IMG/VR virus record: IMGVR_UViG_3300031994_000034 | Direction: 5' to 3' (one strand) | DNA length: 64,000 nt | From: a virus | In this document: positions 1-64,000 of the stretch, one piece after another | Layout: every line of letters starts with the position of its first letter | Numbering within the stretch: position 1 is the first letter of the stretch | Program-made: the position numbers and the translations under genes | The notes under the pieces: model-generated | Database searches by the model: none | Seen by the model: the letters and a program-made list of their open reading frames with translations, nothing else | Told to the model about the DNA's origin: nothing

Positions 1-59
1 TTCCAGTACCTTCATAGTTCGTCTTGTCTGTCTTCTATGCTGCAAGATTCTTGCAGCCA

Positions 60-654
60 TCAGTTAAACCAATGCACCTCCGGCGCACCCTGCCATCCCT
101 TCTCCCACACGAACCAGGCGTAGGCTGTGGCCGAACCGCCGGTGTTCTCGAAGTCGCCGTTCATGGCGCATTTCAGCCGTGCATGACTGACCCACACCCT
201 TCGGGGGGGGGTAATTCTCAAACAGCCGTGCGCGACGCTTCCCTTCGAGGAACGTCAGTTTGAGGAACATCGCCACTTTCCTCCCCTCTGGGATGATTGC
301 CAGCGCCTTTTCCACAAACTCCTGTGCGAAGGCATAGGGCGGGTTTGTCACGATATCGCCCTCCCAATGGGTGTTGTCGGGAGAGAGGAAGTCGGCTACC
401 TCTCCAAAGCCTCGGTCGGCAAGGTCGCGACTTACCACCTCGTAGCCAGCCTCCATGAGTTGCTTGGAGATATGGCCCTCTCCGCACGACGGTTCGAGTA
501 TCGGTCCACGGAACTGTTCTATCTTGCAGAGCCAGTCCGTTGCTGCCGGTTCCGTGGCGTAGTAGTCCTTGTCTGCCCGCTCGTGATCGCAGTGGTTACT
601 CGCCCCAATGGTTTTGAAGGTCGATGCGCTGCCGCCTTTCCAGTCTCGTGCCAT
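60..654 (-). pseudogene. N6-adenine DNA methyltransferase, frame split at a C9 tract (possibly phase-variable rather than dead)
   Basis: ORF 64..654 carries motif I EPSCGEGH and motif IV TNPPY. After the homopolymer at 203-211 the tracked frame reads junk, while the neighbouring frame reads RRVWVSHARLKCAMNGDFENTGGSATAYAWFVWEKGWQGAPEVHWFN to a TGA at 60-62. Confidence 0.75.
203..211. repeat. G9/C9 homopolymer inside the methyltransferase gene
   Basis: Nine consecutive G counted on the + strand. Loss of one G (or gain of two) rejoins the two reading frames. Confidence 0.9.
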
Positions 655-666
655 AGGCTTTTAAAG

Positions 667-870
667 TCACATTTTAATCAATTCCTGCACATGTCTCGGT
701 ATCGGTTTCTCTCTGCCTATGTCGATAGTCACTCGGTTGCTCCACTTCTCGCAGTGCATCCGTGCGTTCACCTTCATGTCAGGCACCAGTCCGCAAATGT
801 TCACCCCTCTGCCGTCGGCATAGAGTTTTAAAATCCTCCGTGTGCAATTCATACAATTCCTTGGTGTCAT
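667..870 (-). CDS. small Cys-rich hypothetical protein
   Basis: ORF 667..909. The internal ATG at 870 follows the 9-nt repeat block. Sequence MTPRNCMNCTRR...HCEKW. Confidence 0.5.
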   Translation of the reverse strand: MTPRNCMNCTRRILKLYADGRGVNICGLVPDMKVNARMHCEKWSNRVTIDIGREKPIPRHVQELIKM

Positions 871-905
871 AGTCCTTTCTCTGATTATTCCGAGTATTCG
901 ATTAC

Positions 906-1421
906 TCACTCTTCAATGTACAAATCCTCATTCACGCACAGGTTCAGCGGCTCTTCTCTGGTGAACTGGACCATCACCCCGTACCATCCATCCTCTTTCG
1001 GGTCGGTCGATACGAAGTCAATCATCGCATTGTCCAGGTCAATCCGCGCAAAGTCGCCGTCGATATTCTCCTCCAGCTCCTTCTTGTGCTTATCGAGCAA
1101 CCAGGCGAGGAACTGCTGGCAGTGATACCACGCCTCTTCCCGCGCCTCTGCCGCTGCCTCCCCGTCCGCCATCGCCCTGGCACGGACGAAGAAATACACC
1201 GGGTACGTCCGCTCGGGTCGCGTAATCGTACCGCCACCCTCCACCACGCTCTCCATCATCACCATAGGCGAGAACTTCGGCATAATGCCCTTTGCCATCT
1301 CCACCAACCCGCCCTGCGAGTCCGTCAGGTAAAACCGCTTATTGCCGTTCTCCGGGTTGTCCAGCATCGGCTTATACGTCTTGCACCATTGGCGCACAAT
1401 ACTGTGAAATGTCATAATCAA
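906..1421 (-). CDS. hypothetical protein
   Basis: 171-aa ORF packed in the minus-strand operon. No family recognised. Confidence 0.6.
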   Translation of the reverse strand: MIMTFHSIVRQWCKTYKPMLDNPENGNKRFYLTDSQGGLVEMAKGIMPKFSPMVMMESVVEGGGTITRPERTYPVYFFVRARAMADGEAAAEAREEAWYHCQQFLAWLLDKHKKELEENIDGDFARIDLDNAMIDFVSTDPKEDGWYGVMVQFTREEPLNLCVNEDLYIEE

Positions 1422-1473
1422 TTATGAATTGTGAATTATGAACTATGAATTATGAATTGTGAATTATGAATTG
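1419..1473 (-). repeat. heptamer array (AATTCAT/AATTCAC)n, gene-sense orientation
   Basis: The + strand reads attatgaattgtgaattatgaactatgaatt... It sits between two minus-strand genes and supplies the TAA stop of ORF 1464..2678. Confidence 0.9.
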
Positions 1474-2678
1474 ATTTCCACTCCGAAGTGTGCCGCTGCT
1501 ACCACCACCTTCTCATCCTTCAGCGCAGCTTCCAGCGGTTCCAGCGTCAGGTACTCCTTCCAGTTCACCTTCCATTGCTCAATGCGTTTCTCCCTGGCCT
1601 TCCCCTCTTTTCCTCGCCGCAAGTCGATGAGCCACTTCCGCAGCTCCCGGCGTCTCGCCTTTTGCTCCGAGGTCAGTTCAGTTGGATTACTCTGACTACT
1701 CTGATTACTCTGAGTATTCCGATCACTCTGGCCACCCTCCACGACATAAGCGTTGCCGAGAGCATCGACGCCCACGCGCCCGTCGCGGACCAGCTTCTCC
1801 CACTCCGCATCCAGTTCCAGGTAAATCCCCTTCAGCGTCGCGTCAATCCTCGTCGCCTTCCGCGCCCACGCAGCCCGTGCATCCGGCTTCGCGTTCACGT
1901 CCTCCATCAGCAGGCGCATCTTCTCCCGCGCCTCGTCCAACTCCCTCAGCAGTCCTCTGACAGCCCCTGCCCGCTCCTGCGTCCCCTTCGGCAGCAAGTA
2001 TGCGTACTGGTCAATGTGCTTTGGACGGGCAGGAATAAGCGTGCCCTGCGGTTTCCCAGTAGGGAGGGGAGCAGATACCGCTGCTGGTAGTGTGCCCTGC
2101 GATTCTGTCGCAGGGTTCCCTTGCGTCTTTCCTTGCGCCTGCAGTGCGCCCGTCGGTTTTCCCGTAGGGAGGGGAGTATTCGCCTTTGCCTGCAGTGCGC
2201 CCGTCGGTTCTTGCTTAGGCAAGCGTCCCTTTGGGCCGAGTACCGTCGCAGCCCTCTCGGTTTTCTGATTACTCTGATTATTCCGAGTATTCGGCCCGAC
2301 CTTCCCCGCTGCGCCAGCACCATTGTGAATTGTGAATTGTAAATTGTGAATTGCCGAAAGCTCTTCCGTGAGCTTTCGGACCGCTCTCCATGCACTCTTT
2401 ACCCACAACCGGCTCGGCAGCCACGTCTCCGTCACTGCCATCAATGCCGTCATCAGCACCGCCCCCTCGTGCGCCGCCTCGCAGTCCTCTTTCTCCCACC
2501 TTCCGCTCATCGTCATCAGATTCTGCGCCCGAGCCATCGGCCTATCCGTCAGCGCAAGCAGCCGCTCCCCAGCCGTGCGCAACCACTCCCCCACCCTCTT
2601 GCGGTACGCCTTGCGCTCCTGCGCCGTCATATCCCCGTAGGGTTTCAGGTATTCACCCGTCGTTATCTTCTTAATCAT
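1464..2678 (-). CDS. hypothetical protein with a long low-complexity linker built from repeat cassettes
   Basis: 404-aa ORF. The internal linker contains heptamer-derived IHNLQFTIHN, 9-mer-derived NTRNNQSNQ and QSDRNTQSNQSSQSNP, and PTGKPQGT-type units. Confidence 0.6.
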   Translation of the reverse strand: MIKKITTGEYLKPYGDMTAQERKAYRKRVGEWLRTAGERLLALTDRPMARAQNLMTMSGRWEKEDCEAAHEGAVLMTALMAVTETWLPSRLWVKSAWRAVRKLTEELSAIHNLQFTIHNGAGAAGKVGPNTRNNQSNQKTERAATVLGPKGRLPKQEPTGALQAKANTPLPTGKPTGALQAQGKTQGNPATESQGTLPAAVSAPLPTGKPQGTLIPARPKHIDQYAYLLPKGTQERAGAVRGLLRELDEAREKMRLLMEDVNAKPDARAAWARKATRIDATLKGIYLELDAEWEKLVRDGRVGVDALGNAYVVEGGQSDRNTQSNQSSQSNPTELTSEQKARRRELRKWLIDLRRGKEGKAREKRIEQWKVNWKEYLTLEPLEAALKDEKVVVAAAHFGVEINS

Positions 2679-2747
2679 AAAGCCTTCAGTGTTTAGATGT
2701 TCCCTTGTTCCGTATGCTGCGATACTATCGCAGCCCTGCGAAATCCC

Positions 2748-3071
2748 TCACGCTCGGCAATCGGTATTTTCACTTTTCACTTGCGCAGCGTCCCGGTACA
2801 TCTTCGCCAATTCGTCCGGCAGCAGGTCTCTCTTTAGCATCTCCTTGGCCTGTCCTCCCAGCACGCTGTTGAGCAACTGCCACAGCAGCAGATGGTCTTC
2901 GTCGGTCATACGCTCCGGGGCCTGCGGTTTGTCGTTGATTTTGCACGTCAGGCTCATTTTGTTGCTCTTCCCGAAATACGTCATGCTGAACTGCAGTCTT
3001 ACCCGCTCCAGCTTCTTTTGAAATTTCTCCCTGTCAATCTGTTTCATAATCGTAAATTTTATTTTTTTCAT
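2748..3071 (-). CDS. hypothetical protein
   Basis: ORF 2748..3188. The ATG at 3071 (MKKIKFTIMKQ...) lies 6 nt after the stop of the upstream gene. Confidence 0.55.
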   Translation of the reverse strand: MKKIKFTIMKQIDREKFQKKLERVRLQFSMTYFGKSNKMSLTCKINDKPQAPERMTDEDHLLLWQLLNSVLGGQAKEMLKRDLLPDELAKMYRDAAQVKSENTDCRA

Positions 3072-3076
3072 TTTAC

Positions 3077-3478
3077 TCAGAAGCTCTTTGCTTCCTGTGT
3101 CACCTTCTCCAACTCCCTCTTCTTCTCCATGATTGGCCCAAGGTCCACACGCGGCGCACCCTGGCACCACGCCCGGAAGTTCGGACAACCGCCCGACGAC
3201 CCGAACACCTCCATGTAATCACAGGTGTAGTCGTACCACCGCATCAGTTCCTCCTCCGGCAGGTCGTCCGTCAGGTCCTCAATCATCGTCTGCATCCCGA
3301 AGGCATAGTCCCCGAACATACACGTGTCGCAGAACTCATCCACGAAATACGTGTCCCGGTCATCATACCTCGGCAGCTCATGCTTCTCCGCGAACAGATT
3401 CACAATCTCCACCGCCGCTGCCCGCAGGCCCTTAATTGCCTTCAGCGCCAATTCATGTTTCTTTTCCTTCTCAGTCAT
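3077..3478 (-). CDS. hypothetical protein
   Basis: 133-aa ORF with an acidic Cys-containing sequence. No family recognised. Confidence 0.6.
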   Translation of the reverse strand: MTEKEKKHELALKAIKGLRAAAVEIVNLFAEKHELPRYDDRDTYFVDEFCDTCMFGDYAFGMQTMIEDLTDDLPEEELMRWYDYTCDYMEVFGSSGGCPNFRAWCQGAPRVDLGPIMEKKRELEKVTQEAKSF

Positions 3479-3494
3479 AGCCCTTTCAATTATT

Positions 3495-3920
3495 CTATTC
3501 AGAGAATTTGTTGGGATTTGCCTGCATATCCCAAAGCAACTCCACCAGCGGCGTCGGCTTGTAGTTCCACTTGCCGTCTTCGTACAGTTGCACGTCAGTC
3601 ATCTTGTCGGCGTCCTTGTTGAGAATAACATGGCCAAGCATCTTTTTACTCTCCTCCCGGATGATGCGCGCCACATCCTGCTTGCTGATGTAGCAGTATT
3701 CGCGAGCTTCGCATCCGCGCATCAGGCCCACAAGATTCTCAACCATGTGCTTGCCAGGAAGTGTCTGGTCGGGCGTTGGTGTCCACTCCCAGAGCAGACG
3801 GAAAAGGGTCAGTACCTCCTCATCGGTGGCGTCATTCTGTGTTGGCTTGGCAATCTGCCTTTGCAGTTGCTGCATGTGGCGCACCAGTCGCACCAAAGCC
3901 TTTGTTTCTTCTTTTCTCAT
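3495..3920 (-). CDS. hypothetical protein
   Basis: ORF 3495..4028. The ATG at 3920 lies just downstream of a GTGAAAA heptamer block. An alternative GTG at 4028 overlaps the mazG stop. Confidence 0.5.
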   Translation of the reverse strand: MRKEETKALVRLVRHMQQLQRQIAKPTQNDATDEEVLTLFRLLWEWTPTPDQTLPGKHMVENLVGLMRGCEAREYCYISKQDVARIIREESKKMLGHVILNKDADKMTDVQLYEDGKWNYKPTPLVELLWDMQANPNKFSE

Positions 3921-4024
3921 ACTTTTCACTTTTAACTTTTCACTTTTCGCTCGGCTATGCCGCTTGGCTCGTCCAAATAATCGCTTCAGCGCTTGCGTAG
4001 AAAATCGGAGCAAGAACTCTCCAC

Positions 4025-4387
4025 TCACCTTTCGTCCCCGCTCCCGTCAATCACTCCCCTCTTCTTCCTGTCTGCCAACTTCGCCAGGTTCTCCTCCGCC
4101 ACATCCTCCAGCGACCAGCCCATCACGCGGCACAGTCCACTGAGCTGCCACAGCACATCACCCGCCTCGCGCCGCAGCTCCGCGATTTCCTCGTCCGTCA
4201 TCACATGACGGCTCTCCGTCAGCAGGCTGTTACGGTCAATCGACGCCTCCTCGTGTCTGATACTCTTCGCCACCTTTCCCGCAAACTCGCCCACCTCGCC
4301 CACGAGGTTCAGCATCATGTAAGAGAAGTTCCGGCACGACGGCATACACGTTCCCATCGCCCGCTGTTGATACTCGTTCAGTTCCAT
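4025..4387 (-). CDS. mazG: MazG-like nucleoside triphosphate pyrophosphohydrolase
   Basis: MELNEYQQRA...LVGEVGEFAGKV...EAGDVLWQL...ENLAKLADRKKRGVIDGSGDER matches the MazG/NTP-PPase pattern. ATG at 4387. Confidence 0.8.
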   Translation of the reverse strand: MELNEYQQRAMGTCMPSCRNFSYMMLNLVGEVGEFAGKVAKSIRHEEASIDRNSLLTESRHVMTDEEIAELRREAGDVLWQLSGLCRVMGWSLEDVAEENLAKLADRKKRGVIDGSGDER

Positions 4388-4604
4388 ATTTTTGTTTTTT
4401 CGTGTAATATACATATACCGTATTTCAAGGTCAAGGGCAAACAAACCGAGAGGAAAGAACCACGGCAAAGTTTAGTGACAACTAAACAACAATGCAGCCC
4501 GCGAACAACTATGATGCTCGCATGACATACCCCTCATTTTATGTTTTACAACATATTTTGCTTAAATATTCATTTAATTATTTGCTCAAATGATTAAATA
4601 AGCA

Positions 4605-4612
4605 TACCTTTG
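4605..4612 (+). promoter_or_regulatory. Bacteroidota-type -7 box TACCTTTG
   Basis: Exact TACCTTTG followed by CACCAGCTACAAC, upstream of parA. Confidence 0.55.
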
Positions 4613-4798
4613 CACCAGCTACAACATTCTGACAGCCGAGAGCATATACGGACGTGTCCGGCAACCGCATGGCGGCGGCCCCAAGTTTACTTGACGTGGG
4701 CGCAGCACGGCGGGGCATCAGGCAGAGCCTGTTATGCCGAGGCCAAAGAAATGTCGAACTGAGCGAAACGATGTTCAACATTTTATACGTATATTATT

Positions 4799-5635
4799 AT
4801 GGCAAAAAAACAACGAACACACCAGCTACGTCACATCGTAGCCGTGTCAAACAACAAAGGCGGAGCCGGCAAGACCAGCACCGTCCTGAACCTCGCATCG
4901 GCCATCAGCCGGCGCATCGAAGGTTACAGAGTCCTCGTCATCGACTGTGACCCGCAGCGCAACCTCTCCTACTTCCTCGGTTGGGACGACCGACGCGAAC
5001 TGGATGGCTCCCCCACCCTCTACACCGCCCTGTGCAACGAACAGCAGGGGCTTCCAGTCTATCGTGCCGACAACGGCCTGTACTACACTCCGGCCTCCGT
5101 CAACCTGAACGGTATCGACGCCATTCTTTCCCTGCGTCCCAATCCCAGCAAAGCACTGAAGGAAATCCTTTCAAGACCCATCGACAACCGTACCGATGGT
5201 ACTGTGCTCAGCGATTCTGTCGCTGAGAGTTTCGACTTCATCTTCATCGACACCCAGCCCGCCATGTCGCGCATGACCTATAACGCCCTCTACGCTGCAG
5301 ACGGCTACATCATCCCCACAGAACTGGAAGAGGCCAGCGTCAAGGGTATGGCCAACATCGCCGTAGCCGCAGGTAAGGTGGGAGCCGACACGGGCAACCT
5401 CACCATCCACGGTATCCTTATTACCAAACTCGACGCCAAGCTGCGCTCCGCCAAACTCTATGAGCCGCAAATCCGCCAGTCGTTCCGCGAAACCTTCCAG
5501 ACGGCCATCCGCCGCTCCAAGGACATCATCGAGAGTCAAGCCCTCCGCGAGGACGTGTTCACCACCTACTCCGGCGGTCGTGCTGCAGAAGACTATACCG
5601 CCCTCGCCACCGAGTATCTGAGAAAGTTCGCTTAA
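4799..5635 (+). CDS. parA: ParA/Soj-family partition ATPase
   Basis: Deviant Walker A box VSNNKGGAGKTS, then DCDPQ and the downstream ParA-like layout. Confidence 0.9.
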   Translation: MAKKQRTHQLRHIVAVSNNKGGAGKTSTVLNLASAISRRIEGYRVLVIDCDPQRNLSYFLGWDDRRELDGSPTLYTALCNEQQGLPVYRADNGLYYTPASVNLNGIDAILSLRPNPSKALKEILSRPIDNRTDGTVLSDSVAESFDFIFIDTQPAMSRMTYNALYAADGYIIPTELEEASVKGMANIAVAAGKVGADTGNLTIHGILITKLDAKLRSAKLYEPQIRQSFRETFQTAIRRSKDIIESQALREDVFTTYSGGRAAEDYTALATEYLRKFA

Positions 5636-5639
5636 ATAA

Positions 5640-6019
5640 TCATTCAAGCATTTACTTATTTAATCACACACTTATTTAATTATTTATGTATTCACTTAGA
5701 TGCTCGTTCACTTATTTGCTCAACTACTCAAACAAGCAGATGTCTGTTTAATCATATAAGCAAAACCATATTTAATTAGTTAAGCAAAATAGCATATAAT
5801 CATATAAGCAGATAAGCAGATAAAGAAATACTCGTAAGGCAGATATGCAAATAAGTAGGTAAGTATATGAGCGGACAATCATATAAGCAGATAAGTATAT
5901 GAGTGGTTAATTACATAAGCAAACAAGTATCTAAGCAAAAAAGAAGATGGCCAAGTTATTAAAAAGAGTACGCGCAAAGAAATCATTTAAGTATCTAATC
6001 ATTTAATCAGATAAGTATT
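5640..6019. repeat. AT-rich centromere-like repeat field (candidate parS)
   Basis: CTTATTT copies in the first half. ATAAGCA/ATAAGTA and AATCATATAAGCA (three copies) in the second half. Related motifs flank the module at about 4565-4605 and 6538-6560. Confidence 0.45.
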
Positions 6020-6541
6020 ATGGTAAAGAAAGACAAATTCAAGCAGATGCAGCAGGGTGGGGGAGTGACAGGCTCCTTCGTCGAGTCCCTGGTGCAGGCC
6101 GCCACCACCACAGCGGCCATTCAGCAAAAGGCCGAACAAGAAGCCGCCGCACAGCAGGGGGCCGGGCATCAGATAACCACGAACAATCCGTCAGGCGAAT
6201 CCGATGCCTCCCCGTCTGAGGTCCCCGTCGAGGGGCGGACCACCCTTACCGTCACGCCCGTGGCCGCCCGACAGCCCGGCGGCGAATGGCAATCCATAGA
6301 GCAGCCCAAATTCATGCGCCTGCCTAATCCGCAAATCCCACTCAACGAGTACAATCTGGTTAGCCACTATTGCTCCAGCCTCCCCAATATGACCCGCCAG
6401 GACTTCGTGGAACTTGCCATCGTCGAAAAACTCCACGCCCTCGGGCGACTCTCCGACGAGGAGTTCACCGCTCGACAAACGGAAATACGCAACCGCCCAC
6501 CACGCGGCCAACGGAAAGGAACTAAGCAAACAAGCAGGTAA
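6020..6541 (+). CDS. hypothetical protein, candidate ParA partner by position
   Basis: 173-aa ORF immediately after the repeat field. The C-terminal segment reads MTRQDFVELAIVEKLHALGRLSDEEF. No ParB motif recognised. Confidence 0.55.
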   Translation: MVKKDKFKQMQQGGGVTGSFVESLVQAATTTAAIQQKAEQEAAAQQGAGHQITTNNPSGESDASPSEVPVEGRTTLTVTPVAARQPGGEWQSIEQPKFMRLPNPQIPLNEYNLVSHYCSSLPNMTRQDFVELAIVEKLHALGRLSDEEFTARQTEIRNRPPRGQRKGTKQTSR

Positions 6542-6580
6542 GCATTTAAGTATCTAATTAAAAACCAGCCTCACAAAATC

Positions 6581-7051
6581 ATGCAACAATTCAGCCACGA
6601 CTACACCAAGGTCAGCGAGGCTATGGAAAGCCTCTATTCTGCCACGCGGCTCATCGCCAACGAATGTTACGATGCAGCCCTTGAACGTATTAACGAAGCC
6701 CGCACCATCCTCAGCGAGTACCTCGCCCAGGACAACATGATTCCCGACAACGACGTTGCCGACGGTTGGGTACGCCACAGCGAAGCCCAGGCCGAACTCG
6801 AGGATCTGCGCAGCAGGGTAGGGGACACCCATCGCAGTGCGCCCGACGGTTCGCGGCCCTCAGTAGAAATGGACAGAAAAGAACAAATCATCAAAGAACA
6901 GATTGACGAAGCATGCGTCATGCTTGATATTCTAACAGAATCGATTAAGAAAAAAGCCACCATAGAACCGAACGAAAAAGCCAGCATTAGAGAACTATAT
7001 TACAAGTGCTGGGGTTATATGACACTGGTTGATTCGTCCGATAAATATTAA
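6581..7051 (+). CDS. hypothetical protein
   Basis: 156-aa ORF on the same strand. No family recognised. Confidence 0.55.
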   Translation: MQQFSHDYTKVSEAMESLYSATRLIANECYDAALERINEARTILSEYLAQDNMIPDNDVADGWVRHSEAQAELEDLRSRVGDTHRSAPDGSRPSVEMDRKEQIIKEQIDEACVMLDILTESIKKKATIEPNEKASIRELYYKCWGYMTLVDSSDKY

Positions 7052-7057
7052 ATCGCT

Positions 7058-7228
7058 ATGACACGCACACTATTTCAAGCGCAAGACATTGCATGCACGA
7101 CCGACTGCGCACGATATCGGGAGGGCAATTGCCCGTTTTTTTGGTCAGACAAGGTAAACTGCCCGCGTATTCGTTTCTACATGCACGGGTACGACGTAAG
7201 CGACAGTGACGAGGACTTAACAGATTAG
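7058..7228 (+). CDS. small Cys-rich protein, paralogue 1
   Basis: Hand-translated 56 aa: MTRTLFQAQDIACTTDCARYREGNCPFFWSDKVNCPRIRFY... Below the ORF-track length cutoff. Confidence 0.45.
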   Translation: MTRTLFQAQDIACTTDCARYREGNCPFFWSDKVNCPRIRFYMHGYDVSDSDEDLTD

Positions 7229-7233
7229 ACGAC

Positions 7234-7368
7234 ATGGACAAGGACTTAATAGAAGCCGTGCAGCGGGCGTGTACGACAGACTGCCTCCAGTACCGCCACA
7301 ATACGTGCCCGTATCGTTGGACTGCAAAAATGAAGTGTCCGAACGTAAAGCGGTACCTTGACAAATGA
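7234..7368 (+). CDS. small Cys-rich protein, paralogue 2
   Basis: Hand-translated 44 aa: MDKDLIEAVQRACTTDCLQYRHNTCPYRWTAKMKCPNVKRY... Shares the ACTTDC..YR...CP....K..CP..(K/R)RY pattern with 7058..7228. Confidence 0.45.
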   Translation: MDKDLIEAVQRACTTDCLQYRHNTCPYRWTAKMKCPNVKRYLDK

Positions 7369-7429
7369 TAACCAACTGCGACTCAAAGAAATCATCGACA
7401 AATTCAGTAACCATTAAAACCAAAGAATT

Positions 7430-8389
7430 ATGAAACTGAACATCATCCAACTCGCAAAAGTAGCAAAATGCACCGCCCTGTTATTGTTGGCAGGTGCCGT
7501 ATGGTCCTGCAGCAGCAAGGACGAGGTGGAGGAAATGCTCTCCACAGAGACTACACCCGTCACCTTCCAGGTGGACGCACAGACGACCCCCATCTTCTTC
7601 GACTTCACCGAAGGCTGGCGCTACATCGGCTCCGACACGGTGAAAAGCGCCAGTTACAAGGCATCTGCCATAACACTCGATCTCCGTCAAGGCAAGCACA
7701 ATATTGTTGCCGTGAAAGGCATCGAAACAAGCAACGACGTTCAAAAAACGGGTGTCCACTTTGACCCGAGCAATCGCACATTCTATCTGCAATCCGAGTA
7801 CGATGCACACGGGCTCGAAGCTGAGACTGCAATGCTTGGTGTTCCCTCCGCCGATGTCTGTTATTGGCGCCGTCAGCTCGAAGTGTCGCCATATCTTCTG
7901 CCCGAACAGAAGCCGGAGTACACGCCTGTCACAGCTAAGCTTTACATCGGTCCTCAATCAGTAGTGCCTGCCGAAATACAAAAGGATATGCGTGTCGTCG
8001 GTACTTACATAAAGACAGAAGTCAAAGAAGTGCCCGTCGTCGAGCAAGTGGGCCTGGATAACAATAGCTATAAACTGCGCAAAACTCCGCATGAGATTTA
8101 CGCTGTATTGAGCGGAACGGAGAGCAGCGGCTTATCGTACTCTACCAATTGTCCGTACATCACACTTTGTCCGGAAGGAGGATTGCATGACATCAGCCTC
8201 ACGATCCGCGTGTCGGCAGAGGTAACGATGAGCGACGGCTTTTTCCAACACCCTTACCGTCGGGACTACACGGTGCGTCTTCCAAAATTCTCGCTGCAGC
8301 GCGGTTATGTAACACGCTTGAGGGGCGCAACACTCTACTCTGAAAAACCAGAAGACTGGACCGTAGAGATGGCGCCTTACGAACAGTGA
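7430..8389 (+). CDS. lipoprotein
   Basis: N-terminal signal sequence ending in the lipobox-like AGAVWSC. 319 aa. Confidence 0.7.
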   Translation: MKLNIIQLAKVAKCTALLLLAGAVWSCSSKDEVEEMLSTETTPVTFQVDAQTTPIFFDFTEGWRYIGSDTVKSASYKASAITLDLRQGKHNIVAVKGIETSNDVQKTGVHFDPSNRTFYLQSEYDAHGLEAETAMLGVPSADVCYWRRQLEVSPYLLPEQKPEYTPVTAKLYIGPQSVVPAEIQKDMRVVGTYIKTEVKEVPVVEQVGLDNNSYKLRKTPHEIYAVLSGTESSGLSYSTNCPYITLCPEGGLHDISLTIRVSAEVTMSDGFFQHPYRRDYTVRLPKFSLQRGYVTRLRGATLYSEKPEDWTVEMAPYEQ

Positions 8390-8486
8390 AATACTCACCC
8401 TTTAACTCCACGCCGCCAGCCAGCCACCGCGCCGACTGGCGGTTTCTTTTGCCCATCATTCCGCTCATATCCTCGAAATGGCTCGC

Positions 8487-9190
8487 CTCCCGTTAGGACA
8501 AACCTCCATTCGCGTCTGCGAAACGCGCGTGCGTAACGCATCTACAATGAACTCCCGTTAGGACAAACCTTTCTTCTCCCAAGCGTAACGCGCTTAATAT
8601 CAGCCATTCATTGCAAGGTTTGTCCTAACGGGAACCCGCCGTCACACCTCTCCAGTCCGACCTTCCAATATCATCCCGCCCCGGTTCACTCAAAAAACTC
8701 CCATCAGAACAAACCTCTCCAGGTAGAAACTTATAACGTCTTAAAAATCAATAATTAAAATGAAAAAGAAAGAAAACTCCTCGATTCGAGATAAGTATTT
8801 TTTTGTATATTTAAGAATACGATATAGTATATAGACGCGGCGCAGTGGTTGTAAATCAGCTACTTGCGTCAAAAAAAGTTTGTCCTGCCTGGAACTTTTA
8901 TCCGCAAAAGTTTGTCCTGATGGGAACCGAGTTTTGCCCTGCCTGGAATCGTGCTTTGTCTCAGTGGGAGCACAGGTTTGTCCTATCTGGAGGTTTTATT
9001 CATGAGGTTTGTCCTGATGGGAGCCGGCTTTTGTCCTGTCGGGAGGTTTTGTCCCAACGGGAGCACCACCATGCGGTTTGTCCTTTTAGGAAAAGACTTT
9101 TTGTCTTTTCCGGAAATGTAGGTTTATCTTCTTCGGAAACGCACGTTTATCCTTTTCTGAAACCGAAGTTTGTCCTTTTCGGAAGCGGCA
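8487..9190. repeat. iteron array with AT-rich spacer (candidate replication origin)
   Basis: Four copies of GGTTTGTCCTnnnGGGA(G/A)C-type repeats at 8487-8716 (three inverted, one direct). AT-rich block at 8720-8830. Thirteen direct copies at 8877-9185 spaced about 22-23 bp. Confidence 0.75.
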
Positions 9191-9291
9191 AAACATAACT
9201 CTTTGACCAACAAATCAAACGAATTTGAATAAAAAAGTGCTTAAAAATATAATTTTCTCCCTTTTCGTTTGGAGGTTTATTTATTTATTTA

Positions 9292-9299
9292 TACCTTTG
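9292..9299 (+). promoter_or_regulatory. -7 box TACCTTTG
   Basis: Exact TACCTTTG followed by CCCGCAGCTACAAC, 32 nt upstream of the ATG at 9331. Confidence 0.55.
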
Positions 9300-9330
9300 C
9301 CCGCAGCTACAACTCATTTTTATACTCATC

Positions 9331-10845
9331 ATGGGAAGAAAAAAGAAAGAGAAGAGTATCACCGTAGGTATCTCCGACCTCATCTACCAGCCGCACAAGA
9401 TGTCGCGTCTGCCGGCGCTCGACAGTCGCGTGGCCTCGCGCACCATCCTTGCCATCCTGCAACGTCTGCAGGGACTCTTCGCCCTGGCCCGTGCTCAGGA
9501 ACGCGACCCGCAGCTTTATCTGAAGTTCGAGACCGACCAGTTCGAGGTGAAGAAGTCGGCCACCAGCAGCTTCGAGCGTGGCGACGTGTTGTTTAACCTC
9601 TCCCTCTCCGACATCGCCGAGCCCAACCACTACCCGGAGGTCCGTGCCGCTCTGAAGGGACTGGAGCACGTCAAGGTACTCGTGCCTGTCAAGGAGGAAC
9701 CGGGCAAATACCGCACCTCCTCGCTCATGGACATCAAGGGAGAATACGATGCCGACGGCAATCTCATCGGTACCAACTTCTCCGTTATCGTACCCCGCAT
9801 CACCGCCGAGAACATCCTCGACATCAACCTCCTTGGTGGGTTTAGCAGATTCTTACTTTTCACCGCTTCACAGTTCCGCAGCGACTACGGCTACACGCTC
9901 TACATCCGCCTCTCCGACGAATGGCGCCGCTATGGCGACGTCTTCGAGATAGGCTACGAGGATCTGCGTCAGAACATGGGCTTCGTCCTGGAGAAAGAGG
10001 AATACAAGGACAAGGACGGAAAGGTTAAGGAGCGCATCATCGACCACACCAAGAAGCACGCCTCCTGGTCGCTCTTCTGCCGCTACGTCCTCAACCAGGC
10101 ACAGGAGGAACTGCAGATGATGGCCGATCGCCAGCCGCCCGTCACCGACTTCACCTTCTCCTACGAAGGCCTGCTCAACGGTCAGCCTTTGCCTAAGTAC
10201 AAGCGGCCCGACGCCATCCGCTTCACCATCCACCCCACCGCCGTAGGTCGCAAGTTGGCTGCCGATACGGCCTTCTCTGCCCAGAGCATTCAGGCTCGTC
10301 GCATGATGACTGACATCTTCGGTCTCACTGAAGGCCAGGCTCGCACCTTTATGCGCCGCGTCACCCCCGACAATGTGGGCGACCTCCTGCGTGTGATGCA
10401 GCAACTCCAGTCTGACCTCGATGCCGGACGCCGCAAGGCCAACAACCGCACCGCCGTTGCAGTCGATGAGATAAAGAAGTTCCTCAATAAGCAAAAAGAG
10501 GATGCCATCATAGAAGCCGAGGAGGTACCGACTACTCAGTGTAATCCGACTATTCCTCCGGCTACTCAGAGTGTAGAATCCGAGACCGTCGCCTCTCCCG
10601 ACTCCCGCTGGCAGCAGTTCATCGACCAGGTGCTCGCCGACTGCCCCACCGACAACGATCGCGCCATGCTCGGCCCTTTCCTCCGCGAAAGAATCTGTCA
10701 GGCCGTCTTTGCCGACGACACCCTCGCCCTCACCGTCGGCACCCAAGCCTCCTACGACTGGTTCCGTGACTCCTACGGCTCCTTCTTTGCCAAGGAAAGA
10801 GAAAAGCACCTGCCCGGCATTGAGATAAAATTTTTCCTCGACTAA
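9331..10845 (+). CDS. putative iteron-binding replication initiator
   Basis: 504-aa ORF directly downstream of the iteron array. The N-terminal ISDLIYQPHKMSRLPALDSRVASRTILAIL resembles Rep_3-type initiators. The call is mainly positional. Confidence 0.5.
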   Translation: MGRKKKEKSITVGISDLIYQPHKMSRLPALDSRVASRTILAILQRLQGLFALARAQERDPQLYLKFETDQFEVKKSATSSFERGDVLFNLSLSDIAEPNHYPEVRAALKGLEHVKVLVPVKEEPGKYRTSSLMDIKGEYDADGNLIGTNFSVIVPRITAENILDINLLGGFSRFLLFTASQFRSDYGYTLYIRLSDEWRRYGDVFEIGYEDLRQNMGFVLEKEEYKDKDGKVKERIIDHTKKHASWSLFCRYVLNQAQEELQMMADRQPPVTDFTFSYEGLLNGQPLPKYKRPDAIRFTIHPTAVGRKLAADTAFSAQSIQARRMMTDIFGLTEGQARTFMRRVTPDNVGDLLRVMQQLQSDLDAGRRKANNRTAVAVDEIKKFLNKQKEDAIIEAEEVPTTQCNPTIPPATQSVESETVASPDSRWQQFIDQVLADCPTDNDRAMLGPFLRERICQAVFADDTLALTVGTQASYDWFRDSYGSFFAKEREKHLPGIEIKFFLD

Positions 10846-10865
10846 GCCTGCGTCTTACCCCTGCG

Positions 10866-10910
10866 CCTTGCGGTTTCCCCGCCCCTGCGCCTTGCGGTTT
10901 CCCCGCAAGG
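10866..10910 (+). repeat. tandem CCCCTGCGCCTTGCGGTTTCCCCG units ending in hairpin CCTTGCGG-TTTCC-CCGCAAGG
   Basis: Two adjacent copies. The palindrome at 10890-10910 is the same one found inside the RT and primase genes. Confidence 0.85.
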
Positions 10911-10953
10911 AAACAAGCAAGAGAGGGCCGCAACCACCTGGCACGCTGCCAAT

Positions 10954-10984
10954 AAAAAAGGCGGCCACACCGACCGCCTTTTTA
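10954..10984. terminator. bidirectional intrinsic terminator
   Basis: AAAAAAGGCGG-CCACACCGA-CCGCCTTTTT, with an A-run on the left and a T-run on the right. Confidence 0.6.
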
Positions 10985-11195
10985 AGTTGTAGCTTTGCAT
11001 AAGAAGGTAAGAGATTGCACAAAGGTACGAATAAGCGAGCATAGTACAAAATAAAAAGGCAATTTTCTTTCGGAATATTGAGCGAAAGTACCTTCGACGA
11101 TAGTCAAATCGCACGAAAAAACGCAAAATCAAATACGAATTAACAGATTTTAACCAAACGAAAACACGCCCTCTCGGCTTTCTGATTACTCTGCC

Positions 11196-11807
11196 TCACT
11201 CTCCACTCTTAACTCTCTTCTCCCTCCTCTGCCATTCCCTCCTGATGGCATCCACATGGTAGCTTGGTGTCTTCGTTTCCTCGCAGAACGCCTCCACCAT
11301 CTCCTTGGCCGGGTACCTGCGTCCGCCCTGTTCCTCCGCATATTTCTGGTCGAAGTCCGCCACTGCTGTCCAGAACGTCTTGCGCACGATGCCCTGCAGC
11401 TTCGTCGCCTGCTGTCTGCCGAAGCTCACGTCCCACGTCCACGGCCTTACTACGCCGAGCCGCGTCAGGCACATCTTCGGGCACTCGATGGGTACGAACA
11501 GCGCCAGCTCATCGCGTGTCACGCCGTACAGCTCCGCTGTGGCCTCGGCATCCAGTGTCATCCCGGCCTCGATGCAGTTCCGGCGTGTCACGCTCATGCT
11601 GCCCTTCACCTTCACCGGCTCCATCGTGTCCTCCGCAGCCTGCATCCTGAAGGTTGCCTTGGCTCCCGGCAGGTGCTGCAGGCTCACCACCCGCCGCCCG
11701 TGCGCCGTCACCTCGCCGCCCAGCTCCCGCTCCAGCCAGCCCTGCATATAGTCCGTCACCCTCAGCCACGCCATCGCCGGCTGTCCTCCCTTGCTGTTGT
11801 TAGCCAT
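11196..11807 (-). CDS. hypothetical protein
   Basis: ORF 11196..11861. The ATG at 11807 (MANNSKGGQP...) lies downstream of the minus-strand -7 box. Confidence 0.6.
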   Translation of the reverse strand: MANNSKGGQPAMAWLRVTDYMQGWLERELGGEVTAHGRRVVSLQHLPGAKATFRMQAAEDTMEPVKVKGSMSVTRRNCIEAGMTLDAEATAELYGVTRDELALFVPIECPKMCLTRLGVVRPWTWDVSFGRQQATKLQGIVRKTFWTAVADFDQKYAEEQGGRRYPAKEMVEAFCEETKTPSYHVDAIRREWQRREKRVKSGE

Positions 11808-11832
11808 CGTTCTGTCTTTGGTTTCTTCGGCA

Positions 11833-11840
11833 CAAAGATA
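11833..11840 (-). promoter_or_regulatory. -7 box TATCTTTG (minus strand)
   Basis: The reverse complement of caaagata is TATCTTTG, 26 nt upstream of the ATG at 11807. Confidence 0.45.
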
Positions 11841-11872
11841 CAACTTTTTTCTGAGCTTCAATCACCCATCGA

Positions 11873-12068
11873 AAATTATTAGAAAACGCCCCAAATTATT
11901 AGGATTGCCCCATTTCTAATAATTTGTCTAATAAAATATCAATCAACGACTTACGCCAATTTTTGCCATTTTCAATTATTAGAAAAGAATATTTTGTAAT
12001 AGATTGGCACACAAAAAGATACATCACGTTTTGAGGCAAATTATTAGAAAATGCCCAAATTTTAGGTA
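11873..12068. promoter_or_regulatory. operator-like AAATTATTAGAA repeats
   Basis: The 12-mer (or a near copy) occurs at about 11873, 11973 and 12037 in forward orientation and at about 11915 inverted. Two copies extend as AAATTATTAGAAAAyGCCCnAAATT. Confidence 0.35.
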
Positions 12069-12444
12069 AACTATAAAAAACATAAAAAACTGCAGACACA
12101 ATCTTATTACTTCACAATCCTCATCACGTCGCGCAAGAGCTCCCCGTACTCCTCAATTAGTAAAAAGACATTTTCAAATAAAAGGAAAATGTTGATATAT
12201 AAATAGTTATATATATAGTATAAATAATTCTTTAATATTTTTACTATACTTTATAAATCAAAAAAACCTCGAATAATTAAAATTCTACAATATAAATAAC
12301 ACAAAATCAGCGATTTGTGCCGTATTTGCCGACTTAATATCTCCCGAATATCCTGATATTTTTGCGGCGCTTTTTGGGCCGCTGCGTGTAATAAGTGTTT
12401 AATCTCTTGCGCGTTATGCTGAAAACCCGTACCTTTGCATCGCA

Positions 12445-12597
12445 AACACAAACTGAATAAACCAGAGGTATCCGACCAAAGAACCACCGACCGTGAGGTA
12501 CGTTTCATGTTGTAATTCATAAAAGACGACGGATTTCACCACTTCATCCGTCAGCCGTCGCGCCGATGTTGTAGCTTTCTTTGGCGCGGCGGCTTTC
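12445..12597 (+). ncRNA. candidate small RNA
   Basis: TACCTTTG at 12430-12437, no ORF, then two hairpins (GACGGAT..ATCCGTC and GCCGTCGCGCC..GGCGCGGCGGC) followed by TTTCTC. Confidence 0.25.
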
Positions 12598-12795
12598 TCA
12601 ATTCATAGTTCATAGTTCATAGTTCATAGTTCACTTTTCTCAATTCATAGTTCATAGTTCATAGTTCATAGTTCACTTTTCTCAATTCATAGTCCATAGT
12701 TCATAATTCATAGTCCATAATTCATAGTCCATAGTTCATTTCAGTTCACTTTTCTCAATTCATAGTTCATAGTTCATAGTCCATAGTTCCGCTCG
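12596..12795 (+). repeat. largest heptamer array (AGTTCAT/AATTCAT)n with higher-order TTTTCTCAATTCATAG units
   Basis: About 200 bp of 7-nt units punctuated four times by CACTTTTCTCAATTCATAG. Confidence 0.9.
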
Positions 12796-12906
12796 CTCGG
12801 TTTTCTGATTACTCTGATTACTCCGAGTATTTCGAGTATTCGGCCCGACCTTCCCCTGTGCGCCAGCCCCATTTTTCACTTTTCACTCTTCACTTTTCAC
12901 TTTTCC
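12796..12906 (+). repeat. composite cassette: 9-mer block plus GC segment plus (TTTTCAC)n
   Basis: CTCGGTTTTCTGATTACTCTGATTACTCCGAGTATT..CGGCCCGACCTTCCCC..TGCGCCAGC is near-identical to 2256-2320. It is followed by TTTTCAC x5. Confidence 0.85.
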
Positions 12907-12969
12907 ATTCCTCCCTTGACTCCGCAGCTCATTATACCGATATTACCACCAAAACAAACCCATACCACT

Positions 12970-13590
12970 ATGTACGAAGAATACCAACTCCATTCAGACC
13001 CGGCATCGCCCTTCTATCACCAGTGGCCACAGGCTCCTGCGCCGTCCGACGGTCCCGACTCGGACCGAATCGGCTGCATCGCCAGCATCATCTCGTGGAC
13101 CATCGCCTTTGTCATCTTGTTCATCCTCTGCGCACTCTCCTCCTGCCGCTCCACGCGCACCGTCGTCGTCGAAGCGCGCGACAGCACCTCGACCCACGTC
13201 CATACCAACACCGTCTTCGTGCCCGACACCATCCTCGTGCCCCTGCCGCCCGAGCGCGTCGTAGTCGTGGCCCCCGACACGGTGTCCGACCTCCGCACCT
13301 CCGTGGCCGAGAGCCATGCCGCCATACGCGGTGGGCTCCTCCACCACGAGCTGCGCAACCTCGACGCGCCCCTGCCCGTGCCGGTGCAGACTAAGGTCAT
13401 CACGCGCGACAGTATCGTCTATCTCGAGCGTGAGGTGCCAGTGCCATACGCCGTCGAAGTCGAAGTGCCGGCGCCCCTCACCTGGTGGCAGCACCTCCGC
13501 CTCTGGCTCGGCAACATCCTCCTCATCGCCCTCGCCCTCGCCGCCGGCTACGGAGCCTTCCGCCTTTGGCGCAAGTTCCACCATCTCTGA
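12970..13590 (+). CDS. membrane protein (two hydrophobic segments)
   Basis: ATG at 12970 within ORF 12916..13590. Hydrophobic segments IASIISWTIAFVILFILCAL and LGNILLIALALAAGYGAF. Confidence 0.6.
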   Translation: MYEEYQLHSDPASPFYHQWPQAPAPSDGPDSDRIGCIASIISWTIAFVILFILCALSSCRSTRTVVVEARDSTSTHVHTNTVFVPDTILVPLPPERVVVVAPDTVSDLRTSVAESHAAIRGGLLHHELRNLDAPLPVPVQTKVITRDSIVYLEREVPVPYAVEVEVPAPLTWWQHLRLWLGNILLIALALAAGYGAFRLWRKFHHL

Positions 13591-13690
13591 GTACTCGGAA
13601 TACTCGGAGGACTCAGAAAACTCAGAGTACTCGGAAAACTCTGAATACTCGGATTACTCGGAATACTCTGAGTACTCCGATTACTCCGAA
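13589..13690. repeat. 9-nt array (TACTCnGAn)n
   Basis: gagtactcggaatactcggaggactcagaaaactcagagtactcgg... about 11 units, self-complementary through GAGTACTC. Confidence 0.9.
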
Positions 13691-13694
13691 AACA

Positions 13695-13726
13695 AAAAAG
13701 GCAGCCCGTCAGGACTGCCTTTTTTC
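13695..13726. terminator. bidirectional terminator between convergent genes
   Basis: AAAAAAGGCAG-CCCGTCAGGA-CTGCCTTTTTT. Confidence 0.6.
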
Positions 13727-13737
13727 TCCACTCTCAC

Positions 13738-14034
13738 CTACACCCTCAGCACGAAGTCGTCCGCCCTGAGGATGCAGCAGTCGCGCAGCCGCCGTGTCTG
13801 GCCGCTGGCCGTGAACTGCACCAGCCGCGAGGGGAACGCCCCCGGCCCATCGACATCCACCGCCACCGTCACGCATTCCTCACCCAGGATGCAGTCGCCG
13901 TTCGATGCTGCCACATACCACACCTTCCACGGTACCCGTTCATCTACCATCGCCCACTTGCCGTTCACCTTTTGCCGCGCCTGCCTGGTGCGCTCCGCCA
14001 CCATTCTCAACTCAGATAATGCTAACTGTTTCAT
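13738..14034 (-). CDS. hypothetical protein
   Basis: ORF 13738..14076, ATG at 14034 (MKQLALSELRM...). Confidence 0.5.
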   Translation of the reverse strand: MKQLALSELRMVAERTRQARQKVNGKWAMVDERVPWKVWYVAASNGDCILGEECVTVAVDVDGPGAFPSRLVQFTASGQTRRLRDCCILRADDFVLRV

Positions 14035-14091
14035 GTTTCTATTTTTTTCTTCTCGCACAGATACCACAGATACCACAGATTTTTTATGGAA

Positions 14092-14577
14092 TCAGCCCAG
14101 CCCTTCGCCGCTGCCGCCCTGCGTGTCGCCGCCCGAGCTGGAGCCGCCCTGAGTCGTGCCGCTATCGGTATCGTCCTGGTTGTCGTCATCGTCAGGGTCG
14201 TCTTCGTCCGTGATGAGCTTCACACTCATCGCCTGGACTATCTCGCGCATCTTCACCGAGGCGCGGAACACCAGTTTCTTCCGCCTGATCTTCACGTCCG
14301 CCGCATCGTCCGCCGCCACCGTCGAGATGCTGGGCGACAGCGTACCGATACCCAGGTCCACCGACCGTCCGTCCTTAATCGCGTCCTCCACGGCCAGCAC
14401 CATGTAGCGCAGCACAATCTCTGCAGTCGCCTGCTGTAGTCCCGTCTCGTGACTGATTTCCTTAGCCAGCCGCTCCAGTGAGAACGGGTCCGCCAACCGG
14501 CGCCGGCCCACGAACTTCACTTCCTTCTCCTTGCCGAAGCCTATCTTCGCCTCGGACTTGACATAGTGCAATGCCAT
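14092..14577 (-). CDS. HU-like DNA-binding protein with acidic/Gly-rich tail
   Basis: The core LAKEISHETGLQQATAEIVLRYMVLAVEDAIKDGRSVDLGIGTL resembles Bacteroidota HU-fold proteins. The C-terminus reads DDPDDDDNQDD..GGSSSGG. Confidence 0.6.
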   Translation of the reverse strand: MALHYVKSEAKIGFGKEKEVKFVGRRRLADPFSLERLAKEISHETGLQQATAEIVLRYMVLAVEDAIKDGRSVDLGIGTLSPSISTVAADDAADVKIRRKKLVFRASVKMREIVQAMSVKLITDEDDPDDDDNQDDTDSGTTQGGSSSGGDTQGGSGEGLG

Positions 14578-14938
14578 AATTTTTCCGTTTTTTAATTATT
14601 AAAATTAGTTAAACCTATGTGACAAATCGGGCCTCGATGCCCAAAATACCGTTTCGCGCCCCTCAGAAGATGTTCATGTTGCTCGCGCAACACTCGAATG
14701 TTACCCCCGGTAATACTCGAATATTGTGCCGACAATACTCACATCTTCCAGCGAGACCATCCAAAAGATACACTTTCAACCGCCGCCCAGCAAGGGCGAA
14801 CTGAAGAGGGACAACTGAGTGTTGTCAATACGGGGTGATAATTTCACACAGATACCACAGATTACACAGATTTTTATGCTTTTCAACATAAAATAGAAAA
14901 TAGTTGGAGAAAGATTTGCACAGATAAAAAATGTATTA

Positions 14939-14946
14939 TATCTTTG
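14939..14946 (+). promoter_or_regulatory. -7 box TATCTTTG
   Basis: 27 nt upstream of the ATG at 14973. Confidence 0.45.
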
Positions 14947-14972
14947 CAACCGAAAACAAGCTACAGCGGATT

Positions 14973-15488
14973 ATGGAAAGAAGAGAGATTAAACTACCTG
15001 TCACAAAATTGAAGGGTTATCTGAATGAGGTGGGCATCCCCGTCAAGGTGCTGGCAGAGATGGCCGACATCAATCCCGTGCATCTGTATAAGTGCTTGGC
15101 CGGGGAGGTGGACGAGCGTAATGGTTCTGTGCGTACTCTGAGCGACGAGAATGTGACACGTCTGCAGGAGGCTTTGCACCAATTTTCGCTCCGGCTAAAG
15201 TACATCTTTATATTTTATAATACCGACAAGGAGGTGCGCAAGCGGAATGGACGCTGCTACTGTCCCGACTGTGTGGAGCAGATTAAGACGCAGTTGGCTC
15301 CGTCGCTGAGCATTCTGCCGTTCATGCACTATGCGTTGGGGTGGAATCGTAGTAAGGTGCGCAATGTGATGGACTTCAAGAACAGCATCGCCTATGGCAA
15401 TATCAGTCGGGACGACGTGGACCGCATCAACGTGACGCTTGCCGAAGTCGCTACCCGGCTTGACATATTAACCCTGATAAAAGACTGA
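14973..15488 (+). CDS. hypothetical protein, possible HTH regulator
   Basis: ATG at 14973 within ORF 14931..15488. Segment VKVLAEMADINPVHLYKCLAG is HTH-like. Confidence 0.55.
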   Translation: MERREIKLPVTKLKGYLNEVGIPVKVLAEMADINPVHLYKCLAGEVDERNGSVRTLSDENVTRLQEALHQFSLRLKYIFIFYNTDKEVRKRNGRCYCPDCVEQIKTQLAPSLSILPFMHYALGWNRSKVRNVMDFKNSIAYGNISRDDVDRINVTLAEVATRLDILTLIKD

Positions 15489-15520
15489 CTTCCTCTCTTT
15501 ATATATATAATAAGGTATAG

Positions 15521-15562
15521 GGCTTCGTTGCATACTTTTTATTGCAACGGAGCCTTTGTTTT
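15521..15562 (+). terminator. intrinsic terminator
   Basis: GGCTTCGTTGCA-loop-TGCAACGGAGCC followed by TTTGTTTT. Confidence 0.65.
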
Positions 15563-15599
15563 ATTTTTGGGGTTGCTATTATGTAAACACCATTCAACG

Positions 15600-16010
15600 C
15601 CTTTTCGGTTCCAGCCAAACCACTCTATACATGAAGCGCACCCCGCGCCTCGCTCGGGGCCTCGGGTGGGTGCCGACCCCTTTTAGGGGTCGCATATATG
15701 CCGACCGACCGACCACCGACCAAGCAGCGCCCCACTCCCCATAGGGAGTGACCACCCACCGATGCCGACCCCCCTCCCTAATGCGCCCACCTAACGCAAG
15801 GCTAAGACAGCCCCAGAGGGGCAGTCTTAAAAGTCCGATTTGGTGGGTCGGTTGTCGGACTGGGCAGCAGGGTCGGCCATCCCCTCCATGAGGGGATGAT
15901 GCCTTATGGGGTCGGCAAGGTAGGACGGATTCGGGGCAACCCCATAGGGGTTGAGGTTAGGCTGGGGGTCGAAAGCTGCCGATGGCGTGGACGCGCGCGA
16001 GGCCCCAACA
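15600..16010. repeat. ORF-free GC-rich block with GCCGACC / GGTCGGC motifs and CCCC-loop-GGGG hairpins
   Basis: TGCCGACC appears three times forward (about 15670, 15699, 15763). GGGTCGG-type copies appear four to five times inverted (about 15845-15970). Hairpins include GACCCCttttaGGGGTC, CTCCCCataGGGAG, CATCCCCtccatgaGGGGATG and CAACCCCataGGGGTTG. Confidence 0.6.
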
Positions 16011-16083
16011 CTTTTTTAACATTCCGAAGAATGTTAAAACAAGTGTTAAAAAATATTTCCTCATGACGCGCGCCTCGGAGTCG

Positions 16084-16091
16084 TAACTTTG
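16084..16091 (+). promoter_or_regulatory. -7 box TAACTTTG
   Basis: Upstream of the ATG at 16146, preceded by an AT-rich hairpin with a GC clamp. Confidence 0.4.
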
Positions 16092-16145
16092 CAGCGGCAA
16101 TCGGCCAAAGACGGCCGACCCACTAACGATAAAATTTTCAATTTT

Positions 16146-16847
16146 ATGGCAACTCAAAATTCCAGCCGTGCCCTTAAGGGCAACACCGAGAGCAAGAACG
16201 CTGCAAAGCAAGTGAACAACCAGCCCGCAACCCGTAGGGTTGTCGAGACCCGAGCCATGTGGGATGTGATTTTCAATCACAGCGTCTCGCTGGTGGTGGC
16301 CTATGCACGTGGCCAGAAGCCGACCGACCCTCGCAAAGGCTTTGCCTTTGAAGCTATTGCGACCCAGCCCCACAGTCGAGCCTATGCACAAAACCTCCTC
16401 AGAGGTTTTGTGACAGGCAAGGCCGGCAAAGTCCTGAAGGACTTTGATGACCTATCCAAGGCCGAAAGCCGTGAGAAGATTGCTGTAGCAATCTTGCTCG
16501 ACTGCAAGTTGGCCAAGGAGGGCACCGAAGGTGCCAAGCGCATCTTGGGCAAGGCCACGCCCCAGCGTGAGAAGGCATTCGCCGAGGCAGTTCTTACAGA
16601 ACTGAGCAAACCTACCGAGCAGCCTACTACCCCCAAGGGGGGTAGGGCGAAGAAGTCCGACGACAAGGCTACTGCCCCTAAGGGCAGTAAGGCCAAGGGC
16701 GAGAGCAAGCCTAAGGCTACCACCCCTAAGGGTGGTAAGGCCAAGAGCGAGAGCAAGCCTAAGGCTACCACCCCTAAGGGTGGTAAGGCCAAGAGCGAGA
16801 AGGCAACTGCCCCTAAAGGGGCAAAGGCTAACGGCAAGGCCAAGTAA
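16146..16847 (+). CDS. Lys/Ala/Pro-rich histone-H1-like protein
   Basis: ATG at 16146 in ORF 16089..16847. C-terminal tail reads TTPKGGRAKKSDDKATAPKGSKAKGESKPKATTPKGGKAKSESKPKATTPKGGKAKSEKATAPKGAKANGKAK. Confidence 0.7.
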   Translation: MATQNSSRALKGNTESKNAAKQVNNQPATRRVVETRAMWDVIFNHSVSLVVAYARGQKPTDPRKGFAFEAIATQPHSRAYAQNLLRGFVTGKAGKVLKDFDDLSKAESREKIAVAILLDCKLAKEGTEGAKRILGKATPQREKAFAEAVLTELSKPTEQPTTPKGGRAKKSDDKATAPKGSKAKGESKPKATTPKGGKAKSESKPKATTPKGGKAKSEKATAPKGAKANGKAK

Positions 16848-16884
16848 GTAAGCCTACGGCTTAACGGCCTACCCAGTACAGCCC

Positions 16885-16911
16885 TCACCCCTTAGGGGTG
16901 GGGGTTTTTTG
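16885..16911 (+). terminator. intrinsic terminator
   Basis: TCACCCC-TTAG-GGGTGGGGG followed by TTTTTT. Confidence 0.65.
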
Positions 16912-16914
16912 TTG

Positions 16915-17800
16915 CCGTCCCGATACGTGGGCGGCCACACACGGCCTGGGCGCATAATGCACGCCCACGAATCGCGATCGCGCCCCCGTTCCTTGGGGGT
17001 AGGGTCTGGGGAGGGGGTCGCTGGGTGGACGCCCATAACGGCTTCGGAACGTGGACGGCCACGGCGCGACGGCATGGGCGTCCACCCGTCGCGACATCGT
17101 GGGCGTCCACATCGTCGCTGGTGGGCTTCCATTGTCGGGCTGGGCTTTGGCCGTCCACCTAAACGCGGAGTGGTCGCCCACATGAGGGGAGTGGCAGCCC
17201 CTAAACGCGAAACGACGTGGACGGCCATAACGCATGAACGTGGACTTCCACCTGACGGGAAAATGGACGGCCAGAGGTGCCTAATGGCCGCCCAACGTGG
17301 ACGGGTGTGGACGTCCATTGTGGAGGGTGGTGGTCGCTTATTGGCCGTCCATTGTGGACGGAAGTGGACGCAGGATGTGGGCAGGGGTGGGCGACCATCG
17401 TGGCCTTATCTGGCCGTCCACATTGGACGCGGGTGGTCGCCCATCGTGGACGAAGCTGGACGCTTATTGGCCGCCCATCGTGGGCGGAGGTGGGCGCAGG
17501 GTGTGGGCTTATTGGCCGCCCATCGTGGGCGGAGGTGGGCGCAGGGTGTGGGCTTATCTGGCCGTCCACATTGGATGCGGGTGGTCGCCCATTATGGACG
17601 CGGGTGGTCGCCCATTATGGACGGGAGTTGGACGGCCACCTATCCGCGTGTTGGACCCCCACCTAAAGGCGCAATGGACGGCCACGCGGGTGAAATGGCC
17701 GCCCACCTATTTGCGTTGGCCGCCCACCTGAAGCGCGCATGGACGCAGATGGACGCGCCTTAATTGGGCGCCCACACACGGTGGGCAAGCCTGCTAATCG
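16915..17800. repeat. dense array of TGG(A/G)CG / CG(T/C)CCA motifs, many as 7-3-7 hairpins
   Basis: Hand count of about 28 forward and about 19 inverted copies. Examples: CCGTCCAttgTGGACGG and CCGCCCAtcgTGGGCGG. A perfect 45-bp tandem duplication lies at 17463-17552. Reading frames are open on both strands with no gene signals. Confidence 0.85.
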
Positions 17801-17909
17801 CGCGAGTCCACGCGCAGGAAAAAATGAACTTTTTTTAACATCGTAGATGATTAAAAAAAGTCAATTTTGCGGACCGACCCCAAATTTGGAAAACCGATGT
17901 TCCGTGTCG

Positions 17910-17917
17910 TATATTTG
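17910..17917 (+). promoter_or_regulatory. -7 box TATATTTG
   Basis: Upstream of the ATG at 17976, preceded by the hairpin CTTTTTTTAA..TTAAAAAAAG. Confidence 0.4.
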
Positions 17918-17975
17918 CACTCGGTAACTCGCCACTGACGGCGAAGCCACAAACTCTCAAAATTCAAATCGCTTT

Positions 17976-18989
17976 ATGGCAACACGTAACGACAAGCGCA
18001 ATGGCGCAAACAACGCAACTCACGAGAACATGAACGCTGCAACGCAGCAAGTTGAGAACCGCAAGAACGGCAAGGCTCCTGCTGCCCCTACGCCCCAGGA
18101 TGGCACCCCCGTACCCGCAAAGCTCGAAGAGCTCGAAGCACGTCTGACCGAGAAGACCACCGCCCTTAACGAAGTTAAGAAGCAGTCGCAGAAGCTGTCC
18201 GAGAAACTCGCTAAAGCGAGAGAGGACGCTGACAACCAGCGTTACTGCGTAGCAGTAAGTCGTCAGAACTTGGGCACGGCTACGGAAGACGACCTCGCCA
18301 TCATCGCCAGCCGTAAGGCTGAGAACAACACGGCCGAGGGTTTGGCAAAGTTCTTTGCCAAGGAGTTCAAGGATAGCGACGAAGTCGCTAAGGCTCGTGA
18401 GGATGTCCGTGCCGAGGAGGGCTCTCTCGCTTCGGCTATAGCCGAAACCACTCGCCAGTGGAACAACGGCTACGCCGTTCTCTACGGCTCTATCGGCATG
18501 AACAAGCAGAGCTTGAAGTCCATCCCAACCCTGCTGAAATCGGCGGGTTTTAACCCCTTCCTCCAAGTTGCCACTGCCGACGGCCTAAAGGCCGCTACGG
18601 TCACTCGGACAGCCGTCCGCAAGAACGGCAAAGCCGTCAAGAAGGACGGCAAGAGGGTGTATAGATACACCCTCAGAGAGCGGACCAAGTGGTCGGCCTA
18701 TGGTCTCTTCGAGACTATAGAGCGCAACTTCCGGATGGCCGATGTGTACACCGAGGACGAACTGAAAGTTCGTATCGAACTCCTCAACACCCAAGTCAGT
18801 GCCCTAAAGGCACTGAAGAAGGCCAAGGAGGATGCCAAGTCGGACGTCCCCGAGGTAGCGGCTAAAGCCGCCGAGAGCGAGAAGGCTCTGGCCGATGCTG
18901 CTGAAGCAGCAGGTAAGGCCGTCAAGGAGAACACCAACGCCACCACCCAGCACACCACCAAAGGTGGTAAGGCCGAGAAGGTCGCTTAA
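17976..18989 (+). CDS. Lys/Ala/Glu-rich coiled-coil protein
   Basis: 337-aa ORF rich in K/A/E heptad-like runs. Same upstream and downstream layout as 16146..16847. Confidence 0.7.
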   Translation: MATRNDKRNGANNATHENMNAATQQVENRKNGKAPAAPTPQDGTPVPAKLEELEARLTEKTTALNEVKKQSQKLSEKLAKAREDADNQRYCVAVSRQNLGTATEDDLAIIASRKAENNTAEGLAKFFAKEFKDSDEVAKAREDVRAEEGSLASAIAETTRQWNNGYAVLYGSIGMNKQSLKSIPTLLKSAGFNPFLQVATADGLKAATVTRTAVRKNGKAVKKDGKRVYRYTLRERTKWSAYGLFETIERNFRMADVYTEDELKVRIELLNTQVSALKALKKAKEDAKSDVPEVAAKAAESEKALADAAEAAGKAVKENTNATTQHTTKGGKAEKVA

Positions 18990-20035
18990 CGGCCTATAGG
19001 CCGCAGGGCTTACCGCAGTCGGTGCGGCTAACCCCAAGGGGTTAGGGTCGGTCCGAATCCGACTTGCCCACAATCCTGCACCCATAACGAGGCGTCTGCC
19101 TCGTTCAGCAGGCCGACGAGTTCCATCGGTTTCCCTTCGGGAAAGAGTGAAACCGAGCCTCCTGCCCCTAAAGGGGAGCCTCTTTAAGAGGTCGAGCCAA
19201 GTGCCCAGGCTGCTCCGACCTAAGGTCGGGTGGTGGATGGCTAAGACCATTGAACCCTATCAGGGTTCACAGTAGCGAAGCTGCTGCCTTGCTCTTTGAA
19301 ATGTTGAACGGCTTGTATCCCTGCGTTCCTTATTGGGCGAGCTTTGTCTGGTAGGGAGTTCCGCCAAGAGTCTATCAAGGTTGGCGGTATTGGGTGAAGT
19401 GTAAACAGGACGATGTGTCTATACGGCACGATACGACGGACGGCCATGCGCGGTAGTGGTGGCATAGGACGAGCCAGTAATGGCTCGGAGTAAAGACCCT
19501 ATCGGCATAAAGCAGCCGGACTAAAATGAGCGTATTGTGGACTGGAGATGCTACTGGACTGCACTTGCGAACTGTCGCAGGGTGGGGTGTCATCGGGAAC
19601 GGTGGCATGAGCGCCATACAAGTACGGACGGTGGGAGAGACCACAGAGTGACTGAGACGCTATACGGCTGGGTAGCGGGTGAACACGAGAGCGGTATGGG
19701 CAGTAGGAGACCTCGGCTATAAGACAGCGGTATGCCAACCTATTGGCGGTAATGAGTAGGCGGCGGGCAGTATTGCAACCCCGCGCTATCAAGTAGGAGC
19801 AATCGGCAATTTTGGACGTTACCAAGAATTGACGGAGGAGGAGTGCGAAATGGCGGAAGTCCGCCTGTCTGCACATAGCCGCACAAGTCTGTGAGGCACG
19901 CGAATCTCAACGCTGGGCACGGGTGTCCGGCGCGACTTGGCTATTGGCAACAAGACAGCGGACGGAATGGGCTATTATGGGCGTGCTATGCATCTGCGTA
20001 GTTTCGCTTGGGGTTCGAGTCCCCACACCCCACAA
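18990..20035 (+). ncRNA. candidate large structured RNA (or highly structured 3' UTR) ending in a tRNA-like T-arm
   Basis: About 1 kb with no credible ORF. It holds a chain of short hairpins with tetraloop-like loops (TTTCCCttcgGGAAA, CCGACCtaaGGTCGG, AACCCCaaGGGGTT, CGAGCCagtaatGGCTCG). It ends with TGGGG-TTCGAGT-CCCCA then CACCCCA. Confidence 0.35.
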
Positions 20036-20137
20036 ACGGAATTTTGAGTCTGCTATGGGCGGTCGTCGTGACGACGTTTGGCTATCTGCACGCCCATATT
20101 GTGCGAACATTATTATCCACACTATAAAGTTAAAACG

Positions 20138-20335
20138 ATGGCAAGAGAAACCACTATCGGGAAAGTACACGAAGGAGACTTTGTGCGCTTTCGTGACACC
20201 GACACGGCTCCCGTGTGGGTGCGCCAACACTACGACCGCAGCAGCCGGACCTATTCGCTCTGCAAGTACGACGATGCTAACCACGAGCGTTTCTGCAAGG
20301 GGACGCAAAAATGTTACGTCGATTTCGACTTCTGA
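20138..20335 (+). CDS. hypothetical protein
   Basis: ATG at 20138 (MARETTIGKVHEG...) in ORF 20078..20335. Confidence 0.55.
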   Translation: MARETTIGKVHEGDFVRFRDTDTAPVWVRQHYDRSSRTYSLCKYDDANHERFCKGTQKCYVDFDF

Positions 20336-20338
20336 CCT

Positions 20339-20500
20339 ATGGCTATTGTACTTGAACTGCGCCCGAAGTATCAGGAACTGCGGGCGAAGGAAACCTACAC
20401 TCGCGAGGAAGTCTTGGACATCCTCTGCGAGTTTGCGAAATCTGTCTATCCCGACATCGCACCTGAACGCATTCGGGAAATCGTTATCAACAACTTCTAA
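20339..20500 (+). CDS. hypothetical small protein
   Basis: Hand-translated 53 aa: MAIVLELRPKYQELRAKETYTREEVLDILCEF... CTATGG start context, 3 nt after the upstream stop. Confidence 0.45.
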   Translation: MAIVLELRPKYQELRAKETYTREEVLDILCEFAKSVYPDIAPERIREIVINNF

Positions 20501-20514
20501 ATTTTAGAGAACCT

Positions 20515-20697
20515 ATGAAAAATTTAAAGCTTGCGGGCACTATCTGTGCCTGCATCGGGCTGGCACTATGTACCGGCTCGTCGATTATGAGCGGCATCCT
20601 TGCCGTCTCATTCCTCGGCGTGGCCGTCGTGTGCCTGAATGCAGGTGCACGTAGTGCACATGCCTCCGAACGCAACGCGCTGCAGCAGGCAGCGTAA
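20515..20697 (+). CDS. small membrane protein
   Basis: 60-aa ORF with two hydrophobic stretches. Confidence 0.5.
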   Translation: MKNLKLAGTICACIGLALCTGSSIMSGILAVSFLGVAVVCLNAGARSAHASERNALQQAA

Positions 20698-20708
20698 ACT
20701 CTATCATG

Positions 20709-20768
20709 TCACACAGATTACACAGATCACACGGATTTCTTTCTGTGTTATCTGTGCTATCTGTGTGA
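20709..20768 (+). repeat. hairpin built from 3x9-nt repeats (CACAGATnn arm / TCTGTGnTA arm)
   Basis: tcacacagattacacagatcacacgga-tttctt-tctgtgttatctgtgctatctgtgtga, starting 12 nt after a stop codon. Confidence 0.85.
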
Positions 20769-20806
20769 ACTTATCCCAAAAACTCAATCATTCAAAATTC
20801 AAAATT

Positions 20807-21007
20807 ATGGCAACCAAGAAAACTATGGCAAGCACCGCCAAGAAGCGTGCAACTATCATCGCTATGGCCGCTATCGCAGGGGCAAGTGTATCACAGACAA
20901 CTGCAGCCGCACGTCAGGCCCTGGCCGACATGCGCAATCAGGGTGACCTCGGGCACGTCTATTCCGTGCAATACACATGGGATCCCTTCGACGGGATGCT
21001 GGCGTAA
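20807..21007 (+). CDS. hypothetical protein
   Basis: ATG at 20807 (MATKKTMAST...) in ORF 20639..21007. Confidence 0.5.
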   Translation: MATKKTMASTAKKRATIIAMAAIAGASVSQTTAAARQALADMRNQGDLGHVYSVQYTWDPFDGMLA

Positions 21008-21011
21008 TTTA

Positions 21012-21073
21012 TCTCACACGGATTCCACGGATGACACGGATTTCTTTCTGTGCTATCTGTGTTATCTGTGTGA
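21012..21073 (+). repeat. 9-nt-repeat hairpin
   Basis: tctcacacggattccacggatgacacgga-tttcttt-ctgtgctatctgtgttatctgtgtga. CACGGA pairs with TCTGTG only through G-U on the + strand. Confidence 0.85.
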
Positions 21074-21093
21074 ACTAAAACTCAAAAAAAACT

Positions 21094-21279
21094 ATGGCAA
21101 AGAAACTATCATGGGACGAAGCACTGCAAAGGTTGCTTCGTGGCGAAAGTGTGAACGCCGCCCGCATCAGTGAGGGTGGCGTCTGCTATCTGCGCCACCA
21201 GGCATGGGCGCACGGCTATCGCCTGGAGGACAGTGGCATCTTTGAGTACAGAACCTATTCATTCACTAAAGCGGCATGA
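21094..21279 (+). CDS. hypothetical protein
   Basis: 61-aa ORF, CTATGG start context. Confidence 0.5.
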   Translation: MAKKLSWDEALQRLLRGESVNAARISEGGVCYLRHQAWAHGYRLEDSGIFEYRTYSFTKAA

Positions 21280-21282
21280 ACT

Positions 21283-21564
21283 ATGGCAACAATATCAAAG
21301 GAGCTGAAGGGCTATATCCAACGGGAAGTGGAAGCCCTGTGGCACGCTCGCTGCGACAGTGCAGCGGGCACGGGATGGGGACGCTCGTATGGCGTACCAC
21401 GCGAGAAATTCGCACTGCACAAGGCCGGCATCCGCGTCAAGGAAAACAGCGTGGAGCAGGACGGGCGGAAGTTGGCTATCATACACCGCCGCTATGCCCA
21501 GCGCAAAGTGAACCTATACTATCGTGAACTGAAACCTACTATCGAATGGCTGGAGGCCGCATAA
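21283..21564 (+). CDS. hypothetical protein
   Basis: 93-aa ORF, CTATGG start context, 3 nt after the upstream stop. Confidence 0.55.
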   Translation: MATISKELKGYIQREVEALWHARCDSAAGTGWGRSYGVPREKFALHKAGIRVKENSVEQDGRKLAIIHRRYAQRKVNLYYRELKPTIEWLEAA

Positions 21565-21568
21565 GACT

Positions 21569-22033
21569 ATGGCAAACAAGTTATCTTTCCGGCGGGGCGC
21601 GAAGGTGCGCTACGTCAAGACTCACTACGACTATTGGTGTAACCCTATTGGCACTACCGAAGAGGTCGTGACGATTGTGGATAGCCCGCGTGACCCCGAG
21701 ACGGGGCACTATTGCCGCCACTACGACTGGCACGCTTATGTGAAGGTGCGCAATGCGAAGGGCGAAGTGTATGAGGCAGGGTGCGACAATTTGGAAGTGT
21801 ACAACACTATCTGGGACCTGACGCACGATGAACTCATGCAGCTGCGTGGGCAGGTGGTGCTCGGCTCATGCTATCTGAGCGACTACAACAATAAATTTGG
21901 TATCGACCCCAACCAAGTCTATACCTTCTGCGAGGGTTACGGCGAGGAAATCGGCTGGGACGACGAACAGGACACGCCCGAAGCCTTTGCCGACTATTGC
22001 GAGGGTGTTGAGAAGTGGGAAGAAGCCGCATAA
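21569..22033 (+). CDS. hypothetical protein
   Basis: 154-aa ORF, CTATGG start context. Confidence 0.6.
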   Translation: MANKLSFRRGAKVRYVKTHYDYWCNPIGTTEEVVTIVDSPRDPETGHYCRHYDWHAYVKVRNAKGEVYEAGCDNLEVYNTIWDLTHDELMQLRGQVVLGSCYLSDYNNKFGIDPNQVYTFCEGYGEEIGWDDEQDTPEAFADYCEGVEKWEEAA

Positions 22034-22107
22034 CACACGGATTCTTTTTCTGTGCTATCTGTGCTATCTGTGCGACAAAAACATCAACCTATCAAAATTC
22101 AAAAGTT

Positions 22108-22485
22108 ATGAAGCAAGTACGAGTTAGCGTGTATCGTGCCGCTGATGGGCGCGACTGCACGAATGGTGGCGTGACATCGCGCCACGACGCTATGACCCTC
22201 TTCTATGACTGCCGGAGGGAGGCAGCATTGCAGTACTGTAAGTACAACGGCATCGACCCCGACGGGTGCCTGGTGCTTGTGAAGCGCACGCTGTGGGGCG
22301 AGCAGCACAACTATGCCGCCCCGCTGGTGCATCAGAGCGGCAAGTGCGGCCCTATGTTCGGAGGAAACTTTGTCTTTACCTCGGACAGCCGCATGGCCGA
22401 GGCGATGGGCACAACGTGCTCATGTCCGGTGGAGGTGCATGACCGCTACGAGACCACCGAGGAGTACGCCACATATAGCAACTGA
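22108..22485 (+). CDS. hypothetical protein
   Basis: ATG at 22108 (MKQVRVSVYRA...) in ORF 22015..22485. The upstream part of that ORF is repeat-hairpin sequence. Confidence 0.55.
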   Translation: MKQVRVSVYRAADGRDCTNGGVTSRHDAMTLFYDCRREAALQYCKYNGIDPDGCLVLVKRTLWGEQHNYAAPLVHQSGKCGPMFGGNFVFTSDSRMAEAMGTTCSCPVEVHDRYETTEEYATYSN

Positions 22486-22514
22486 CCACGATTTTATCAA
22501 AAACAGATACGACT

Positions 22515-22805
22515 ATGGAAACTATCATAAACAAGAAATGGAATCGCACCGACGTGTTCGAGCCAGTGACGGAGGTGCCTTTCGGCTATTTCGTCTGGAA
22601 TATAGGGCGGAAGAATTTCCCCTATGAGCGTTGCATACCGCTGGCAAAAGACGGACATAACGAATACGAGTGGCAGCGCAATATCGACCCGACCTCACTC
22701 AAGTATATTGAGGTGGCTACCGAGGAGCTGGCCCTGCGCATATTGAAAGAGGCGTCTATGCGAGGATGCGACCGAGAGAAGTTTTACAGAATGATTAACG
22801 CCTAA
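22515..22805 (+). CDS. hypothetical protein
   Basis: 96-aa ORF, CTATGG start context. Confidence 0.55.
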   Translation: METIINKKWNRTDVFEPVTEVPFGYFVWNIGRKNFPYERCIPLAKDGHNEYEWQRNIDPTSLKYIEVATEELALRILKEASMRGCDREKFYRMINA

Positions 22806-22819
22806 ACGACAATACGACT

Positions 22820-23770
22820 ATGGCAAACCCAAGAGTGTATGTTGGTACTTATGGCAAGTACAACCGTGGCTCGCTGGCCGGTGGTTGGCTGAGTCTGAAA
22901 GAATGCAAGGACTATCAGGACTTCCTGCGGAAATGTGGCAGACTGCATCGCGGGGAGCACGACCCTGAGTTTATGATACAGGACTGCGAGGACTTCCCAG
23001 ACGGGCTGAATTGCGGCGAGTGGCTATCGGAGCAGGATTTCAAGGATGTTATCGCCGCCTGCGAGGAGGAAGAGCGGCAGGAGTCTGTAGCCGACCGGTT
23101 GCGGGTCGCCCTGCGTGAACGTCTGAAGGCCGACGGCAAGGCTGTCCCTGCTGATGACGAGCAGACGCTGCTGGAGGAATACATGAAGGAGTACGAGAAG
23201 GTGTGGCCCGACGACAAGTCGATGCTGGACTATTGCCGCAAGGAGTTCTCGGGTGCCGTGCGCCTGCAGAACGGCGGCATCCTCTATTTCGAGAAGCCGA
23301 GCATCAAGACGGAGTTTTGCTTCGGCTATTCCACCTGCGGACAGGGCGCAGAGTATGACGAGGCGAACAATGCGGCGCGGTCGGCGAGGACGGAGGGCTA
23401 CTTCCTGCACGCCAACCTGGACGAGATGGACGAGCGCATCCGTGCGCTGGAACTGAACTGTTGCTATCCCGAAGGGGAGTGGAATGGCACCTACGACAAC
23501 CTAACGTGGTACATTCAGCGGAAGAGCTATTGCAGCCAAAAGGAGGAACTGAACTTGTTCGAGTTCCGCGCCTGGCGCGAATACGACGTGGAGAACGAGC
23601 CGTGGCGATACACGCCGGGCAGTTACGAGAAGATGTCGGACGCCGACCGCATGACTATCCTCGGCGGCATGAAGCGTGAGCGAGAGAAGTTCGAGAAGCG
23701 GCTGCGTGCCTATCTGAAACGCTACGGCACCACGAAGCTACGCACATGGACCTACTGGCTGGACGAATAG
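22820..23770 (+). CDS. ardA: protein with ArdA-like antirestriction N-terminal domain
   Basis: RVYVGTYGKYNRGSLAGGWLSL...EHDPEFMIQDCEDFP matches the ArdA N-domain pattern (xYVxxLxxYNxGxLxGxW ... E(E/D)xxIxDxExxP). Confidence 0.6.
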   Translation: MANPRVYVGTYGKYNRGSLAGGWLSLKECKDYQDFLRKCGRLHRGEHDPEFMIQDCEDFPDGLNCGEWLSEQDFKDVIAACEEEERQESVADRLRVALRERLKADGKAVPADDEQTLLEEYMKEYEKVWPDDKSMLDYCRKEFSGAVRLQNGGILYFEKPSIKTEFCFGYSTCGQGAEYDEANNAARSARTEGYFLHANLDEMDERIRALELNCCYPEGEWNGTYDNLTWYIQRKSYCSQKEELNLFEFRAWREYDVENEPWRYTPGSYEKMSDADRMTILGGMKREREKFEKRLRAYLKRYGTTKLRTWTYWLDE

Positions 23771-23809
23771 GGTAGTGGATGCTGTGCTATCGGCATGACG
23801 GGCTTTTTC

Positions 23810-23870
23810 AATTCACAATTCATAATTCACAATTCATAATACACAATTCATAATTCATAATTCATAATTA
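23810..23870 (+). repeat. heptamer array (AATTCAC/AATTCAT)n
   Basis: caattcacaattcataattcacaattcataatacacaattcataattcataattcataatt, between two + genes. Confidence 0.9.
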
Positions 23871-23883
23871 AAACTCAATCACT

Positions 23884-24933
23884 ATGGCAAGAACAACCGA
23901 TTATCTCACCTTCATGGTGGATGTGACCCCATACGAGCATGAGGGGAACAACTATAATGCACTGAACATCATCGTGGCCTATCGCAAGGGGCAGGGTTTC
24001 GTTATCTGCTGGCAACCCGTGCGGAAGACGGACATGGGTTATATCACTGGTCCTATGCCGAGCCGCGACCCACTCGTGGGCGGCAAGGGATTCGTGGCAA
24101 AGGAGGCATCGCGCAACAACGCGAAGATACTGGAGATGATGAAGGCGGCCCTATTGCTTGGAGCTGAGGGCATCAAGTTCTTCTTCGACCAGCGCAACTA
24201 CGACCGCCTGAAGGAGTTTATGTGCGACGTATGCAACTACGGCTATACGGCTGACGTCGAGAAGCAACTGCAAGAGACTATCAACAACAACTCAACCGAT
24301 AACAACTCAAAATCATCTACAACTATGGCAAAGAAGAACATGGCCCAGAATGAGAGTGCTAACGTGCAGAACGCACAAGTGAACAACCAGGCAGACGAGC
24401 AGCCCAAACAGGTGACGCAGAAGAAGAAAGCTATTGCCGAGCAGCAGCCTGCCAAATTCTCTGTTGTCCCCTATACCAACAAGCAGGGCGAGACGGGTTA
24501 CTTTCTCTTCGGCTTTGCCTCACAGGAGGAAGCAAAGGGCCTGGCCGACCGCATGGCCAAGAGCGTCCGCGAAGGCTTCCGCTATGAGGACCATACCCGC
24601 TATGACGTGGTAGGCTTCCCGCCCCGCTATGCTCAGATGGCACAGCAGATGTGCGATGCACTGAATGCTGGCGATGCAGCTGCCGTGGCGAAGATTGCAG
24701 CCAGCACCTTCGATGTCTATGCCGCTGCCGTGGCCGACGGCAAGGCTGAGAGCGACCGCAAGCGTGCCGAGCGCAAGGAGGCCGAGGCAAAGGCAAAGGC
24801 TAAGGAGGTAGCCAAGGTGAAGAAGTCCGCAGGTCTCTATTCCAAGGAGGACGTAGCCGCTATGATGCAGACACTATTGAATGGTGGCGACGTTCCGGAG
24901 GACATCAAGGCGTTGCTGGCCAAGGTGGCGTGA
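23884..24933 (+). CDS. hypothetical protein with Lys/Ala/Glu-rich C-terminal part
   Basis: 349-aa ORF, CTATGG start context. No family recognised. Confidence 0.6.
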   Translation: MARTTDYLTFMVDVTPYEHEGNNYNALNIIVAYRKGQGFVICWQPVRKTDMGYITGPMPSRDPLVGGKGFVAKEASRNNAKILEMMKAALLLGAEGIKFFFDQRNYDRLKEFMCDVCNYGYTADVEKQLQETINNNSTDNNSKSSTTMAKKNMAQNESANVQNAQVNNQADEQPKQVTQKKKAIAEQQPAKFSVVPYTNKQGETGYFLFGFASQEEAKGLADRMAKSVREGFRYEDHTRYDVVGFPPRYAQMAQQMCDALNAGDAAAVAKIAASTFDVYAAAVADGKAESDRKRAERKEAEAKAKAKEVAKVKKSAGLYSKEDVAAMMQTLLNGGDVPEDIKALLAKVA

Positions 24934-24983
24934 GTGACTTTTTCAATGCACAGTTCATAATGCATAATTCATAATTAAATCAG

Positions 24984-25044
24984 TCTCGCAGAAATCGCGG
25001 ATATACGCAGAAACATTTCCTCTATTTCCGCTATTTCTGCGGGA
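24984..25044 (+). repeat. 9-nt-repeat hairpin, CGCAGAAAn variant
   Basis: tctcgcagaaatcgcggatatacgcagaaa-ca-tttcctctatttccgctatttctgcggga. The same 9-mer recurs in frame inside the RT gene at about 26520-26550. Confidence 0.8.
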
Positions 25045-25061
25045 CATAAACGAAACGAACT

Positions 25062-25226
25062 ATGGCAAGCATGTATGTGACTATACGCATCGACTATGAT
25101 GCACCCATCGAGACGGACATGGAGACTATCGCAGGGATGGTGTGCGAACGGGCTAACGCTCACAATCACACCATCGAGGATGGCGTGACGATCGAGAATG
25201 TGGAACTATGTGGGATTAACGAATAA
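25062..25226 (+). CDS. hypothetical small acidic protein
   Basis: Hand-translated 54 aa: MASMYVTIRIDYDAPIETDMETIAGMVCERANAHNHTIEDG... CTATGG start context, 11 nt upstream of the RT start. Confidence 0.45.
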   Translation: MASMYVTIRIDYDAPIETDMETIAGMVCERANAHNHTIEDGVTIENVELCGINE

Positions 25227-25237
25227 AGCAAGAAACT

Positions 25238-26830
25238 ATGGACAAGATATTATCAATGTTTTTCGAGGCAGGGCGGTGGGAATACGCCATTGCCAAGGGT
25301 GTGGGTAAGGACGTTCCGAAGAACGTGTTGTACCAACTATGCAAGCCAGAAGTGCGGATGCAGATGTACGAGGCTATCCGCACGGGACAGTACGAGATTG
25401 CACCGCCACATACGGCACTTATCCCGAAGGATACGCCAGGCGAGTTCCGCACGGTGTATGTGAACGAGGCAGCTGACCGTGTGCTGCTATCCATTGCCAA
25501 CGACCTGCTGTTTGAGTTGATGCCAGACAGGGTGCATCCGCGTTGCAAGTCGTACTTGAAAGGTGTTGGTTGTGGGAGGATAGTGCAGGAAGTCAGTACG
25601 GCCATCCTTGCGGCAAAACCGCAAGGTACAGAGAAATTGGGCTGGAAGAGCGACCTGAGTAAGTATTTCGACTCGGTACCTATCCGATTCATAGATGCTG
25701 CCTTCGACATGGTAGAGGAACGGCACGGACATTCGGCCCTGATCGATGTACTGCGAAAGTATTACCATGCCGACCTCTATTTCACTCCCGATGGGGTGCT
25801 GGAAAGCAAGTACCAAAGTCTGAAGCAGGGTTGCTCGGTGGCATCGTGGCTGGCCGACGTCTTACTCTATCACATCGACGAGCGACTGACTAAGTTGAAC
25901 GGCTATTACGTCCGCTATTCGGACGATATGCTCTTTATCGGGCCGGATGCAGAGCAGGCTATGCAGGTCCTCACGGAGGAACTGGCAGCTATGGAAATGC
26001 GGCTCAACCCTAAGAAGGTGGAGTGGCTGGACGAGCGGCACTGGTTTAAGTTCCTGGGCTTCTCTATCCGTGGCAAGGACATCAGTCTGAGCAGTACGAG
26101 AATCAAGACGTTTCAGAGGGAGATTGAGAACAGGACAGTGAAAAGTGGAAAATCTAAGTTCACAATCACTTCGGCTCTCAACTCCGTGAACCGCTATCTG
26201 TATCGTGGCGACGGACAGGGGCATTCGTGGGCAACGCAAGTGCTGCCTATCGTGAACGTAAGACAGGACATCGCCACGCTGAACCTGTTCGTGATGGACT
26301 GTCTGCGGGCTGCCTGTACGGGCAAGACGAAAGTGGGCGGTCTGGGCTATGACAAGCAGGGTAGGGACGGCTGCATCGTCCGTGGCAGGGGCAGGAATGT
26401 GAGTGCCAACCGCAGGAAGACGGGCGACGACATCGGCGGCTATCTGTCGCTGAGCTGTATGCAGAACGCGATGCGGACGAGCAAGGCGGCGTATGACTCG
26501 CTGGTGCGCTCACTCAACTTCTCGCAGAAAACGCAGAAAGCGCAGAAATCTGATGCTACGAGCATCGAGGAACTGGAGGCGGCGTATGCGGTGTATAAGC
26601 ACTCCATTCCGAGCGAAAGGACGATGGGGCGTGTGCCTCGCTTCTATGCGCTGCCCGAAAGCGAGTTGAGCAATGACGATATGCTCTATGGCGTTCCCCG
26701 TGAACAGGCGGAGCGCGAATTGGAGAAGGTGCTGGCAGGGTTCACGATGCCTGAAGGGGCAGGGTGGTTCTGGCAGAGCGAGAACGACAAGGACTTGGTG
26801 GTGCTGCGCTCATGGTGCAGTGCCGCATAG
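25238..26830 (+). CDS. reverse transcriptase (unclassified prokaryotic RT)
   Basis: RT motifs in order: IPKDTPGEFRTVYV (1), ADRVLLSIANDLL (2), KSDLSKYFDSVP (3), LKQGCSVASWLADVLL (4), YVRYSDDMLFIG with YSDD at 25916-25927 (5), MRLNPKKV (6), FKFLGFSI (7). A 230-aa C-terminal extension has no recognisable domain. Confidence 0.9.
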   Translation: MDKILSMFFEAGRWEYAIAKGVGKDVPKNVLYQLCKPEVRMQMYEAIRTGQYEIAPPHTALIPKDTPGEFRTVYVNEAADRVLLSIANDLLFELMPDRVHPRCKSYLKGVGCGRIVQEVSTAILAAKPQGTEKLGWKSDLSKYFDSVPIRFIDAAFDMVEERHGHSALIDVLRKYYHADLYFTPDGVLESKYQSLKQGCSVASWLADVLLYHIDERLTKLNGYYVRYSDDMLFIGPDAEQAMQVLTEELAAMEMRLNPKKVEWLDERHWFKFLGFSIRGKDISLSSTRIKTFQREIENRTVKSGKSKFTITSALNSVNRYLYRGDGQGHSWATQVLPIVNVRQDIATLNLFVMDCLRAACTGKTKVGGLGYDKQGRDGCIVRGRGRNVSANRRKTGDDIGGYLSLSCMQNAMRTSKAAYDSLVRSLNFSQKTQKAQKSDATSIEELEAAYAVYKHSIPSERTMGRVPRFYALPESELSNDDMLYGVPREQAERELEKVLAGFTMPEGAGWFWQSENDKDLVVLRSWCSAA

Positions 26831-26879
26831 ACTATTCGCCACCGCACAGTGGCTATCCCTGCGTAGGGCGGCGCATCTT

Positions 26880-27255
26880 TAAGGTGCCGGCGTTTCAAAC
26901 ACGGGTTTCACTGGAGCCCATCTGGCAGATTTCCCAGATTGGCTCGGTTCAGCCCGTGCCACGCCGGCACTTATCATCGACGGAATAAAGACGATGTGCC
27001 AGGCCGCAAGGCGCAGGGAAGAGGGTAGCGCATACTGCCTATACAGACTATCAGAACGGCACAATTCAGCAATTCGAGCTATTAAGTCTTCTTTCACGTC
27101 GAACCCTTCGGGTCCGCAGGTACGGCGCTTCGCCGCTTCCGCTGGCTTCGCAGCCAGTACCTGCGGAACCGGGCGGGTCGCGTTCAGAAGACCAAAGCTC
27201 GAATCTTCATCGACACCATAAAGCGCTATGCCGCGCCGTGAGGATGGACTGAAAA
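26880..27255 (+). ncRNA. structured RNA module A (RT-adjacent)
   Basis: Nested helices GTGCCGGCG(26884)/CGCCGGCAC(26962), CACGGG/CCCGTG, GAGCC-ATCTGG/CCAGAT-GGCTC. Long-range TTCGAGCT..GTCTTC / GAAGAC..AGCTCGAA enclosing CCGCAGGTAC/GTACCTGCGG. No ORF. Confidence 0.6.
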
Positions 27256-27291
27256 ACAAAATTATCAACCATTTCAAAACTTAAAATCATT

Positions 27292-28380
27292 ATGAAGACT
27301 ATCAACAACGACGTGAACAACAACATGAGTAACAACAACGAGACAAAGGTGATGTGTCCTGTATGCGGCACGGAGTTCGCCATCGGCGAGCACGAACACA
27401 GAGTGAAGAACGCTGTCAGCATCGGCAAGGACAGTGGGCTGGGTGAGGTCTATCTGCCTGTGAGCAAGCGAGGCGACGCGCTGAAGGCTGCGGGCGTAGA
27501 TACGACGAAGTATTTCTCCATCAACCTGCCTACGGGTGGCAGTCAACTGATGAAGATGACGGACGGGGGTGTGCCTGTGGCAGTGACGGACGACGACCCT
27601 ATCATGGCGGCTATCCGCACACAGGGCACGGTACCTAACCGCTCGCTGTTCCGCCGCTGGGTGATGAGTCAGGTGTTCCACGGCTTGCAGTGTTCGGGCG
27701 GTTTCACGCAGTGGCTGAAGTGGCACGGCTATAAGTATCAGTGGGAGATGCTGGTGGAGGAACTGCGTGTGCAGGCCAAGCTCTACGGCAAGGACATGGA
27801 GAACTATGACGCCCGCAACCGTTGGTTTAACCGTGAACTGGCTGTGACGATGGCGAAGGACTATGTGGAGCAGCTGCGCAAGGATGCACACAAACGTCCG
27901 ACGCACAAGTGCAAGGGTGTGCCCTACATCCGCTTCTCGAACGAGAACTATTTCGTGAGCGACATCGAGAAGAAATTGATTACTCCCGTACATACACGTA
28001 TCGTCGCCATCGAGAGGGCAAAGAATCCTCAGCAACTCTACGATGCCGTGCGTAACTTCTGGTGGAAAATGCCAAGCGGCAGTCAGTATTACGACCAGTG
28101 CGCCGCATGGAAGGATGCCTATAAGGGCATGGGTGCCTATGCCACGATGCAGAACCTGCTGCGCTTCCACGGCTGCGGTTTTCCCAACGGCAACCAGTTC
28201 TATCATGCCCGTCTGTCCAACCTGCAAATGCTGGAGAATGCTGCTAAGGCATACGCCAATGGTGAGGGCTGGCGTCTGTTCGGTCTGATGAAGCAGATGC
28301 TGGAGATGAACGGCATCGACATCAAGGCAAAGATGCAGGAGTGGGCGCAGGCAAAGAAGGCTAAGAACCTGCGCCGATAA
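27292..28380 (+). CDS. hypothetical protein with N-terminal CxxC zinc-ribbon-like motif
   Basis: 362-aa ORF (MKTINNDVNNN..VMCPVCGTEFAIGEHEH...) bracketed by the RNA modules. No family recognised. Confidence 0.65.
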   Translation: MKTINNDVNNNMSNNNETKVMCPVCGTEFAIGEHEHRVKNAVSIGKDSGLGEVYLPVSKRGDALKAAGVDTTKYFSINLPTGGSQLMKMTDGGVPVAVTDDDPIMAAIRTQGTVPNRSLFRRWVMSQVFHGLQCSGGFTQWLKWHGYKYQWEMLVEELRVQAKLYGKDMENYDARNRWFNRELAVTMAKDYVEQLRKDAHKRPTHKCKGVPYIRFSNENYFVSDIEKKLITPVHTRIVAIERAKNPQQLYDAVRNFWWKMPSGSQYYDQCAAWKDAYKGMGAYATMQNLLRFHGCGFPNGNQFYHARLSNLQMLENAAKAYANGEGWRLFGLMKQMLEMNGIDIKAKMQEWAQAKKAKNLRR

Positions 28381-28434
28381 GCCATACACGAAAAGGCCGT
28401 GCGACCTATCCGCTGTGAGACGTGCAGACATTTT

Positions 28435-28800
28435 AGTCGATCAGGATTTCAACCTGTACGTTCATCTCGTGAGGTCCGACATCCATATTGGAATGCGGAC
28501 CTCCACGAGATGACCTTACAGGCCATCCTGATTGTCTCATCGACACGATACAGACACGCACCATGCACGGAGCACAGCGACTATACACCCCAGCACAGGG
28601 GACGGGCACTGCAAGACAGACGCAATTTAGTGAACAGTAGATAAGGGAAGGCGGCCTGCATCCGTCGTATCCCTATTGTTATACGACGGCTGGAACCGCC
28701 TTCGTATCTCACTGTTGACATCGAACGAGTAAAGACGATGTGCCGAGTCTGTGAGCAGTGACCTATCAGGGAGCGCACCCTATCATGCCGCAAGACATCC
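28435..28800 (+). ncRNA. structured RNA module B-I
   Basis: GATCAGGAT(28439)/ATCCTGAT(28525) enclosing CCTGTA/TACAGG and CATCTCGTGAGGTCCG/CGGACCTCCACGAGATG. Then the ATCGAC..ATACAG signature and the hairpin CCGTCGTAT/ATACGACGG. Confidence 0.55.
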
Positions 28801-28809
28801 ACGCTTTTC

Positions 28810-29105
28810 AAAGCGCCGGTTCACAGTTTGCCTGGGTTCCACTGGGATATTCCCAGTTCCCCAGGTAAGTTGCACCGGCACTTATCGAACCTATACAGCC
28901 ATGCGCCGAGGATGGTGAGCGACAACGGGAACGGCTGCGCATACAGCCTATGAGGTTTGCAGAGCGGAACTTTCAAACGACATCAGACTTAGATAAGCTC
29001 GCCTCAGTTAGGGCGGCCAGCCTACCCGCTGGCGGCCTTAACGAGGAGAGCTCCCTCTGATGCCCATATCAACCGAATAAAGCACTATGCCAGTCCGCGA
29101 GGCAG
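28810..29105 (+). ncRNA. structured RNA module B-II
   Basis: GCCGGT/ACCGGC, CCTGGG/CCCAGG and ACTGGG/CCCAGT replace the module A helices with compensatory changes. A 15-bp hairpin GTTAGGGCGGCCAGC/GCTGGCGGCCTTAAC has a + strand G-U pair. Confidence 0.6.
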
Positions 29106-29151
29106 ACGAAAAAAGAAGGTACAACTTAAAACAAAAATACGCAATAAAATT

Positions 29152-29496
29152 ATGAAAATTAAATCATCTATCGGAAAGAATGTGAACGAGGCGGTGAAAA
29201 ACTGCCGTGAGGTATTGGCAAACGAAACCGTGAACCTGCTGAAGCAGATGCGTGTAGAGCCAGGGCAGGAGGTGCTGTTCAAGAGGGCGCTGTTCCTCTA
29301 TCAGCACAAGGGAATGACCACTGAGACCATTGTCTGCGACCGCATCGCCTACTTCGGACGTGAGGGCAGCGAACCCTATTACATCGTCAGCATGGGCAAG
29401 GACGAGTACGTATCGCCAAAGAGCAATCTTTTTCTCTCGACAGACAGTCTGCAGGGTATCTACGAAGAGGTACGCCGCGTGGTGAGGGAAGAATAA
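29152..29496 (+). CDS. hypothetical protein
   Basis: 114-aa ORF. Confidence 0.55.
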   Translation: MKIKSSIGKNVNEAVKNCREVLANETVNLLKQMRVEPGQEVLFKRALFLYQHKGMTTETIVCDRIAYFGREGSEPYYIVSMGKDEYVSPKSNLFLSTDSLQGIYEEVRRVVREE

Positions 29497-29555
29497 TCTG
29501 TGGTATCTGTGCTATCTGTGTGAGAATGTCGCACGGAAATCACAGAAATCACGAA
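29497..29555 (+). repeat. 9-nt-repeat hairpin
   Basis: tctgtggtatctgtgctatctgtgtga-gaatgt-cgcacggaaatcacagaaatcacgaa, starting immediately after a stop codon. Confidence 0.8.
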
Positions 29556-29587
29556 AAAAGAAGGAACAATTAAAAACAAAACGAACT

Positions 29588-30073
29588 ATGATGGAAGATT
29601 TATTCACACGGAAACAGATGGAGAACGCGGTGATGCTGGCCGCTGACCTCTATCAGGGAATGTATTACAGCCCTGCAACCGACGGCGGTGCGCTGGAAGT
29701 GGCAGGTGCTATCATTGACGAAGCCGTGAAGATGGAGGCGTGGATGACGGAGAAATATGGTAAGGACGACGACCAGTATCTCGACCACCTGGATGAGTAC
29801 GAGACTCTATTGAAAAAGAAGTATGGCCTGCAGAAGAACGAGGTGACGGTTATCTTCGGGGAGAATGCGGCACAGGCCTATATGAACGACGGCGTGGACG
29901 GGCTGTGCGAGTTTATCGACGAAGGTCAGCTGGTGCGAATGACGTTCGACACGTTGGCCGAGCGGAGGGCGTATATCAGTGGCATAGACGATGCCGACGG
30001 CTGGTTGGGCAGCGCTGTGCTGGAAGACAGTGATGCCGAGAGCGAGAGAGTGAAGGCTTTATTGGACAATTAA
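29588..30073 (+). CDS. hypothetical acidic protein
   Basis: 161-aa ORF, CTATG start context. Confidence 0.6.
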   Translation: MMEDLFTRKQMENAVMLAADLYQGMYYSPATDGGALEVAGAIIDEAVKMEAWMTEKYGKDDDQYLDHLDEYETLLKKKYGLQKNEVTVIFGENAAQAYMNDGVDGLCEFIDEGQLVRMTFDTLAERRAYISGIDDADGWLGSAVLEDSDAESERVKALLDN

Positions 30074-30087
30074 AACAAGAAACGACT

Positions 30088-30447
30088 ATGACTGTATTGG
30101 AACAAAGATTCATGGAGCGGGTGCCAAACCTGCTGGGCGACATCGCAGAGTCGCCGGAAACTATCGCCAAGGCCAAGCAGCCGAAACAGAAAGTATGGGT
30201 GTTAACCTATGTCGGGCTGAGTGACAGCGACTATGAAGCCAACGGCTATAGTGAGTGCCATGTGTGCGGCACGTTGGAAGCAGCCAAGGAGAAAATGCGT
30301 CAGCTGCGCGACGCGGAGATTGAGAACTGCAAGGTCGAAGGGCGCGACTATGAGATTCTGGAAGACGAGACAACGGAACTGCGCATGTCGTGGTGCTGCC
30401 ACGGCGAGCAGGTGCGACTGGAAATCCACGAAGAGGAAGTGAAATAA
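30088..30447 (+). CDS. hypothetical protein
   Basis: 119-aa ORF, CTATG start context. Confidence 0.6.
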   Translation: MTVLEQRFMERVPNLLGDIAESPETIAKAKQPKQKVWVLTYVGLSDSDYEANGYSECHVCGTLEAAKEKMRQLRDAEIENCKVEGRDYEILEDETTELRMSWCCHGEQVRLEIHEEEVK

Positions 30448-30507
30448 TCTGTGCTATCTGTGCTATCTGTGTGAGAAAATAACCACGGATGGCACGGATG
30501 TCACGGA
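30448..30507 (+). repeat. 9-nt-repeat hairpin
   Basis: tctgtgctatctgtgctatctgtgtga-gaaaataa-ccacggatggcacggatgtcacgga. G-U pairing works only on the + strand. Confidence 0.85.
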
Positions 30508-30514
30508 AAAAGAA

Positions 30515-30599
30515 GTATCTTTGACCTGCGGTCGAAGGTACTCACGCTCGGAAAAGCTCAAATAAATTTGGCTTTCCGCTCACTTAATCGTACCTTTGC
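30515..30599 (+). repeat. 85-nt dispersed leader element, copy 1
   Basis: gtatctttgacctgcggtcgaaggtactcacgctcggaaaagctca...cttaatcgtacctttgc aligns with 37329-37414. It ends in TACCTTTG (30591-30598). Confidence 0.75.
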
Positions 30600-30616
30600 A
30601 AAAACAACTAACGAAT

Positions 30617-30781
30617 ATGAGAGTGATTGTAACTATTAAGGCAGGCAACAAGGCTGCCGAGAGCTTCTGTCAGGAGTTAGAAATGACCTTGCAGGAGTGC
30701 GAAAAATTGAAAGACATCGCCCGTAAGGTTAACCAGCGGGCAGGAGAAGAGTGCATAACCGCATACGTGCATCAGATTTGA
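30617..30781 (+). CDS. hypothetical small protein
   Basis: ATG at 30617 (MRVIVTIKAGNK...), downstream of the -7 box. Confidence 0.5.
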   Translation: MRVIVTIKAGNKAAESFCQELEMTLQECEKLKDIARKVNQRAGEECITAYVHQI

Positions 30782-30786
30782 GAATT

Positions 30787-30972
30787 ATGAGTAAGACTAT
30801 TAAATTTGAGATTGCACGCGATCATAGTATCGCTACTGCGTGCCCATACGGAATGAGGAACCCAAGAGTGAAGCACTGGCTGATTTTGGTTGGTTCGCTT
30901 CCATGTGGTAACTGCCAATACTTCGGGCATGATAACTATCCCGAGCATTCTATCGAATGTAATCATCCCTAA
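30787..30972 (+). CDS. small Cys-rich protein
   Basis: ATG at 30787 (MSKTIKFEIARD...CPYG...CGNCQYFGH...). Confidence 0.5.
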   Translation: MSKTIKFEIARDHSIATACPYGMRNPRVKHWLILVGSLPCGNCQYFGHDNYPEHSIECNHP

Positions 30973-30984
30973 TAACATTATGTT

Positions 30985-31344
30985 ATGGACGAAACATTGA
31001 AATACTTTAAGATATCGGGCGGCGATATATCGGTCAATGTGGTGGTGGCCTGCAAGCCCGACGAGGTGGAGCTGCTGCACGAGAAGTATGCCGGCTATAC
31101 GCTGGAGGAGACGGAATGCCCCGAGGGTGCTCAGATAGTCTGCGCCTCGCCGCACATCAATCCCGATCCATTCGTGATGCACAACCCGGCGGCGTACCTC
31201 GACGATGTGTATGCCAACGTGAAGAGCGCGAAATATGACGGTCCGAACTGCGGGCGCTGCCAGAACCGCTTCCGCTATTCGGAGTTCTGCACCTGCCACT
31301 ACAGGCAGGCTAAACCATGCTACCGCTTCAAGCTGGAGCGGTAA
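30985..31344 (+). CDS. hypothetical Cys-rich protein
   Basis: 119-aa ORF. The C-terminus contains CGRCQNRFRYSEFCTCH. Confidence 0.55.
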   Translation: MDETLKYFKISGGDISVNVVVACKPDEVELLHEKYAGYTLEETECPEGAQIVCASPHINPDPFVMHNPAAYLDDVYANVKSAKYDGPNCGRCQNRFRYSEFCTCHYRQAKPCYRFKLER

Positions 31345-31543
31345 ACCTTACAGTCCTGCACGGCCACCGAGCCTACCACTTGACTGGATGCGGGGCGCAA
31401 TCATGTTGTACATAACTTTTGAATTTTGAGTGACGGGCTGCTGCGCTGTGAAGCGCGGCAGTCTTTTTTAAGAAGACTATCAACCATCGGAATACTCAGA
31501 ATGCTCCGAGCAATCAGAGTAATCCGAATAACCATAACAGCCT

Positions 31544-31930
31544 ATGACAACGAAAGAACTTATCCCGGCACCGATTGACAACAAGAACCTGATGGAAGAC
31601 GCCTTCGAGGATGACGTGTTCCAAGACTTCTATGCAGCACCAGACCACCGCAAGCGCAATATGCGCCACCTCATTGGGATGCACCGCGAGTGGGGCGGCG
31701 AGTTCGGCTGTGCTATCGTAGATGCCAAGTGGCACCATGCCGACAATATCGTCTGCATCAATGTACTGGCCGCGCCCCCTGCGGAGGACTTCGACATGGT
31801 GCGCAAGGAGGTGTATGCCGCCGCCGCAGACACCTTCAAGAGCTGGCAGTGCGAGGATAACCCCGGACTGGTGGTGAAAACGGAGGTACGCGATGCGACG
31901 CTGATTGTGACATTCTATTTCGAGGTGTGA
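31544..31930 (+). CDS. hypothetical protein
   Basis: 128-aa ORF, CTATG start context. Confidence 0.6.
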   Translation: MTTKELIPAPIDNKNLMEDAFEDDVFQDFYAAPDHRKRNMRHLIGMHREWGGEFGCAIVDAKWHHADNIVCINVLAAPPAEDFDMVRKEVYAAAADTFKSWQCEDNPGLVVKTEVRDATLIVTFYFEV

Positions 31931-32121
31931 TGACAACGAGAGCTATCAACGCAGCACTGCTCGCCGGAAAGGTGGTGGTGCTCAGGGACGACCCGCTGCT
32001 GTGTATCGTCCCCGACCTGTGGGGCGAGCTGGTGGTGGTGAGCCGAGGGCAGGAACCCTTCGACACCCGACCGGCTACTCCGAGCGACAAACGAAAAGCG
32101 GTCATCCTAATCAATTCATAA
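31927..32121 (+). CDS. hypothetical protein
   Basis: 64-aa ORF with an ATGA start-stop overlap with the upstream gene. Confidence 0.5.
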   Translation: MMTTRAINAALLAGKVVVLRDDPLLCIVPDLWGELVVVSRGQEPFDTRPATPSDKRKAVILINS

Positions 32122-32169
32122 TTCATAATTCATAATGCACAATTCATAATTCACAATTCATAATTTACT

Positions 32170-33636
32170 ATGACAACAATGAACTACAACATCGTCAAGA
32201 CTGCTGAGGGCAGCATGACGACGTACCGAGTGGTCGGTGCGGAACAGGCGGACAATCAGGCTATCTGTCAGGCTCTGACGGAGGCGGCCAAGGATGTGTG
32301 GCAGTACCTGACGGCAATGCCCGGTGCCTATACCGCCACCGAGATGAGAAAGACGGACCTTAGCCTGCGCAACGGATTGGAACTCCCCATGGAGTTGCAC
32401 ACGCTGCGTGTGGAGTGCGGAAAGTTCAACCTCTGTGTGAAGCCCATCGACGACTATGGGAAGCCAAACTACAGCACTATCTTCCGTGTGCTGACCGAGT
32501 TTGAGAAGTTGGCTCGTGTGAAGCAGGGCGACCGCGCTGTGTTCACGGTGGGCAAGGAACTGGGTGCGCTGGTGTGCGAGGCTCGTGTGGTGTTGCCAAG
32601 CGACATGAAGGCCATCTGCGCCTGCTGCGGTGACGACCCCCTGTACCCTTCGATGAGCTATCCCGCCCTCGACCTCGACCGCCGTTGCATCGTGGCTACG
32701 GACGCTGTGCTGATGGTGGCGAAGAAAGTCACCGTAGCCTCTATTCACTACGAGGACAAGGTACCCGAGACGTTCTACCTGCCCAAGGAGGTGGAGCGGA
32801 TGCAGGGTGAAGTGACGGTCCGGCTGTATGAGCAGGGCTGCACGGTCACGGACCAGAAGGGCACGGAGGTGAGCGTGGAGCATGAGAGGCCTTATCCCAA
32901 GTGGCACACGGTATGGCCGCCGTTGCGCGGTGGCATGACCCTCGTGGACAGCAAGGCATGGACAAAGGTGGTGAAGAGTGCCATGAACGGGATGCCGCAG
33001 AATAGCAAGTTGAAGGACGAGTCGCTGTTGCTGACCCACTATCCCGCATCGGCCAACCTCACGCTGAGGGGCTATGATGGTGCAGAGATGGTGAACGAAC
33101 AGTGTATCACGGACTGCGTGGCGACCGACGAGGTACCCTACCGCATAGGAGTGTACGCACCGCGACTGCTGAAAGCCCTGGCCTTGCAGCCCAAGACGAT
33201 GTGGATGGGATATTCGGAGTATGACACGCGGCCTACCCGCCTGGTGATGGAGAACGCAGAGGCGGAGATGGTGGTGGAACTCTATCGGTATGACGTGGAC
33301 GACCTGCGCGATGCGCTGATGCCGACGGATGAGGAGTATGTGGTGAGCGACACCCGCCGCCTCTATCACTGCTACGACAAGGACGGCTGGCTGCTGGAGC
33401 GGGTGGAAACGAAATATCCCACCTGTGGAGAGCTGAAGACTCAGAGTAATCTGAGTACTCCGACTACTCAGAGGACTCTGAGGGCTCGGAGAACTCCGAC
33501 TACTCAGAGTACTCCGACTACTCCGATTACTCAGAGTACTCCGACTATTCGGACTACTCCGACTACTCAGACCACCGCACCACTATCTCTCGCTGACCGA
33601 CTGCGCGAGGCCCTGCGGGCACGACTGGCAGCGTGA
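32170..33636 (+). CDS. beta-sliding-clamp-like protein with 9-mer-repeat-encoded Thr/Pro/Gln tail
   Basis: Segments RRCIVATDAVLMVAKK and ERPYPKWHTVWP resemble the DnaN patterns ATDghRLa and fPdY..viP. The tail TQSNLSTPTTQRTL..TPTTQSTPTTPITQSTPTIRTTPTTQTT comes from the array at 33439-33573. Confidence 0.45.
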   Translation: MTTMNYNIVKTAEGSMTTYRVVGAEQADNQAICQALTEAAKDVWQYLTAMPGAYTATEMRKTDLSLRNGLELPMELHTLRVECGKFNLCVKPIDDYGKPNYSTIFRVLTEFEKLARVKQGDRAVFTVGKELGALVCEARVVLPSDMKAICACCGDDPLYPSMSYPALDLDRRCIVATDAVLMVAKKVTVASIHYEDKVPETFYLPKEVERMQGEVTVRLYEQGCTVTDQKGTEVSVEHERPYPKWHTVWPPLRGGMTLVDSKAWTKVVKSAMNGMPQNSKLKDESLLLTHYPASANLTLRGYDGAEMVNEQCITDCVATDEVPYRIGVYAPRLLKALALQPKTMWMGYSEYDTRPTRLVMENAEAEMVVELYRYDVDDLRDALMPTDEEYVVSDTRRLYHCYDKDGWLLERVETKYPTCGELKTQSNLSTPTTQRTLRARRTPTTQSTPTTPITQSTPTIRTTPTTQTTAPLSLADRLREALRARLAA

Positions 33637-33709
33637 GCAATTCATAATGCACAATTCACAATGCACAATTCATAATTCACAATTCATAATTCATAATTCA
33701 TAATTGACT

Positions 33710-34171
33710 ATGGCAGACAACAGTTATGCAGTAACGAACCTGCGCACTATCAAAGAAAACATCATGGCCTACGCAAGCCATGCAGAAGGGTATCAGTATT
33801 CACCGCTCTATGAGAAGATAGAGGCGGCACAGATAGCCGTACAGCAGCTTATCGACGCTATTAGCGGCGAACCTGCCGACACGACACCTGCGGACGACCC
33901 GGCGCAGGATGTCTATGCCGAGTACAGCGCGGACATGCGCAAGGCGGTGGCTTATGTCAACGAACAACTGGAGTCGGAGGACAAGGCCATTATTTGTGCC
34001 AAGGTGGATAAAAACTTCCGGCAACACATGAACCCCTCCTACAACATTGATGACGACAAGATCATCGACCTGCTGGAAGAATACGGTGCGGACCACGACC
34101 TCCCGGAAGGGTGGTGGGAAGAGGAGGCAGACATCGACGACATCGTGCTGCTGATTAACTTCGAGATGTAG
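33710..34171 (+). CDS. hypothetical acidic protein
   Basis: ATG at 33710 (MADNSYAV...), CTATGG start context. Confidence 0.6.
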   Translation: MADNSYAVTNLRTIKENIMAYASHAEGYQYSPLYEKIEAAQIAVQQLIDAISGEPADTTPADDPAQDVYAEYSADMRKAVAYVNEQLESEDKAIICAKVDKNFRQHMNPSYNIDDDKIIDLLEEYGADHDLPEGWWEEEADIDDIVLLINFEM

Positions 34172-34278
34172 GTCACACAGATAGCACAGATAACACGGAA
34201 AGACAATTCATAATTCTTGCGCCGCTACGCTCTGCAAGCGAACAAGTTCGAGCGCATAATTCATAATTCACAATTTAT

Positions 34279-34680
34279 ATGGAAAAGATGACTAAACAAC
34301 AGGCTATTCAATACATCACGGACCTGATGGCGACCATTCAGGCAGCGTACTTCAAAGGACGAATGGAGGGGCATACGCTGTGGGTGCATGAGAGAATGGA
34401 CGACAGTGCGGCTATCAGCATTGACCTCTACAACTTCGGAGGTGACGGCAAGCCGGTGTGCGAAGGTCTGCTGCCTTGCACCGTCACCTACGACGACAGC
34501 TCGCAGGGTAAAGGTTGGCTCTACTGCATGTGCTACAATCCCGACGATGTGACGCCCCTGACATTCATCTTTGACAGCGATGCCTTCGGCGACATCAACC
34601 TCGACCCGGAGGATGTACACGAAGATGTGCTGCAGAACATCGCCACATGGCTGGAACAGGCTATGCGGCCTATCAACTAA
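34279..34680 (+). CDS. hypothetical protein
   Basis: 133-aa ORF. Confidence 0.6.
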   Translation: MEKMTKQQAIQYITDLMATIQAAYFKGRMEGHTLWVHERMDDSAAISIDLYNFGGDGKPVCEGLLPCTVTYDDSSQGKGWLYCMCYNPDDVTPLTFIFDSDAFGDINLDPEDVHEDVLQNIATWLEQAMRPIN

Positions 34681-34719
34681 ACCACGAATTTTTCACTATT
34701 CACTTTTAACTTTTCATTT

Positions 34720-34977
34720 ATGTTAAACATTGTTATCACAGGCTGTTTTAACAAATCAGCCATCGACGGCTATGGCCGTCAGGCCGTGCGCTCTATGATA
34801 GCGCACTGCGGACACAAGGTTTGCTCTGAGTTGAGCAGCAAGACCGACTATCTGTGCATTGGCACCGCCAACGTGCCGGGCAGGGGAGTGGGACCGGCCA
34901 AGATGCAGAAAGCGAAGGCCCTCGGCATCCCCGTCATCACGCTGGACCAGTTGCAGGCACTGCTCGACGTCGCGTAA
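34720..34977 (+). CDS. stand-alone BRCT-domain protein
   Basis: IVITGCF..R..V...I..CGHKVCSELSSKTDYLCIG.....G.GPAKMQKAKALGIPVITLDQL follows the BRCT pattern of the NAD-ligase C-terminus. Confidence 0.6.
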   Translation: MLNIVITGCFNKSAIDGYGRQAVRSMIAHCGHKVCSELSSKTDYLCIGTANVPGRGVGPAKMQKAKALGIPVITLDQLQALLDVA

Positions 34978-35003
34978 ACTTTAACAATTAAAACCCGATT
35001 ACT

Positions 35004-35177
35004 ATGAAGTACAACGTAAGTATCACGAGAATTGGCTATGCCCACACGAACTTCGAGGTGGAAGCCGATAGCGAATTGGAAGCGTGGGAGAAGGCTACGG
35101 ATATGGCCGGCGATTGCGACTTCTCGGAGTGCGATGCCGACTATGAATGCGATGGCATTACACCGATGGCAAAGTAG
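35004..35177 (+). CDS. hypothetical small acidic protein
   Basis: Hand-translated 57 aa: MKYNVSITRIGYAHTNFEVEADSELEAWEKATDMAGDCDFSECDADYECDGITPMAK. Confidence 0.45.
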   Translation: MKYNVSITRIGYAHTNFEVEADSELEAWEKATDMAGDCDFSECDADYECDGITPMAK

Positions 35178-35250
35178 GGTGGGGGGATTGCTCCGCCCAG
35201 AAATCAAACAAATCTATTCAAATCTAACAAAAACTCAAAAAACGGAAACG

Positions 35251-35562
35251 ATGGAAGCAATCATTCCCCTGCAAGAACTTATTGCTGATTTGTGTCAGCA
35301 ACACATCAATGCACAGAAGGAGTGTCCTTGCACCTGGCACAACCAGGAAACAGGTGAGGATATCACGACTTTCCGTGGTAAGACCTATAGAAACCTTACG
35401 TTTCAGCAAGTCTGTGATTTGAAGACGTGCAGAGAATTTGGTATTTACCACAATCTTTGTCAGGCTCTGGATTATCAGGACTGGCTCATCGGTCATCCCG
35501 CCGACCGGAATGCTGAGTATTACCTGCGAGAAATGAGAAAGAACTTGAACTTGCGAAATTAA
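35251..35562 (+). CDS. hypothetical protein
   Basis: ATG at 35251 (MEAIIPLQELIADL...) in ORF 35032..35562. Confidence 0.55.
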   Translation: MEAIIPLQELIADLCQQHINAQKECPCTWHNQETGEDITTFRGKTYRNLTFQQVCDLKTCREFGIYHNLCQALDYQDWLIGHPADRNAEYYLREMRKNLNLRN

Positions 35563-35576
35563 AACTCAAAATCACT

Positions 35577-37301
35577 ATGAACTTATTTACGAATAACCCC
35601 GATTTCTATCCTACGCCCAAGGAGGTTATCGGGCAGATGATGATGGGCGAAGAAGTGACTGGCAAAATCATTCTGGAACCGAGTGCCGGCAGCGGAAACA
35701 TCGTTGACTGGCTGAAGGAGAATGGCGCAGCGGAGGTGATTGCCTGCGAGAACGACCCGCATTGCAGGAAGCTATTGGCTGACAAGTGTCGGTTGGTGGC
35801 AGACGACTTCCTGACGGTGACGAGCGAGCAGGTGAGTCACGTGGATATGATTGTGATGAACCCGCCCTTCTCGAAGGGCGTCGAGCACATCCTTCACGCT
35901 TTCGAGATTGCGCCTCCGGGATGTACGGTGATTGCGCTTTGCAACGCTGACAGTGTGAGTGAACATCACAGCTACAGCCGCAACCAAATCCTGTACGAGA
36001 ACATCCAGCTCTATGGCTACACGGAGTGTCTGGGCAAGGTGTTTGAGACCGCCGAGCGCAAGACGAGCGTGGTGGTGTCGCTGGTGAAGCTCTATAAGGA
36101 GGGCACGGGCGAAGAGGAATGGCAAGACTATATTTTCAGCCAGCAGGACGAGGACGCACTGAACATGAACGAGACAGAGGGACTGGTGCAGTACAATGTG
36201 GTGCGCGAAATGGTGAACCGCTACATGAGTGCCGTGAAGATGTTCGACGAGGTGATGGAGATGACACAGCGCATCAACGAGACGGCACGTGCTACGGATG
36301 GAAAGTATGATGCACCACCTATTGAGTTTCGTGCCGTAGAGTCTCGCGATGGTCGTGCCACTACCGTCACTCGTGAGGAGTACAAGAAGCAGCTGAAGAA
36401 ATACTATTGGCGCACTATCTTCCGGATGCTGAAGATGGGGAAGTACGAGACACAATCGCTGCGTGAGCAGATGAACCGCTTTGTGGAGAAACAGGTGAAC
36501 GTGCCTTTCACGATGGGTAACATCTACAGGGTGCTCGACATGATTGTGCAGACGCACGGCCAGCGTATGCACAAGGCACTGGTGGAAGCCTTCGAGAATA
36601 TCTGTTCTTTCAGTGCTGAGAACTCCACGGCTGGCGAGAAGTGGAAGACGAATGCGAACTACATGGTTAACCGCAAGTTCATCATCCCCTATATGTGCGA
36701 CGGCTACGACTGGGAATATTCTGGGGAAGCCTGGAGTATGGCCCGCAAGAGGGTAGGGCGCGAGTATGTGGAAGTCAGCGGTTCCAGTGTAGAGGAGATG
36801 TACGATGTCTGCAAGGCGCTGTGCTACATGACTGGGCGCGACTACAACGAGATTCCTTCACTGCCTGGTGGGTATGGTGGCCGGCGTGTCGCATGGAACA
36901 CTTGGTTTATCTGGGGCTTCTTTCGCTGCAAGGCGTTCAAGAAGGGCACTATGCACTTCGAGTTCCTGGACGAGGACGTGTGGTATAAGTTCAATGCCGA
37001 AGTTGCCAAGACAAAGGGCTGGACACTGCCCAAGAAGAGCGACGGTTGGCAGCAGTCTCCGTCGAAACTCATTCCCCGCATCGACAAGGGCGACCTATTC
37101 CGCTGCAAGAAGGATGTGAAATACAGTGATGGAACAATGGCGTACCGCAAGGATATGGTGTACCGCTCCGAACGGGAACATGGTTATTCCTTGGGTTTCA
37201 TTACCAACGAGAGCGGAAACGCAAACCACGCATGGCCTATCTATCAGGACAAAGGCAAAGGTGTGGACGACTGGCGCGACTGGTTCGAGAAAGTAGCATG
37301 A
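35577..37301 (+). CDS. N6-adenine DNA methyltransferase with large C-terminal domain
   Basis: Motif I ILEPSAGSGNIVDWL and motif IV MNPPFS. 574 aa. Confidence 0.8.
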   Translation: MNLFTNNPDFYPTPKEVIGQMMMGEEVTGKIILEPSAGSGNIVDWLKENGAAEVIACENDPHCRKLLADKCRLVADDFLTVTSEQVSHVDMIVMNPPFSKGVEHILHAFEIAPPGCTVIALCNADSVSEHHSYSRNQILYENIQLYGYTECLGKVFETAERKTSVVVSLVKLYKEGTGEEEWQDYIFSQQDEDALNMNETEGLVQYNVVREMVNRYMSAVKMFDEVMEMTQRINETARATDGKYDAPPIEFRAVESRDGRATTVTREEYKKQLKKYYWRTIFRMLKMGKYETQSLREQMNRFVEKQVNVPFTMGNIYRVLDMIVQTHGQRMHKALVEAFENICSFSAENSTAGEKWKTNANYMVNRKFIIPYMCDGYDWEYSGEAWSMARKRVGREYVEVSGSSVEEMYDVCKALCYMTGRDYNEIPSLPGGYGGRRVAWNTWFIWGFFRCKAFKKGTMHFEFLDEDVWYKFNAEVAKTKGWTLPKKSDGWQQSPSKLIPRIDKGDLFRCKKDVKYSDGTMAYRKDMVYRSEREHGYSLGFITNESGNANHAWPIYQDKGKGVDDWRDWFEKVA

Positions 37302-37328
37302 TAACCTGTGAGATTTGAATCAGATTTT

Positions 37329-37414
37329 GTATAATTTGACCTACGGTCGAAGTTCCTTACGCTCGGCAAAGCTCATGCAAGCATGGCTGTGCGCTTGCTT
37401 AATCGGAACTTTCT
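37329..37414 (+). repeat. 85-nt dispersed leader element, copy 2
   Basis: gtataatttgacctacggtcgaagttccttacgctcggcaaagctca...gcttaatcggaactttc. The hairpin GACCtacGGTC corresponds to GACCtgcGGTC in copy 1. Confidence 0.75.
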
Positions 37415-37458
37415 GTGCTATCTGTGCTATCTGTGTGACATTAAAAACAAGAAAGAAT

Positions 37459-37836
37459 ATGACGAAGTATATTATCAGCTGCAACATTGACAAGGATGGT
37501 TGGGGTAAATATGTTCCTGGCCAGAAATGCCGTAATGTGTCGCTACACGAACTGACTGCCTACTACTATTGGCCTGACGTAGTGAGAATGTTTTTCCTCG
37601 AAATGTGCGATCATGGGCTGCCCGACTCTATCACCTTCAAGAAGGATGGTGTAAAGATAACGGCCAAGATGACATGGAAGGCAGGGAAAGAGTGGATAGA
37701 ATTCCGACCCGTGAGTGAAGAATATGCCAAGCAGGAAGGCTACATCGAAATGCGCGACATAGACTGGATTGAACATCTACGCACCGACCTGAAGAACAAT
37801 ACCCGTACTTTGTTGAATGGACAGCCTACAAAGTAG
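37459..37836 (+). CDS. hypothetical protein
   Basis: ATG at 37459 (MTKYIISCNID...) in ORF 37315..37836. Confidence 0.6.
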   Translation: MTKYIISCNIDKDGWGKYVPGQKCRNVSLHELTAYYYWPDVVRMFFLEMCDHGLPDSITFKKDGVKITAKMTWKAGKEWIEFRPVSEEYAKQEGYIEMRDIDWIEHLRTDLKNNTRTLLNGQPTK

Positions 37837-37837
37837 T

Positions 37838-37999
37838 ATGACTGGCATCTATGGCCTCACCTTGCGGGCCTCGGACGGACGGGAACGACGCACGTTGGCG
37901 TGGCTCCCCACCGAGGCTATCCGGCAGGACTTCTACGAGAAAGCCCGACGCAACGGGATAAGTATAGTTATCAATTCACAATTCACAATTCACAATTAA
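37838..37999 (+). CDS. hypothetical small protein
   Basis: ATG at 37838. The C-terminus INSQFTIHN and the stop are supplied by a heptamer array. Confidence 0.4.
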   Translation: MTGIYGLTLRASDGRERRTLAWLPTEAIRQDFYEKARRNGISIVINSQFTIHN

Positions 38000-38012
38000 C
38001 AATTAAAAGACT

Positions 38013-38072
38013 GTGATAGAGAACTGGTTTATAGCAAATTTGTTGTTACTTTGTTGGTTGAAAGGAAAGTAA
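38013..38072 (+). CDS. 19-aa hydrophobic micro-ORF, copy 1 (GTG start)
   Basis: Hand-translated (V/M)IENWFIANLLLLCWLKGK. Confidence 0.35.
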   Translation: MIENWFIANLLLLCWLKGK

Positions 38073-38100
38073 TCGCCTGCGGCGAAGCGAAAAGTGAACA

Positions 38101-38310
38101 ATGAAAAGTAAAATCTACACCATCGACGTACAAGTGGACGGCGAATGGAAGGAATGGAACGGCATAGACTATGCCGAATCCGTGCCAGAGGAAAAGGCGG
38201 AGATGTGCAAACAGTTGCGCCTGCTGAAGCGCAACGGCTACAAGGCACGTCGCCGCTATGTGAGAGAGACAATCATGGAGTTTTTAACCGTTAAAAGAAA
38301 TAGCCTATGA
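38101..38310 (+). CDS. hypothetical basic protein
   Basis: 69-aa ORF. Confidence 0.55.
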   Translation: MKSKIYTIDVQVDGEWKEWNGIDYAESVPEEKAEMCKQLRLLKRNGYKARRRYVRETIMEFLTVKRNSL

Positions 38311-38366
38311 TAGAAAACTGGATTATCGCAATTTTGCTCATCCTTTGTTGGTTAAAAGGCAAATAA
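38307..38366 (+). CDS. 19-aa hydrophobic micro-ORF, copy 2
   Basis: MIENWIIAILLILCWLKGK. The ATG overlaps the upstream TGA (ATGA). Confidence 0.45.
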   Translation: MIENWIIAILLILCWLKGK

Positions 38367-38381
38367 AAACGAGAAACGACT

Positions 38382-38660
38382 ATGGGGTTTGTATATGCAG
38401 TGATTAAGGGGGAGCAGGCGCTGAAGGCGTACTGCTCCCGCCGCTGGAAAGGCCAGCGCATACAGTGGACGGGCGTGTTCGGACATATCGACGAATGCAC
38501 CGTGGAGACTATCTGGGCCTTTGAGCCTGACGGCCAGTGTGCCCAATACTTCATCCTCTACCTGCCGCACCCCAAGGGCGAGCACAACGACCAGAACGCC
38601 GTGCGCCACCAGGTGTATGAGGAAATCAGACAAGGAACCATCAAACTGTTGAACGTATGA
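38382..38660 (+). CDS. hypothetical protein
   Basis: 92-aa ORF, CTATGG start context. Confidence 0.55.
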   Translation: MGFVYAVIKGEQALKAYCSRRWKGQRIQWTGVFGHIDECTVETIWAFEPDGQCAQYFILYLPHPKGEHNDQNAVRHQVYEEIRQGTIKLLNV

Positions 38661-38842
38661 ACATCTACAAATTCATCGACCATCTGCAGGAACGCGCAGC
38701 GGAACTGGAGCCGGAAGCCGAAATCCTCGTGGAAGGCGAGGATGGCACACTCTATGACTTCGAGATTCAGGACACGCCCGAAGCCTTCGACGGCTTCGAT
38801 ACGTTCTACCCAGCCGGGCTGAAGATAGTGCTTTGCAAGTGA
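38657..38842 (+). CDS. hypothetical acidic protein
   Basis: 61-aa ORF with an ATGA overlap. Confidence 0.5.
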   Translation: MNIYKFIDHLQERAAELEPEAEILVEGEDGTLYDFEIQDTPEAFDGFDTFYPAGLKIVLCK

Positions 38843-38881
38843 AAAATCATATTTTTTCTGTAGATAATTTAAAAAAAGCTG

Positions 38882-38889
38882 TATCTTTG
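38882..38889 (+). promoter_or_regulatory. -7 box TATCTTTG
   Basis: Followed by CAGCAGCTACAAC. Upstream of the ATG at 38922. Confidence 0.5.
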
Positions 38890-38921
38890 CAGCAGCTACA
38901 ACAACTTAAAATCAACCGAAT

Positions 38922-39185
38922 ATGTATAAAGTGTTTTTTCAGACCCCTGGAGAGTTCTCCCAAGCGGTTATTATGCCAGGATTCAAGCCTGCAGAGTTTT
39001 CCACTATTGAAGAAGCCAAGGCCTATATCGCTAACCAAGTGCGCGAAGAAGATAAAGTACAGGATGGAGATAACTCCACTGCCGCCACTATCTGCTATGA
39101 AGTTTACGATGGCTCGCCCTACGACGAGGAGGGCGAAGTGACAGAGCCCGTCTATATGAGCGACGAATACTACTTTAAGCCCTAA
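38922..39185 (+). CDS. hypothetical protein
   Basis: 87-aa ORF. Confidence 0.55.
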   Translation: MYKVFFQTPGEFSQAVIMPGFKPAEFSTIEEAKAYIANQVREEDKVQDGDNSTAATICYEVYDGSPYDEEGEVTEPVYMSDEYYFKP

Positions 39186-39206
39186 GCGAAATGTTGGGAA
39201 TGTGTT

Positions 39207-39701
39207 ATGGCATACTTGAACAAGGAACAATACGCTTATCGCCGCGAAAGTGCGGCGCGTAGGAATGCCGACAATGAGGCGGTGGCCGTGGAGCACGGCA
39301 TGACGGAGGAACAGGCTGGACTCATCTCCGACCTGTGCCGTCTGCGCCACGAACTGCACACAAATATGGACAGAGTGACGCGAAGCGATACCGACTTGCG
39401 CATCAAGGCGCAACTGGTGGCGGCTAATGCTGCCATCAAGGAAAGCGGACTGACGCCCGTCCCCTGCATCCCGACGGACGAGGGCGACTATATCGACATC
39501 GACGACATCGACCTGCTGCAGGAGATTGAGGACTGGCCGGAGTCTGGTACCGATGAATGGCAGGAGAAGTGGAATGAGGAATACTCCCGCATCTATGATG
39601 AACTGGAGCAACTGAACTCGGACATCGAACACTATCTTGCCGATATCGACCGGCAGTATGGTACGGCATGGTGCCCGAGCGGAGCTTTGAGAATCTTCTG
39701 A
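39207..39701 (+). CDS. hypothetical acidic protein
   Basis: 164-aa ORF. Confidence 0.6.
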   Translation: MAYLNKEQYAYRRESAARRNADNEAVAVEHGMTEEQAGLISDLCRLRHELHTNMDRVTRSDTDLRIKAQLVAANAAIKESGLTPVPCIPTDEGDYIDIDDIDLLQEIEDWPESGTDEWQEKWNEEYSRIYDELEQLNSDIEHYLADIDRQYGTAWCPSGALRIF

Positions 39702-39703
39702 CT

Positions 39704-39880
39704 ATGACGTACAAACTGTGTATGCTCTCCGAACTGGCACCGATGTCGGTGGAGAGAACCATAGAGGCGCAGAACGACCAAGAGGCTATTGCTGAAGCTG
39801 AGACTTTTTCCGATGCAGTGCCGGTCCTTGTCTGCATGGACCTCTATGATGAGAATAACAAATTAGTGAAACATTGGTAA
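39704..39880 (+). CDS. hypothetical small protein
   Basis: ATG at 39704 (MTYKLCMLSE...) in ORF 39668..39880. Confidence 0.45.
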   Translation: MTYKLCMLSELAPMSVERTIEAQNDQEAIAEAETFSDAVPVLVCMDLYDENNKLVKHW

Positions 39881-39897
39881 AACGCATACGAATATGA

Positions 39898-40026
39898 CAG
39901 AGAACCGGATTGTCGCGCAACCACATCTCTCGCATCGAGACGGGTAAGTACAATGTGGGCTTTGACATCCTTGTGAAGGTGGCCAAGGCACTGGATATGG
40001 AGCTGGATTTTATCAGAACTGATTAA
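39898..40026 (+). pseudogene. 5'-truncated XRE-family HTH remnant
   Basis: The frame reads QRTGLSRNHISRIETGKYNVGFDILVKVAKALDMELDFIRTD, which is the second half of a Cro/C1-type HTH. There is no in-frame ATG. The 5' end is replaced by the micro-ORF leader AAAACGCATACGAATATGACAGAGAAC. Confidence 0.5.
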
Positions 40027-40046
40027 CAATTAAAAGCTACACAACT

Positions 40047-41066
40047 ATGGCAACAAAATCAACAATGCAGTTAGAAGCACTGCGCAATACCGAGAACAGA
40101 AAGCACGCAACGAAAAGCGTATGCGATATGTTGGTGAAGCTGTCGCAAGACGGCTATGTCCGTACAGGACACTATACAGGCAGCGGTCGCCACACCAAGG
40201 CCGTTGACCAGACACTGGAGGTGGTGATGTCCCTGAAGCGCCTGCAGATAAGTCACGCCGAGGGCAACGACGCGCCGCGTGGCGGCGTGGCCGGCAACTA
40301 TGTGGTGCTGACCAGCGAGGCACTGATGAAGCTCATAGGCAAGACCGACACCTATAGGCAGCTGCGCAAGCAGGCCGGCGCGGAGTGGAAGTACATCGTG
40401 CAGAAACCCTACACCGACAAAGAACTGCTGGAGCTGGCCCGGCAGAAAGTGGAGTGGGTGACCGACGAATACAAGGACGACCCCGACGGCCGCTACTGGC
40501 TGAACGTATATCATGGAGCCGAGGTCTATGAGCTGATTATCCGGCACGGACGCATCGTAGGCAGCATCTGCGAAGGCTTCCATCCTACCATCCCCCGTGC
40601 CGACAACCGCATATCGCCGAGCCGTGAGAGGTGGATTGACGCACTGAAGGAGGCAGTCTGCGAACACATCGGCAGCGACTGGCATTTTGCCAAGGCCGAC
40701 GGCTCTGGCACGGCCTTCTTCCTGCGCGAAGCCCCGCAGGATAAGGAACTGCAGAAGTACGTCAAGGAGTACATGGTACCCTCTATGGACTGGCGCGACG
40801 GCGGCTACCATACGAACTACGAGATAAAGGGCACCGAGCAGAAGCCCCGCTATCTGCTGCAGCCCTCTGAGCAGCAGTCCGGCGGCTGGGTATGCACCGA
40901 CACGGAGAACGGCATCGTCTGCCGCTTCCAGGCCCACCGCTTCAACGAGACCTCCAAGATGACCTTCCTGGAGGACGTGCCCCAGCCCGATGCCCTGCAG
41001 ATAGCCCGCCTGATGCGGGAGATGGGCGACTGGCTGGCCGAGCATCACGGAGATATTTTGTTTTAA
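40047..41066 (+). CDS. hypothetical protein
   Basis: 339-aa ORF, CTATGG start context. Confidence 0.65.
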   Translation: MATKSTMQLEALRNTENRKHATKSVCDMLVKLSQDGYVRTGHYTGSGRHTKAVDQTLEVVMSLKRLQISHAEGNDAPRGGVAGNYVVLTSEALMKLIGKTDTYRQLRKQAGAEWKYIVQKPYTDKELLELARQKVEWVTDEYKDDPDGRYWLNVYHGAEVYELIIRHGRIVGSICEGFHPTIPRADNRISPSRERWIDALKEAVCEHIGSDWHFAKADGSGTAFFLREAPQDKELQKYVKEYMVPSMDWRDGGYHTNYEIKGTEQKPRYLLQPSEQQSGGWVCTDTENGIVCRFQAHRFNETSKMTFLEDVPQPDALQIARLMREMGDWLAEHHGDILF

Positions 41067-41089
41067 GAAACTAAAAAACGCATACGAAT

Positions 41090-41149
41090 ATGACAGAGAA
41101 CTGGATTATCGCCATCCTCCTTTTGCTTTGCTGGCTGAAGGGAAAGTAA
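41090..41149 (+). CDS. 19-aa hydrophobic micro-ORF, copy 3
   Basis: MTENWIIAILLLLCWLKGK, followed by the hairpin AGCCCCGTG-GGTGG-CACGGGGCT. Confidence 0.45.
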   Translation: MTENWIIAILLLLCWLKGK

Positions 41150-41304
41150 ACAGAAAAAGCCCCGTGGGTGGCACGGGGCTTAATCCACAGCCCAAGGGCT
41201 GACGAATGACAATCCATCGGATTGCGCTGCGAAGGTACGACAATCCGCTGGATGTTGCAAGAAAATGTCAAAAAAGGAAAGAAAATGTCGAAAAAGGAAA
41301 GATT

Positions 41305-41580
41305 ATGAAACTAAGTGTACAAGAAACCGAGAAGCGCTTCGGCCATGAGGTAGTCAAGCAACTAACCGACATGCAGGCTGAGCCTACGGGACGTCTCATC
41401 TATCCCGCATTTGAACCGCAACACAAAGGCATGAGCGAATACGTTGCCTGCCTGTCTGTTGACGGTGGCAGGCTGGATGCGTATTACTTCCAGCCTGAAG
41501 ATGCCGACGAATGGGAGTATGGTGAGATGAACGGCATCGAGTATGGCGGCATTGAATACATAGAGTTTGTAGAAGACTGA
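41305..41580 (+). CDS. hypothetical acidic protein
   Basis: ATG at 41305 (MKLSVQETEKRF...), preceded by a 20-bp tandem repeat at 41261-41300. Confidence 0.55.
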   Translation: MKLSVQETEKRFGHEVVKQLTDMQAEPTGRLIYPAFEPQHKGMSEYVACLSVDGGRLDAYYFQPEDADEWEYGEMNGIEYGGIEYIEFVED

Positions 41581-41588
41581 AAACTGAT

Positions 41589-41771
41589 ATGAAGAAAGCA
41601 AATAATCGGACCTGCGCCGTATGCGGCAAGGTCATCACCAGCGGCTATGTCTGGGACGGAACGGACACGTTCTGTTCCGACGAGTGCGCCGCCAAAGTCT
41701 TCGACGGCGACGAGGGTTGCGTCGATATCTTGATAGATGACGGGCGAATAGTGTGGGAGGATAAGTTTTGA
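41589..41771 (+). CDS. small zinc-finger protein
   Basis: 60-aa ORF containing CAVCGK...FCSDEC. Confidence 0.5.
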   Translation: MKKANNRTCAVCGKVITSGYVWDGTDTFCSDECAAKVFDGDEGCVDILIDDGRIVWEDKF

Positions 41772-42014
41772 GGATTCTTGCGACGGAATCGCAAGACACA
41801 CTACCTATATATAACGTGCGTGTGCGCGCGTAAATGAACACTATTGTTGCCATAAGCATCATAGTGATTTTGAGTTTTGGGCCGCTGCGTCGGGATGACG
41901 CGGCGGTTTTTTTGTAAAATTCGATAATTCCTTCAAACATTATTGCGATAAATCAAATTTAATTTATTATATTTGCATCCGCTCTTGCCTTTTTACAAAA
42001 TAAATTATAGTGAT

Positions 42015-42311
42015 ATGAAAAAGTTCTATAAAATGACAGACGAAGAACTTAGATTCTTTGCGTTCCGGCAAGCCATCGGAGCGGCAGAAACGACACGCTT
42101 CCGTACTGCAGATGGCACGCGCGGCATGAATGAAGATGAAATTAAAGAGTACGCCGGGGCGATTCTTTCTTCAATCACGTTCTTCAACAAGCGCGACCCG
42201 CGCTATGCCGAGGAGATGCGCTATCGTGAGCTGTGCCGCCAGCAGAAGGAGGAGCGTGACGCGGCGGACAAACAGCGGCACGCAGAACGGGCAGAGGTTT
42301 ATGTCCTCTGA
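42015..42311 (+). CDS. hypothetical protein
   Basis: ATG at 42015, downstream of TATATTTG at 41968-41975. Confidence 0.55.
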   Translation: MKKFYKMTDEELRFFAFRQAIGAAETTRFRTADGTRGMNEDEIKEYAGAILSSITFFNKRDPRYAEEMRYRELCRQQKEERDAADKQRHAERAEVYVL

Positions 42312-42386
42312 CTTCTCGCTGGTGCTATACAGAGAAGAACGGCTGCCTTGCTAATCAAGTAGGGCGGCCGTTCCTGCTTCAGTAAT

Positions 42387-43007
42387 TCACTTTTTGTTTG
42401 ATGGTTTCCCATATTCCCCCATTGCTTCGGCGGCGATAGAGAGTTGGGAATCCTGGAAGTGCTCGATATTGACGTTGATGCGGCGGAGCAGGGTGTTATG
42501 CGCCTGCAGGAGGTCGCTGTATTTCTTTGTGAGGTCATCGGCCTGCTGTCGAGTGGCTCGCATGAGCTGGTTGTGGTCGGTTATCTGCTCGCGGAGGGCT
42601 GCAATCAGATCATCTTTGGTAGAGAGTTCACGCTTCAAGGACATGATGGTTTCGTCCTTGGCGGCAAGAGCGGCGTTGATGAGACTGCTCATGTCGGGGG
42701 TGTCTGTCTCGCCTGTCGTGGTCGTTTGAGACTGATTGCTGCTAATCGGTGCTAAGTCGGCAACGAGCATTATGTCGCTATCACCGCGAAGCCATGCCGG
42801 ATTGAAGACGTTGCCAAAGGCTGAGTTCACCTTTCTTAGCGTTTCTTGTTTTACTCTTTTGATTTTGCCATTTAGCGCACGGGAGATGGTGGCCTCAAAT
42901 AGGCCTGACTTTCGCGCAACATCTGCCTGGTTGTGAGCTTCGGTGTTGGCGTAAATCCAATCAAGCATCTGCTTGAAGATTTCATTTTCTTTTGTTTGCA
43001 TAGCCAT
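42387..43007 (-). CDS. XRE/cI-like HTH repressor with coiled-coil C-terminal half
   Basis: This is the only minus-strand gene in about 49 kb. HTH segment QADVARKSGLFEATISRALNGK. Divergent from the downstream + operon. Confidence 0.65.
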   Translation of the reverse strand: MAMQTKENEIFKQMLDWIYANTEAHNQADVARKSGLFEATISRALNGKIKRVKQETLRKVNSAFGNVFNPAWLRGDSDIMLVADLAPISSNQSQTTTTGETDTPDMSSLINAALAAKDETIMSLKRELSTKDDLIAALREQITDHNQLMRATRQQADDLTKKYSDLLQAHNTLLRRINVNIEHFQDSQLSIAAEAMGEYGKPSNKK

Positions 43008-43066
43008 AAATATATTAAATAATGTTAATACTTGTTTCGGCTTGCACTACATCTCACTTTTTCTTC

Positions 43067-43074
43067 TTACCTTT
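43067..43074 (+). promoter_or_regulatory. -7 box TACCTTTG (rightward)
   Basis: Exact 8-mer, 187 nt upstream of the ATG at 43261. Confidence 0.5.
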
Positions 43075-43200
43075 GTAGTCCCGAAATAAATAAAGTAAGG
43101 TTCGTTTAAGTCGGGAACAGGAAGAGCCTGCAGGCGCGTCAAAGAGCGTCTTTCAGCGGAAAGCGTAGTGCCACCGATGCTAATTATTGAACTATCCATT

Positions 43201-43208
43201 GCAAAGGT
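43201..43208 (-). promoter_or_regulatory. -7 box TACCTTTG (leftward, toward the repressor)
   Basis: The reverse complement of caaaggta is the exact 8-mer, 194 nt upstream of the repressor ATG at 43007. Confidence 0.5.
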
Positions 43209-43260
43209 AAGACTTTTCCTGCGTTTTTGAATGTAATTGGAGATAATAAATAAAGAAAAA

Positions 43261-43455
43261 ATGCAAGAGAGAGTATCAAGACGGGAACTGAGGGACATGC
43301 GGGTCGGGCAGACGCGCATCTTCACACTGGCAGACAAGAAGAAGATACAGTCGGCCCGCGTGCAGGCGCAGATGTTGAAGAACGAGGAGGAGATGGGATT
43401 CCAAGTGAAGGCGGACTATACATCGGCCAGCGTGAGCATTACACGGACGAAATAA
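43261..43455 (+). CDS. hypothetical small basic protein (Cro-position gene)
   Basis: ATG at 43261 (MQERVSRRELRDMRVGQTRIF...). Confidence 0.5.
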   Translation: MQERVSRRELRDMRVGQTRIFTLADKKKIQSARVQAQMLKNEEEMGFQVKADYTSASVSITRTK

Positions 43456-43474
43456 CCTATATACATATTATATT

Positions 43475-44107
43475 ATGAAACTAACACGCTATCTGACACG
43501 CTATCTGAAGAACTTGCTCCGCGCCCTTGCGGGGCACAATCCGTTTTGGTTGGAGTTGGATGAACAACAACGTCTCCATAGGGAGGCCGAAGCCAAGGTG
43601 CAGGCGCAGGATGCAGAACTGCGGGCTGCAAAGGAATCGCAGAAGGCCGCCGAGGAACAGGTGGGGAGCTACCAGAACCTGACGGAGAACCTGCGCAAGC
43701 GCATCACGGAAAAGGAAATAGAAAATGATCGGCAGCGGCGCGACTATACGCAGGCGGTAAACATCTTGCGCGAACAGCACCGGCTGCAGCGAGAGGAGTT
43801 GGAGCAGAAGAACCAGGAACTGCGCGACGACCTGCAGGCTACACTGGAGCAGCTGCAGCGCGTAAACAAAGATATCGGGCGCGAAATGATGAACACCAAC
43901 CTGCTGTCGAAGACGAACAGTGCGCTCGTTGACCTCTGTCAGGCCATGGCATCGGAGGACACGGAGAAGATGAAGGCGGTGGTGGAGTATTTGGAATGGA
44001 GCAACCCGCTCTCGCGCATCGCACAGTATCACTTGAATGTGTTGGTGAGAAAGAAAGAGTTGGAAGAAAGAAGAGAGGTGAAGGCTGAAACGGATGAAAA
44101 TGCTTAG
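43475..44107 (+). CDS. coiled-coil protein
   Basis: 210-aa ORF with long E/Q/R/L heptad-like stretches. Confidence 0.6.
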   Translation: MKLTRYLTRYLKNLLRALAGHNPFWLELDEQQRLHREAEAKVQAQDAELRAAKESQKAAEEQVGSYQNLTENLRKRITEKEIENDRQRRDYTQAVNILREQHRLQREELEQKNQELRDDLQATLEQLQRVNKDIGREMMNTNLLSKTNSALVDLCQAMASEDTEKMKAVVEYLEWSNPLSRIAQYHLNVLVRKKELEERREVKAETDENA

Positions 44108-44216
44108 GCAGCCGGAACCTGTGGCCCGAGAACGCAAAACTGCGCCACTCCCTGTTTTTACGTTCTTGGAATATACGGATTAGACGGATTTATAATTAAC
44201 CATAAAAGCTACAACA

Positions 44217-44549
44217 ATGGATGGAACAGACAATTTTACCCCCCCCACCTCCACCCTCGAAAAGCAGGTGTGCAAGTGCTGCGGGCGGGAACTGCCGGTC
44301 TCGCAATTCGGGCGCGGCGGCTACGGGTTGCACAAGACGTGCAACGAATGTATGGGCAAGAAGAAGTCCGAGGGACGCAAGAAGCGCGACGAGATAGCCG
44401 ACCTGCGCAGACAGGTGGAAGAGGCGCGGCAACTGCGGCTCCGCGACTTTCAGCCACGCGAACTGATGATACGACTGCGCGAGCTGGGCTACGAAGGCGT
44501 GCTCACCTATACGCAACGGCATGAGATTGACATAGCGAAGGTTGATTGA
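44217..44549 (+). CDS. zinc-ribbon protein with C8 tract at codons 8-10
   Basis: 110-aa ORF containing CKCCGR...CNEC. The C8 run lies at 44239-44246. Confidence 0.6.
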   Translation: MDGTDNFTPPTSTLEKQVCKCCGRELPVSQFGRGGYGLHKTCNECMGKKKSEGRKKRDEIADLRRQVEEARQLRLRDFQPRELMIRLRELGYEGVLTYTQRHEIDIAKVD

Positions 44550-44630
44550 ACCACAGATTTCGCGAATTGAACGAATTTTCTGTGTTATCTGTGAGATATT
44601 AAACGAGTTAAAGTCAATAACTTGAAGAAT

Positions 44631-44708
44631 ATGAAAAAGATTTGTGTAAGACTTGGAGCGGTGGCATCGGTGCTGCTCGCGCTCGTAATTGTGATAGGAG
44701 GGAAGTAG
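44631..44708 (+). CDS. 25-aa hydrophobic micro-ORF
   Basis: Hand-translated MKKICVRLGAVASVLLALVIVIGGK. Its stop lies 2 nt before the next ATG. Confidence 0.35.
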   Translation: MKKICVRLGAVASVLLALVIVIGGK

Positions 44709-44710
44709 TT

Positions 44711-44995
44711 ATGGGATTCTTCTTGTTCTATATAGCATCTACGTCCTTGGCACTGTTTGTAACTTACCTGTATGCGTTTCGCGGCTACAGGCACAGTTTT
44801 CTCCATAATGATTGGATAAAGATGCTTGACTCCATGCCGCCTGTGACATGGATTCTCTGTCTGATGATAAGTTTTATGCCAGCGCTAAATCTTGCAGGCA
44901 GCTTTGTCGGCCTTGTGTGGCCTTTGACTGGAGAGCTTGGAGGTGATGAAATTAAGATTGACCATTGGTTGTATCGGACAAGGGAAAAATCATAA
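44711..44995 (+). CDS. small membrane protein
   Basis: ATG at 44711 (MGFFLFYIASTSLALFV...). Three hydrophobic segments. Confidence 0.55.
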   Translation: MGFFLFYIASTSLALFVTYLYAFRGYRHSFLHNDWIKMLDSMPPVTWILCLMISFMPALNLAGSFVGLVWPLTGELGGDEIKIDHWLYRTREKS

Positions 44996-45099
44996 ATAAG
45001 GCTTTGGTATGAAAAAGGAATAGCGTACACGCTACGCCTGTCGTGGAATGGCAGTAGGCTGTGCGTATTGGAATAAGAAACCTTTGCGCACAGCCACTT

Positions 45100-45182
45100 G
45101 GGAGCGAAAGCCTGTAAATGGTGCAACAGGCATTAGTAAAACTTGCCGGTGAGCGAGGGTTCGAGTCCCTACACTCCCACCA
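45100..45182 (+). other. tRNA-like element (acceptor plus T-arm plus encoded CCA) with non-canonical interior
   Basis: GGGAGCG...AGGG-TTCGAGT-CCCT-(A)CACTCCC-A-CCA. The 3' 25 nt are homologous to 20009-20033. I could not fold a standard D-arm or anticodon arm. Confidence 0.4.
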
Positions 45183-45196
45183 TTGATAATAAAATT

Positions 45197-48100
45197 GTGA
45201 ACAAGAATAATTTCGACATATTAAATGGCCTGAGCCTCGTGGAGGTGATGCGAGGGTGGGGCAGGGTGCCGATGCGCGACGGTGATGCGTCGGCATCGTT
45301 CCTGTGTCCGTGGCATGATGATCATAGACCGTCGCTCATCGTTGACAAGGTGGTGCGGAAGGGTGCGACGGACCTCGGGTTTAAGTGCTTCGCTTGCCAC
45401 GAGGAGGGCTTCGGGGCTGTGCAGTTAGCTGCACGGCTGATGGGTCTGCCGTCGGGTAAGGTGCCCGACGCGGACCGTGAGCGTGTGCTGACAGAACTGG
45501 CTACGCGCTGCAACGTGGAGTTGGAGCAGGAGGAGGGCGAGAAGCAATATTACAACACACTGCGGACACAGATTATCGGTTGGGACGCCTTTCGCCAGGC
45601 CGAGGTGCAGTATGCTGAATGGGATGGCAAGGAACCGCAGTTCGAGCGCGGAGAGTGGACGGAAGAAGGACTGAAGGCACTGGGATTCAAGGTGGCGCTG
45701 ACAAGCCGCAAGATGAAGAAATCGGAATACACGGAGTACTCTGGGTATTCCGAGAAGTCTGAGATTCAGCAAGGCGATATGCTGACGCAGTTCGACCCAG
45801 ACACGGGCGAGGCGCTTTACTGGTGCTCGTTGGGTGCCGGGTTCTATCGCGGACCGAAGAAGGCAGAGGCACGGACTATCCGGGCCTGGGGTGCGGAAGT
45901 GGAGCGGCTGTTTGGCGTGGAGCCGGTGGCGAGGTTCATCCGTCGGAAGGAGAATGAGAAAAAGGGCGGCTACTACGTAAGCATCGTGAGAGCCACAAAG
46001 AACTATCCTATCTTCATGTTCCGCTATGCGTGGGGCGTGAAGAAGTATGAACCGAAGGACTTCTACGGCACGACGAAGTGGACGTGGTGGTGTCTCGCGG
46101 AAGATGCCGACTTGGAACACCGTTGGTATGCTGATGCCGGGCTGACGGACGCGCTGGAAGGTGCGGTGCCGGAGGTGGACGAGCGGCACCCCTACGAGAA
46201 GCAGAAGGATAAGGACGGAAAGGAAACGGGCAAAGTGAAGTTTGGGCGCGTGGTGCTCTGTAGCGGTCCGAGGGATGCGATGGCGGTGTATAGCCATAGC
46301 AATGCCCATGTGGTGTGGCTGCACTCTGAGCAGGCGGGCTTTGACAAGAAGAACGGCAACGTGCGGCCTAACCGCTGGCTCCGGGCTTTTATCAAGAAGT
46401 TGCTGGGCGTGACGAAGGAGGGCGGGCTTTATGTCTGCTACGACGAGGATGCCACGGGGCTGGCGGCAAGCCAGGCTATTGCACTGAATAATCCGCAGGT
46501 GCGGTGGCTGAGACTGCCGAAGGAGCTGGGGATGATCCTTGCGGGAAAACCGCAAGGCACACTGCAGAAATCGCTGAAGGACGTGACGGACTTTGTGACG
46601 CGCTTCGCGGAGGTGGAGGGGCTGATGCCCGCCGACGTGCAGCACGACGACCCGGTGGAGTGGTTCGACAATGCGTTGTTCGACACGCCGACGTGCCAGT
46701 TCTGGCAGTATGAAAGTGAGCGGAAGGACAAGGACGGTTCGCCGCGCAACAGATATAAGTTCGACCTGCGCAATACACCCGTGTTTCTCCGTGCGAGGGG
46801 CATGGTGCGAAAGTATGTGGAGCAGGGCGATGACTCCTATTCGCGCTTTTTCTTGTTGGGCAACGACCATACGTTCTGTGAGTTATTCGCGGGACAGAAG
46901 GGGAGCAACAAACTCGTGGCACAGAGCCGTGACCTCATGGCGGAATGGCTCAGGGCGCACAAAGAATACAACGACGAGAAGGGTGCGCTCTCACGCGCTA
47001 TTTTTTCTGCGAAGATGGAGCAGAGCGTGATGGAGAGCATCGAGACGGTGGACTTCGACGACAAGAGTTTTGGCGAGGACTTTGACCACTTCTTCTTCAA
47101 GAATGTGGCAGTAAAGGTGACAGCCGACAAGATAGAGAAGGTACCGTACAGCAGCATGAAGTGGTGGACCAGTGCCGACGCTATCCTTGACGGTAAGTTC
47201 GAGGTGGTGCCGCAAGCGTGGCGCGTGGAGGTAAATCCATTCTACGAGCCGGAGCGCATCAAGCACGAAGAGATATTGCAGACCGCCAAGACCAGCGAGG
47301 AACGGGCACAGGAAAATATGCGCTGGGATCAGTGGGAGGCGCTGTGGAAGTACCGTCTCGTGACAGACAAACCCATAGGCGAGATGCCTATGCACTTCCG
47401 CTTCCTGTATAACACATGCCGCATCTTCTGGGAGAAGGAGCAGTCGCAGGAGCTGACGAAGACGGAGAAGCAGGTGCAGGATATGTACTTCATCGCCATG
47501 CTCCATGCCCTCGGCTCGGCGTTGGTAAGACACCGCTCCGCCAACCGTCAGCAGTTCATCCACATCACCGACAACGGTACACGGCGAGAGGATTTGGCAT
47601 CGGGTGGCACGGGTAAGACCGCCATCTTGGAAATGCTCTCGCTCGTGCGTTGTTCCCTCGCCATCGACGGCAAGGCGCTGGAAGGCTCGAACATCATCCT
47701 GGAACAGGAACTCGGAAAGATTGTACCGGGGCTACACAACGTGGTCTGTCTGGACGAACTGCCAGCCGGGTTCTCTCCCAAGAAGATGTATAACATGCCG
47801 CTGGGCGTGACCTCACGCGGACTGTATCACGGCTCTGTCCGGCTCACGGGCGACGACCTGCCGAAGTTTGTGGTGGCCAGCAACGAGCAGTTGGACCTAA
47901 GCAGCGACTCTACGAGCCGTCGCATCTATCAGATCCTCGTCGGCGACTGGTATCATCCGCGCAGCATGGACGGTTCGCGTCCGGCACACACACCTGCCGA
48001 CGACTTCCGCAAGGACTACCACGTCAAAGAAGTGTCGCGCAACCTGCCCGCAACTTTGCTCAACGAGGCCAGGAACCTCCTGCTCGGCTGTGTGCAGCTC

Positions 48101-48658
48101 TTCTTCCAACTGCCCGACGAGACCCTGCGCCCGCCACGTGACAGCCGTGCCCTGCTGCGTCAGGCACTGGCGGCCAGCAAGGATGAGCAGTTCACGCTCT
48201 GGATAGCGCAGTACCTCGCTGACAAGCGGCACCTCGGTGCGCCCATCGCCCAGCGCGAACTGGCCATCTCGCTGCTCGACTACTGCGGAATCAGCGTAGG
48301 CGAGAAGACCCTGAAGGCAGCCTACAAGCGCATCCGCGACAACCTGACCGACTACATCAAGACCAGCATCTACGTCGTGGACCCGCCCGTGGTGTTGCTG
48401 ACCCCAACGGACAGAGAACGTGGATTCCGGCAGTGCGCGGCATGGCAATACCCCAAGGCCTCCGACGGCTACAGCATAGCCCTCAACGACAAGGGCGAGC
48501 GGATGCCGCGCGAACTTCGCAACAGCACAAGGGTATATTACTTCTATGTCAAGAGTCGCATACCGAGGCACTTCTACAGCCCCGACCATGTGGGCGACAA
48601 AGACTATGTGCAGGCGGCGCCGGAGAAGGATCCGGAGGCGGGCGAGCAATCGGAATAA
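45197..48658 (+). CDS. primase-helicase fusion (CHC2 zinc finger, TOPRIM, P-loop NTPase)
   Basis: FLCPWHDDHRPSLIV (CHC2). VVLCSGPRDAMAV ... YVCYDEDATG (TOPRIM-like). LASGGTGKTAILE and VVCLDEL (Walker A and B). The start is uncertain: GTG at 45197 chosen, since the ORF opens at TTG 45143 inside the tRNA-like element. Confidence 0.8.
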   Translation: MNKNNFDILNGLSLVEVMRGWGRVPMRDGDASASFLCPWHDDHRPSLIVDKVVRKGATDLGFKCFACHEEGFGAVQLAARLMGLPSGKVPDADRERVLTELATRCNVELEQEEGEKQYYNTLRTQIIGWDAFRQAEVQYAEWDGKEPQFERGEWTEEGLKALGFKVALTSRKMKKSEYTEYSGYSEKSEIQQGDMLTQFDPDTGEALYWCSLGAGFYRGPKKAEARTIRAWGAEVERLFGVEPVARFIRRKENEKKGGYYVSIVRATKNYPIFMFRYAWGVKKYEPKDFYGTTKWTWWCLAEDADLEHRWYADAGLTDALEGAVPEVDERHPYEKQKDKDGKETGKVKFGRVVLCSGPRDAMAVYSHSNAHVVWLHSEQAGFDKKNGNVRPNRWLRAFIKKLLGVTKEGGLYVCYDEDATGLAASQAIALNNPQVRWLRLPKELGMILAGKPQGTLQKSLKDVTDFVTRFAEVEGLMPADVQHDDPVEWFDNALFDTPTCQFWQYESERKDKDGSPRNRYKFDLRNTPVFLRARGMVRKYVEQGDDSYSRFFLLGNDHTFCELFAGQKGSNKLVAQSRDLMAEWLRAHKEYNDEKGALSRAIFSAKMEQSVMESIETVDFDDKSFGEDFDHFFFKNVAVKVTADKIEKVPYSSMKWWTSADAILDGKFEVVPQAWRVEVNPFYEPERIKHEEILQTAKTSEERAQENMRWDQWEALWKYRLVTDKPIGEMPMHFRFLYNTCRIFWEKEQSQELTKTEKQVQDMYFIAMLHALGSALVRHRSANRQQFIHITDNGTRREDLASGGTGKTAILEMLSLVRCSLAIDGKALEGSNIILEQELGKIVPGLHNVVCLDELPAGFSPKKMYNMPLGVTSRGLYHGSVRLTGDDLPKFVVASNEQLDLSSDSTSRRIYQILVGDWYHPRSMDGSRPAHTPADDFRKDYHVKEVSRNLPATLLNEARNLLLGCVQLFFQLPDETLRPPRDSRALLRQALAASKDEQFTLWIAQYLADKRHLGAPIAQRELAISLLDYCGISVGEKTLKAAYKRIRDNLTDYIKTSIYVVDPPVVLLTPTDRERGFRQCAAWQYPKASDGYSIALNDKGERMPRELRNSTRVYYFYVKSRIPRHFYSPDHVGDKDYVQAAPEKDPEAGEQSE

Positions 48659-48674
48659 TCAGAGTATTCAGAAA

Positions 48675-49049
48675 ATGGAACAGGAGAAGCATCAGCAGAG
48701 AGTCATTGTCATCCGCAAGTCGCGGTTGACCGGACGGGCGATATGGATATACGAAGGCCCTACACGCAGGGCGGCGCATTGGGCCTATTGGTATGCACGC
48801 CGCAAGGAGGTGCAGCGCGTGAACACCTGGTGCGACAGGGCCTTGCGCCGCAAGGCGAACATCCTGCGACTGTTGAACAAGTGCCTGGAGCACATTCCGC
48901 TGGATGCCGTGCTCACGCCGGAGCAGAATGCAGCTGCACGCACGCTCCGAAAGATAAGCGAAGAGGCGTACATGCCGGACATGGAGTTCTATAACCAAGT
49001 CATAGCTGCACACAAAGTGCAGGCAGTTAATGATTTGAGAAGGAAATAG
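48675..49049 (+). CDS. hypothetical basic protein
   Basis: ATG at 48675 (MEQEKHQQRVIV...) in ORF 48546..49049. Confidence 0.55.
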   Translation: MEQEKHQQRVIVIRKSRLTGRAIWIYEGPTRRAAHWAYWYARRKEVQRVNTWCDRALRRKANILRLLNKCLEHIPLDAVLTPEQNAAARTLRKISEEAYMPDMEFYNQVIAAHKVQAVNDLRRK

Positions 49050-49099
49050 AGGATTTGTCTAACCAGTATTATGTTTAGTTTCTTGTCATTTAGAGTACT

Positions 49100-49432
49100 A
49101 TGAACTACCATGTAAAAGAAAAATGGGTCTCCAAACCGTGTAATTGCAGAAATGAGTTTGCGACGCCACGCGACCATCATCAGTATGGATATGAGACTGA
49201 ACATGATTTTTCAGCTGCTCTCCATAGACTGCACAGCCGATGGTCGGGCTGGACGGGTACGGAGATCGGCAGGCGCAACGGCTTCATCCGTCTGCGCTTC
49301 GTGGGCGTCTATGGCGACGTGAGCAACGTGTGGCTCCCGGACTTCATGCTGGAGCGCGTGCCGGAGCCGATGGGCGACACGAGTGGCGACAGCACGGAGG
49401 AGCTGCTTGACGAGATATTCAAGTTCGACTAA
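49100..49432 (+). CDS. hypothetical protein
   Basis: 110-aa ORF, CTATG start context. Confidence 0.55.
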
Positions 49433-49446
49433 ATACACCAATCACC

Positions 49447-49590
49447 ATGACAAGAGAACAGTATATAGAGCGCATGGCCCGTGCGATGTACGGCGAGCGC
49501 TGGCAGTGTGCCGAGGCACAAGAGAAGGCCTCCCGCATGGCGGACAAGGCGGCTGCGGTATATCCATTCGACACGGAGGAACAACCATGA
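49447..49590 (+). CDS. hypothetical small protein
   Basis: Hand-translated 47 aa: [51 protein letters not shown] overlap with infA. Confidence 0.4.
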
Positions 49591-49814
49591 GCAAGCAAGA
49601 TTTCATCAAGACTAAGGGCAAAGTGACGGAAGCCCTCGGCGGCGACCGCTTTCGCGTGGAGTTGGAGAATGGTGCCGTCATCCTCGGCACACTCTCGGGC
49701 AAGATGCGGCAACGGCATATCCGCGTGATGCCAGGCGATGCGGTGGAAGTGGAAATGTCGCCCTACGACCTTACGCGGGGACGGATAGCATACAGGTATA
49801 ACAAACAACGATAG
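49587..49814 (+). CDS. infA: translation initiation factor IF-1 homologue
   Basis: [71 protein letters not shown] aligns along its length with bacterial InfA (..[18 protein letters not shown]...IRIL.GD.V.VE.SPYDL.KGRI..R). Confidence 0.85.
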
Positions 49815-49823
49815 ACATACGAT
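49714..49823 (+). repeat. 110-bp direct repeat, copy 1 (3' end of infA)
   Basis: ggcatatccgcgtgatgccaggcgatgcgg...gatagacatacgat. Four mismatches to 50185-50294. Confidence 0.9.
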
Positions 49824-49824
49824 T

Positions 49825-50184
49825 ATGGCAACAATGAATTTCTTCCTCTCTATCTGTGGAGTGATAGCCTACGTGGCGATGGCGTATCTGGCCATCACGG
49901 CCTATGTCCGCTTGCGGCATGTAGGCTCGAAACTGGACGAGCTGCAAGCCACGACGGCAAAATTGTGCGCCCTGGTGTCGGCCTTGAAGCTGCAGAGCGA
50001 TTTCGACCACATCAACGACATGAAGGACACCCTTCGGCAGCTCGTAGAGGCCGAGCGGTTTGAAGATGCTGCGAAACTGCAAGCCGTCATCGCCGAACAG
50101 GAAGAGCTTGCGCTGAAGAACATGAAGGCGCTTCAGGATTCCTACGGTGGCAAGGAACTGGTGGTGCGCATAGGACGTAAGTGA
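49825..50184 (+). CDS. membrane-anchored protein with UVR-like motif
   Basis: N-terminal TM segment [41 protein letters not shown] resembles a UvrB/C-type motif. Confidence 0.55.
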
Positions 50185-50294
50185 GGCATATCCGCGTGAT
50201 GCCAGGCGATGCGGTAGAAGTGGAAATGTCGCTCTACGACCTTACGCGTGGACGGATAGCATACAGGTACAACAAACAACGATAGACATACGAT
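50185..50294 (+). repeat. 110-bp direct repeat, copy 2 (non-coding infA 3' relic)
   Basis: See 49714-49823. It begins right after the TGA at 50182-50184. Confidence 0.9.
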
Positions 50295-50598
50295 GAAGCG
50301 AGTATATATCAGCGGTGCCATAGCGCACTATGATTTGAACGAGCGCAGGGCGGCCTTCGGGCGTGCCGCAGCGTTTCTGCGCGGTCAGGGCTACGACGTG
50401 TTCAATCCGTTCGAGAACGGCCTTTCGCAGGACGAGGACTGGCGCAAGCACATGAGGGTGGACATCCGTGCTCTGGTGGACTGCGATACCATCTATATGC
50501 TCAGGGGGTGGGAATTGTCGAAGGGTGCGAAGTTAGAGCTGGATGTAGCCAGCAGTTGCGGCATACCCGTGTGGTTCCAGAGAGAAGCGGAGGAGTAA
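50293..50598 (+). CDS. DUF4406 / nucleoside 2-deoxyribosyltransferase-like protein
   Basis: MKRVYISGAI....N...F..A...L...G..VFNP......W..HM..DI..L..CD.IYML.GWE.S.GA..E pattern. Confidence 0.55.
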   Translation: MKRVYISGAIAHYDLNERRAAFGRAAAFLRGQGYDVFNPFENGLSQDEDWRKHMRVDIRALVDCDTIYMLRGWELSKGAKLELDVASSCGIPVWFQREAEE

Positions 50599-50604
50599 AC
50601 CGTT

Positions 50605-51729
50605 ATGTCTGCGCCGAAGTCCATAAGCATTTCTCCCCTGCCGGCCCTGCCGAAGTGCTGGAGTGACCTCTCGTGGCAGCAGCTCTGCCAGTGTTGGGAG
50701 GCGAAGATGCGCTACGGCGGCAACCCCGACGTTGCTCGGGCGGCGGCGTTGTTGAAGATGGTCGGGCTGGGGCGGAGTAATCAGAAAGCTCAGATAGACC
50801 CCCTCACCGGCGAGACCAGCCACATTCTCTCCGCTGCCGACGGACGCCTCTTCACCGTCACTCCCCGCGAACTGGCATGGATGGCTCAAAAGGCACTGCC
50901 CTGGTTTGACTATCCCTACGGCGACATGGGCGAGAAGGAGGAACGCGACGAGCAGGGAAAGATTACGAAAGAAGGGCGCGAGGCAGTGAGCGGTTACGTC
51001 AGTGATTTTCGCGACGCGATGATCCTGCCGGAGACGGAGGTGGTTATCGTGGGCGACAGGCTGTTGGCCGGCAGCGAATGGGAGCGCATGAGCGATAAGG
51101 AAAGAAAACTCTTAACTCTACACTCTAAACTCTCCACTCTCCACTTCTCCCTTCCCCAGATGGCGTGCAATAACATCACATGGCAGCAGTATCGCTCCAT
51201 GCAGGCACTGGCCCCGCAACTCTTCCACGAAGGGAACAGCGAGGAGGAAGCCCTCGACCTGCAGGCGCAGTTCTTGGCCTACTGCCTTGTGCCAGCCAAG
51301 GAGGATACCGCCACCGACGACCGATTTCGTCCGCGCCGCATCTACCGTTACGAAGCGGAACGTGCCGAGCAGACCATCCCGTTCTGGCGGGAGCGGTTAA
51401 CCCGGATCAGCCAGAATACTCAGAGTAATCAGGACACTCAGACCGTTCTCCCCCTCTTCCACATCTGCTTCCAGGCCTATCACACCGCCGTTCTCTACTA
51501 CGAGAAGGCCTATCCTCTCCTGTTCACTGATATCGGTAAGAGCCAGGAGTTCCGCGACGCCCTGCAAGGCGAAGTCGGCACCGTCAACTCCGTAATGAAA
51601 TACCAGGGCTACTCAGATCCTCAACAGGTCTATGATGCCAATCTCCCCATCATCCTCGATACGCTCAACACGATGGCAAAAGAGGCTAAGGAGATAGAGA
51701 AAATGAACGCTAAAATTAAGAAGAAATAA
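50605..51729 (+). CDS. hypothetical protein
   Basis: 374-aa ORF. It contains in-frame repeat insertions LLTLHSKLSTLHFSL and QNTQSNQDTQT. Confidence 0.6.
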   Translation: MSAPKSISISPLPALPKCWSDLSWQQLCQCWEAKMRYGGNPDVARAAALLKMVGLGRSNQKAQIDPLTGETSHILSAADGRLFTVTPRELAWMAQKALPWFDYPYGDMGEKEERDEQGKITKEGREAVSGYVSDFRDAMILPETEVVIVGDRLLAGSEWERMSDKERKLLTLHSKLSTLHFSLPQMACNNITWQQYRSMQALAPQLFHEGNSEEEALDLQAQFLAYCLVPAKEDTATDDRFRPRRIYRYEAERAEQTIPFWRERLTRISQNTQSNQDTQTVLPLFHICFQAYHTAVLYYEKAYPLLFTDIGKSQEFRDALQGEVGTVNSVMKYQGYSDPQQVYDANLPIILDTLNTMAKEAKEIEKMNAKIKKK

Positions 51730-51733
51730 AATT

Positions 51734-51934
51734 ATGGCAAGAGGTGCAATAAAAAACTCTGTACTGCTGCAGGAGGCGGCAAAAATGATTGCTGAATATC
51801 TTGAATCGGAGGTGTGCGACTTAATGGCCGACGAATACGACGGCGCTACTTATTGTCCGCCGGACTGCCCCAAAACCGTGGATGACGGATGCGTGTTGCA
51901 TCTTCTTAGGCTAAAGTGCATGAAAAAGCGATAA
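51734..51934 (+). CDS. hypothetical small Cys-containing protein
   Basis: 66-aa ORF. Confidence 0.5.
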   Translation: MARGAIKNSVLLQEAAKMIAEYLESEVCDLMADEYDGATYCPPDCPKTVDDGCVLHLLRLKCMKKR

Positions 51935-51967
51935 ACACGAAGTTATAACCAATTATAAAGCTACAAC

Positions 51968-53767
51968 ATGGAACAAATAACCCTACTTTACATCGACCTC
52001 TTCTGTGGCGCGGGCGGCACCAGCAGCGGCGTGGAGTATGCCCGCGTGGACGGCAGAAAGTGCGCCAAGGTCATTGCCTGTGTCAACCACGACAAGAATG
52101 CTATCCTCTCGCACCAGGCCAATCACCCGCACACGCTCCACTTCACCGAGGACATCCGCACGCTGGAACTGTCGCCGATGGTGACACACCTGCGGAAGAT
52201 GAAGGCGAGATACCCAAAGGCTCGTGTGGTACTATGGGCCTCACTGGAGTGTACGAACTTCTCAAAGGCCAAGGGTGGTCAGCCCCGCGATGCCGACAGC
52301 CGCACACTGGCAGATCACCTGTTCCGCTACATTGAGGCACTCGACGTTGACTACATCCAGATAGAGAACGTGGAGGAGTTTATGTGCTGGGGAGCGCTCG
52401 ATGAGAACGGTAAACCCGTGAGCAAGGACCAGGGCAGCGACTACCTGCGGTGGGTGCGCAAGGTGCAGGAATATGGCTACGACTTCGACTGGCGCATCCT
52501 GAATGCTGCCGACTTCGGAGCATACACCTCGCGCAAACGCTACTTCGGGCAGTTTGCCCGCCGTGGGCTGCCCATTGTCTTCCCCGAACAGACCTACGCG
52601 AAGAATGGCGACGAGGGAGGTCTCTTCAAAATGTACCACAAGTGGCGTGCCGTCCGCGACGTGCTCGACCTCGACGACGACGGCGAGAGCATCTTCACCC
52701 GCAAGAAGCCACTCTGCGAGAAGACGCTGGAACGCATCTACGCCGGCCTGGTGAAATTTGTGGCAGGAGGAAAGAAACAGTGCGAGGCGTGGATTCTGAA
52801 ATACAACTCCATGAACCAGCAGAACCACCACAACGCACCCTCCCTCGATGAGCCGTGCCCCACGGTGGCGTGCCAGAACCGCCTCGGACTGGTGAAGTGT
52901 CAGTTCCTCTCGAAGCAGTTTAGCGGCGACCCTGACAGCAAGAACATCGACATCGAGCAGCCTGCCGGCACCGTGACCACCATCGACCATCATGCACTGG
53001 TGTCATCAAGGTTCCTTACGGAGTATTTTGGTGGTGCTGACCACAACCATAGCATCGAGGAACCTGCGACCACTGTGACGACCAAGGAACGTCACGCCTT
53101 TGTGACGGCATACTACGGGAACGGCTACAACTCGTCGATTGACAGTCCTGCACCCACCGTGACCACGAAGGACAGGATTTCTCTCGTGAGCACGAAGTTC
53201 ATCGCCAACGAATACAGCGGCGGCGGTCAGCTCTCCAGCATTGAACAGCCGAACCCCGCCGTTCTCACTACGCCCAAGCAGAAAATTGTTACCTGCAAGC
53301 CGTGGTTGATGAGCACCGACTTCAATAATGTCGGAAGTTCTGTTGATGGGCCGGCACCAGTTATAACAGCATGTCACAAATATCATTACCTGATGAATCC
53401 CTATTCATTCAAGAGCGACGGCGGCAGCATCGAGAAACCTTGCTTTACGCTGATAGCGAGGATGGATAAGATGCCGCCCTACCTCATTACCACCAAGGAG
53501 GGCGAGGTGGGCATCGCCATCTACGAGAGCGACAGCCTCTGGACGCGAAAGGTGAAGGAGTTTATGGCTGCTTATGGCATCATCGACATTTGTATGCGTA
53601 TGCTGAACATCGGCGAACTGAAACGCATCATGGGCTTCCCCACCGACTACGTTCTCGTAGGTACCCAAGCCGAGCAAAAGAAATACATCGGCAACGCCGT
53701 GGAGGTGAACATGAGCCGCGTGCTCTGCGAGGCACTGGCCCGGAAACTTGAAAGTATTAACAAATAA
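51968..53767 (+). CDS. DNA cytosine-5 methyltransferase with seven tandem TRD-like repeats
   Basis: Motif I DLFCGAGGTSSG, motif IV-like SLECTNFS, motif VI ENV, motif VIII SRKRYFG, motif IX LNIGELKRIMGFP, motif X GNAVEV. Between VIII and IX there are seven (I/V/L)(D/E)xPxxx(V/I/L) units. Confidence 0.85.
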   Translation: MEQITLLYIDLFCGAGGTSSGVEYARVDGRKCAKVIACVNHDKNAILSHQANHPHTLHFTEDIRTLELSPMVTHLRKMKARYPKARVVLWASLECTNFSKAKGGQPRDADSRTLADHLFRYIEALDVDYIQIENVEEFMCWGALDENGKPVSKDQGSDYLRWVRKVQEYGYDFDWRILNAADFGAYTSRKRYFGQFARRGLPIVFPEQTYAKNGDEGGLFKMYHKWRAVRDVLDLDDDGESIFTRKKPLCEKTLERIYAGLVKFVAGGKKQCEAWILKYNSMNQQNHHNAPSLDEPCPTVACQNRLGLVKCQFLSKQFSGDPDSKNIDIEQPAGTVTTIDHHALVSSRFLTEYFGGADHNHSIEEPATTVTTKERHAFVTAYYGNGYNSSIDSPAPTVTTKDRISLVSTKFIANEYSGGGQLSSIEQPNPAVLTTPKQKIVTCKPWLMSTDFNNVGSSVDGPAPVITACHKYHYLMNPYSFKSDGGSIEKPCFTLIARMDKMPPYLITTKEGEVGIAIYESDSLWTRKVKEFMAAYGIIDICMRMLNIGELKRIMGFPTDYVLVGTQAEQKKYIGNAVEVNMSRVLCEALARKLESINK

Positions 53768-53779
53768 AAAGCTACAACA

Positions 53780-54235
53780 ATGATGAAACCAACAGAACTA
53801 ATGAACGGCGACTATGTCCGCGTGAATAGACCGGGACTTTGCATCAAGGAGGGTACCGTAGTGCAAATTTTGTCAGTTGACAGCGCGGATAGCCTCGTGA
53901 ATTTCAATTTGAAGGGCTCAGCAGTGTGCAAGCCTATCAATGACGATGACTATGAGGGAGGCATCTGGCTCAATTATCTTGACCCTATCCCTCTCACCAA
54001 GGAAATTCTGAAGAAGAACGGGTGGGAGTACAACGACGAAGAAGCAAAATTCTTCCCCAAAACATGGGTCGGCGGCGGACTGATGCTCCAGGAGCGTGAC
54101 GAAGGATTTATGATTGTTGTCACTTCAGACTACGACGACGAAGACACCAATGACACCCCGTTCGTTTTGCTTTACGTCCACGAATTGCAGCACGCCCTGC
54201 GGCTAAGAAGAATTGAAAAGGAGATAGAAGTATGA
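53780..54235 (+). CDS. hypothetical protein
   Basis: 151-aa ORF with the AGCTACAACA leader motif before the ATG. Confidence 0.6.
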   Translation: MMKPTELMNGDYVRVNRPGLCIKEGTVVQILSVDSADSLVNFNLKGSAVCKPINDDDYEGGIWLNYLDPIPLTKEILKKNGWEYNDEEAKFFPKTWVGGGLMLQERDEGFMIVVTSDYDDEDTNDTPFVLLYVHELQHALRLRRIEKEIEV

Positions 54236-55128
54236 AAACTTCTCTTACAGAACAGACGATACAACGGGTGCTGTCGGGATTCTTTGCGACGAACAGCGTG
54301 CGGTACAACATCGACGGGCTGTATGTGTTCGCATGGGAAAGCGACAAGCTGCTGAAGACTAAAGCGGGCTACTATTATGAGTTTGAGATTAAGATTTGCC
54401 GCTCAGACTTCAAGCATGATTTCACCAAGGTGGATAAGCACGCCATTCTTCGAGGTGATAAGTACATGCCAAAGTTCTGGGAGTACTTCGAGTTGAACAA
54501 ACATCACTACCCCACGTTGGAGCTGTGGGAAGCTGATTGCAGGAAACACAGCCAGCACTATTTTTGCGACCACTTCAAGCGCCCAAATTACTTCTACTAC
54601 GCCGTGCCGAAAGATATGGTGAGCGTTGATGAAGTGCCGGAGTATGCCGGGCTGATATATATCGAGGAGGAAGCCGACAAATGGGACTGCCACCGCTACA
54701 CAATCGAGAAGAAAGCGCCATGCCTACACAAGGAGAAATACACCGACGATGCACTGGGTCTGGGCGAGAAGTTCTACTACAATATGACTCGTTGGCGCGA
54801 CACGGCTCATAACTTCCAGCGTGACTATAATGAGAAATGCAAGGAGCTGAAGGACGAACTGGCATCCCATGGCCACGAGAAGACCTACGAGCAACTACAG
54901 CGCGAACTGACCTACGCCCTGCAACGTGAGGACGCACTGCGTGAGGAAGTCCGCGAGAAGACGCGACAGATGTTGCAACGCAGCTACGACCTGAAATACG
55001 ACGACATTGAACGGCACTTATTCATGGACGAACTGGAAAGGCTGGGCGTGGATGTGAAGCAATGCTACGCCGAAATCCGCGAGAAAGCCACTGCGAAATA
55101 CAAAGAAAGATACCCATATAACAATTAA
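54232..55128 (+). CDS. possible PD-(D/E)xK nuclease-fold protein (MmcB-like)
   Basis: YVFAWESDKLL..KAGYYYEFEIKICRSDFKHDFTK resembles the E..D...ExK core. ATGA overlap with the upstream gene. Confidence 0.4.
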   Translation: MKTSLTEQTIQRVLSGFFATNSVRYNIDGLYVFAWESDKLLKTKAGYYYEFEIKICRSDFKHDFTKVDKHAILRGDKYMPKFWEYFELNKHHYPTLELWEADCRKHSQHYFCDHFKRPNYFYYAVPKDMVSVDEVPEYAGLIYIEEEADKWDCHRYTIEKKAPCLHKEKYTDDALGLGEKFYYNMTRWRDTAHNFQRDYNEKCKELKDELASHGHEKTYEQLQRELTYALQREDALREEVREKTRQMLQRSYDLKYDDIERHLFMDELERLGVDVKQCYAEIREKATAKYKERYPYNN

Positions 55129-55140
55129 AAAGCTACAACA

Positions 55141-55866
55141 ATGAAACTGAAACACATCACCTTCACGGGCATCGACGCCCGAACCGACCTGCAGGAACTG
55201 CAGGACATACAACGGCAGTACCCACTGGCGGAGTTTGGTGTGCTGACAAGCTACCACTGGTATGAGAACACGCAGCGCTACCTCAATCCGCAGTTCCTGC
55301 CCAACCTCTATGGACGTGGGCTGAACCTCGCCCTGCACATCTGCGGCTCGGCGGCCCACGACGCTATAGACGGGTTTTGGAACCGCATCAACCGCCACAC
55401 CGTAGCGTATCTCTACAGGTGTATGTTCCAGCGCGTGCAGCTCAACGTGGCCAACCGCAGCGACAACCCCGACCGTCTGGCCAGTATGCCGCCCAACTGC
55501 TGCGCCGATGTCATCATCCAGCAGCGCCCCGGCGATGCAGCGCTCTTTGAGCGCAGCCTGTGGGTAGGCCGCGTGAACCCCCGGCTCAGGACTGTATCAA
55601 TGCTGATAGACGGCAGCGGCGGGCTGGGCATCGACACGCCCATCAGTATTTACCAATCAGCAGAAAAGATCGGCTATGCCGGCGGCATCTCGCCCGACAA
55701 CGTGGCCGGCAAACTGACGTACCTCTTCGAGAACGTCCGCGACGGCGAGTTCTGGATTGACATGGAGAGCGGCGTAAGGACAGACGACTGGTTCGACCTC
55801 GACAAGGTGCGCCGCGTGCTGGAGACGTGCCAGCCGATTATTAAGGAATATAGCAGGGAGGACTGA
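55141..55866 (+). CDS. TrpF-like (phosphoribosylanthranilate isomerase-like) TIM-barrel protein
   Basis: MLIDGSGGLGIDTP....IGYAGGISPDNV....WIDMESGVRT parallels the TrpF C-terminal half. Confidence 0.4.
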   Translation: MKLKHITFTGIDARTDLQELQDIQRQYPLAEFGVLTSYHWYENTQRYLNPQFLPNLYGRGLNLALHICGSAAHDAIDGFWNRINRHTVAYLYRCMFQRVQLNVANRSDNPDRLASMPPNCCADVIIQQRPGDAALFERSLWVGRVNPRLRTVSMLIDGSGGLGIDTPISIYQSAEKIGYAGGISPDNVAGKLTYLFENVRDGEFWIDMESGVRTDDWFDLDKVRRVLETCQPIIKEYSRED

Positions 55867-55869
55867 GCG

Positions 55870-56007
55870 ATGGCAGCATTCCAGTGTTTCTTCTGTGCGA
55901 AGTTCGCCAAGTGCGACGACCACAGGGCAGACTGCCAGGCGTGGGAGGCCAAGCCGACAGAGACCGTCCGCAAGCGCGGCGGGAAAATGGAAGTAAAATT
56001 CAAATGA
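55870..56007 (+). CDS. hypothetical small Cys-rich protein
   Basis: Hand-translated 45 aa: MAAFQCFFCAKFAKCDDHRADCQAWEAKPTETVRKRGGKMEVKFK. GGAGGAnTGAnCGATG junction. Confidence 0.4.
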   Translation: MAAFQCFFCAKFAKCDDHRADCQAWEAKPTETVRKRGGKMEVKFK

Positions 56008-56066
56008 CAACAGGCATTATGAGTACACAACCGACTTGTATTGTAAAGCCGGAGGGGAACTGATTT

Positions 56067-56297
56067 ATGGCTCAAGAAGTAATTTCCTACACCCTCCGCT
56101 CAGACAGCAGCCAAACACCCTGTCCTCATGGCATGAAGGCTACATGCCTCAACTGCGGTATAAAGGAACCACGCCTGGTGCATGTCGGTTCATGGATGGA
56201 GCGCGACTGTCCTTTCTTTGTCGAAGACAAAGGCGGGCGGAATGGCGTCGTATGCGACTTTATACCTGACACATTCACCATTTATAATTCGAGATAG
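56067..56297 (+). CDS. hypothetical Cys-rich protein
   Basis: 76-aa ORF. Confidence 0.5.
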   Translation: MAQEVISYTLRSDSSQTPCPHGMKATCLNCGIKEPRLVHVGSWMERDCPFFVEDKGGRNGVVCDFIPDTFTIYNSR

Positions 56298-56299
56298 CT

Positions 56300-56647
56300 A
56301 TGCCCTACGGAATATGTAAAGTATGTGGATGCACGGACAACGATCCGTGCTTCAACCCAAAACACGGCAACTGCTGGTGGGCTGATGATACGCACGAACT
56401 GTGCAGTCATTGCGCCGATCCAGCGATTGCCAACGACCCAGAGACCGTTCACTGCATCAACTCACACGACCCATATAAGCAATCCATAGCTGAAAGGCTA
56501 ATATGCCTTCACTGTCGGCATTGGCACAAAGACAAGGATAGCGGCGATATTGAGGATGAAGATGCTTGGGGCGAATGCGACGTCAATGAATGGCGTGCGT
56601 ATGGCAGTGACCCCATGTGTGTGGATTTTGACGAAAAGGAGGACTAA
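56300..56647 (+). CDS. hypothetical Cys/His-rich protein
   Basis: 115-aa ORF containing CKVCGC..C..HC..C. Confidence 0.55.
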   Translation: MPYGICKVCGCTDNDPCFNPKHGNCWWADDTHELCSHCADPAIANDPETVHCINSHDPYKQSIAERLICLHCRHWHKDKDSGDIEDEDAWGECDVNEWRAYGSDPMCVDFDEKED

Positions 56648-56650
56648 ACA

Positions 56651-57253
56651 ATGTCGAGAAACTTCATACACAGGATTGACTTGCACCTAAAGGCAGGCAA
56701 GAGCGGACGATGGGAGGTCAGGCCGTTCACCGTCAGCGAACAGGACACGAAATGGTCTAAAGTGCGCTGCATCATCAACGGGTGCAGCGAGAGGGCGCTC
56801 GAAGCTGGCGACTACTGGATGCTGACAAAGGACGGCTTGCTGTATATGTCGAATACACCAGCCGAGGTGTGCGACCATGCCGACTTTATCGGAATGGCAT
56901 CTGGCAGCGTGCTCATTGCGGGACTGGGACTGGGCATGGTGGTGCAGGCATTGCTCGACCGTGGGCAGTGCCGGCGCATCGTAGTGGTAGAGAAATCGCA
57001 AGACGTAATCAACCTTGTGGCACCGTGCTATCAGGACCCGCGCGTGGAGATTGTCTGCGAAGACATTTTTCTGTACCGCCCGACGGAGCATTTCGACTAT
57101 GCGTGGTTCGACATCTGGCCAGACATCAGCGGCGACAACTATCCCGAGATGAAGCGTCTGCACCGTCGTTTTGCCCGCAGCGTGACGTTCCGATTCAGTT
57201 GGTGCCGCAAGGAGGCTCGCAAGCGGTACAATAGCGATATGCACGAGGCATAA
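56651..57253 (+). CDS. class I SAM-dependent methyltransferase fold (substrate unknown)
   Basis: VLIAGLGLGMVVQALL...IVVVEKSQDVI...FDYAWFDIW resembles a spermidine-synthase-like Rossmann methyltransferase. Confidence 0.5.
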   Translation: MSRNFIHRIDLHLKAGKSGRWEVRPFTVSEQDTKWSKVRCIINGCSERALEAGDYWMLTKDGLLYMSNTPAEVCDHADFIGMASGSVLIAGLGLGMVVQALLDRGQCRRIVVVEKSQDVINLVAPCYQDPRVEIVCEDIFLYRPTEHFDYAWFDIWPDISGDNYPEMKRLHRRFARSVTFRFSWCRKEARKRYNSDMHEA

Positions 57254-57323
57254 CTGAATAATTTTTGAATGTAATTTTGAATAATTTCCCTGCGACAGCA
57301 GGATAAGAACAAAGAAGCGAATT

Positions 57324-57854
57324 ATGGACGAACAAAAGATCGTAACGCTAAACCACCTGAAGAATTGGGTGGATGATTGGGTGAGAACCTGCCACAAGAA
57401 TAATGTGAACCCCAGTGACGTGCCCTTCCTTATTGAGAACGACAGACGCCAATACAGGCCATTCTCGGGCAGTATCGGTTTCGGCAGCCGTGGCGTAACG
57501 GTGGCCATCGAATACTTCAATAGCGACATCGTGCGCTACGAGCCCAAGGACAAGCGGCCCGAAGGCGGTGGCGAGTATTGGAAGAGCCGTGGAGCCAGTT
57601 CGGATGATGTCAGTGGCTTTGTGGAATCGAAGCCTGCAGGTGAGCGTTTGCTGCGCATGGTGAAGTACGTCCTCGAAACGGACGAACCGAAGACGCGGCT
57701 CGACTACCGCGAGTTTGAACCGAACTGGATTCAGTTCAAGTTCTCTGCCGAGGAATTTGACGTGGAGAAACTCGACCAGATGGCCCGCGACAACGGCAAC
57801 GTACTGACCGAGGCTATCGTCAGGAAGTGCGTGAAAGAACTGAAGGAGGAGTGA
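57324..57854 (+). CDS. hypothetical protein
   Basis: 176-aa ORF. Confidence 0.6.
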   Translation: MDEQKIVTLNHLKNWVDDWVRTCHKNNVNPSDVPFLIENDRRQYRPFSGSIGFGSRGVTVAIEYFNSDIVRYEPKDKRPEGGGEYWKSRGASSDDVSGFVESKPAGERLLRMVKYVLETDEPKTRLDYREFEPNWIQFKFSAEEFDVEKLDQMARDNGNVLTEAIVRKCVKELKEE

Positions 57855-57857
57855 GCG

Positions 57858-58067
57858 ATGACCGACCGTATGAAGATAGAACGCGGCAAGACTTATGTCT
57901 GCCTGAAGAGCCTGCACAGCAACGTGGGACCTGACCACATGGCTTTCACCGAGGGCAGCGAGTACACCGCCGACCATGACAATGCCCTCTACGGCGACGA
58001 TAACCTGAGTTACGCCCTGCCCGCCCACTGGCGGCTGGCCGACTGGTTTAAACTGAAGGAGGAGTGA
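57858..58067 (+). CDS. hypothetical protein
   Basis: 69-aa ORF with the GGAGGAGTGAGCGATG junction. Confidence 0.5.
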   Translation: MTDRMKIERGKTYVCLKSLHSNVGPDHMAFTEGSEYTADHDNALYGDDNLSYALPAHWRLADWFKLKEE

Positions 58068-58070
58068 GCG

Positions 58071-58535
58071 ATGGAAAGAGAGCAGATAACCATCAACGGC
58101 ATGGAGTTCCGCGCCGAGCAGCTGATGCCCAATTACCAGGGCAAGTACGACTGCATCTGCGAGAACTGTATCTTCAATGCCGACTGGGTGGACTTCGGAG
58201 AGGACTTCCCATGCATGAAGGTGAAGTGCATGATAAACGACGGGCGTAACGGCAACCGCAACGTGTGGACCGCCGTTGGCGACCGCGATCTGTTAAAGCG
58301 AAAGCCAGTCACCTGGTGGGTGTCGTTCACCTACAACTACGAGTACCTTGAATGCGACGGCATCTGGGAGAGCGACAGCAGCAGCGACGCACGCAGATTC
58401 CTGTGCCGCGAGGAGAATATAGAGAAGAAGGTTATGGAATACGTCAAGGAAGAGCTCGCCTACGACAACGGCGATATCCGCAACATCAAGATTGAGATAG
58501 AAGACCACTACATCACAACCGACAACGAAGTGTGA
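58071..58535 (+). CDS. hypothetical protein
   Basis: 154-aa ORF with the GGAGGAGTGAGCGATG junction. Confidence 0.6.
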   Translation: MEREQITINGMEFRAEQLMPNYQGKYDCICENCIFNADWVDFGEDFPCMKVKCMINDGRNGNRNVWTAVGDRDLLKRKPVTWWVSFTYNYEYLECDGIWESDSSSDARRFLCREENIEKKVMEYVKEELAYDNGDIRNIKIEIEDHYITTDNEV

Positions 58536-58582
58536 CCGACAGCTTCAAATTATGAACACAACGAATAAACGAGAAACGAATT

Positions 58583-59047
58583 ATGAAGTACATCAACGCA
58601 GATAAAATCAAGGCCGAGATAAAACGGCGAATGTCCGAAGAAGTGGCATTGTTCGAAGAACAGTGCCAGGGCGGGCGGGAGCCGAGCCCGAGCAGCGCCG
58701 TCGTACACATGAGATACCAGCAGCTGCTGAAGTTTATCGACCAGATGCAGCAGGAGGAGCCACTGCCTCCAGGCATTGAGAATGAGAGCCGGAAGAAGGA
58801 GATTCGACCAGGAAGGCGTAAAGGAAATCATCAGCAAGGAGGACCCGCAGCCATGAGACTACTGCTACGATGGATATTCTACATTGCTTGCGTCACGGCG
58901 GCGTACTTCCTGCTCGACATCGGCTTCGGCCAGTATTGGCAGGCTTCGCGCCTGGTGGGCTTCATCAGCAGGAACGCGGGCGTATGCCTGCTGCTGATTA
59001 CGGGAGCCTACCTCCAGAGGCAGATAATAGATCGAGAAATGGAATAA
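58583..59047 (+). CDS. hypothetical protein with C-terminal membrane segments
   Basis: 154-aa ORF. The second half reads MRLLLRWIFYIACVTAAYFLLDIGF... Confidence 0.5.
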   Translation: MKYINADKIKAEIKRRMSEEVALFEEQCQGGREPSPSSAVVHMRYQQLLKFIDQMQQEEPLPPGIENESRKKEIRPGRRKGNHQQGGPAAMRLLLRWIFYIACVTAAYFLLDIGFGQYWQASRLVGFISRNAGVCLLLITGAYLQRQIIDREME

Positions 59048-59065
59048 TGGAAAAGACAACGGATT

Positions 59066-59410
59066 ATGACGAAAATCAGCGAGCTACGCAAGCAACTCGG
59101 CTTAGACAGCCGTATGGGCAAGGTGAAATGCAAGGTGTGCGGCAAGGAGCTGGAAGTACCAAATATGTATTCGGAGCGCGACCGCAATGCTGTGCTCAAG
59201 CCCTACTGCTGCACCACTACGGTGCTCCACGTGCAGTGGCTCATCCACCACGGGTGGCACGTCAGCAACTACGATGCCGACCCCGCCGGGGCGTTCTACT
59301 GTCCAGACTGCTTCCCCAAGGGCACGCCTGAGTTCAGCAGCAGTGCGGCAGGCAAGGACTGGTGCGAGCAGGCCGAGCGGTGGATGAGAGAGAACGACGG
59401 CAAACAATAA
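59066..59410 (+). CDS. zinc-ribbon protein
   Basis: 114-aa ORF containing CKVCGK ... CPDC. Confidence 0.55.
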   Translation: MTKISELRKQLGLDSRMGKVKCKVCGKELEVPNMYSERDRNAVLKPYCCTTTVLHVQWLIHHGWHVSNYDADPAGAFYCPDCFPKGTPEFSSSAAGKDWCEQAERWMRENDGKQ

Positions 59411-59446
59411 ATATTAGAAACAATAATCATTTAAACGACAACGACA

Positions 59447-60175
59447 ATGAAGAAAAGAAACTACAAGCGCATCTTCCGCCCCGGAACGCTATTCCGTGTG
59501 GCGGGCACAAACGCCGTGTTCATGTCGCTCGGACTGAACCCGAAGGACAACCGGCAGATTCTCTCATTCAACGGTATGGACATCGTGCGCCGCTGTGTCG
59601 TGAAGCGTGCCGATGGACGCGCCGTGCCCGTCACAAGGCGCGAGCAGCAGACCTACTGGGCCGTGATGCGCGAGGTGATAGCACAGCGCGAGGAAGCACC
59701 GAAATTCTCGCCGGGCGACTGGATTACTGAAATCAGCACCGGACGCTACGACCTGGTTGAGAGATACAGCAACGGCTACTACGCCTGCGAGAACTGCGGA
59801 TTCCCGAAGCACTACCAAGTAGGCTACCGTCGCTGGAACATCAACGATGCCCGCCCCGGCAACATCCTCTTCTATCACCCCACGAAGATGGCCTTCATTT
59901 TTAAGGGTTTCGAGGGTGACGACCGCAAGCTGAAGCTCTTCTGCAGCTGCAACATCGAGGCACCCGACCAGCCAGGATTCTTCCAGCTCTACGACGAGGA
60001 CGAGTATTTTGGACGAGCCGACGACCCCAACATCATCCTCGGCGTCATCCCTGCCAACAACAAGCAGGGCCGGACGATGTTCGCCAAGATGCAAAGCGAG
60101 GGCTACGACCTGAAGACGTGTCGGGACGGTCGGCTCGTACTGGTGAAGACACGGAACGAGCAAAAGGAGGACTGA
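59447..60175 (+). CDS. hypothetical protein
   Basis: 242-aa ORF. Confidence 0.6.
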   Translation: MKKRNYKRIFRPGTLFRVAGTNAVFMSLGLNPKDNRQILSFNGMDIVRRCVVKRADGRAVPVTRREQQTYWAVMREVIAQREEAPKFSPGDWITEISTGRYDLVERYSNGYYACENCGFPKHYQVGYRRWNINDARPGNILFYHPTKMAFIFKGFEGDDRKLKLFCSCNIEAPDQPGFFQLYDEDEYFGRADDPNIILGVIPANNKQGRTMFAKMQSEGYDLKTCRDGRLVLVKTRNEQKED

Positions 60176-60178
60176 CCG

Positions 60179-60379
60179 ATGGACAGCCGAATGGGAATTT
60201 ATGTGTCGTTTGGCAAGGAGGACATCATCCTCGACTGCAAGTACTGTAGCAAGACCGATAAGAAAGGTTTTGGCCTTCATCACGCCTATGGTCATGAGTG
60301 CTTGCTGAAGCCAGAGAAGCGCCGGTGCAACCGCTGTCGATGGTGCTACTTTGGCCCGCATCACACTCACGGATACTGA
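60179..60379 (+). CDS. hypothetical Cys/His-rich protein
   Basis: 66-aa ORF with the GGAGGACTGACCGATG junction. Confidence 0.5.
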   Translation: MDSRMGIYVSFGKEDIILDCKYCSKTDKKGFGLHHAYGHECLLKPEKRRCNRCRWCYFGPHHTHGY

Positions 60380-60441
60380 ATATTTTTTAACTGATTTTTA
60401 GCCAATTTCTGCCAAAAAGGGCATCACAACGAAAGAGCAAT

Positions 60442-60756
60442 ATGACACTGGACGAGGCAATCAATCACTGCGACGAGCGGGCGTGCGGCGACACGGCGTG
60501 CGCCTTGGAGCACCGCCAGCTGAAGGCATGGCTGGAGGAACTGAAGAGAATCGGCGAATGCACATGGCACCAGCCCGGCGACGACCCGCGACGAGAGAAG
60601 GACTACAAAGGGCGCGACCGCCATATCCTCGTGCTCGAAAAGGACGGCACGCTGCGCAAGACGTGGCCCATCCTCTACCGTGCGGAAGACACCCTGCGCT
60701 GGGCCTACGTCGCCGACCTGATGCCCAAAGACATCGACTATGAGAGAATGTATTAA
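60442..60756 (+). CDS. hypothetical protein
   Basis: 104-aa ORF. Confidence 0.55.
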   Translation: MTLDEAINHCDERACGDTACALEHRQLKAWLEELKRIGECTWHQPGDDPRREKDYKGRDRHILVLEKDGTLRKTWPILYRAEDTLRWAYVADLMPKDIDYERMY

Positions 60757-60773
60757 CAATTAAAGCTACAACA

Positions 60774-61325
60774 ATGACAACATCAGAACCGAAGAAAGGC
60801 TTGGAATCGCTGACCGCCGAATACTATCGTTGTTTGGAGCGCGAGCCTGGGCGAAAGGAAGAATGGCGGCAGAAGTACGAATGGGCACTGGCTCGCGCAC
60901 AGCAGTATGCCGACCGCCTTGGCACTGACCGTGAGACAGTGCTGGCAGCATGGGAGGAAGACCGTGACTACTGGTACGTGAACTACTATCAGGAGAGCAA
61001 CCAACCCGACCTTGCCGGCAAAATCGGTGCCGTGACGCTCGCCGAATGGCGGGCCGAGGGTGAACAACTCTACGGCAAAGAACAGCTCGACTGGCGTTTC
61101 CGCTGCCCCGCCTGCGGACATGTGCAAACCATGCGGCAATTCAAGGAGGCTGGGCTGAACCTGCAACTGGCCTACCTCAACTGTGCCTCGCGCCACAATC
61201 TCGGCGGCAAGGCAGACTGTAAGTGGACCATCGGCGGACTGCTCCGTGTTGGAGGCCGCTACGTCATCGACGCCAAGTTTCGCCCACGTTTGATATTTGA
61301 GTTTGCTGACAGAGAAACAAAGTAA
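60774..61325 (+). CDS. hypothetical protein
   Basis: 183-aa ORF with the AGCTACAACA leader. Contains CPACGH. Confidence 0.6.
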   Translation: MTTSEPKKGLESLTAEYYRCLEREPGRKEEWRQKYEWALARAQQYADRLGTDRETVLAAWEEDRDYWYVNYYQESNQPDLAGKIGAVTLAEWRAEGEQLYGKEQLDWRFRCPACGHVQTMRQFKEAGLNLQLAYLNCASRHNLGGKADCKWTIGGLLRVGGRYVIDAKFRPRLIFEFADRETK

Positions 61326-61327
61326 TA

Positions 61328-61615
61328 ATGAAACCTATGGAAAAGAAAACAATCAAATGGCATTCGGCAACGGAAAGCCCCGGCAAGAAAAGATTCGTCG
61401 GCGCCTTCATCAAGAAAGGGCGCAGCGAGGATCAACTGACGTTCAAAGTCATTCGCTACTTCACAGACGGCGTTGTGCCATGTGAAAGTTGCGAGGAAGG
61501 AGGCGATGAGCTGTGTGTGGCATGGACTGACTACAAGGAACTAATCAAAGGCATCACGCCCACGATGATTGCCAATGCCAAGCGCGGCGCGTGGGGCTGG
61601 TGGAAGGAGGAATGA
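61328..61615 (+). CDS. hypothetical protein
   Basis: 95-aa ORF. Confidence 0.55.
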   Translation: MKPMEKKTIKWHSATESPGKKRFVGAFIKKGRSEDQLTFKVIRYFTDGVVPCESCEEGGDELCVAWTDYKELIKGITPTMIANAKRGAWGWWKEE

Positions 61616-61618
61616 CCT

Positions 61619-61774
61619 ATGGACAGACAAGAATTTGAATGGCGGATAGATCAACTTCTAAGAGAATACATTCTCAACAACGATAATGAGGACATCAACA
61701 TCCGCAACAAGATATCGTGGGCGGGTGAGTCTCGCAAATGGTTAGTTGATATATCTGTAAGAAAAATAATATGA
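61619..61774 (+). CDS. hypothetical small protein
   Basis: Hand-translated 51 aa: MDRQEFEWRIDQLLREYILNNDNEDINIRNKISWAGESRKWLVDISVRKII. GGAGGAATGACCTATG junction. Confidence 0.4.
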   Translation: MDRQEFEWRIDQLLREYILNNDNEDINIRNKISWAGESRKWLVDISVRKII

Positions 61775-61818
61775 TTAAGAACCATCCATATTGGTGCAAA
61801 CAGTAAAAGCTACAACAA

Positions 61819-62148
61819 ATGAAACTTATCAATTTTATCAAAGGACTAAGGCTACGCCGCGAAGCAAAGCGCGAAGGCGTGCCATTCAGAGAGTGTATGT
61901 GGTATAATTGCCGGGCCATGCTGCCAAAAGACATCCTTGCCGAAAAATCCTTCATCGAAATCTTCGATGCGGACGGTCGTTATATCGACTGTCCCGGCAT
62001 CGGAGGCGAAGTCGTCTATAACGCCCACGGCAGACGCTACAGCTACCGCGTCGTTGGGTTCAAGAACGATTCGCCCAACCGTGACTGGCTTTATGATACC
62101 GACTACATCAACCCCGTGGTGGAATACGTAGGGAAAGTAAAAGAGTAA
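61819..62148 (+). CDS. hypothetical protein
   Basis: 109-aa ORF with the AGCTACAACA leader. Confidence 0.55.
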   Translation: MKLINFIKGLRLRREAKREGVPFRECMWYNCRAMLPKDILAEKSFIEIFDADGRYIDCPGIGGEVVYNAHGRRYSYRVVGFKNDSPNRDWLYDTDYINPVVEYVGKVKE

Positions 62149-62161
62149 AAAGATTATCACC

Positions 62162-62794
62162 ATGTCACTCGACCTCTACATCTACTCCCGCCGCCCTGTG
62201 CGGCACCAAGGCACTGGCGTATTCGTCCGCGACAACGGGCAGACACGCGAACTGAAAACCATCGACGAGGTGCGGCAGCACTTCCCCGACGCCGATCTCT
62301 CGGACATCCACGTCACCGACTACGAGGACAACGAACTGTTCCACATGAACCTCACCCACAACCTCACGGACATGGCCTCGCACGTCCCCATCGCGGGCAC
62401 CGACGGATACCTCACGCTGCCACAAGACTACGAGCGCGACAAACCCGACTTCACGCCCAAACCACTCTCGGCCTACAACCTGCTGTGGCACCCCGAGACT
62501 AATCCGCTGCTGGAGCAGACCACCATCCACCGCAAGGACACGGCGGATGGCGGTGAGAAGGTCGGCGAGGTGTTGGAACAGCCCGTGACGCGCATCACGC
62601 CCGAGCTGGTCCGTCAGGTTATGGCTGTGTCATTCTATATTACGCATCACCGCGACGAACTCACGCCCTACAATTCAGACAACGGCTGGGGTACCTACGA
62701 ACAGCTCCGTGACCGTACCCGCAATCTCCTCCTCTGTCTGCTCGAAATCCCCGCAGAAGAGTACGACCAATACTGTCTGTACTGCTGGACATGA
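62162..62794 (+). CDS. hypothetical protein
   Basis: 210-aa ORF. Confidence 0.6.
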   Translation: MSLDLYIYSRRPVRHQGTGVFVRDNGQTRELKTIDEVRQHFPDADLSDIHVTDYEDNELFHMNLTHNLTDMASHVPIAGTDGYLTLPQDYERDKPDFTPKPLSAYNLLWHPETNPLLEQTTIHRKDTADGGEKVGEVLEQPVTRITPELVRQVMAVSFYITHHRDELTPYNSDNGWGTYEQLRDRTRNLLLCLLEIPAEEYDQYCLYCWT

Positions 62795-62833
62795 TTTTTC
62801 TAAACAACTAATTAACATAAAACCAAACAAACA

Positions 62834-63394
62834 ATGACAACAAAGACATCCCAATGGTTCGAGTGCAAAGTGCGCTACGACCAGATGCAGGAAAATGGCC
62901 TGCTGAAGAAAGTGACAGAACAGTATGTAGTAGAAGCTCTCAGTTATACCGAGGCAGAAGCTGCCATCATCAAGCAGATTGCTCCCTACATCAGCGGCGA
63001 CTTCGAGATTACCGGCATCAAGCCCGCCGCCTACCGCGACGTGATATTCATGTCGGAAGCTGCGAAGAAGTTCCATAATGAGGTGGACGAAATGACACGT
63101 GCCTTGCAGAAAGGCGATGGTCAGAAAGCAGATGAAGTATTTCATCGTCCACTGGAGCAACAGAACAACACCGACACGTTGTTCTTTAAGGCCAAAATCC
63201 AATTCATCACCCTCGACGAGAAGAGCGGCAAGGAGAAGCGCACTCCAATGACCTATCTTGTGCAGGCTACTTCGCTCGACAATGCCGTGCAAAATATCGG
63301 CGTAGCCATGCAAGGCACGATGATTGACTACGCCAAGTCGAGCGTCGCCGAGACCAAAATCCTTGATGTCTTCGAGCATTGTGCAGCAGAATAA
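62834..63394 (+). CDS. hypothetical protein (resembles the Bacteroidota DUF4494 family)
   Basis: WFECKVRYDQMQENGLLKKVTEQYVVEALSYTEAEAAIIKQIAPYISGDFEI. Family assigned from memory only. Confidence 0.55.
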   Translation: MTTKTSQWFECKVRYDQMQENGLLKKVTEQYVVEALSYTEAEAAIIKQIAPYISGDFEITGIKPAAYRDVIFMSEAAKKFHNEVDEMTRALQKGDGQKADEVFHRPLEQQNNTDTLFFKAKIQFITLDEKSGKEKRTPMTYLVQATSLDNAVQNIGVAMQGTMIDYAKSSVAETKILDVFEHCAAE

Positions 63395-63434
63395 ATCGTA
63401 AATCGGTGGCAACGAACTGCCATTCTAACCGACT

Positions 63435-63938
63435 ATGGATACAAGACAACAACGTAATCCAAGTGTGTCCTCGTATGAGTGGTACACCCCGAAGTGGATT
63501 ATCGACGAGTTGGGACCCTTTGACCTCGACCAATGCGCACCGTTGCCGCATCTCCGTCCCTATGATATCGCACCAGCGTGTTATACAGAGCAAGATGATG
63601 GCCTGAAACAGGAATGGCGTGGTGTCGTGTGGCTTAACCCGCCGTACTCGCGCAAGTTACTCACTCTATTCGTAATGAAGCTGGCTGAGCACAACAACGG
63701 TATTGCCTTGCTGGTTAATAGAACGGACAACGTACTCTTTCAGGATGTTATCTTTCAGAAGGCCGCTTCGCTGCTGTTTATGCGCAACAGGGTGAAGTTC
63801 ATGCGCCCCGACGGTACCACGGGCAACCCCTTCTTCGGTTCGGTGCTTGTTGCCTTCGGATCTGAATGTGACCGACGATTGCGCCGATGTTCGATTGAAG
63901 GGAAATATGTAATACTCAATCCACAAGACAGTAAATAA
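63435..63938 (+). CDS. phage-type N6-adenine DNA methyltransferase (Dam-like)
   Basis: EWYTPKWIIDELGPFDLDQCA ... VWLNPPYS fits the small phage Dam family pattern. Confidence 0.75.
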   Translation: MDTRQQRNPSVSSYEWYTPKWIIDELGPFDLDQCAPLPHLRPYDIAPACYTEQDDGLKQEWRGVVWLNPPYSRKLLTLFVMKLAEHNNGIALLVNRTDNVLFQDVIFQKAASLLFMRNRVKFMRPDGTTGNPFFGSVLVAFGSECDRRLRRCSIEGKYVILNPQDSK

Positions 63939-63942
63939 ATCT

Positions 63943-64000
63943 ATGAGCAAACGAAAATCCCTGCAGCCCTGGCTCGAATACTTCGACATGCTGCACACCT
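63943..64000 (+). CDS. hypothetical protein, 5' fragment running off the window
   Basis: ATG at 63943 (MSKRKSLQPWLEYFDMLHT...), CTATG start context. Confidence 0.35.
   Translation, partial: MSKRKSLQPWLEYFDMLHT

Follow-up and report, generated by a model that had tools for sequence, protein, structure and literature searches.

Large structured RNAs of obscure biochemistry are, to our knowledge, few, and GOLLD, ROOL, OLE, raiA and HEARO have each opened a line of research. tRNA-like elements that serve as RNase P/RNase Z processing signals occur in mascRNA/MALAT1, at the MEN-beta 3' ends and as the 't-elements' of plant mitochondria, all of them eukaryotic or organellar systems. The tRNA mimics carried by plant RNA viruses such as TYMV and by the transcript of the Neurospora Mauriceville retroplasmid are 3'-terminal, carry a CCA end and are aminoacylated or act as initiation sites of reverse transcription. 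We know of no description of a tRNA-based processing strategy for bacteriophage transcripts other than tRNAs. Among the large RNAs, GOLLD and ROOL have been discussed with respect to the formation of oligomeric cages (PMC12286853). A further group of long intergenic RNAs, the UG27 arrays, consists of tandem units of ~135-167 nt with AUCNNNNNNNUANAG on the 3' side and UUYA on the 5' side of a central hairpin (Mestre et al. 2022, PMC9226505; preprint 10.64898/2026.09.22.753630); according to the preprint, additional ncRNA units occur in intergenic regions near some UG27 loci, and the authors' model misses some of the units (10.64898/2026.09.22.753630).

The locus described here lies in a 64,000-nt stretch of viral DNA (hereafter the window), where a gap of about 1 kb follows the TAA stop codon (18987-18989) of a 337-aa gene and the next credible gene begins with the ATG at 20138 (65 aa, ending at 20335). 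Its main features are as follows.

17885-17917, plus strand: candidate Bacteroidota-type promoter, TTTG-N21-TATATTTG, 59 nt upstream of the start codon of the 337-aa gene
17976-18989, plus strand: 337-aa gene, product mostly coiled coil, always preceding the RNA
18990-20035, plus strand: region encoding a large structured non-coding RNA of ~1.03 kb, as indicated by covariation and conservation
18990-19003, plus strand: hairpin CGGCC-UAUA-GGCCG without a U-run, between the stop codon and TLS1
19006-19070, plus strand: TLS1, an anticodon-less tRNA-like cloverleaf that starts the element
19071-19299, plus strand: universal core domain of ~230 nt with about nine further helices, ending in GCUCUUUGA at 19299
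19270-19299, plus strand: last core hairpin followed by CCUUGCUCUUUGA, terminator-like in a terminator scan
19300-19831, plus strand: middle domain of the 'type A' subclade only; other subclades have a different sequence or a small ORF
19832-19845, plus strand: purine tract ACGGAGGAGGAGUG, which includes the 5' acceptor strand of TLS2 (GGAGUG, 19840-19845)
20053-20099, plus strand: inverted repeat CTATGGGCG-(GTCGTCGTGACGAC)-...-CGCCCATA in the spacer that separates the RNA from the following gene, 79-93% identical in relatives
45099-45182: third, orphan tRNA-like element ending in ACCA

The 337-aa protein has 99 homologues (45-97% identity) and no match in Pfam, PHROG or, by profile search, the PDB; an AlphaFold model, with a low pLDDT of 63, shows it as mostly coiled coil. 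In every locus examined, 600-1300 nt without genes lie downstream of this gene. The element is conserved as DNA in ~19 distinct metagenomic relatives, each time directly 3' of the 337-aa gene, and the copy in relative L001 retains 72% DNA identity over 800 nt, with the flanking protein just 58% identical. The carriers are a clade of large rumen/gut Bacteroidota phages (contigs of ~110-250 kb). DNA and protein searches of GenBank phages found no relatives, and neither did a DNA search of PLSDB plasmids with the 5' 310 nt of the element. In a metagenome pattern scan, 10 of the 16 loci returned were chance matches in unrelated coding DNA.

The initial annotation had seen no credible ORF for ~1.1 kb after 18989, and the comparison of homologues bears this out. 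No ORF in 18990-20035 is conserved on either strand, the open frames in the gap vary in strand, frame and length across homologues, and translated similarity is spread over all frames and broken between them. We reject a hidden protein gene, as the minus-strand open frames (up to 135-175 codons), which are long because the plus strand is purine-rich, change frame between relatives. The gene call of 190 aa in L031 is an artefact of reading through the 3' tRNA-like module (TLS2, below) into a real downstream ORF. A split gene or intron is likewise rejected, given that the 337-aa gene ends at a conserved stop codon and the gene after it begins with a start codon of its own. Thus, the lack of a conserved ORF, the conservation as DNA and the many compensatory base-pair changes on the plus strand together identify a structured RNA, and we hold with high confidence that it is a functional one encoded on the plus strand. 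This strand is favoured by the excess of G.U over A.C cells in the universal core (71 vs 20), by the orientation of the UUCGANU T-loops and by the neighbouring genes, which are all on the plus strand; the MFE z-score is -3.97 for the plus strand and -3.11 for the minus strand. The earlier proposal of a large structured non-coding RNA is therefore supported both by compensatory changes and by conservation in related elements, and the chain of short GC hairpins on which it drew is visible as short G+C hairpins in the 5' 300 nt.

Rfam 15 models found no match to the element at gathering score in the whole 64-kb window. GOLLD, ROOL, OLE, HEARO, raiA, RNase P and the group I and II introns gave no hit at E <= 10 in 18800-20300, and four relatives were likewise free of these families at E <= 5. 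What the region, the four relatives and the third tRNA-like element did return was sub-threshold tRNA/tmRNA fragments only (for example, 8.5 bits vs 84 for the beta_tmRNA model), and ARAGORN made no call in the window. An Infernal scan covering GOLLD, ROOL, tmRNA, RNase P, HEARO and raiA had been suggested at the outset as a check on novelty, and it reveals no known family; the initial annotation had also noted neither a tmRNA tag frame nor an RNase P P4 motif. The element appears to represent a new family of large phage RNA and was treated as such in our analysis.

The element begins with TLS1, which the initial annotation overlooked and which is composed of the following parts.

19006-19009 with 19066-19069, plus strand: acceptor stem, GGGC/GCCC
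19013-19027, plus strand: D-like arm with GG in the loop
19028-19045, plus strand: third arm with a short loop in place of the anticodon loop
19047-19063, plus strand: T-arm, GUCGG-UCCGAAU-CCGAC
19070, plus strand: discriminator A, followed by C

Folded in isolation, TLS1 adopts a four-way cloverleaf (80% of the ensemble, z -3.36). Its T stem and the fourth acceptor pair covary among 15 relatives, all of which (15/15) retain the GG of the D-like loop; the T-loop conforms to U(U/C)CGANU, and the top of the acceptor has the tRNA-like pairs G1-C72, G2-C71 and G3-C70. With its stem of 7-8 bp and its loop of 2-4 nt, the third arm differs from the 5-bp stem and seven-nt anticodon loop of a tRNA, and the anticodon loop is missing in all relatives. 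An A followed by C occupies the discriminator position of both TLS1 and TLS2, with ACCA being encoded in one relative, L034. Lower down in the TLS1 acceptor, U.U or U.C mismatches are frequent, and the base preceding G1 is an A, at a position where bacterial RNase P prefers U. The highest Rfam score of TLS1, that of the tRNA-Sec model, is 21 bits against a gathering threshold of 47 bits, and ARAGORN called the tRNA-like modules in 0 of 16 loci, though it found real tRNA-Tyr and tRNA-Met genes elsewhere in them. The tRNA-likeness had previously been placed at the 3' end of the element; a genuine module does exist there, but conservation and resemblance to tRNA are both greatest at the 5' end. 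Just upstream of TLS1, a hairpin occupies the position of 18990-19003 in all relatives with stems that differ among them (CGGCU/GCCG, CUACC/GGUAG, GGCAGCC/GGCUGC and GACUGC/GCAGUC).

The core domain is found in every relative, and its single-stranded motifs GGGAAAGAG, GAGCCAAGUGCC and GGGUGGUGG are invariant. In an alignment of 17 sequences (A3), 94% of the cells at core pairs are paired and 24 of 50 pairs are changed on both sides, against 12.6 +/- 1.8 in shuffles (0/500) and 4-9 in slid controls, although such covariation counts overstate the number of independent events as the relatives are related in sequence. The last core hairpin (helix 10) covaries and is followed by CUCUUUGA in all relatives, with CUCAUUGA in L027. 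The middle domain of type A was compared over nine sequences (alignment A6) and has 112 predicted pairs, 25 of them with compensatory changes, along with long invariant stretches; an extra module of ~270 nt present in six relatives is missing from the window. The purine tract is invariant in type A (ACGGAGGAGGAG). Its GAGGAG (19835-19840) may pair with CUCUUU (19292-19297) at the end of the core, a helix predicted by RNAalifold, in which the bases are invariant or changed on one side only.

In the window, as in most relatives, the 3' end of the element is formed by the second tRNA-like module, TLS2.

19846-20008, plus strand: variable insertion within TLS2
19850-19894, plus strand: short ATG frame in the insertion, not conserved
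19970-19984, plus strand: conserved motif GGGCUAUUAUGGGCG in the insertion
19987-20002, plus strand: anticodon-arm-like hairpin CUAUGC-AUCU-GCGUAG in the insertion
20009-20025, plus strand: T-arm, UGGGG-UUCGAGU-CCCCA
20026-20031, plus strand: acceptor 3' strand CACCCC, followed by the discriminator A (20032) and C

The ending reported earlier, TGGGG-TTCGAGT-CCCCA followed by CACCCCA, is indeed present, with the T-arm at 20009-20025 and CACCCC-AC at 20026-20033. The closure of a 450-nt RNA by a TGGGGTG motif, also proposed then, stands only insofar as the motif exists at 19583-19589. Its helix with 20026-20032 is a perfect 8-bp complement in the window alone and is not conserved in L036, L001, L004 and others; in L036, the closest relative and one with the same T-arm, the tail reads CACTTC and the site homologous to 19583-19589 reads GGGGCG. 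We rejected this helix because it is not conserved, whereas a partner at 19840-19845 is: a perfect 6-bp partner of the tail is present at the homologous site in 10 of the 12 relatives with a 3' T-arm, being unique in seven, and one A.C mismatch is seen in the window and in L012. The TLS2 acceptor has six pairs only, the third of which is A-U, U-A or G.U (A.C in the window), and is perfect in L036 (GGAGUG/CACUUC). The acceptor strands GGAGUG (19840-19845) and CACCCC (20026-20031) together with the T-arm enclose the insertion in a module of ~195 nt. In an alignment of 10 sequences (A4), which is partly circular as the 5' partner of three divergent sequences was picked by complementarity, 99.1% of the TLS2 cells are paired and 8 of 11 pairs are changed on both sides (3.7 +/- 1.1 in shuffles and 1-2 in slid controls). 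The insertion measures ~160 nt in the window but ~100 nt in L004 and as little as ~37 nt in L003; TLS2 of the latter is tRNA-sized (69-76 nt) and alone folds as a cloverleaf (83% of the ensemble). The short frame in the insertion encodes 14, 27 or 13 aa or reads through, and its reading frame varies among relatives. Among the loci examined, L002, L010, L021, L027 and L034 have no 3' T-arm, and none was found in L025, where the purine tract is kept; therefore, TLS2 is not essential to the core. Beyond TLS2, the inverted repeat at 20053-20099 is kept even at loci where an extra ORF parts it from the module and is probably a separate regulatory site.

Based on these features, we propose as the best overall explanation, about evenly balanced between belief and doubt, that the RNA is co-transcribed with the 337-aa gene and is excised or stabilised by host tRNA enzymes acting at the two modules. 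Both would be transcribed from the promoter at 17885-17917, judged from its sequence to be the likely start of the transcript running into the RNA. Bipartite sites of this kind number eight in the window against 0.8 expected, the candidate is also flagged as sigma-70-like, and no TAnnTTTG occurs on the plus strand from 17917 to 21892. No terminator was found to separate the RNA from the 337-aa gene; the hairpin behind the TAA lacks a U-run. Host RNase P would cut 5' of both acceptor stems, and on their 3' side RNase Z, or else RNase E plus exonucleases, would act behind the discriminator. With TLS1 cut, the mRNA of the 337-aa gene would end in the conserved hairpin 18990-19003, which we infer to be its protective 3' end, and cleavage would also free a core RNA with defined tRNA-like ends, proposed to be nuclease-resistant for that reason. 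A shorter form of ~295 nt might arise at the terminator-like hairpin and CUCUUUGA (19270-19299). The product would be stable and would belong to the large 'ornate' non-coding RNAs of phages. That the modules act as processing or stability signals, a reading of their sequences to which we give slightly less than even credence, is consistent with the G-C acceptor top, the GG of the D-like loop, the U(U/C)CGANU T-loop and the discriminator A; weighing against it are the A before G1 and the mismatched lower acceptor of TLS1 and the six-pair acceptor of TLS2. The model does not account for the 230-nt universal core.

An alternative is that the mimics act as a decoy or sponge and titrate a host factor that binds the tRNA elbow and acceptor. 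The target might be a tRNA-targeting defence toxin, RNase P itself, a modification enzyme or a nucleotidyltransferase, and the remaining sequence would be a scaffold. The strict retention of the T-loop, the GG D-like loop and the G-C-rich acceptor top in the absence of an anticodon loop in any relative fits this idea, as do the early-looking gene block around the element, which includes ArdA, DNA methyltransferases and the UG27 RT, and the third tRNA-like element with its ACCA end (45099-45182). However, the invariant 230-nt core, which is the most conserved part, would be superfluous in a decoy, and the 64 kb contain just three tRNA-like elements, so that we regard this reading as unlikely. 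A translation-related RNA resembling tmRNA, in which TLS2 is CCA-tailed or charged and the RNA interacts with the ribosome, is improbable. It would find in TLS2 the tmRNA topology of an acceptor and T-arm around an insertion, a preceding Shine-Dalgarno-like GGAGGAGGAG tract with an ATG-led short frame, the invariance of the purine tract ACGGAGGAGGAG in type A, and weak partial T-arm matches to tmRNA models. Against this, ARAGORN and the Rfam tmRNA models are silent at threshold, the G3.U70 alanine identity pair is lacking, and the short frame is inconstant in length and reading frame; moreover, TLS2 of L003, with 69-76 nt only, has no room for a tag frame.

The element could also be read as a structure of single-stranded DNA, either a priming or replication signal or a single-strand promoter of the type found in plasmid leading regions. 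An iteron array (17026-17683, a putative origin) and a GC-skew minimum lie near, 1.3 kb from the element, the neighbours (ArdA, methylases and, in L024, PcfJ/PcfK) resemble those of plasmid leading regions, and the minus strand folds well too. But U(U/C)CGANU T-loops, GG D-loops and cloverleaf geometry are features of RNA (tRNA) for which we know of no role in ssDNA, the predominance of G.U over A.C points to RNA, and the ssi and Frpo elements known to us are all far shorter than 1 kb; we consider this reading very improbable.

The initial annotation had further linked the region to the RT modules of the window, which are UG27 ncRNA arrays carrying AUCN7UANAG. The window does contain a complete UG27 system, with the RT at 25238-26830 (691 bits), an accessory gene at 27292-28380 and six unit motif sites within 26976-29082 (at 26976, 27209, 28539, 28720, 28884 and 29068), and the UG27 arrays resemble the element in being long structured intergenic RNAs of the same phage genomes that are hard to find by sequence similarity. 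The three motifs quoted as recurring signatures are present (19504-19519, 19716-19737 and 19428-19444), but their resemblance is not above chance, and the homologous sites read differently in relatives, for example ATCGGCATAAAG vs ACCACGCAGAAAG. The proposed alignment against the RT modules failed to support the link: in comparisons by blastn, motif search and a site HMM (the MAFFT alignment of the six units being too poor for a covariance model), blastn found no similarity between the element and the modules, ATCN7TANAG does not occur inside 18990-20035, and the HMM built from the six sites gave no score on the plus strand of this interval. UG27 arrays adjoin RT genes, whereas the element has neither their motif nor a 150-nt periodicity nor tRNA-like parts in common with them and ends (20033) ~5 kb before the RT start (25238), separated from it by ArdA and some ten small genes. 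It is thus hardly credible, in spite of the extra intergenic units reported elsewhere (preprint 10.64898/2026.09.22.753630), that the element is an additional template RNA for this RT, and a practical point for the annotation of these phages is that the RNA element in the 1-kb gap after the 337-aa gene is distinct from the UG27 arrays. We give just as little credit to the idea that the element is a decaying phage tRNA gene cluster (pseudo-tRNAs and spacers) without present function, or that its 3' T-arm and tail are an attP-type piece of a host tRNA gene, since, though both modules are clearly tRNA-derived, TLS2 of L003 is a near-complete cloverleaf and real tRNA genes lie a few kb from the element in relatives, the helices are kept by compensatory changes with the flanking protein down to 49% identity, the most conserved part is the non-tRNA core, and the tail covaries with a partner inside the element, which argues against a copy of a host tRNA gene.

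Returning to excision by host tRNA enzymes, we tentatively extend it by analogy with the tRNA punctuation of mitochondria and MALAT1. The mimics would be placed in an early phage transcript from which host RNase P and RNase Z carve an ornate RNA of ~0.3-1 kb, and the 230-nt core would have a specific task near the replication origin, perhaps RNA-only assembly or an RNP with the upstream coiled-coil protein. If this is true, the element represents a new class of large functional phage RNA, and if the processing model holds, a bacterial virus uses host tRNA maturation for a non-tRNA product. The anatomy is readable, with two tRNA mimics around a universal core and exchangeable modules, and offers testable RNase P/RNase Z sites and RNA ends. 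The element also adds, from ~19 distinct loci, a covariation-supported large RNA absent from Rfam 15.

Among known systems, mascRNA and the t-elements share with TLS1 and TLS2 an anticodon-less cloverleaf within a longer transcript, in which the acceptor, T-arm and elbow are conserved and the anticodon is not, and the placement of a module directly after a structure able to protect the new upstream 3' end. They differ in that here two modules bracket a structured RNA. The Rfam mascRNA-menRNA model did not match TLS1 or TLS2, its only match being to the third element (45156-45170, 12.9 bits against a gathering threshold of 42.5 bits). Like tmRNA, TLS2 builds its acceptor and T-arm from distant 5' and 3' strands around a large insertion and has the UUCGANU T-loop; unlike tmRNA, it has no G3.U70, conserved tag frame or encoded CCA, and its insertion ranges from ~37 to 160 nt. 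The TYMV and Mauriceville structures are likewise tRNA mimics in the RNA of a virus or mobile element, but the mimics described here are internal to a DNA-phage transcript, with CCA encoded in one relative only. The element is like GOLLD and ROOL in its size (0.3-1 kb), its many short covarying helices, its phage or prophage site and the associated tRNA-like sequence, and like ROOL it comes from the rumen, yet neither Rfam model matches it, even with the cutoff relaxed to E <= 10. GOLLD and ROOL often have neighbouring tRNA genes, whereas in this element anticodon-less mimics are built into the RNA itself, which in contrast to both is modular, with a universal 5' core and exchangeable 3' modules.

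The region between the TAA stop of the 337-aa ORF (18987-18989) and the next credible gene, which starts from the ATG at 20138, contains the T-arm, tail and motifs quoted by the initial annotation, all where it had placed them. ARAGORN called zero tRNAs and zero tmRNAs in the entire 64-kb window, and Rfam 15 gave no match in the window at gathering score. A permissive Rfam scan of 18800-20300 returned two fragments only, viz., a tRNA-Sec-like one (18999-19069, 21 bits; gathering 47) and a T-arm aligned to the permuted tmRNA model (20009-20066, 8.5 bits; gathering 84). For the + and - strands, respectively, the fold energy of the whole region is -417.6 and -357 kcal/mol, and the z-score of its first 297 nt is -3.97 and -3.11.

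The upstream 337-aa protein has 99 relatives (45-97% identity), every one metagenomic. About 19 distinct loci were obtained from IMG/VR, JGI, ENA, Logan and one GTDB MAG. At every locus the gene is directly followed by 600-1300 nt free of genes. This gap shows conservation at the DNA level; in L001, one of these loci, its identity is 72% over 800 nt, as against just 58% for the flanking protein. No counterpart was found in GenBank phages, at the DNA or protein level, or in PLSDB plasmids searched with the 5' 310 nt. The longest open frames of the gap vary in strand, frame and length between loci, and translated similarity is seen in all six frames, switching frame inside single sequence pairs. 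A short ATG frame 3' of the purine tract has 14, 27 and 13 codons in the window, L001 and L035, respectively; in L004 and L031 it is read through. The gap comprises the following features, among which TLS1 is the 5' tRNA-like module:

18990-19003: leading hairpin directly 3' of the stop codon, with no U-run and a stem that varies among relatives
19006-19070, + strand: TLS1, a tRNA-like cloverleaf with no anticodon arm
19071-19299, + strand: universal core, with GCUCUUUGA as its 3' end
19270-19299: terminator-like hairpin and CUCUUUGA, from a terminator scan
19300-19831: middle domain, common to one subclade, with 25 compensatory pairs

In the core alignment of 17 sequences, 94% of the cells are paired and 24 of the 50 pairs have changed on both sides; shuffles give 12.6 +/- 1.8 such pairs (0 of 500), and slid partners 4-9. 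Its cells hold 71 G.U against 20 A.C, a count somewhat biased since the structure was predicted on the + strand; together with the orientation of the T-loops and the direction of the genes, this G.U excess assigns the element to the + strand.

TLS1 has the acceptor GGGC/GCCC, a D-like arm invariably with GG in its loop, an arm of 7-8 bp with a 2-4-nt loop at the anticodon-arm position, the T-arm GUCGG-UCCGAAU-CCGAC, and a discriminator A followed by C. Folded alone, the cloverleaf makes up 80% of the ensemble (z = -3.36). Among 15 relatives the T stem exchanges G-C, C-G, U-A and A-U pairs, and at acceptor pair 4 C-G gives way to U-A. The 3' end in L034 (4084-4095) is GCCC-ACCA, making it the sole relative with an encoded CCA; the others end in ACAA, ACTA, ACAC or ACTC.

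In the 3' tRNA-like module, TLS2, the 6-nt tail 3' of the T-arm has a perfect 6-bp partner in 10 of the 12 relatives having a 3' T-arm, unique in seven of them, and this partner is the final 6 nt of the conserved ACGGAGGAGGAGUG tract or an equivalent tract. The window (GGAGUG/CACCCC) and L012 each have a single A.C mismatch here. The acceptor strands exchange in concert among relatives, as in these pairs of 5' strand and 3' tail:

L033: GGAGAG / CUCUCU
L003: GGUGAG / CUCACU
L028: AGGGUG / CACUCU
L024: GGAGCG / CGCUCC
L026: GGAGCA / UGCUCC

Overall, 99.1% of the TLS2 cells are paired and 8 of 11 pairs have changed on both sides (3.7 +/- 1.1 in shuffles), a count in which the 5' partner of three divergent sequences was chosen by complementarity. 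The insertion within TLS2 measures about 160 nt in the window but only about 37 nt in L003, whose TLS2 has the size of a tRNA, with the cloverleaf making up 83% of the ensemble. The initial annotation had the tail possibly paired with 19583-19589, closing a 450-nt RNA. L036, with a T-arm identical to that of the window, has the tail CACUUC and a perfect TLS2 helix, and carries at the homologous site GGGGCG, which is unable to pair with that tail; the 450-nt closure is thus a coincidence specific to the window, and the tail partner lies instead at the TLS2 tract.

A third orphan tRNA-like element (45099-45182), preceded by a long hairpin (45058-45096), lies upstream of a primase-like gene. Its acceptor is GGGAGCG/CACUCCC and its T-arm AGGG-UUCGAGU-CCCU, and ACCA is encoded at its end. 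It is not called by ARAGORN, its top Rfam score is 16 bits (tRNA-Sec) and its fold z-score is only -0.47.

In other subclades, a different sequence or a small ORF takes the position of the middle domain, and six relatives have an additional module (about 270 nt). RNAalifold pairs CUCUUU (19292-19297) with GAGGAG (19835-19840), adjoining the TLS2 acceptor; this helix, supported by invariant bases and one-sided changes only, would possibly give a compact core from which the middle domain branches off. In some relatives small ORFs interrupt the gap, at sites that differ (L001 8225-8598; L031 5012-5385; L002 7591-7875; L027 about 4574-4865). One beginning MKETCKSLKSLIDAAYSHG sits 3' of TLS2 in L001 and L031, and in L002, L027 and L034 another, beginning MATLKDLC, takes the place of the 3' part. 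A 190-aa gene called in L031 is false, the gene caller having joined TLS2 to the ORF downstream.

Upstream of the 337-aa gene, 14 of the window's 15 TGGACGNCC sites form an iteron-like array (17026-17683, both orientations; 2 expected) in a gene-free region (16848-17870) with two 98-nt repeats (17285-17508) and, 3' of the array, an AT-rich stretch (17820-17870). Close to the array are the minimum of the cumulative GC skew, at about 15 kb, and the gene-orientation flip; the array probably serves as an origin of replication or a partition site. A 284-aa 'ORF' here (16909-17763) is probably no gene, relatives being gene-free at the same position. Next to this region we find:

17885-17917, + strand: candidate Bacteroidota-type promoter, 3' of the AT-rich stretch and before the 337-aa gene

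As no other + strand promoter of this type occurs before 21892, the 337-aa gene and the RNA are most simply a single transcription unit beside the probable origin. Many other genes instead have tandem heptamer or nonamer repeats upstream (AATTCAT, CTGTGCTAT, CTGATTACT) as possible regulatory signals specific to the phage. Just 5' of the next gene block, an inverted repeat (20053-20099; CTATGGGCG-(GTCGTCGTGACGAC)-...-CGCCCATA) is 79-93% identical in relatives, even with an extra ORF between it and the RNA, and may be a protein-binding site or phage-specific promoter; its half-site GCTAT(N)ATGGGCG also occurs within the RNA (19970-19984, with a weaker copy near 19330). The gene block 3' of the RNA encodes ArdA, a DUF4942 methyltransferase and a C5 cytosine methylase (22820-23770, 35577-37301, 51968-53767), and L024 encodes PcfK and PcfJ (6295-6999). 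Such gene sets are characteristic of the anti-restriction leading regions of conjugative elements; the contigs carrying them are classed as viral by IMG/VR.

The initial annotation had also related the element to repeats beside the reverse transcriptase, where we identify a complete UG27 system (25238-29140):

25238-26830: UG27 reverse transcriptase (691 bits; C-terminus matching RTas346)
27292-28380: UG27 accessory gene (RTas337)

UG27 systems have arrays of about 150-nt ncRNA units, and reverse transcription begins at the AUC of the AUCNNNNNNNUANAG motif (preprint 10.64898/2026.09.22.753630). The repeats are six such units, with the motif (ATCN7TANAG) at 26976, 27209, 28539, 28720, 28884 and 29068, and match the arrays of that preprint. 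Being only six and very divergent, they yield no usable covariance model. The motif is absent from 18990-20035, on the + strand an HMM of the six sites retrieves these sites alone, blastn finds no similarity between element and repeats, and the three motifs taken as shared signatures are not kept at homologous positions of relatives. At the sequence level, a relation is strongly, if not absolutely, excluded. The GTDB MAG match is a bin of Bacteroidaceae from the rumen of water buffalo, and Bacteroidota-type promoters (TTTG-N17-23-TAnnTTTG) are enriched tenfold in the window (8 against 0.8 expected), which supports a Bacteroidota host; both observations are consistent with the published Bacteroidota and Bacillota hosts of UG27-bearing phages (PMC9226505; preprint 10.64898/2026.09.22.753630).

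The element is conserved, structured and non-coding, and belongs to the + strand. TLS1 and TLS2 retain exactly the tRNA parts that are read by processing enzymes (acceptor top, discriminator, T-loop and elbow), without the part that the ribosome reads. We propose that RNase P and RNase Z, or RNase E and exonucleases, may cleave at these tRNA mimics, which would leave the upstream mRNA with its conserved hairpin as 3' end and free a structured RNA with protected ends. A short form of about 295 nt may arise at the terminator-like hairpin and would explain why the 5' part alone is universal. No rival explanation accounts better for the invariant core. The feature is real; the nature and novelty proposed in the initial annotation hold, its closure and reverse-transcriptase relation do not, and the element is a new family within the class of large phage structured RNAs, distinctive in its modular design bracketed by tRNA mimics.

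Follow-up and report, generated by a model that had tools for sequence, protein, structure and literature searches.

In the window, the whole 64-kb stretch of viral DNA analysed (IMG/VR record IMGVR_UViG_3300031994_000034), a reverse transcriptase (RT) gene is followed on the plus strand by two ORF-free blocks that flank a second, 362-aa gene. The RT gene (25238..26830, +, 530 aa) is an in-frame fusion of a UG27 RT and the UG27 small accessory protein (sORF), assigned with PADLOC and with Pfam, where RVT_1 is the only match. The RT domain (aa 1–426, nt 25238–26515, +) matches the PADLOC model RT_UG27 over its full length with an E value of 1.5e-208, the runner-up group reaching 1e-31. It contains the catalytic YSDD (aa 227–230, nt 25916–25927, +) and the motif-4 string LKQGCSVASWLADVLL, and an earlier note on this DNA had read the ORF, the YSDD and this string correctly. 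The same note saw no recognisable signature in the C-terminus, which proved wrong: residues 427–528 hit the model of the small accessory protein of UG27, RTas346 (E 3e-22), within a sORF-like domain at aa 427–530 (nt 26516–26827, +). An AF2 model of the RT core has a fold resembling the RTs of the group II intron, DRT9, DGR and DRT2.

More than 100 full-length homologues of the fused RT-sORF (512–579 aa) were found; the fusion is one single lineage, carried most likely by Prevotella phages, and the phage bearing the present locus probably infects Prevotella. In another lineage, the sORF is fused to a protein resembling the UG27 large accessory protein, bORF (P0298). Judged from the sequences, the fusions to the RT here and to the bORF-like protein in P0298 speak for a putative physical complex. 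The RT-sORF fusion is not mentioned in the main text of PMC9226505 or of bioRxiv 10.64898/2026.09.22.753630, and the pipeline of the latter expected RTs of 380–450 aa.

The bORF is encoded at 27292..28380 (+, 362 aa). The earlier note gave this ORF and its CxxC as found here, the latter being CPVCG near the N-terminus, and called the protein unassignable; PADLOC identifies it as the large accessory protein of UG27, RTas337 (E 2e-112). A Pfam search of the bORF returns nothing, and a Pfam domain is present in none of the 120 homologues listed among the 1259 found. The N-terminus forms a zinc-knuckle-like segment, CPxCG...HEH, in which C22, C25 and H34 are invariant and H36 is nearly invariant among the homologues; with the LysW zinc ribbon it shares only a 16-aa match (E 0.019). 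The body is mostly helical in the AF2 model (pLDDT 73.7; below 50 for residues 1–59), which has no fold match in the PDB with E <0.5. A small ORF at 25062..25226 has no homologues in 16 related loci and probably stands outside the UG27 system.

The two ORF-free blocks, 26831–27291 and 28381–29151, are as the earlier note described them, and the three RNA modules counted there are in fact six homologous head-to-tail ncRNA units, two in the first block and four in the second, according to motif positions and a covariance model. ATCN7TANAG occurs on the plus strand at 26976, 27209, 28539, 28720, 28884 and 29068; the whole window holds nine matches, six of them inside 1.2 kb of spacer on one strand. 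The covariance model delimits contiguous units of 165–232 nt with predicted templates of 80–147 nt, and UUYA and AUCN7UANAG, the signatures published for UG27, are present in every unit. From the RT to the array end, no terminator-like site was found on the plus strand.

Each unit is composed of a small 5' hairpin (P1) and a basal stem in two parts, P2a and P2b, with an internal loop rich in purines. Another internal loop is asymmetric and presents UUYA on its 5' side and AUCN7UANAG on its 3' side, and the central hairpin is long and unit-specific. The P1 loop forms a 5-bp pseudoknot with the bases directly 3' of UANAG.

Unit 1 (26832..27019, +; covariance model R1, 105 bits, seed member) has P1 at 26838–26853 (loop 26843–26848), P2a at 26856–26863/27012–27019, P2b at 26868–26872/27003–27007, UUYA at 26878–26881, AUCN7UANAG at 26976–26990, the pseudoknot 3' arm at 26995–26999 and a predicted template of 101 nt (26878–26978). 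Unit 2, the longest (27020..27251, +), scores 34.2 bits with R1 (E 2e-6 for the whole window) and is not in the seed. Its P1 lies at 27023–27040, P2a at 27048–27052/27243–27247, P2b at 27056–27060/27235–27239, UUYA at 27065–27068, AUCN7UANAG at 27209–27223, the pseudoknot arm at 27227–27231 and the predicted template, 147 nt, at 27065–27211. Beyond the bORF, unit 3 (28389..28582, +; R1 21.8 bits when run unfiltered, outside the seed) has P1 at 28394–28407 with an 8-nt loop, P2a at 28412–28417/28573–28578, P2b at 28422–28426/28564–28568, UUYA at 28432–28435 and AUCN7UANAG at 28539–28553. Its pseudoknot arm, CGCAC (28557–28561), pairs with GUGCG of the P1 loop, and its predicted template (28432–28541, 110 nt) shares 81% identity over 100 nt with the equivalent unit of the related contig L002. 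Both unit 2 and unit 3 fit the model weakly.

Unit 4 (28581..28763, +; R1 117 bits) contains P1 at 28588–28601, P2a at 28605–28612/28755–28763, P2b at 28616–28621/28747–28752, UUYA at 28626–28629, AUCN7UANAG at 28720–28734 and the pseudoknot arm at 28739–28743; the predicted template (28626–28722, 97 nt) is 92% identical to that of an L003 unit. Unit 5, the shortest (28763..28927, +; R1 105 bits), contains P1 at 28768–28781, P2a at 28786–28791/28919–28924, P2b at 28796–28800/28910–28914, UUYA at 28807–28810, AUCN7UANAG at 28884–28898 and the pseudoknot arm at 28902–28906, and its predicted template (28807–28886, 80 nt) has orthologues in L002, L006, L004 and L005. In the last unit, unit 6 (28927..29110, +; R1 105 bits), P1 lies at 28933–28948, P2a at 28955–28960/29102–29107, P2b at 28964–28968/29094–29098, UUYA at 28972–28975, AUCN7UANAG at 29068–29082, the pseudoknot arm at 29086–29090 and the predicted template at 28972–29070 (99 nt); a near-identical scaffold is found in the closing units of the L002, L003 and L005 arrays.

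Compensatory changes back P1, the basal stem, the pseudoknot and the central hairpin. For 38 units taken from related phage contigs, the paired cells amount to 94.1% vs 67.4% in shuffles (0/500 shuffles as high). Each of the 21 pairs in P1, the pseudoknot, P2a and P2b has compensatory changes; slid controls give 24–44%. In 30 of the 37 units compared, the two pseudoknot arms are perfectly complementary, their sequences falling into five types that covary, and none of 5000 shuffles reaches 30. Furthermore, orthologue alignments show compensatory changes in 18/36 pairs of unit 4, central hairpin included, and in 19/40 pairs of unit 5.

Mestre et al. 2022 defined UG27 as a group within Class 2 of the UG/Abi RTs and reported it from gut phages, together with a putative ncRNA and the accessory clusters 346 and 337 (PMC9226505). 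The PADLOC models derive from this 2022 classification. The UG27 ncRNA array, with its basal hairpin, pseudoknot, UUYA and AUCN7UANAG, was described from prophages of Bacteroides sp. 2-1-16, Bacteroides sp. 9-1-42FAA, Alistipes putredinis, Blautia hansenii and Bacteroides coprophilus (bioRxiv 10.64898/2026.09.22.753630); these are human-gut prophages. The present locus shares with them the RT family with its YSDD site, both accessory protein families, carriage by a phage and head-to-tail units whose asymmetric internal loop holds UUYA and AUCN7UANAG. The basal hairpin, pseudoknot and unit-specific central hairpin are likewise shared, as is the placement of units in more than one intergenic region. 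There are differences in architecture: here the C-terminus of the RT continues into the sORF, whereas the sORF is separate in all experimentally tested systems (bioRxiv 10.64898/2026.09.22.753630), and the array is split 2+4 around the bORF. The units (165–232 nt) are longer than the published modes of 149 and 167 nt, and the predicted templates (80–147 nt) longer than the published cDNAs of 50–100 nt.

In the case of BS-TP1 (PQ571274), a cultured virulent-type Bacteroides phage of ~112 kb, the locus gp79–gp82 encodes an RT 68% identical to the present one, a standalone sORF (gp80) 47% identical to the RT C-terminal region and a bORF (gp82) 45% identical. Its RT is unfused (420 aa), the order being RT, array, sORF, gp81 and bORF, and in the 1.35-kb ORF-free stretch 3' of the RT the covariance model finds at least one unit. 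In the BS-TP1 record, the RT is labelled 'tail protein' and the RNA array has no annotation.

On the sequence evidence, the locus is a phage-borne copy of a known RT system, UG27, and its novelty as a class is refuted. The earlier note's claim of an orphan RT of a new class fails, since the RT belongs to an established clade and the partner elements of that clade are there, an outcome that the note itself had named as counting against its reading. Its statement that the layout matches no described class is overturned by the UG27 array, motifs and RT-dependent cDNA already reported (bioRxiv 10.64898/2026.09.22.753630), and its functional guess of an RT working with adjacent repeated structured ncRNA templates on a phage-like element was right in kind. 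A categorically new RT-ncRNA system might be suspected from RVT_1 as the lone Pfam match of the RT, the empty Pfam result for the 362-aa ORF, the Rfam search without family matches, the NCBIfam matches all under their cut-offs and an accessory protein fold without a solved structure. Such a system is nevertheless most improbable, given that UG/Abi-derived PADLOC models match all three protein parts and that every unit carries the published RNA motifs.

Retrons also place a structured ncRNA beside the RT and yield a short, abundant ssDNA hairpin whose start and stop are set by the RNA structure. They use one template per RT with the RNA upstream, form a 2'-5' branched RNA–DNA product, bear effector proteins and serve host defence. 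A retron-like element, with the RNA blocks as msr-msd equivalents giving branched msDNA, could be proposed from the RT beside structured RNA, the short hairpin ssDNA of homologues and the retron RT structures among the fold neighbours. However, the RT belongs to another clade, with retron models reaching only E 1.8e-8 to 5.6e-8; the RNAs lie downstream in a six-fold array, the lack of an Rfam match means no curated retron RNA family, and retron-specific features, including a retron-type effector gene, were not found at the locus. This reading has scarcely any probability left, retron membership being rejected already on the RT scores, the RNA placement and array and the absent effector. DRT2 (UG2) and DRT9 (UG28) share with the present locus a related RT fold, the UG/Abi class and a neighbouring structured ncRNA as template. 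Unlike it, they are host-encoded defence systems with a single ncRNA and neither sORF nor bORF, and the RT scores far under their family cut-offs. DRT2 makes long, concatemeric cDNA and DRT9 long poly-dA, whereas the products predicted here are short hairpins.

In characterised UG27 systems, reverse transcription begins at AUC, copies the central hairpin and ends after UUYA; the cDNAs, 50–100 nt, map to the central hairpins, are made constitutively in E. coli without infection and require RT, sORF and bORF (bioRxiv 10.64898/2026.09.22.753630). By homology, we infer the same cDNA reaction at the present locus. One plus-strand transcription unit would comprise the RT-sORF fusion, two ncRNA units, the bORF and four more units. 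In each unit, copying would start at AUC, proceed through the central hairpin and stop past UUYA, the functions of RT, sORF and bORF all being needed, and six different ssDNA hairpins of ~80–147 nt would be released. The predicted templates of units 3 and 2 (110 and 147 nt) exceed the published product range. Taken as a whole, a UG27 retroelement of a large phage, with fused RT, six ncRNA units, bORF and this homology-based reaction, is very probable.

Related IMG/VR contigs carry motif arrays on both sides of the bORF (L002 5+5, L003 2+6, L005 1+6, L006 2+5, L014 1+5); unit number ranges from ~5 to 10 among close relatives. A search of 72,556 plasmids gave no match. An ArdA gene adjoins the locus (Pfam), a neighbourhood kept in L003, and the window also contains orphan methyltransferase genes and a 1171-aa ORF that resembles a primase. 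A ParA-like protein, likewise encoded in the window, makes a phage-plasmid lifestyle possible, and no gene for a phage structural protein turned up among the ORFs scanned there.

As to biological role, the hairpins may belong to host or lysogen anti-phage defence or superinfection exclusion like DRT2 and DRT9, the cDNAs being sensors or effectors triggered by incoming phage. The characterised Class 2 UG/Abi members (DRT2, DRT9) are defence systems with ncRNA templates, the RT fold is near theirs, and the five tested UG27 systems sit in integrated prophages, which often bear defence genes. Nevertheless, this role is unlikely: UG27 lacks defence-island enrichment (PMC9226505) and is overwhelmingly phage-borne, including in BS-TP1, where a gene annotated immediate-early is close by; the neighbours here are anti-restriction rather than defence genes, and cDNA is constitutive in uninfected E. 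coli. The primase-like ORF, the ParA-like protein and the 81–92% conservation of several templates between phages, which could suit a housekeeping ligand, would fit hairpins that serve phage DNA metabolism, for example by priming replication, by forming origin structures, in packaging or by binding phage proteins as regulatory ligands. Such service is doubtful, in that the templates match nothing beyond 13 nt in the rest of the window and show no complementarity to it, unit number varies between close relatives, and the system is absent from most tailed phages, which speaks against a part in replication that is essential. In the preprint, too, no complementarity to phage or host genomes was seen (bioRxiv 10.64898/2026.09.22.753630).

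The nearby ArdA and orphan methylases hint at counter-defence; the template comparisons just given, with the window and in the preprint with phage and host genomes, count against it. Because of the phage-only distribution, these neighbours and an array whose units are gained and lost one by one between related phages, our tentative best guess is that the hairpin set may act as an early-infection counter-defence device of the phage, providing decoys or ligands for host proteins.

The RT ORF (25238..26830, + strand, 530 aa), the ORF of the large accessory protein bORF (27292..28380, + strand, 362 aa) and the RNA array that flanks the latter constitute a UG27 system of UG/Abi Class 2. Both ORFs lie where the earlier note placed them, and Pfam recognizes RVT_1 alone in the RT ORF and nothing in the 362-aa ORF. 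Its description of an orphan RT is overturned by PADLOC, whose HMMs are based on the UG/Abi classification and match all three protein parts of the locus: the RT (RT_UG27), the small accessory protein sORF (RTas346) and bORF (RTas337). RT_UG27 aligns with aa 1-426 over profile positions 2-420 of 420 (E 1.5e-208, 690.9 bits), and the runner-up RT group, UG26, reaches an E-value of 1.1e-31. The catalytic YSDD is intact at aa 227-230, at nt 25916-25927 as previously located; across 47 RT homologues, Tyr227 and Asp230 are invariant, and Ser228 and Asp229 nearly so. According to Mestre et al., predicted gut phages of Bacteroidetes and Firmicutes are the main carriers of UG27 RTs, no enrichment in defence islands was seen, and the adjacent spacer was predicted to hold a structured ncRNA (PMC9226505). 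The finding is real, but the system belongs to an established family with an RNA array and products already described, and the locus opens no new class. It adds modest new details, namely an RT-sORF fusion lineage, a split array and longer templates.

Membership in other RT classes was excluded by model scores and by the layout of the locus. Against the retron models of PADLOC, the RT reaches an E-value of 1.8e-8 at best, and its NCBIfam score of 32 bits falls far short of the cut-off of 235; no retron matched in Rfam, and the RNAs are arrayed on the 3' side of the RT, whereas the msr-msd of a retron lies upstream. In the case of a diversity-generating element (DGR), no long direct repeat near the RT and no TR/VR pair were found, and motif 4, which reads LKQGCSVASW in the translation, is not of the DGR type. 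The sole 110-nt direct repeat in the window (49714-49823 and 50185-50294) has two copies 96% identical and 471 nt apart, one over the 3' end of ORF 49383..49814 and the other immediately following ORF 49825..50184. It is not a TR/VR pair, because its four differences fall at G, C, G and T, never at A, and are thus not adenine-specific. A group II intron RT is rejected by 75 bits for TIGR04416 against a cut-off of 300, with no intron match in Rfam, and DRT2 by 45.5 bits for NF041746 (Drt2) against a cut-off of 390. For DRT9, the PADLOC Drt9 model gives E 1e-17 versus 1.5e-208 for UG27.

The sORF of the window is a C-terminal fusion on the RT, matched by RTas346 over aa 427-528 (PADLOC, E 3.1e-22). 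The C-terminal 85 aa share 47% identity with gp80, a standalone protein of the cultured Bacteroides phage BS-TP1 (PQ571274). An assembly artefact can be dismissed, since the full-length fused form of 512-579 aa recurs in >100 clusters at 90% identity, two of them labelled as Prevotella or Prevotellaceae MAGs. Searched exhaustively, the sORF domain matches 308 representatives, almost all of them standalone proteins of 130-160 aa, with only one full-length RT fusion at 50% clustering; judged by these sequences, the RT-sORF fusion is a single lineage. In another UG27 lineage, a 369-aa protein (P0298) carries the sORF domain at aa 34-127 fused to a bORF-like C-terminal region, which is 24% identical to aa 102-352 of the window bORF (E 7e-15), without the zinc-knuckle N-terminus. 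In two further proteins from the search, of 1051 aa (P0247) and 1021 aa (P0370), part of the sORF-like domain is matched 7-8 times in tandem. A ternary complex of RT, sORF and bORF has been predicted with AlphaFold 3 (bioRxiv 10.64898/2026.09.22.753630), and the joining of sORF to the RT in one lineage and to bORF in another lends it Rosetta-stone support. The main texts of Mestre et al. (PMC9226505) and of the preprint (bioRxiv 10.64898/2026.09.22.753630) make no mention of an RT-sORF fusion, and the pipeline of the preprint assumed an RT length of 380-450 aa.

The bORF matches RTas337 over aa 18-352 (PADLOC, E 2.2e-112) and shares 45% identity with gp82 of BS-TP1. Its C22-P-x-C25-G motif and His34 are invariant, and His36 is nearly invariant. 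The AF2 model is mostly helical, with a pLDDT of 73.7 and an unconfident N-terminal segment of 59 residues; Foldseek found no PDB match to it with an E-value below 0.5, and a profile search of the PDB gave a 16-residue zinc-ribbon-like segment as its sole match. In the AF2 model of the RT, the core is confident and most closely resembles the solved folds of group II intron RTs, DRT9, G2L4, a DGR RT, DRT2 and retron RTs; at the sequence level, the matches are limited to distant RT domains of the group II and retron types, and no solved UG27 structure was found. Residues 384-488 of the fused protein have a pLDDT below 50, and the model is therefore uninformative on the docking of the sORF domain.

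The blocks on both sides of bORF (26831-27291 and 28381-29151) contain no credible + strand ORF, as the earlier note had stated, and they hold six RNA units in place of the three modules it described. The motif ATCN7TANAG has nine matches in the 64-kb window versus 5.5 expected by chance, six of which fall within the two spacers on the + strand (26976, 27209, 28539, 28720, 28884 and 29068), each with UUYA located 80-147 nt 5' of its AUC. A covariance model (CM), seeded with 22 units from the window and five related loci, finds six contiguous + strand units in the two spacers. Units 1 (26832-27019), 4 (28581-28763), 5 (28763-28927) and 6 (28927-29110) belong to the seed; outside the seed, unit 2 (27020-27251) scores 34 bits, and unit 3 (28389-28582) scores 22 bits with filters off. 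A seventh + strand match of the motif, at 20115, is a chance occurrence, as the CM finds no unit there with filters off. A known Rfam family for the blocks had been envisaged as one outcome; no family matched at the gathering threshold over the whole window, and an E-value scan of 26800-29200 gave nothing relevant, with a single chance match to mir-M7 (E 0.34). A scan for tRNA and tmRNA found none.

Related IMG/VR contigs also carry arrays of the same motif 3' of their RT, with a spacing of 155-230 nt. The array of the window is split around bORF as 2+4 units, and the relatives with a fused RT likewise carry units on both sides of bORF (5+5, 2+6, 1+6, 2+5 and 1+5); in unfused relatives, the order is RT, array, sORF, bORF. 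In two related contigs, the CM also places a unit 5' of the RT (L006, 4610-4826, E 4e-7; L014, 4642-4827, E 8e-9). The window has no unit at this position, which is occupied by an unconserved 54-aa ORF (25062-25226). In a further contig, L004, GUC replaces AUC at the predicted RT start in some units (for example 9027-9191 and 8449-8631; GTCAA... and GTCAG...), so strict conservation does not extend to the first base of this triplet.

The fold of a unit was derived from sequences alone. At the 5' end, a hairpin (P1) exposes a 6-nt loop with the consensus (C/A)GCAYA, followed by a basal stem that a purine-rich internal loop divides into P2a and P2b. The 5' arm of P2b leads into UUYA, a long central hairpin and AUCN7UANAG; the P1 loop then pairs with a 5-nt segment 3' of this motif to form a pseudoknot, and the 3' arms of P2b and P2a close the unit. 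No consistent pairing partner of the N7 spacer was seen by eye. In 38 units aligned to the CM, standard pairing occupies 94.1% of cells over 21 scaffold and pseudoknot pairs versus 67.4% in shuffled alignments, a level reached by 0/500 shuffles, and compensatory changes occur in all 21 pairs. When the partners are slid by 1-3 columns as a control, pairing falls to 24-44%. The pseudoknot is 95.8% paired although it is absent from the structure of the CM. Furthermore, in an independent test with P1 chosen by hairpin geometry alone, the pseudoknot is fully complementary in 30 of 37 units, with five covarying sequence types, a count reached by 0/5000 shuffles.

Central hairpins could not be aligned between unit types. 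For this reason, MAFFT and RNAalifold applied to all unit types pooled recover the basal stem and nothing more, and alignments of orthologous units together with the CM were needed. In orthologous units of related phages, compensatory changes occur in 18/36 and 19/40 of the predicted central-hairpin pairs. A preprint of 24 September 2026 describes UG27 spacers as variable arrays of ~150-nt ncRNA units, each with a basal hairpin, a pseudoknot and an asymmetric internal loop with UUYA and AUCNNNNNNNUANAG (bioRxiv 10.64898/2026.09.22.753630). The fold derived here agrees with the preprint's verbal description, pseudoknot included, and the covariation, obtained without the published model, supports that unit fold independently. 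For the window, the family membership of the three protein parts, the six units and the unit fold are established.

In the published mechanism, UG27 cDNA synthesis begins at AUC, ends after UUYA and requires YSDD, sORF and bORF; in five other UG27 systems, each central hairpin was shown to yield a short cDNA in an RT-, sORF- and bORF-dependent manner (bioRxiv 10.64898/2026.09.22.753630). By analogy with these homologues, the locus of the window would produce six ssDNA hairpins of ~80-147 nt. The predicted templates of units 1-6 measure 101, 147, 110, 97, 80 and 99 nt; units and predicted templates are both longer than the published UG27 modes. Templates 3, 4 and 5 have orthologues in related phages at 81-92% nucleotide identity, whereas templates 1, 2 and 6 have diverged past blastn detection with their scaffolds still conserved. 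Searched with blastn-short against the window, the six templates show no target, with chance matches of 13 nt at most, and no match elsewhere was found for the templates of the preprint's UG27 systems (bioRxiv 10.64898/2026.09.22.753630).

Relatives are carried by IMG/VR viral contigs of 52-145 kb and by cultured phage BS-TP1; two GenBank phage records contain relatives of the RT, and PLSDB plasmids none. A PHROGs scan of 20 window ORFs identified no structural phage gene. Upstream of the RT lie an ArdA anti-restriction gene (22820-23770) and a 349-aa ORF, an arrangement repeated in the related contig L003, and the window also encodes three DNA methyltransferases, a ParA-like protein and a large ORF, one segment of which resembles a primase. 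No terminator-like site was found on the + strand from the RT start to the array end, a result compatible with one transcript. The promoter and terminator scan is uninformative; a sigma-70 consensus does not suit Bacteroidota. In BS-TP1, the UG27 RT (79351-80613) is annotated as a 'tail protein', a misannotation; the 1.35-kb array region after it (80614-81962) has no annotation, and nearby genes are annotated, among others, as a putative immediate-early protein and as an RtcB-like 'tRNA splicing ligase'.

Several repeat families were also observed in the window. Tandem heptamers (AATTCAT/CAATTCA, 3-26 copies) occupy intergenic spacers directly 5' of many ORFs, on the + strand at 23810-23869, 32112-32165, 33638-33705 and 37968-38004 and as the reverse complement at 1420-1473 and 2322-2353; the longest array (12594-12789, TTCATAG x26) lies in an AT-rich stretch at ~12.6 kb. 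A short copy at 24957-24977, followed by an inverted repeat with 23-nt arms (24983-25005 with 25023-25045), stands just 5' of the small ORF and the UG27 RT operon. The phage may use these arrays as common promoter, operator or iteron-like elements. A second intergenic family of ~60-77 nt (CTTTCTGTGCTATCTGTGCTATCTGTGTGA...) precedes several + strand ORFs; the CTTTCTGTGCTATCTGTGCTATCTGTGTGA-type elements (20706-20797, 21011-21102, 22046-22104 and 37409-37467) form a family separate from the heptamer arrays, with a putative regulatory role. Tandem repeats within coding sequence occur at 16624-16847, 17148-17705, 13550-13716 and 33405-33598: the 48-nt type encodes a lysine/alanine-rich protein tail, ORF 16909..17763 contains degenerate repeats of 45-150 nt, and 9-nt TACTCGGAA-type repeats are common to two distant ORFs.

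Regarding the biological role, a phage counter-defence device is the reading we lean towards, at somewhat below even confidence, because the distribution is phage-only, the neighbourhood is one of anti-restriction genes, and units are gained and lost in a modular fashion. That the module serves defence or superinfection exclusion is unlikely in our estimate, and a service in phage DNA metabolism is rather improbable. Compared with retrons, DRT2 and DRT9, the output of UG27 differs in being a set of distinct short ssDNA hairpins from one RNA array.

Within the counter-defence reading, the array could, quite tentatively, be seen as a library of hairpin-shaped ssDNA decoys or ligands that is modular and evolves fast. 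Made by the phage early in infection, the hairpins would neutralise host immune sensors or nucleases, and UG27 would do with nucleic acid what anti-defence genes such as the adjoining ArdA do with protein. As part of the same tentative proposal, the sORF, whose fusion partner is the RT in this lineage and bORF in another, would act as the physical bridge in an RT-sORF-bORF particle recognising the conserved scaffold of all units. UG27 is among the few RT systems that are overwhelmingly phage-encoded. The RT-sORF fusion offers a simpler, two-protein version of the system for biochemistry, and a counter-defence role merits testing in view of the conserved position beside ArdA and orphan methylases.

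Follow-up and report, generated by a model that had tools for sequence, protein, structure and literature searches.

Six tandem structured units beside a UG27 reverse transcriptase gene, very probably a phage-borne non-coding RNA array

The locus was located in a 64-kb stretch of DNA, analysed over its whole length and called the window here; the positions of its features are listed in Table 1. The product of the reverse transcriptase (RT) gene was matched by the PADLOC profile RT_UG27 with 690.9 bits (E 1.5e-208) over profile positions 2-420 of 420, and also by Pfam RVT_1; its YSDD motif was intact (YVRYSDDMLF in the translation). Residues 427-528 were matched by RTas346 of PADLOC (cluster 346, 'sORF') with E 3.1e-22, and the C-terminal 104 aa were 48% identical to the free-standing sORF of a related locus (L010). 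As judged from its sequence, the small accessory protein (cluster 346) is a C-terminal fusion to the RT in this locus. The words 'fused' and 'fusion' are absent from the main text of the preprint on UG27 systems (Li et al., 2026; bioRxiv 10.64898/2026.09.22.753630), and a natural RT-sORF fusion in this clade provides independent evidence that both proteins act as one complex. The large accessory protein (cluster 337, 'bORF') was 45% identical to the bORF of L010 and gave no match in Pfam, NCBIfam or PDB sequences. A tblastn search of the RT against plasmids returned no match. The region upstream of the RT gene contained an inverted repeat with 23-nt arms and a small ORF; a unit in that position, as found in the related loci L006 and L014, was absent.

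The non-coding blocks 26831-27291 and 28381-29151 very probably make up the non-coding RNA (ncRNA) array of a phage-borne UG27 reverse-transcriptase system, with six tandem units. The units are equivalent, about 158-225 nt each and all on the + strand in the same direction as the RT gene, and the array is divided by the large accessory gene into two plus four. Unit lengths were taken from matches of the covariance model R2 (described below), the boundaries of which may differ from those published; set against the published modes for UG27 units (135, 149 and 167 nt), unit 2 (225 nt) lies clearly beyond all three and units 1, 3, 4 and 6 (174-186 nt) somewhat above the 167-nt mode.

Each unit consists, from 5' to 3', of a small hairpin, a two-part basal stem, UUYA, a variable central hairpin, the motif AUC-N7-UANAG and a pseudoknot element. 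The basal stem is formed by P1a and P1b, split by a purine-rich 3x3 internal loop, and is followed by an asymmetric internal loop with UUYA on its 5' side, 0-6 nt ahead of the central stem in the six units, and AUC-N7-UANAG on its 3' side. The central hairpin (65-133 nt) differs in sequence in every unit. In all six, five nucleotides in the small-hairpin loop can pair with an element 3-4 nt downstream of UANAG, giving a 5-bp pseudoknot. Pairwise likeness between units inside the array was 52-67%, and a direct MAFFT alignment of the six aligned just the 3' motif and was of no use for structure.

Table 1. Genes and ncRNA units of the locus. Element coordinates are from alignment A5 and central-hairpin spans from the structure parser; bits and E values of units are those of model R2.
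Feature	Position	Strand	Length (nt)	Match or remark	Small hairpin	P1a	P1b	UUYA	Central hairpin	AUC-N7-UANAG	Pseudoknot 3' strand	Predicted cDNA hairpin (nt, approximate)
UG27 RT with fused small accessory protein	25238-26830	+		RT, residues 1-426; sORF part, about 427-530
ncRNA unit 1	26838-27016	+	179	67.6 bits, E 2.3e-16	26838-26853 (loop GCACA 26844-26848)	26859-26864/27011-27016	26868-26872/27003-27007	26878-26881	26882-26972	26976-26990	TGTGC 26995-26999	101
ncRNA unit 2	27024-27248	+	225	59.0 bits, E 4.3e-14; unusually long	27024-27039 (loop GCATA 27030-27034)	27047-27052/27243-27248	27056-27060/27235-27239	27065-27068	27072-27204 (133 nt)	27209-27223	TATGC 27227-27231	147
UG27 large accessory protein (cluster 337, 'bORF')	27292-28380	+		PADLOC RTas337, E 2.2e-112
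ncRNA unit 3	28393-28578	+	186	44.9 bits, E 2.4e-10; outside model seed	weak, 3 bp (AGG/CCT); loop with GTGCG 28399-28403	28412-28417/28573-28578	28421-28425/28565-28569	28432-28435 (TTTA)	28438-28534	28539-28553	CGCAC 28557-28561	110
ncRNA unit 4	28587-28760	+	174	56.8 bits	28587-28602 (loop GCACA 28593-28597)	28607-28612/28755-28760	28616-28620/28748-28752	28626-28629	28633-28716	28720-28734	TGTGC 28739-28743	97
ncRNA unit 5	28767-28924	+	158	42.3 bits, E 1.2e-9; outside model seed	28767-28782 (loop GCGCA 28773-28777)	28786-28791/28919-28924, one C.A mismatch	28796-28800/28910-28914	28807-28810 (TTCA)	28815-28879	28884-28898	TGCGC 28902-28906	80
ncRNA unit 6	28933-29107	+	175	70.6 bits, E 3.7e-17	28933-28948 (loop GCATA 28939-28943)	28955-28960/29102-29107	28964-28968/29094-29098	28972-28975	28981-29062	29068-29082	TATGC 29086-29090	99

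Folding of both blocks was far more stable than that of dinucleotide-shuffled sequence, with z = -8.25 (26836-27249) and z = -12.1 (28400-29110). The helices listed in an earlier note on this DNA were all recovered in place in minimum-free-energy folds, among them GTGCCGGCG (26884-26892)/CGCCGGCAC (26963-26971), GCCGGT/ACCGGC within 28815-28879 and GATCAGGAT/ATCCTGAT within 28438-28534. That note had also described a signature, ATCGA(N4-8)ATA(A/C)AG(N2-8)ATG(C/T)GCC, in six copies; the six copies are present, all on the + strand, and the (N2-8)ATG(C/T)GCC part is imperfect in three (ATGCCGC, ATGCACG and ATGCCAG). The ATGYGCC part, taken there to be single-strand-like, is in fact the 3' strand of the pseudoknot.

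The DNA form of the motif, ATC-N7-TANAG, was found as an exact match in all six units, on the + strand, at the positions given in Table 1. Over the whole window and both strands there were nine matches against 5.5 expected, which is no enrichment; six on one strand within about 1.2 kb of non-coding DNA compare with about 0.05 expected, by our own scaling of the background. Model R1, built on a trimmed layout of 82 columns, was prevented by over-long inserts from finding real units, even when run unfiltered, and was replaced by R2, which was built from near-full-length units; its seeds were parsed to fit the structure by the same author. On the window, R2 gave exactly six matches, which are units 1-6, and none elsewhere on either strand. 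On 202 kb of sequence (the window and related loci) it gave 77 units, all on the RT (+) strand and including units and whole loci left out of the seed. Across these 77 units, AUC was conserved at U (77/77) and C (77/77) and UANAG at U (77), A (76), A (77) and G (76); the positions of UUYA were kept in 75, 75, 69 (C or T) and 74 of 75 units. AUC, UANAG and UUYA agree with the motifs published for UG27.

The earlier note had grouped the stretches differently, as three RNA modules (A, B-I and B-II), each a single molecule with a second, different domain closed by a long-range helix. The helices it listed are real and the units do sit in adjacent pairs, two before the accessory gene and four after it. 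This arrangement is nevertheless very improbable: each of the six stretches is covered in full by a covariance model for just one unit (model positions 1-167) and carries a complete set of small hairpin, basal stem, UUYA, motif and pseudoknot, no predicted helix joins neighbouring units, and related loci have odd and variable numbers of units (1+6, 5+5, 2+5). The 'first domains' of the note correspond to units 1, 3 and 5 and its 'second domains' to units 2 and 6; unit 4, the pseudoknot, the basal stem in its two parts and the small hairpin at the 5' end were left undescribed.

Pairing statistics on the 77-unit alignment support the fold. Of all cells, 94.7% were paired; shuffling brought the figure to 52.8% and sliding of partners to 25-41%. 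Many units are orthologues, so that cell counts overstate the number of independent events. Double-sided changes were present in 28/28 tested pairs, and the covariation score was 0.885, compared with 0.198 in shuffles (0/500 reached 0.885) and 0.06-0.11 with slid partners. A conserved RNA fold with compensatory changes beside the RT gene, in the gene direction, as the earlier note had proposed, is borne out by these values. The pseudoknot, which was not modelled as pairs, was 99.7% paired over 77 units and covaried at 5/5 positions, one of them being CG in 36 and UA in 34 units and another AU in 49 and GC in 23. A perfect match of the loop to the element of its own unit was found in 45/55 units, compared with 12.3 +/- 2.8 when the loops were permuted. 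Adjacent units shared the same 5-nt code in 4/39 pairs, against 8.4 expected (P about 0.03); differing codes in adjacent units may insulate their folding.

Folding energy was tried for strand assignment and dropped, as the - strand was as stable or more stable: 5/6 window units had a lower folding energy on the - strand, and in 42/66 central hairpins the - strand folded as well or better. Thermodynamics alone therefore leaves the strand unfixed. The claim of the earlier note that G-T pairs are confined to the + strand fails, its listed helices being pure Watson-Crick; its call of an RNA-level structure in the gene direction is right, with the reason overstated and the asymmetry modest. In the 77-unit alignment, G.U and A.C numbered 61 and 32, a ratio of only about 2:1. 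A first symmetric count of G.U against A.C showed no + strand excess, probably from the extension of helix ends, and the outer central stem seemed at first to have more A.C than G.U (13 vs 4), a result that was dropped when alignment A5 gave 10 G.U vs 6 A.C. The + (RT) strand is the one assigned, on account of 77/77 model matches, the asymmetry of the motifs and published strand-specific mapping of cDNA.

A reading in which the hairpins act as DNA (cruciform or ssDNA sites, such as attC-like recombination sites, origins or packaging signals) and the RT is incidental would account for the stability of the - strand, and for central hairpins that are almost purely Watson-Crick, with 31 internal G.U in about 1030 stacked pairs. 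Near-perfect pairing is expected if an RNA template and its cDNA copy must both fold. The DNA-level reading is given slightly less weight still than the three modules: the asymmetric motifs and the pseudoknot occur on the RT strand only, the scaffold helices P1a and P1b have more G.U than A.C (39 vs 15), and the 31 internal G.U of the central hairpins on the + strand compare with four A.C 1x1 mismatches. Furthermore, arrays accompany the UG27 RT, sORF and bORF in every related locus examined, and RT-dependent cDNA made from RNA has been published (bioRxiv 10.64898/2026.09.22.753630).

Other systems in which an RT works with an RNA were considered in the same way, namely a retron msr/msd, a DRT2/DRT9-type template RNA, a group II intron remnant and a template repeat of a diversity-generating type (DGR). 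The RT domain is weakly similar to group II intron, retron and DRT RTs, and a short ssDNA hairpin would be the expected product, as in a retron. The chance of such an assignment is nonetheless slimmer again. Against 690.9 bits for the UG27 profile, Drt9 scored 62, Drt2 48 and the retron models about 32 (NCBIfam St85 32.4 bits with a cut-off of 235; PADLOC Ec107-like 32.1), and the group II RT/maturase model TIGR04416 scored 75.4 bits with an NCBIfam cut-off of 300. A search of Rfam 15 over the whole window gave no matches at gathering level, and on 24900-29300, with E up to 10, there was noise only (miRNA and snoRNA models) and no retron, msr or group II intron match; no curated Rfam family covers the RNA of this locus. 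Where a retron would have one msr/msd between a1/a2 inverted repeats, this locus has six tandem units with a closing basal stem apiece, and several different tandem templates set it apart from a retron or DRT2. Direct repeats of more than 35 nt were absent from 24500-30500, as was any long TR/VR-type repeat near the RT gene. That the hairpins are ordinary cis-regulatory elements of the flanking genes (terminators, attenuators or mRNA-stabilising stem-loops) is the least probable reading and can practically be set aside: the units are intergenic within a co-directional gene block, but they are complex (158-225 nt), share motifs and a covarying pseudoknot, form arrays of 4-10 in related loci, and none of the six is followed by a U-tract.

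The UG27 array was compared with systems described before. A UG27 ncRNA was foreshadowed in a survey of UG/Abi RTs, in which it was predicted with CMfinder and R-scape (Mestre 2022; PMC9226505). There, too, a structured non-coding region of gut phages lay between the UG27 RT gene and that of the large accessory protein; it was described as one ncRNA with three long stem-loops, rather than as repeated units in an array that have motifs and a pseudoknot. The array, the motifs, the pseudoknot and strand-specific cDNA mapping were reported by Li et al. (2026; bioRxiv 10.64898/2026.09.22.753630), who tested five UG27 systems and found RT-dependent cDNA hairpins of 50-100 nt, from AUC to UUYA, that required all three proteins. 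The present locus has the same RT group, both accessory proteins and tandem, sequence-diverse units (about 150-180 nt in those arrays), the same main hairpin broken by an asymmetric loop with UUYA and AUCNNNNNNNUANAG, the same extra basal hairpin and pseudoknot, and units in the second intergenic region; the published arrays are hosted by Bacteroidota phages, UG27 systems as a whole belonging to phages or prophages of Bacteroidota or Bacillota, and the relatives of this one include a locus in a Bacteroides phage (BS-TP1). The cDNA was measured there and is predicted from sequence here.

The likeness to a retron msr/msd lies in an RT with accessory proteins and in a part of an adjacent structured ncRNA that becomes a short, abundant ssDNA hairpin. 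A retron has an RT of another clade, one template per locus, flanking a1/a2 repeats and priming from a branching G, whereas several tandem templates and no a1/a2 repeats are present here. DRT2 (UG2) and DRT9 (UG28) resemble the system in having a class 2 UG/Abi RT and a neighbouring structured ncRNA as template, and the DRT2 RNA likewise has a pseudoknot. DRT2 makes concatemers and DRT9 makes homopolymers. Long, concatemeric cDNA is described for other class 2 UG RTs (bioRxiv 10.64898/2026.09.22.753630), unlike which UG27 gives discrete hairpins of 50-100 nt from many different templates.

By homology with the tested systems, each unit would be bound by the RT-sORF fusion and the large accessory protein, and the central hairpin would be reverse-transcribed from a start at AUC to a stop after UUYA. 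The predicted products are six single-stranded DNA hairpins of the approximate lengths in Table 1, which as DNA folded with z from -4.0 to -8.7. Transcription, cDNA synthesis and the cDNA boundaries at this locus are all predicted from that homology.

The conserved RNA fold beside the RT gene is real, was rightly sensed by the earlier note, and had been published before, in 2026. Nothing fundamental is added by the locus, because the fold, motifs, pseudoknot and array organisation were already in print. It constitutes an independent confirmation of the architecture by another route, through the reading by eye of the earlier note, a covariance model assembled by hand and counts of pairs, and it adds a clade with a natural fusion of the small accessory protein to the RT. 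With UG27 systems, a phage route to defined single-stranded DNA hairpins in cells has recently been characterised, and these systems may be reprogrammable.

PHROGs was run on 20 ORFs of the window and identified no virion genes and one ParA-like protein; over the window, ArdA, DNA methyltransferases and this protein were the only ones recognised. Since the window is without recognised virion genes, the label 'phage' rests on the relatives. A megablast search of the locus against GenBank phages gave no match. UG27 is encoded by phages and shows no enrichment in defence islands (Mestre 2022; PMC9226505). Judged only by the neighbouring genes for ArdA and DNA methyltransferases, a role in host takeover or counter-defence would be the most likely one for the cDNA hairpins. 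It is conceivable, though rather unlikely, that each cDNA hairpin acts sequence-specifically as an effector, such as a decoy for, or an inhibitor of, a particular host defence or host factor, in which case the array would be a modular counter-defence arsenal co-expressed with ArdA and the methyltransferases. The persistence of unit types, the differing pseudoknot codes of adjacent units and the RT-sORF fusion are compatible with effectors and are not proof of them. Compared with the rest of the window, the six predicted cDNAs had chance complementarity of 10-13 nt only, in agreement with the negative result of the preprint.

Related loci were found on IMG/VR viral contigs of 50-145 kb and in Bacteroidaceae and Muribaculaceae genomes. 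Units 4, 5 and 6 behaved as types, with their order and type-specific sequence blocks kept across related phages: counterparts by position were 79-82% identical for unit 4 (in L002 and L003) and 69-76% for unit 5 (in L002, L003, L005, L014 and L016). Likeness between paralogues inside one array was not above background. The cultured Bacteroides phage BS-TP1 would allow genetic tests of the function; downstream of its RT gene, an unannotated gap contains at least four units. The RT of this phage carries the annotation 'tail protein'.

Two non-coding blocks (26831-27291 and 28381-29151) lie within a run of co-directional genes on the + strand. The ORF directly upstream of the first block matched the PADLOC profile RT_UG27 over its full length (690.9 bits, E 1.5e-208), which, at the level of sequence, decisively identifies its product as an Unknown Group 27 (UG27) reverse transcriptase (RT). 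The catalytic motif, YSDD, is intact. Profiles for group II intron RT/maturases, retrons, DRT2, DRT3, DRT4 and DRT9 scored 25-75 bits against the RT, far under their thresholds, and the closest of the solved structures compared with it showed only a weak likeness in the RT domain. Between the two blocks, an ORF encodes the large accessory protein, bORF (RTas337, E 2.2e-112, PADLOC). The small accessory protein, sORF, was found as a domain fused in frame to the RT C-terminus (window 26516-26830): RTas346 matched the final ~100 residues of the RT ORF (E 3.1e-22, PADLOC), and over the last 104 residues its identity to the sORF that stands as a separate gene in a related locus, L010, is 48%.

Features of the window, with the scores of the six units under covariance model R2 and their predicted templates and cDNAs
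Feature	Coordinates	Strand	R2 (bits)	Pseudoknot	Predicted template	Predicted cDNA (nt)	Remark
ParA-like partition protein	4799-5635
ArdA anti-restriction	22820-23770
UG27 RT ORF	25238-26830	+					Pfam RVT_1 match
Unit 1	26838-27016	+	67.6	GCACA/TGTGC	26878-26978	101
Unit 2	27024-27248	+	59.0	GCATA/TATGC	27065-27211	147
bORF	27292-28380	+
Unit 3	28393-28578	+	44.9	GTGCG/CGCAC	28432-28541	110
Unit 4	28587-28760	+	56.8	GCACA/TGTGC	28626-28722	97
Unit 5	28767-28924	+	42.3	GCGCA/TGCGC	28807-28886	80
Unit 6	28933-29107	+	70.6	GCATA/TATGC	28972-29070	99
DUF4942/methyltransferase-like protein	35577-37301
C5 cytosine methyltransferase	51968-53767

The system is already known. UG27 RTs with clusters 337 and 346 were described from gut phages of Bacteroidetes and Firmicutes, with no enrichment in defence islands and with a putative ncRNA of three long stem-loops adjoining the RT (Mestre et al., 2022; 10.1101/2021.12.02.470933, PMC9226505). 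The motifs, pseudoknot, array organisation and product have all been published (Li et al., bioRxiv 10.64898/2026.09.22.753630, 2026-09-24), and the system reported there is exactly the same object as the present array. At UG27 loci, variable arrays of sequence-diverse units were found. The main hairpin of each unit is broken by an asymmetric internal loop in which conserved motifs lie, and the unit also carries an extra basal hairpin and a pseudoknot. When five systems were expressed in E. coli, RT-dependent ssDNAs of 50-100 nt were obtained that mapped to the central hairpins, started at the AUC of AUCNNNNNNNUANAG and ended after UUYA; the cDNA was lost on deletion of either accessory ORF, and neither phage nor host genomes showed complementarity (Li et al.). 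The words 'fused' and 'fusion' are absent from the main text of that preprint, whereas in the present clade sORF is fused to the RT.

RT relatives were taken from 15 IMG/VR loci (61-83% identity; contigs of 4-145 kb, most 50-145 kb), one Bacteroidaceae rumen MAG and one Muribaculaceae isolate. The RT match continues through the sORF domain in L001-L006, L012, L014 and L016; in the other loci it ends at about residue 430. The domain is absent from the RT in L008-L011, L013, L015, L017 and Bacteroides phage BS-TP1. L008 and L010 are the only loci in which a separate sORF gene was confirmed; their gene order is RT, array, sORF, bORF.

An anchored parser, run on the units of the window and of related loci, recovered one architecture. 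From 5' to 3' it comprises a small hairpin whose loop has one nucleotide plus five, the first part of the basal stem (P1a), a 3-nt purine loop, the second part (P1b), UUYA, a central hairpin spanning 60-133 nt, AUC-N7-UANAG, a linker of 3-4 nt, a 5-nt element whose sequence complements the loop of the small hairpin, P1b', RAG and P1a'. Linker lengths between elements are tight. Published units have length modes of 149 and 167 nt, or about 135 nt without the pseudoknot (Li et al.), whereas unit 2 measures 225 nt, with a central hairpin of 133 nt. The purine-rich 3x3 internal loop splitting the basal stem is conserved in all units (26865-26867/27008-27010 in unit 1; columns 45-47 and 366-368 of A5, the R2 alignment of 77 units). 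It reads A (64/77), G (55), R on the 5' side and R, R, G (52) on the 3' side, and may form tandem purine-purine pairs or a protein-binding site.

An earlier note, which proposed a conserved RNA fold beside the RT, was right in its core intuition, and the feature is real. All helices that it listed are present in the sequence and in minimum-free-energy folds, and both blocks fold much more stably than dinucleotide shuffles (z = -8.25 for 26836-27249 and -12.1 for 28400-29110). In place of its three two-domain modules there are six units of one kind, all equivalent: units 1, 3 and 5 correspond to its first domains and units 2 and 6 to its second, and unit 4 had been overlooked. The signature reported in six copies holds for its core, ATC-N7-TANAG, exact on the + strand at 26976, 27209, 28539, 28720, 28884 and 29068; the third part, ATGYGCC, is imperfect in three copies and, far from being single-strand-like, forms the 3' side of the pseudoknot, paired in all six units. 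Over the whole window the core occurs 9 times against 5.5 expected, which is unremarkable; six one-strand matches in ~1.2 kb amount, by our own scaling, to ~100 times the background density.

Motif runs at 160-185-nt spacing were found on the RT strand in nearly all relatives. When 44 units were aligned in a trimmed, fixed layout (A3), 95.9% of cells were paired against 54.7% when shuffled, with double changes in 25/25 pairs. As A3 is fitted to the structure, a less biased test was sought. A first covariance model (R1), built from the trimmed layout, did not find the real units and was replaced by R2 (167 positions, 23 nested pairs, from 37 near-full-length units). Both strands of 202 kb (the window and 12 loci) were searched with R2 at E <= 0.01, yielding 77 units, 77/77 on the + strand, with exactly six in the window and none elsewhere in its 64 kb. 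Units 3 and 5 were found although outside the seed, which likewise contained no unit of L004, L016 or L017. In A5, 94.7% of cells were paired (52.8% shuffled; 25-41% with slid partners), the covariation score was 0.885 against 0.198 shuffled (0/500 shuffles reached 0.885), and both-sided changes occurred in 28/28 pairs. The pseudoknot gives a clean test, its columns being handled as unpaired in R2: it was 99.7% paired in A5, with one position CG in 36 and UA in 34 units and another AU in 49 and GC in 23. A perfect 5-bp match between a unit's own loop and tail was present in 45/55 units, against 12.3 +/- 2.8 with loops exchanged. Motif conservation across the 77 units agrees with the published consensus.

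The earlier argument that G-T pairs fall on the + strand only fails as stated, the helices listed being all Watson-Crick. The - strand folds at least as stably in 5/6 window units and 42/66 central hairpins. On careful counting, the + strand bias is only modest: central hairpins contain 31 internal G.U pairs against 4 A.C 1x1 mismatches, and A5 as a whole 61 against 32. The strand is set instead by the one-sided R2 matches, by the asymmetry of the motifs and by the cDNA mapping in the preprint.

The locus has the conserved RNA architecture, it encodes the three proteins of the system, and the active site is intact. By homology, the central hairpin of every unit would be copied, between AUC and UUYA, by the RT-sORF fusion together with bORF, giving ssDNA hairpins. 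Folded as DNA, the predicted cDNAs reach z-scores of -4.0 to -8.7. The central hairpins are nearly without wobble pairs, in keeping with a template that has to fold again as its cDNA copy. No complementarity to the predicted cDNAs was found elsewhere in the window. Simple regulatory hairpins would leave unexplained six units of such complexity and the covariation of their pseudoknot, and a role purely at the DNA level is contradicted by the strand specificity of the motifs, by the pseudoknot and by the cDNA results in the preprint. Readings as a retron, DRT2, DRT9, group II intron or DGR all fail their own defining tests.

Units 4-6 have positional counterparts in related loci (69-82% identity), and paralogues inside the window array are 52-67% identical, which is background. 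The order of units 4, 5 and 6 is kept in several related loci (window 28587-29107; L002 9175-9723; L003 8873-9401; L014 8679-9021; L016 8589-9132), where they carry type-specific sequence blocks in the central hairpin, at about 70-82% identity. Kept order and blocks, with within-array likeness at background, suggest from sequence comparison that the cDNAs may have unit-specific roles. Adjacent units shared an identical 5-nt pseudoknot code in 4/39 pairs (window and L002-L016 arrays) against 8.4 +/- 2.2 permuted (P ~0.03), a weak result since the loci are related and not independent; differing neighbour codes could prevent mispairing between units. An extra unit lies upstream of the RT in some relatives (L006 4616-4823; L014 4676-4816), and one unit of merely 113 nt (L016 8103-8215) still scored 63 bits. 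The cultured phage BS-TP1 (PQ571274.1, 79351-81962) encodes a UG27 RT that is 68% identical and annotated 'tail protein', followed by a 1.35-kb unannotated gap with at least four units (R2); it is an isolated phage with a UG27 system, available for functional tests.

Among 20 window ORFs scanned against PHROGs, no virion protein was matched. This part of the element has the look of an early region, or of one for anti-restriction or plasmid-like maintenance, and the gene context would suit host takeover or counter-defence. Just upstream of a 54-codon ORF (25063-25226) preceding the RT lies an inverted repeat (24983-25045; 17-nt loop, 23-nt arms with 87% complementarity) that is no UG27 unit and could be a terminator or operator. 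Two short intergenic repeats precede downstream small ORFs, one of 35 nt (29492-29526/30443-30477; 97% identity, holding tandem CTGTGCTAT) and one A-rich, of 31 nt (29106-29136/29551-29581; 90% identity); these may serve as promoter or leader elements shared between genes.
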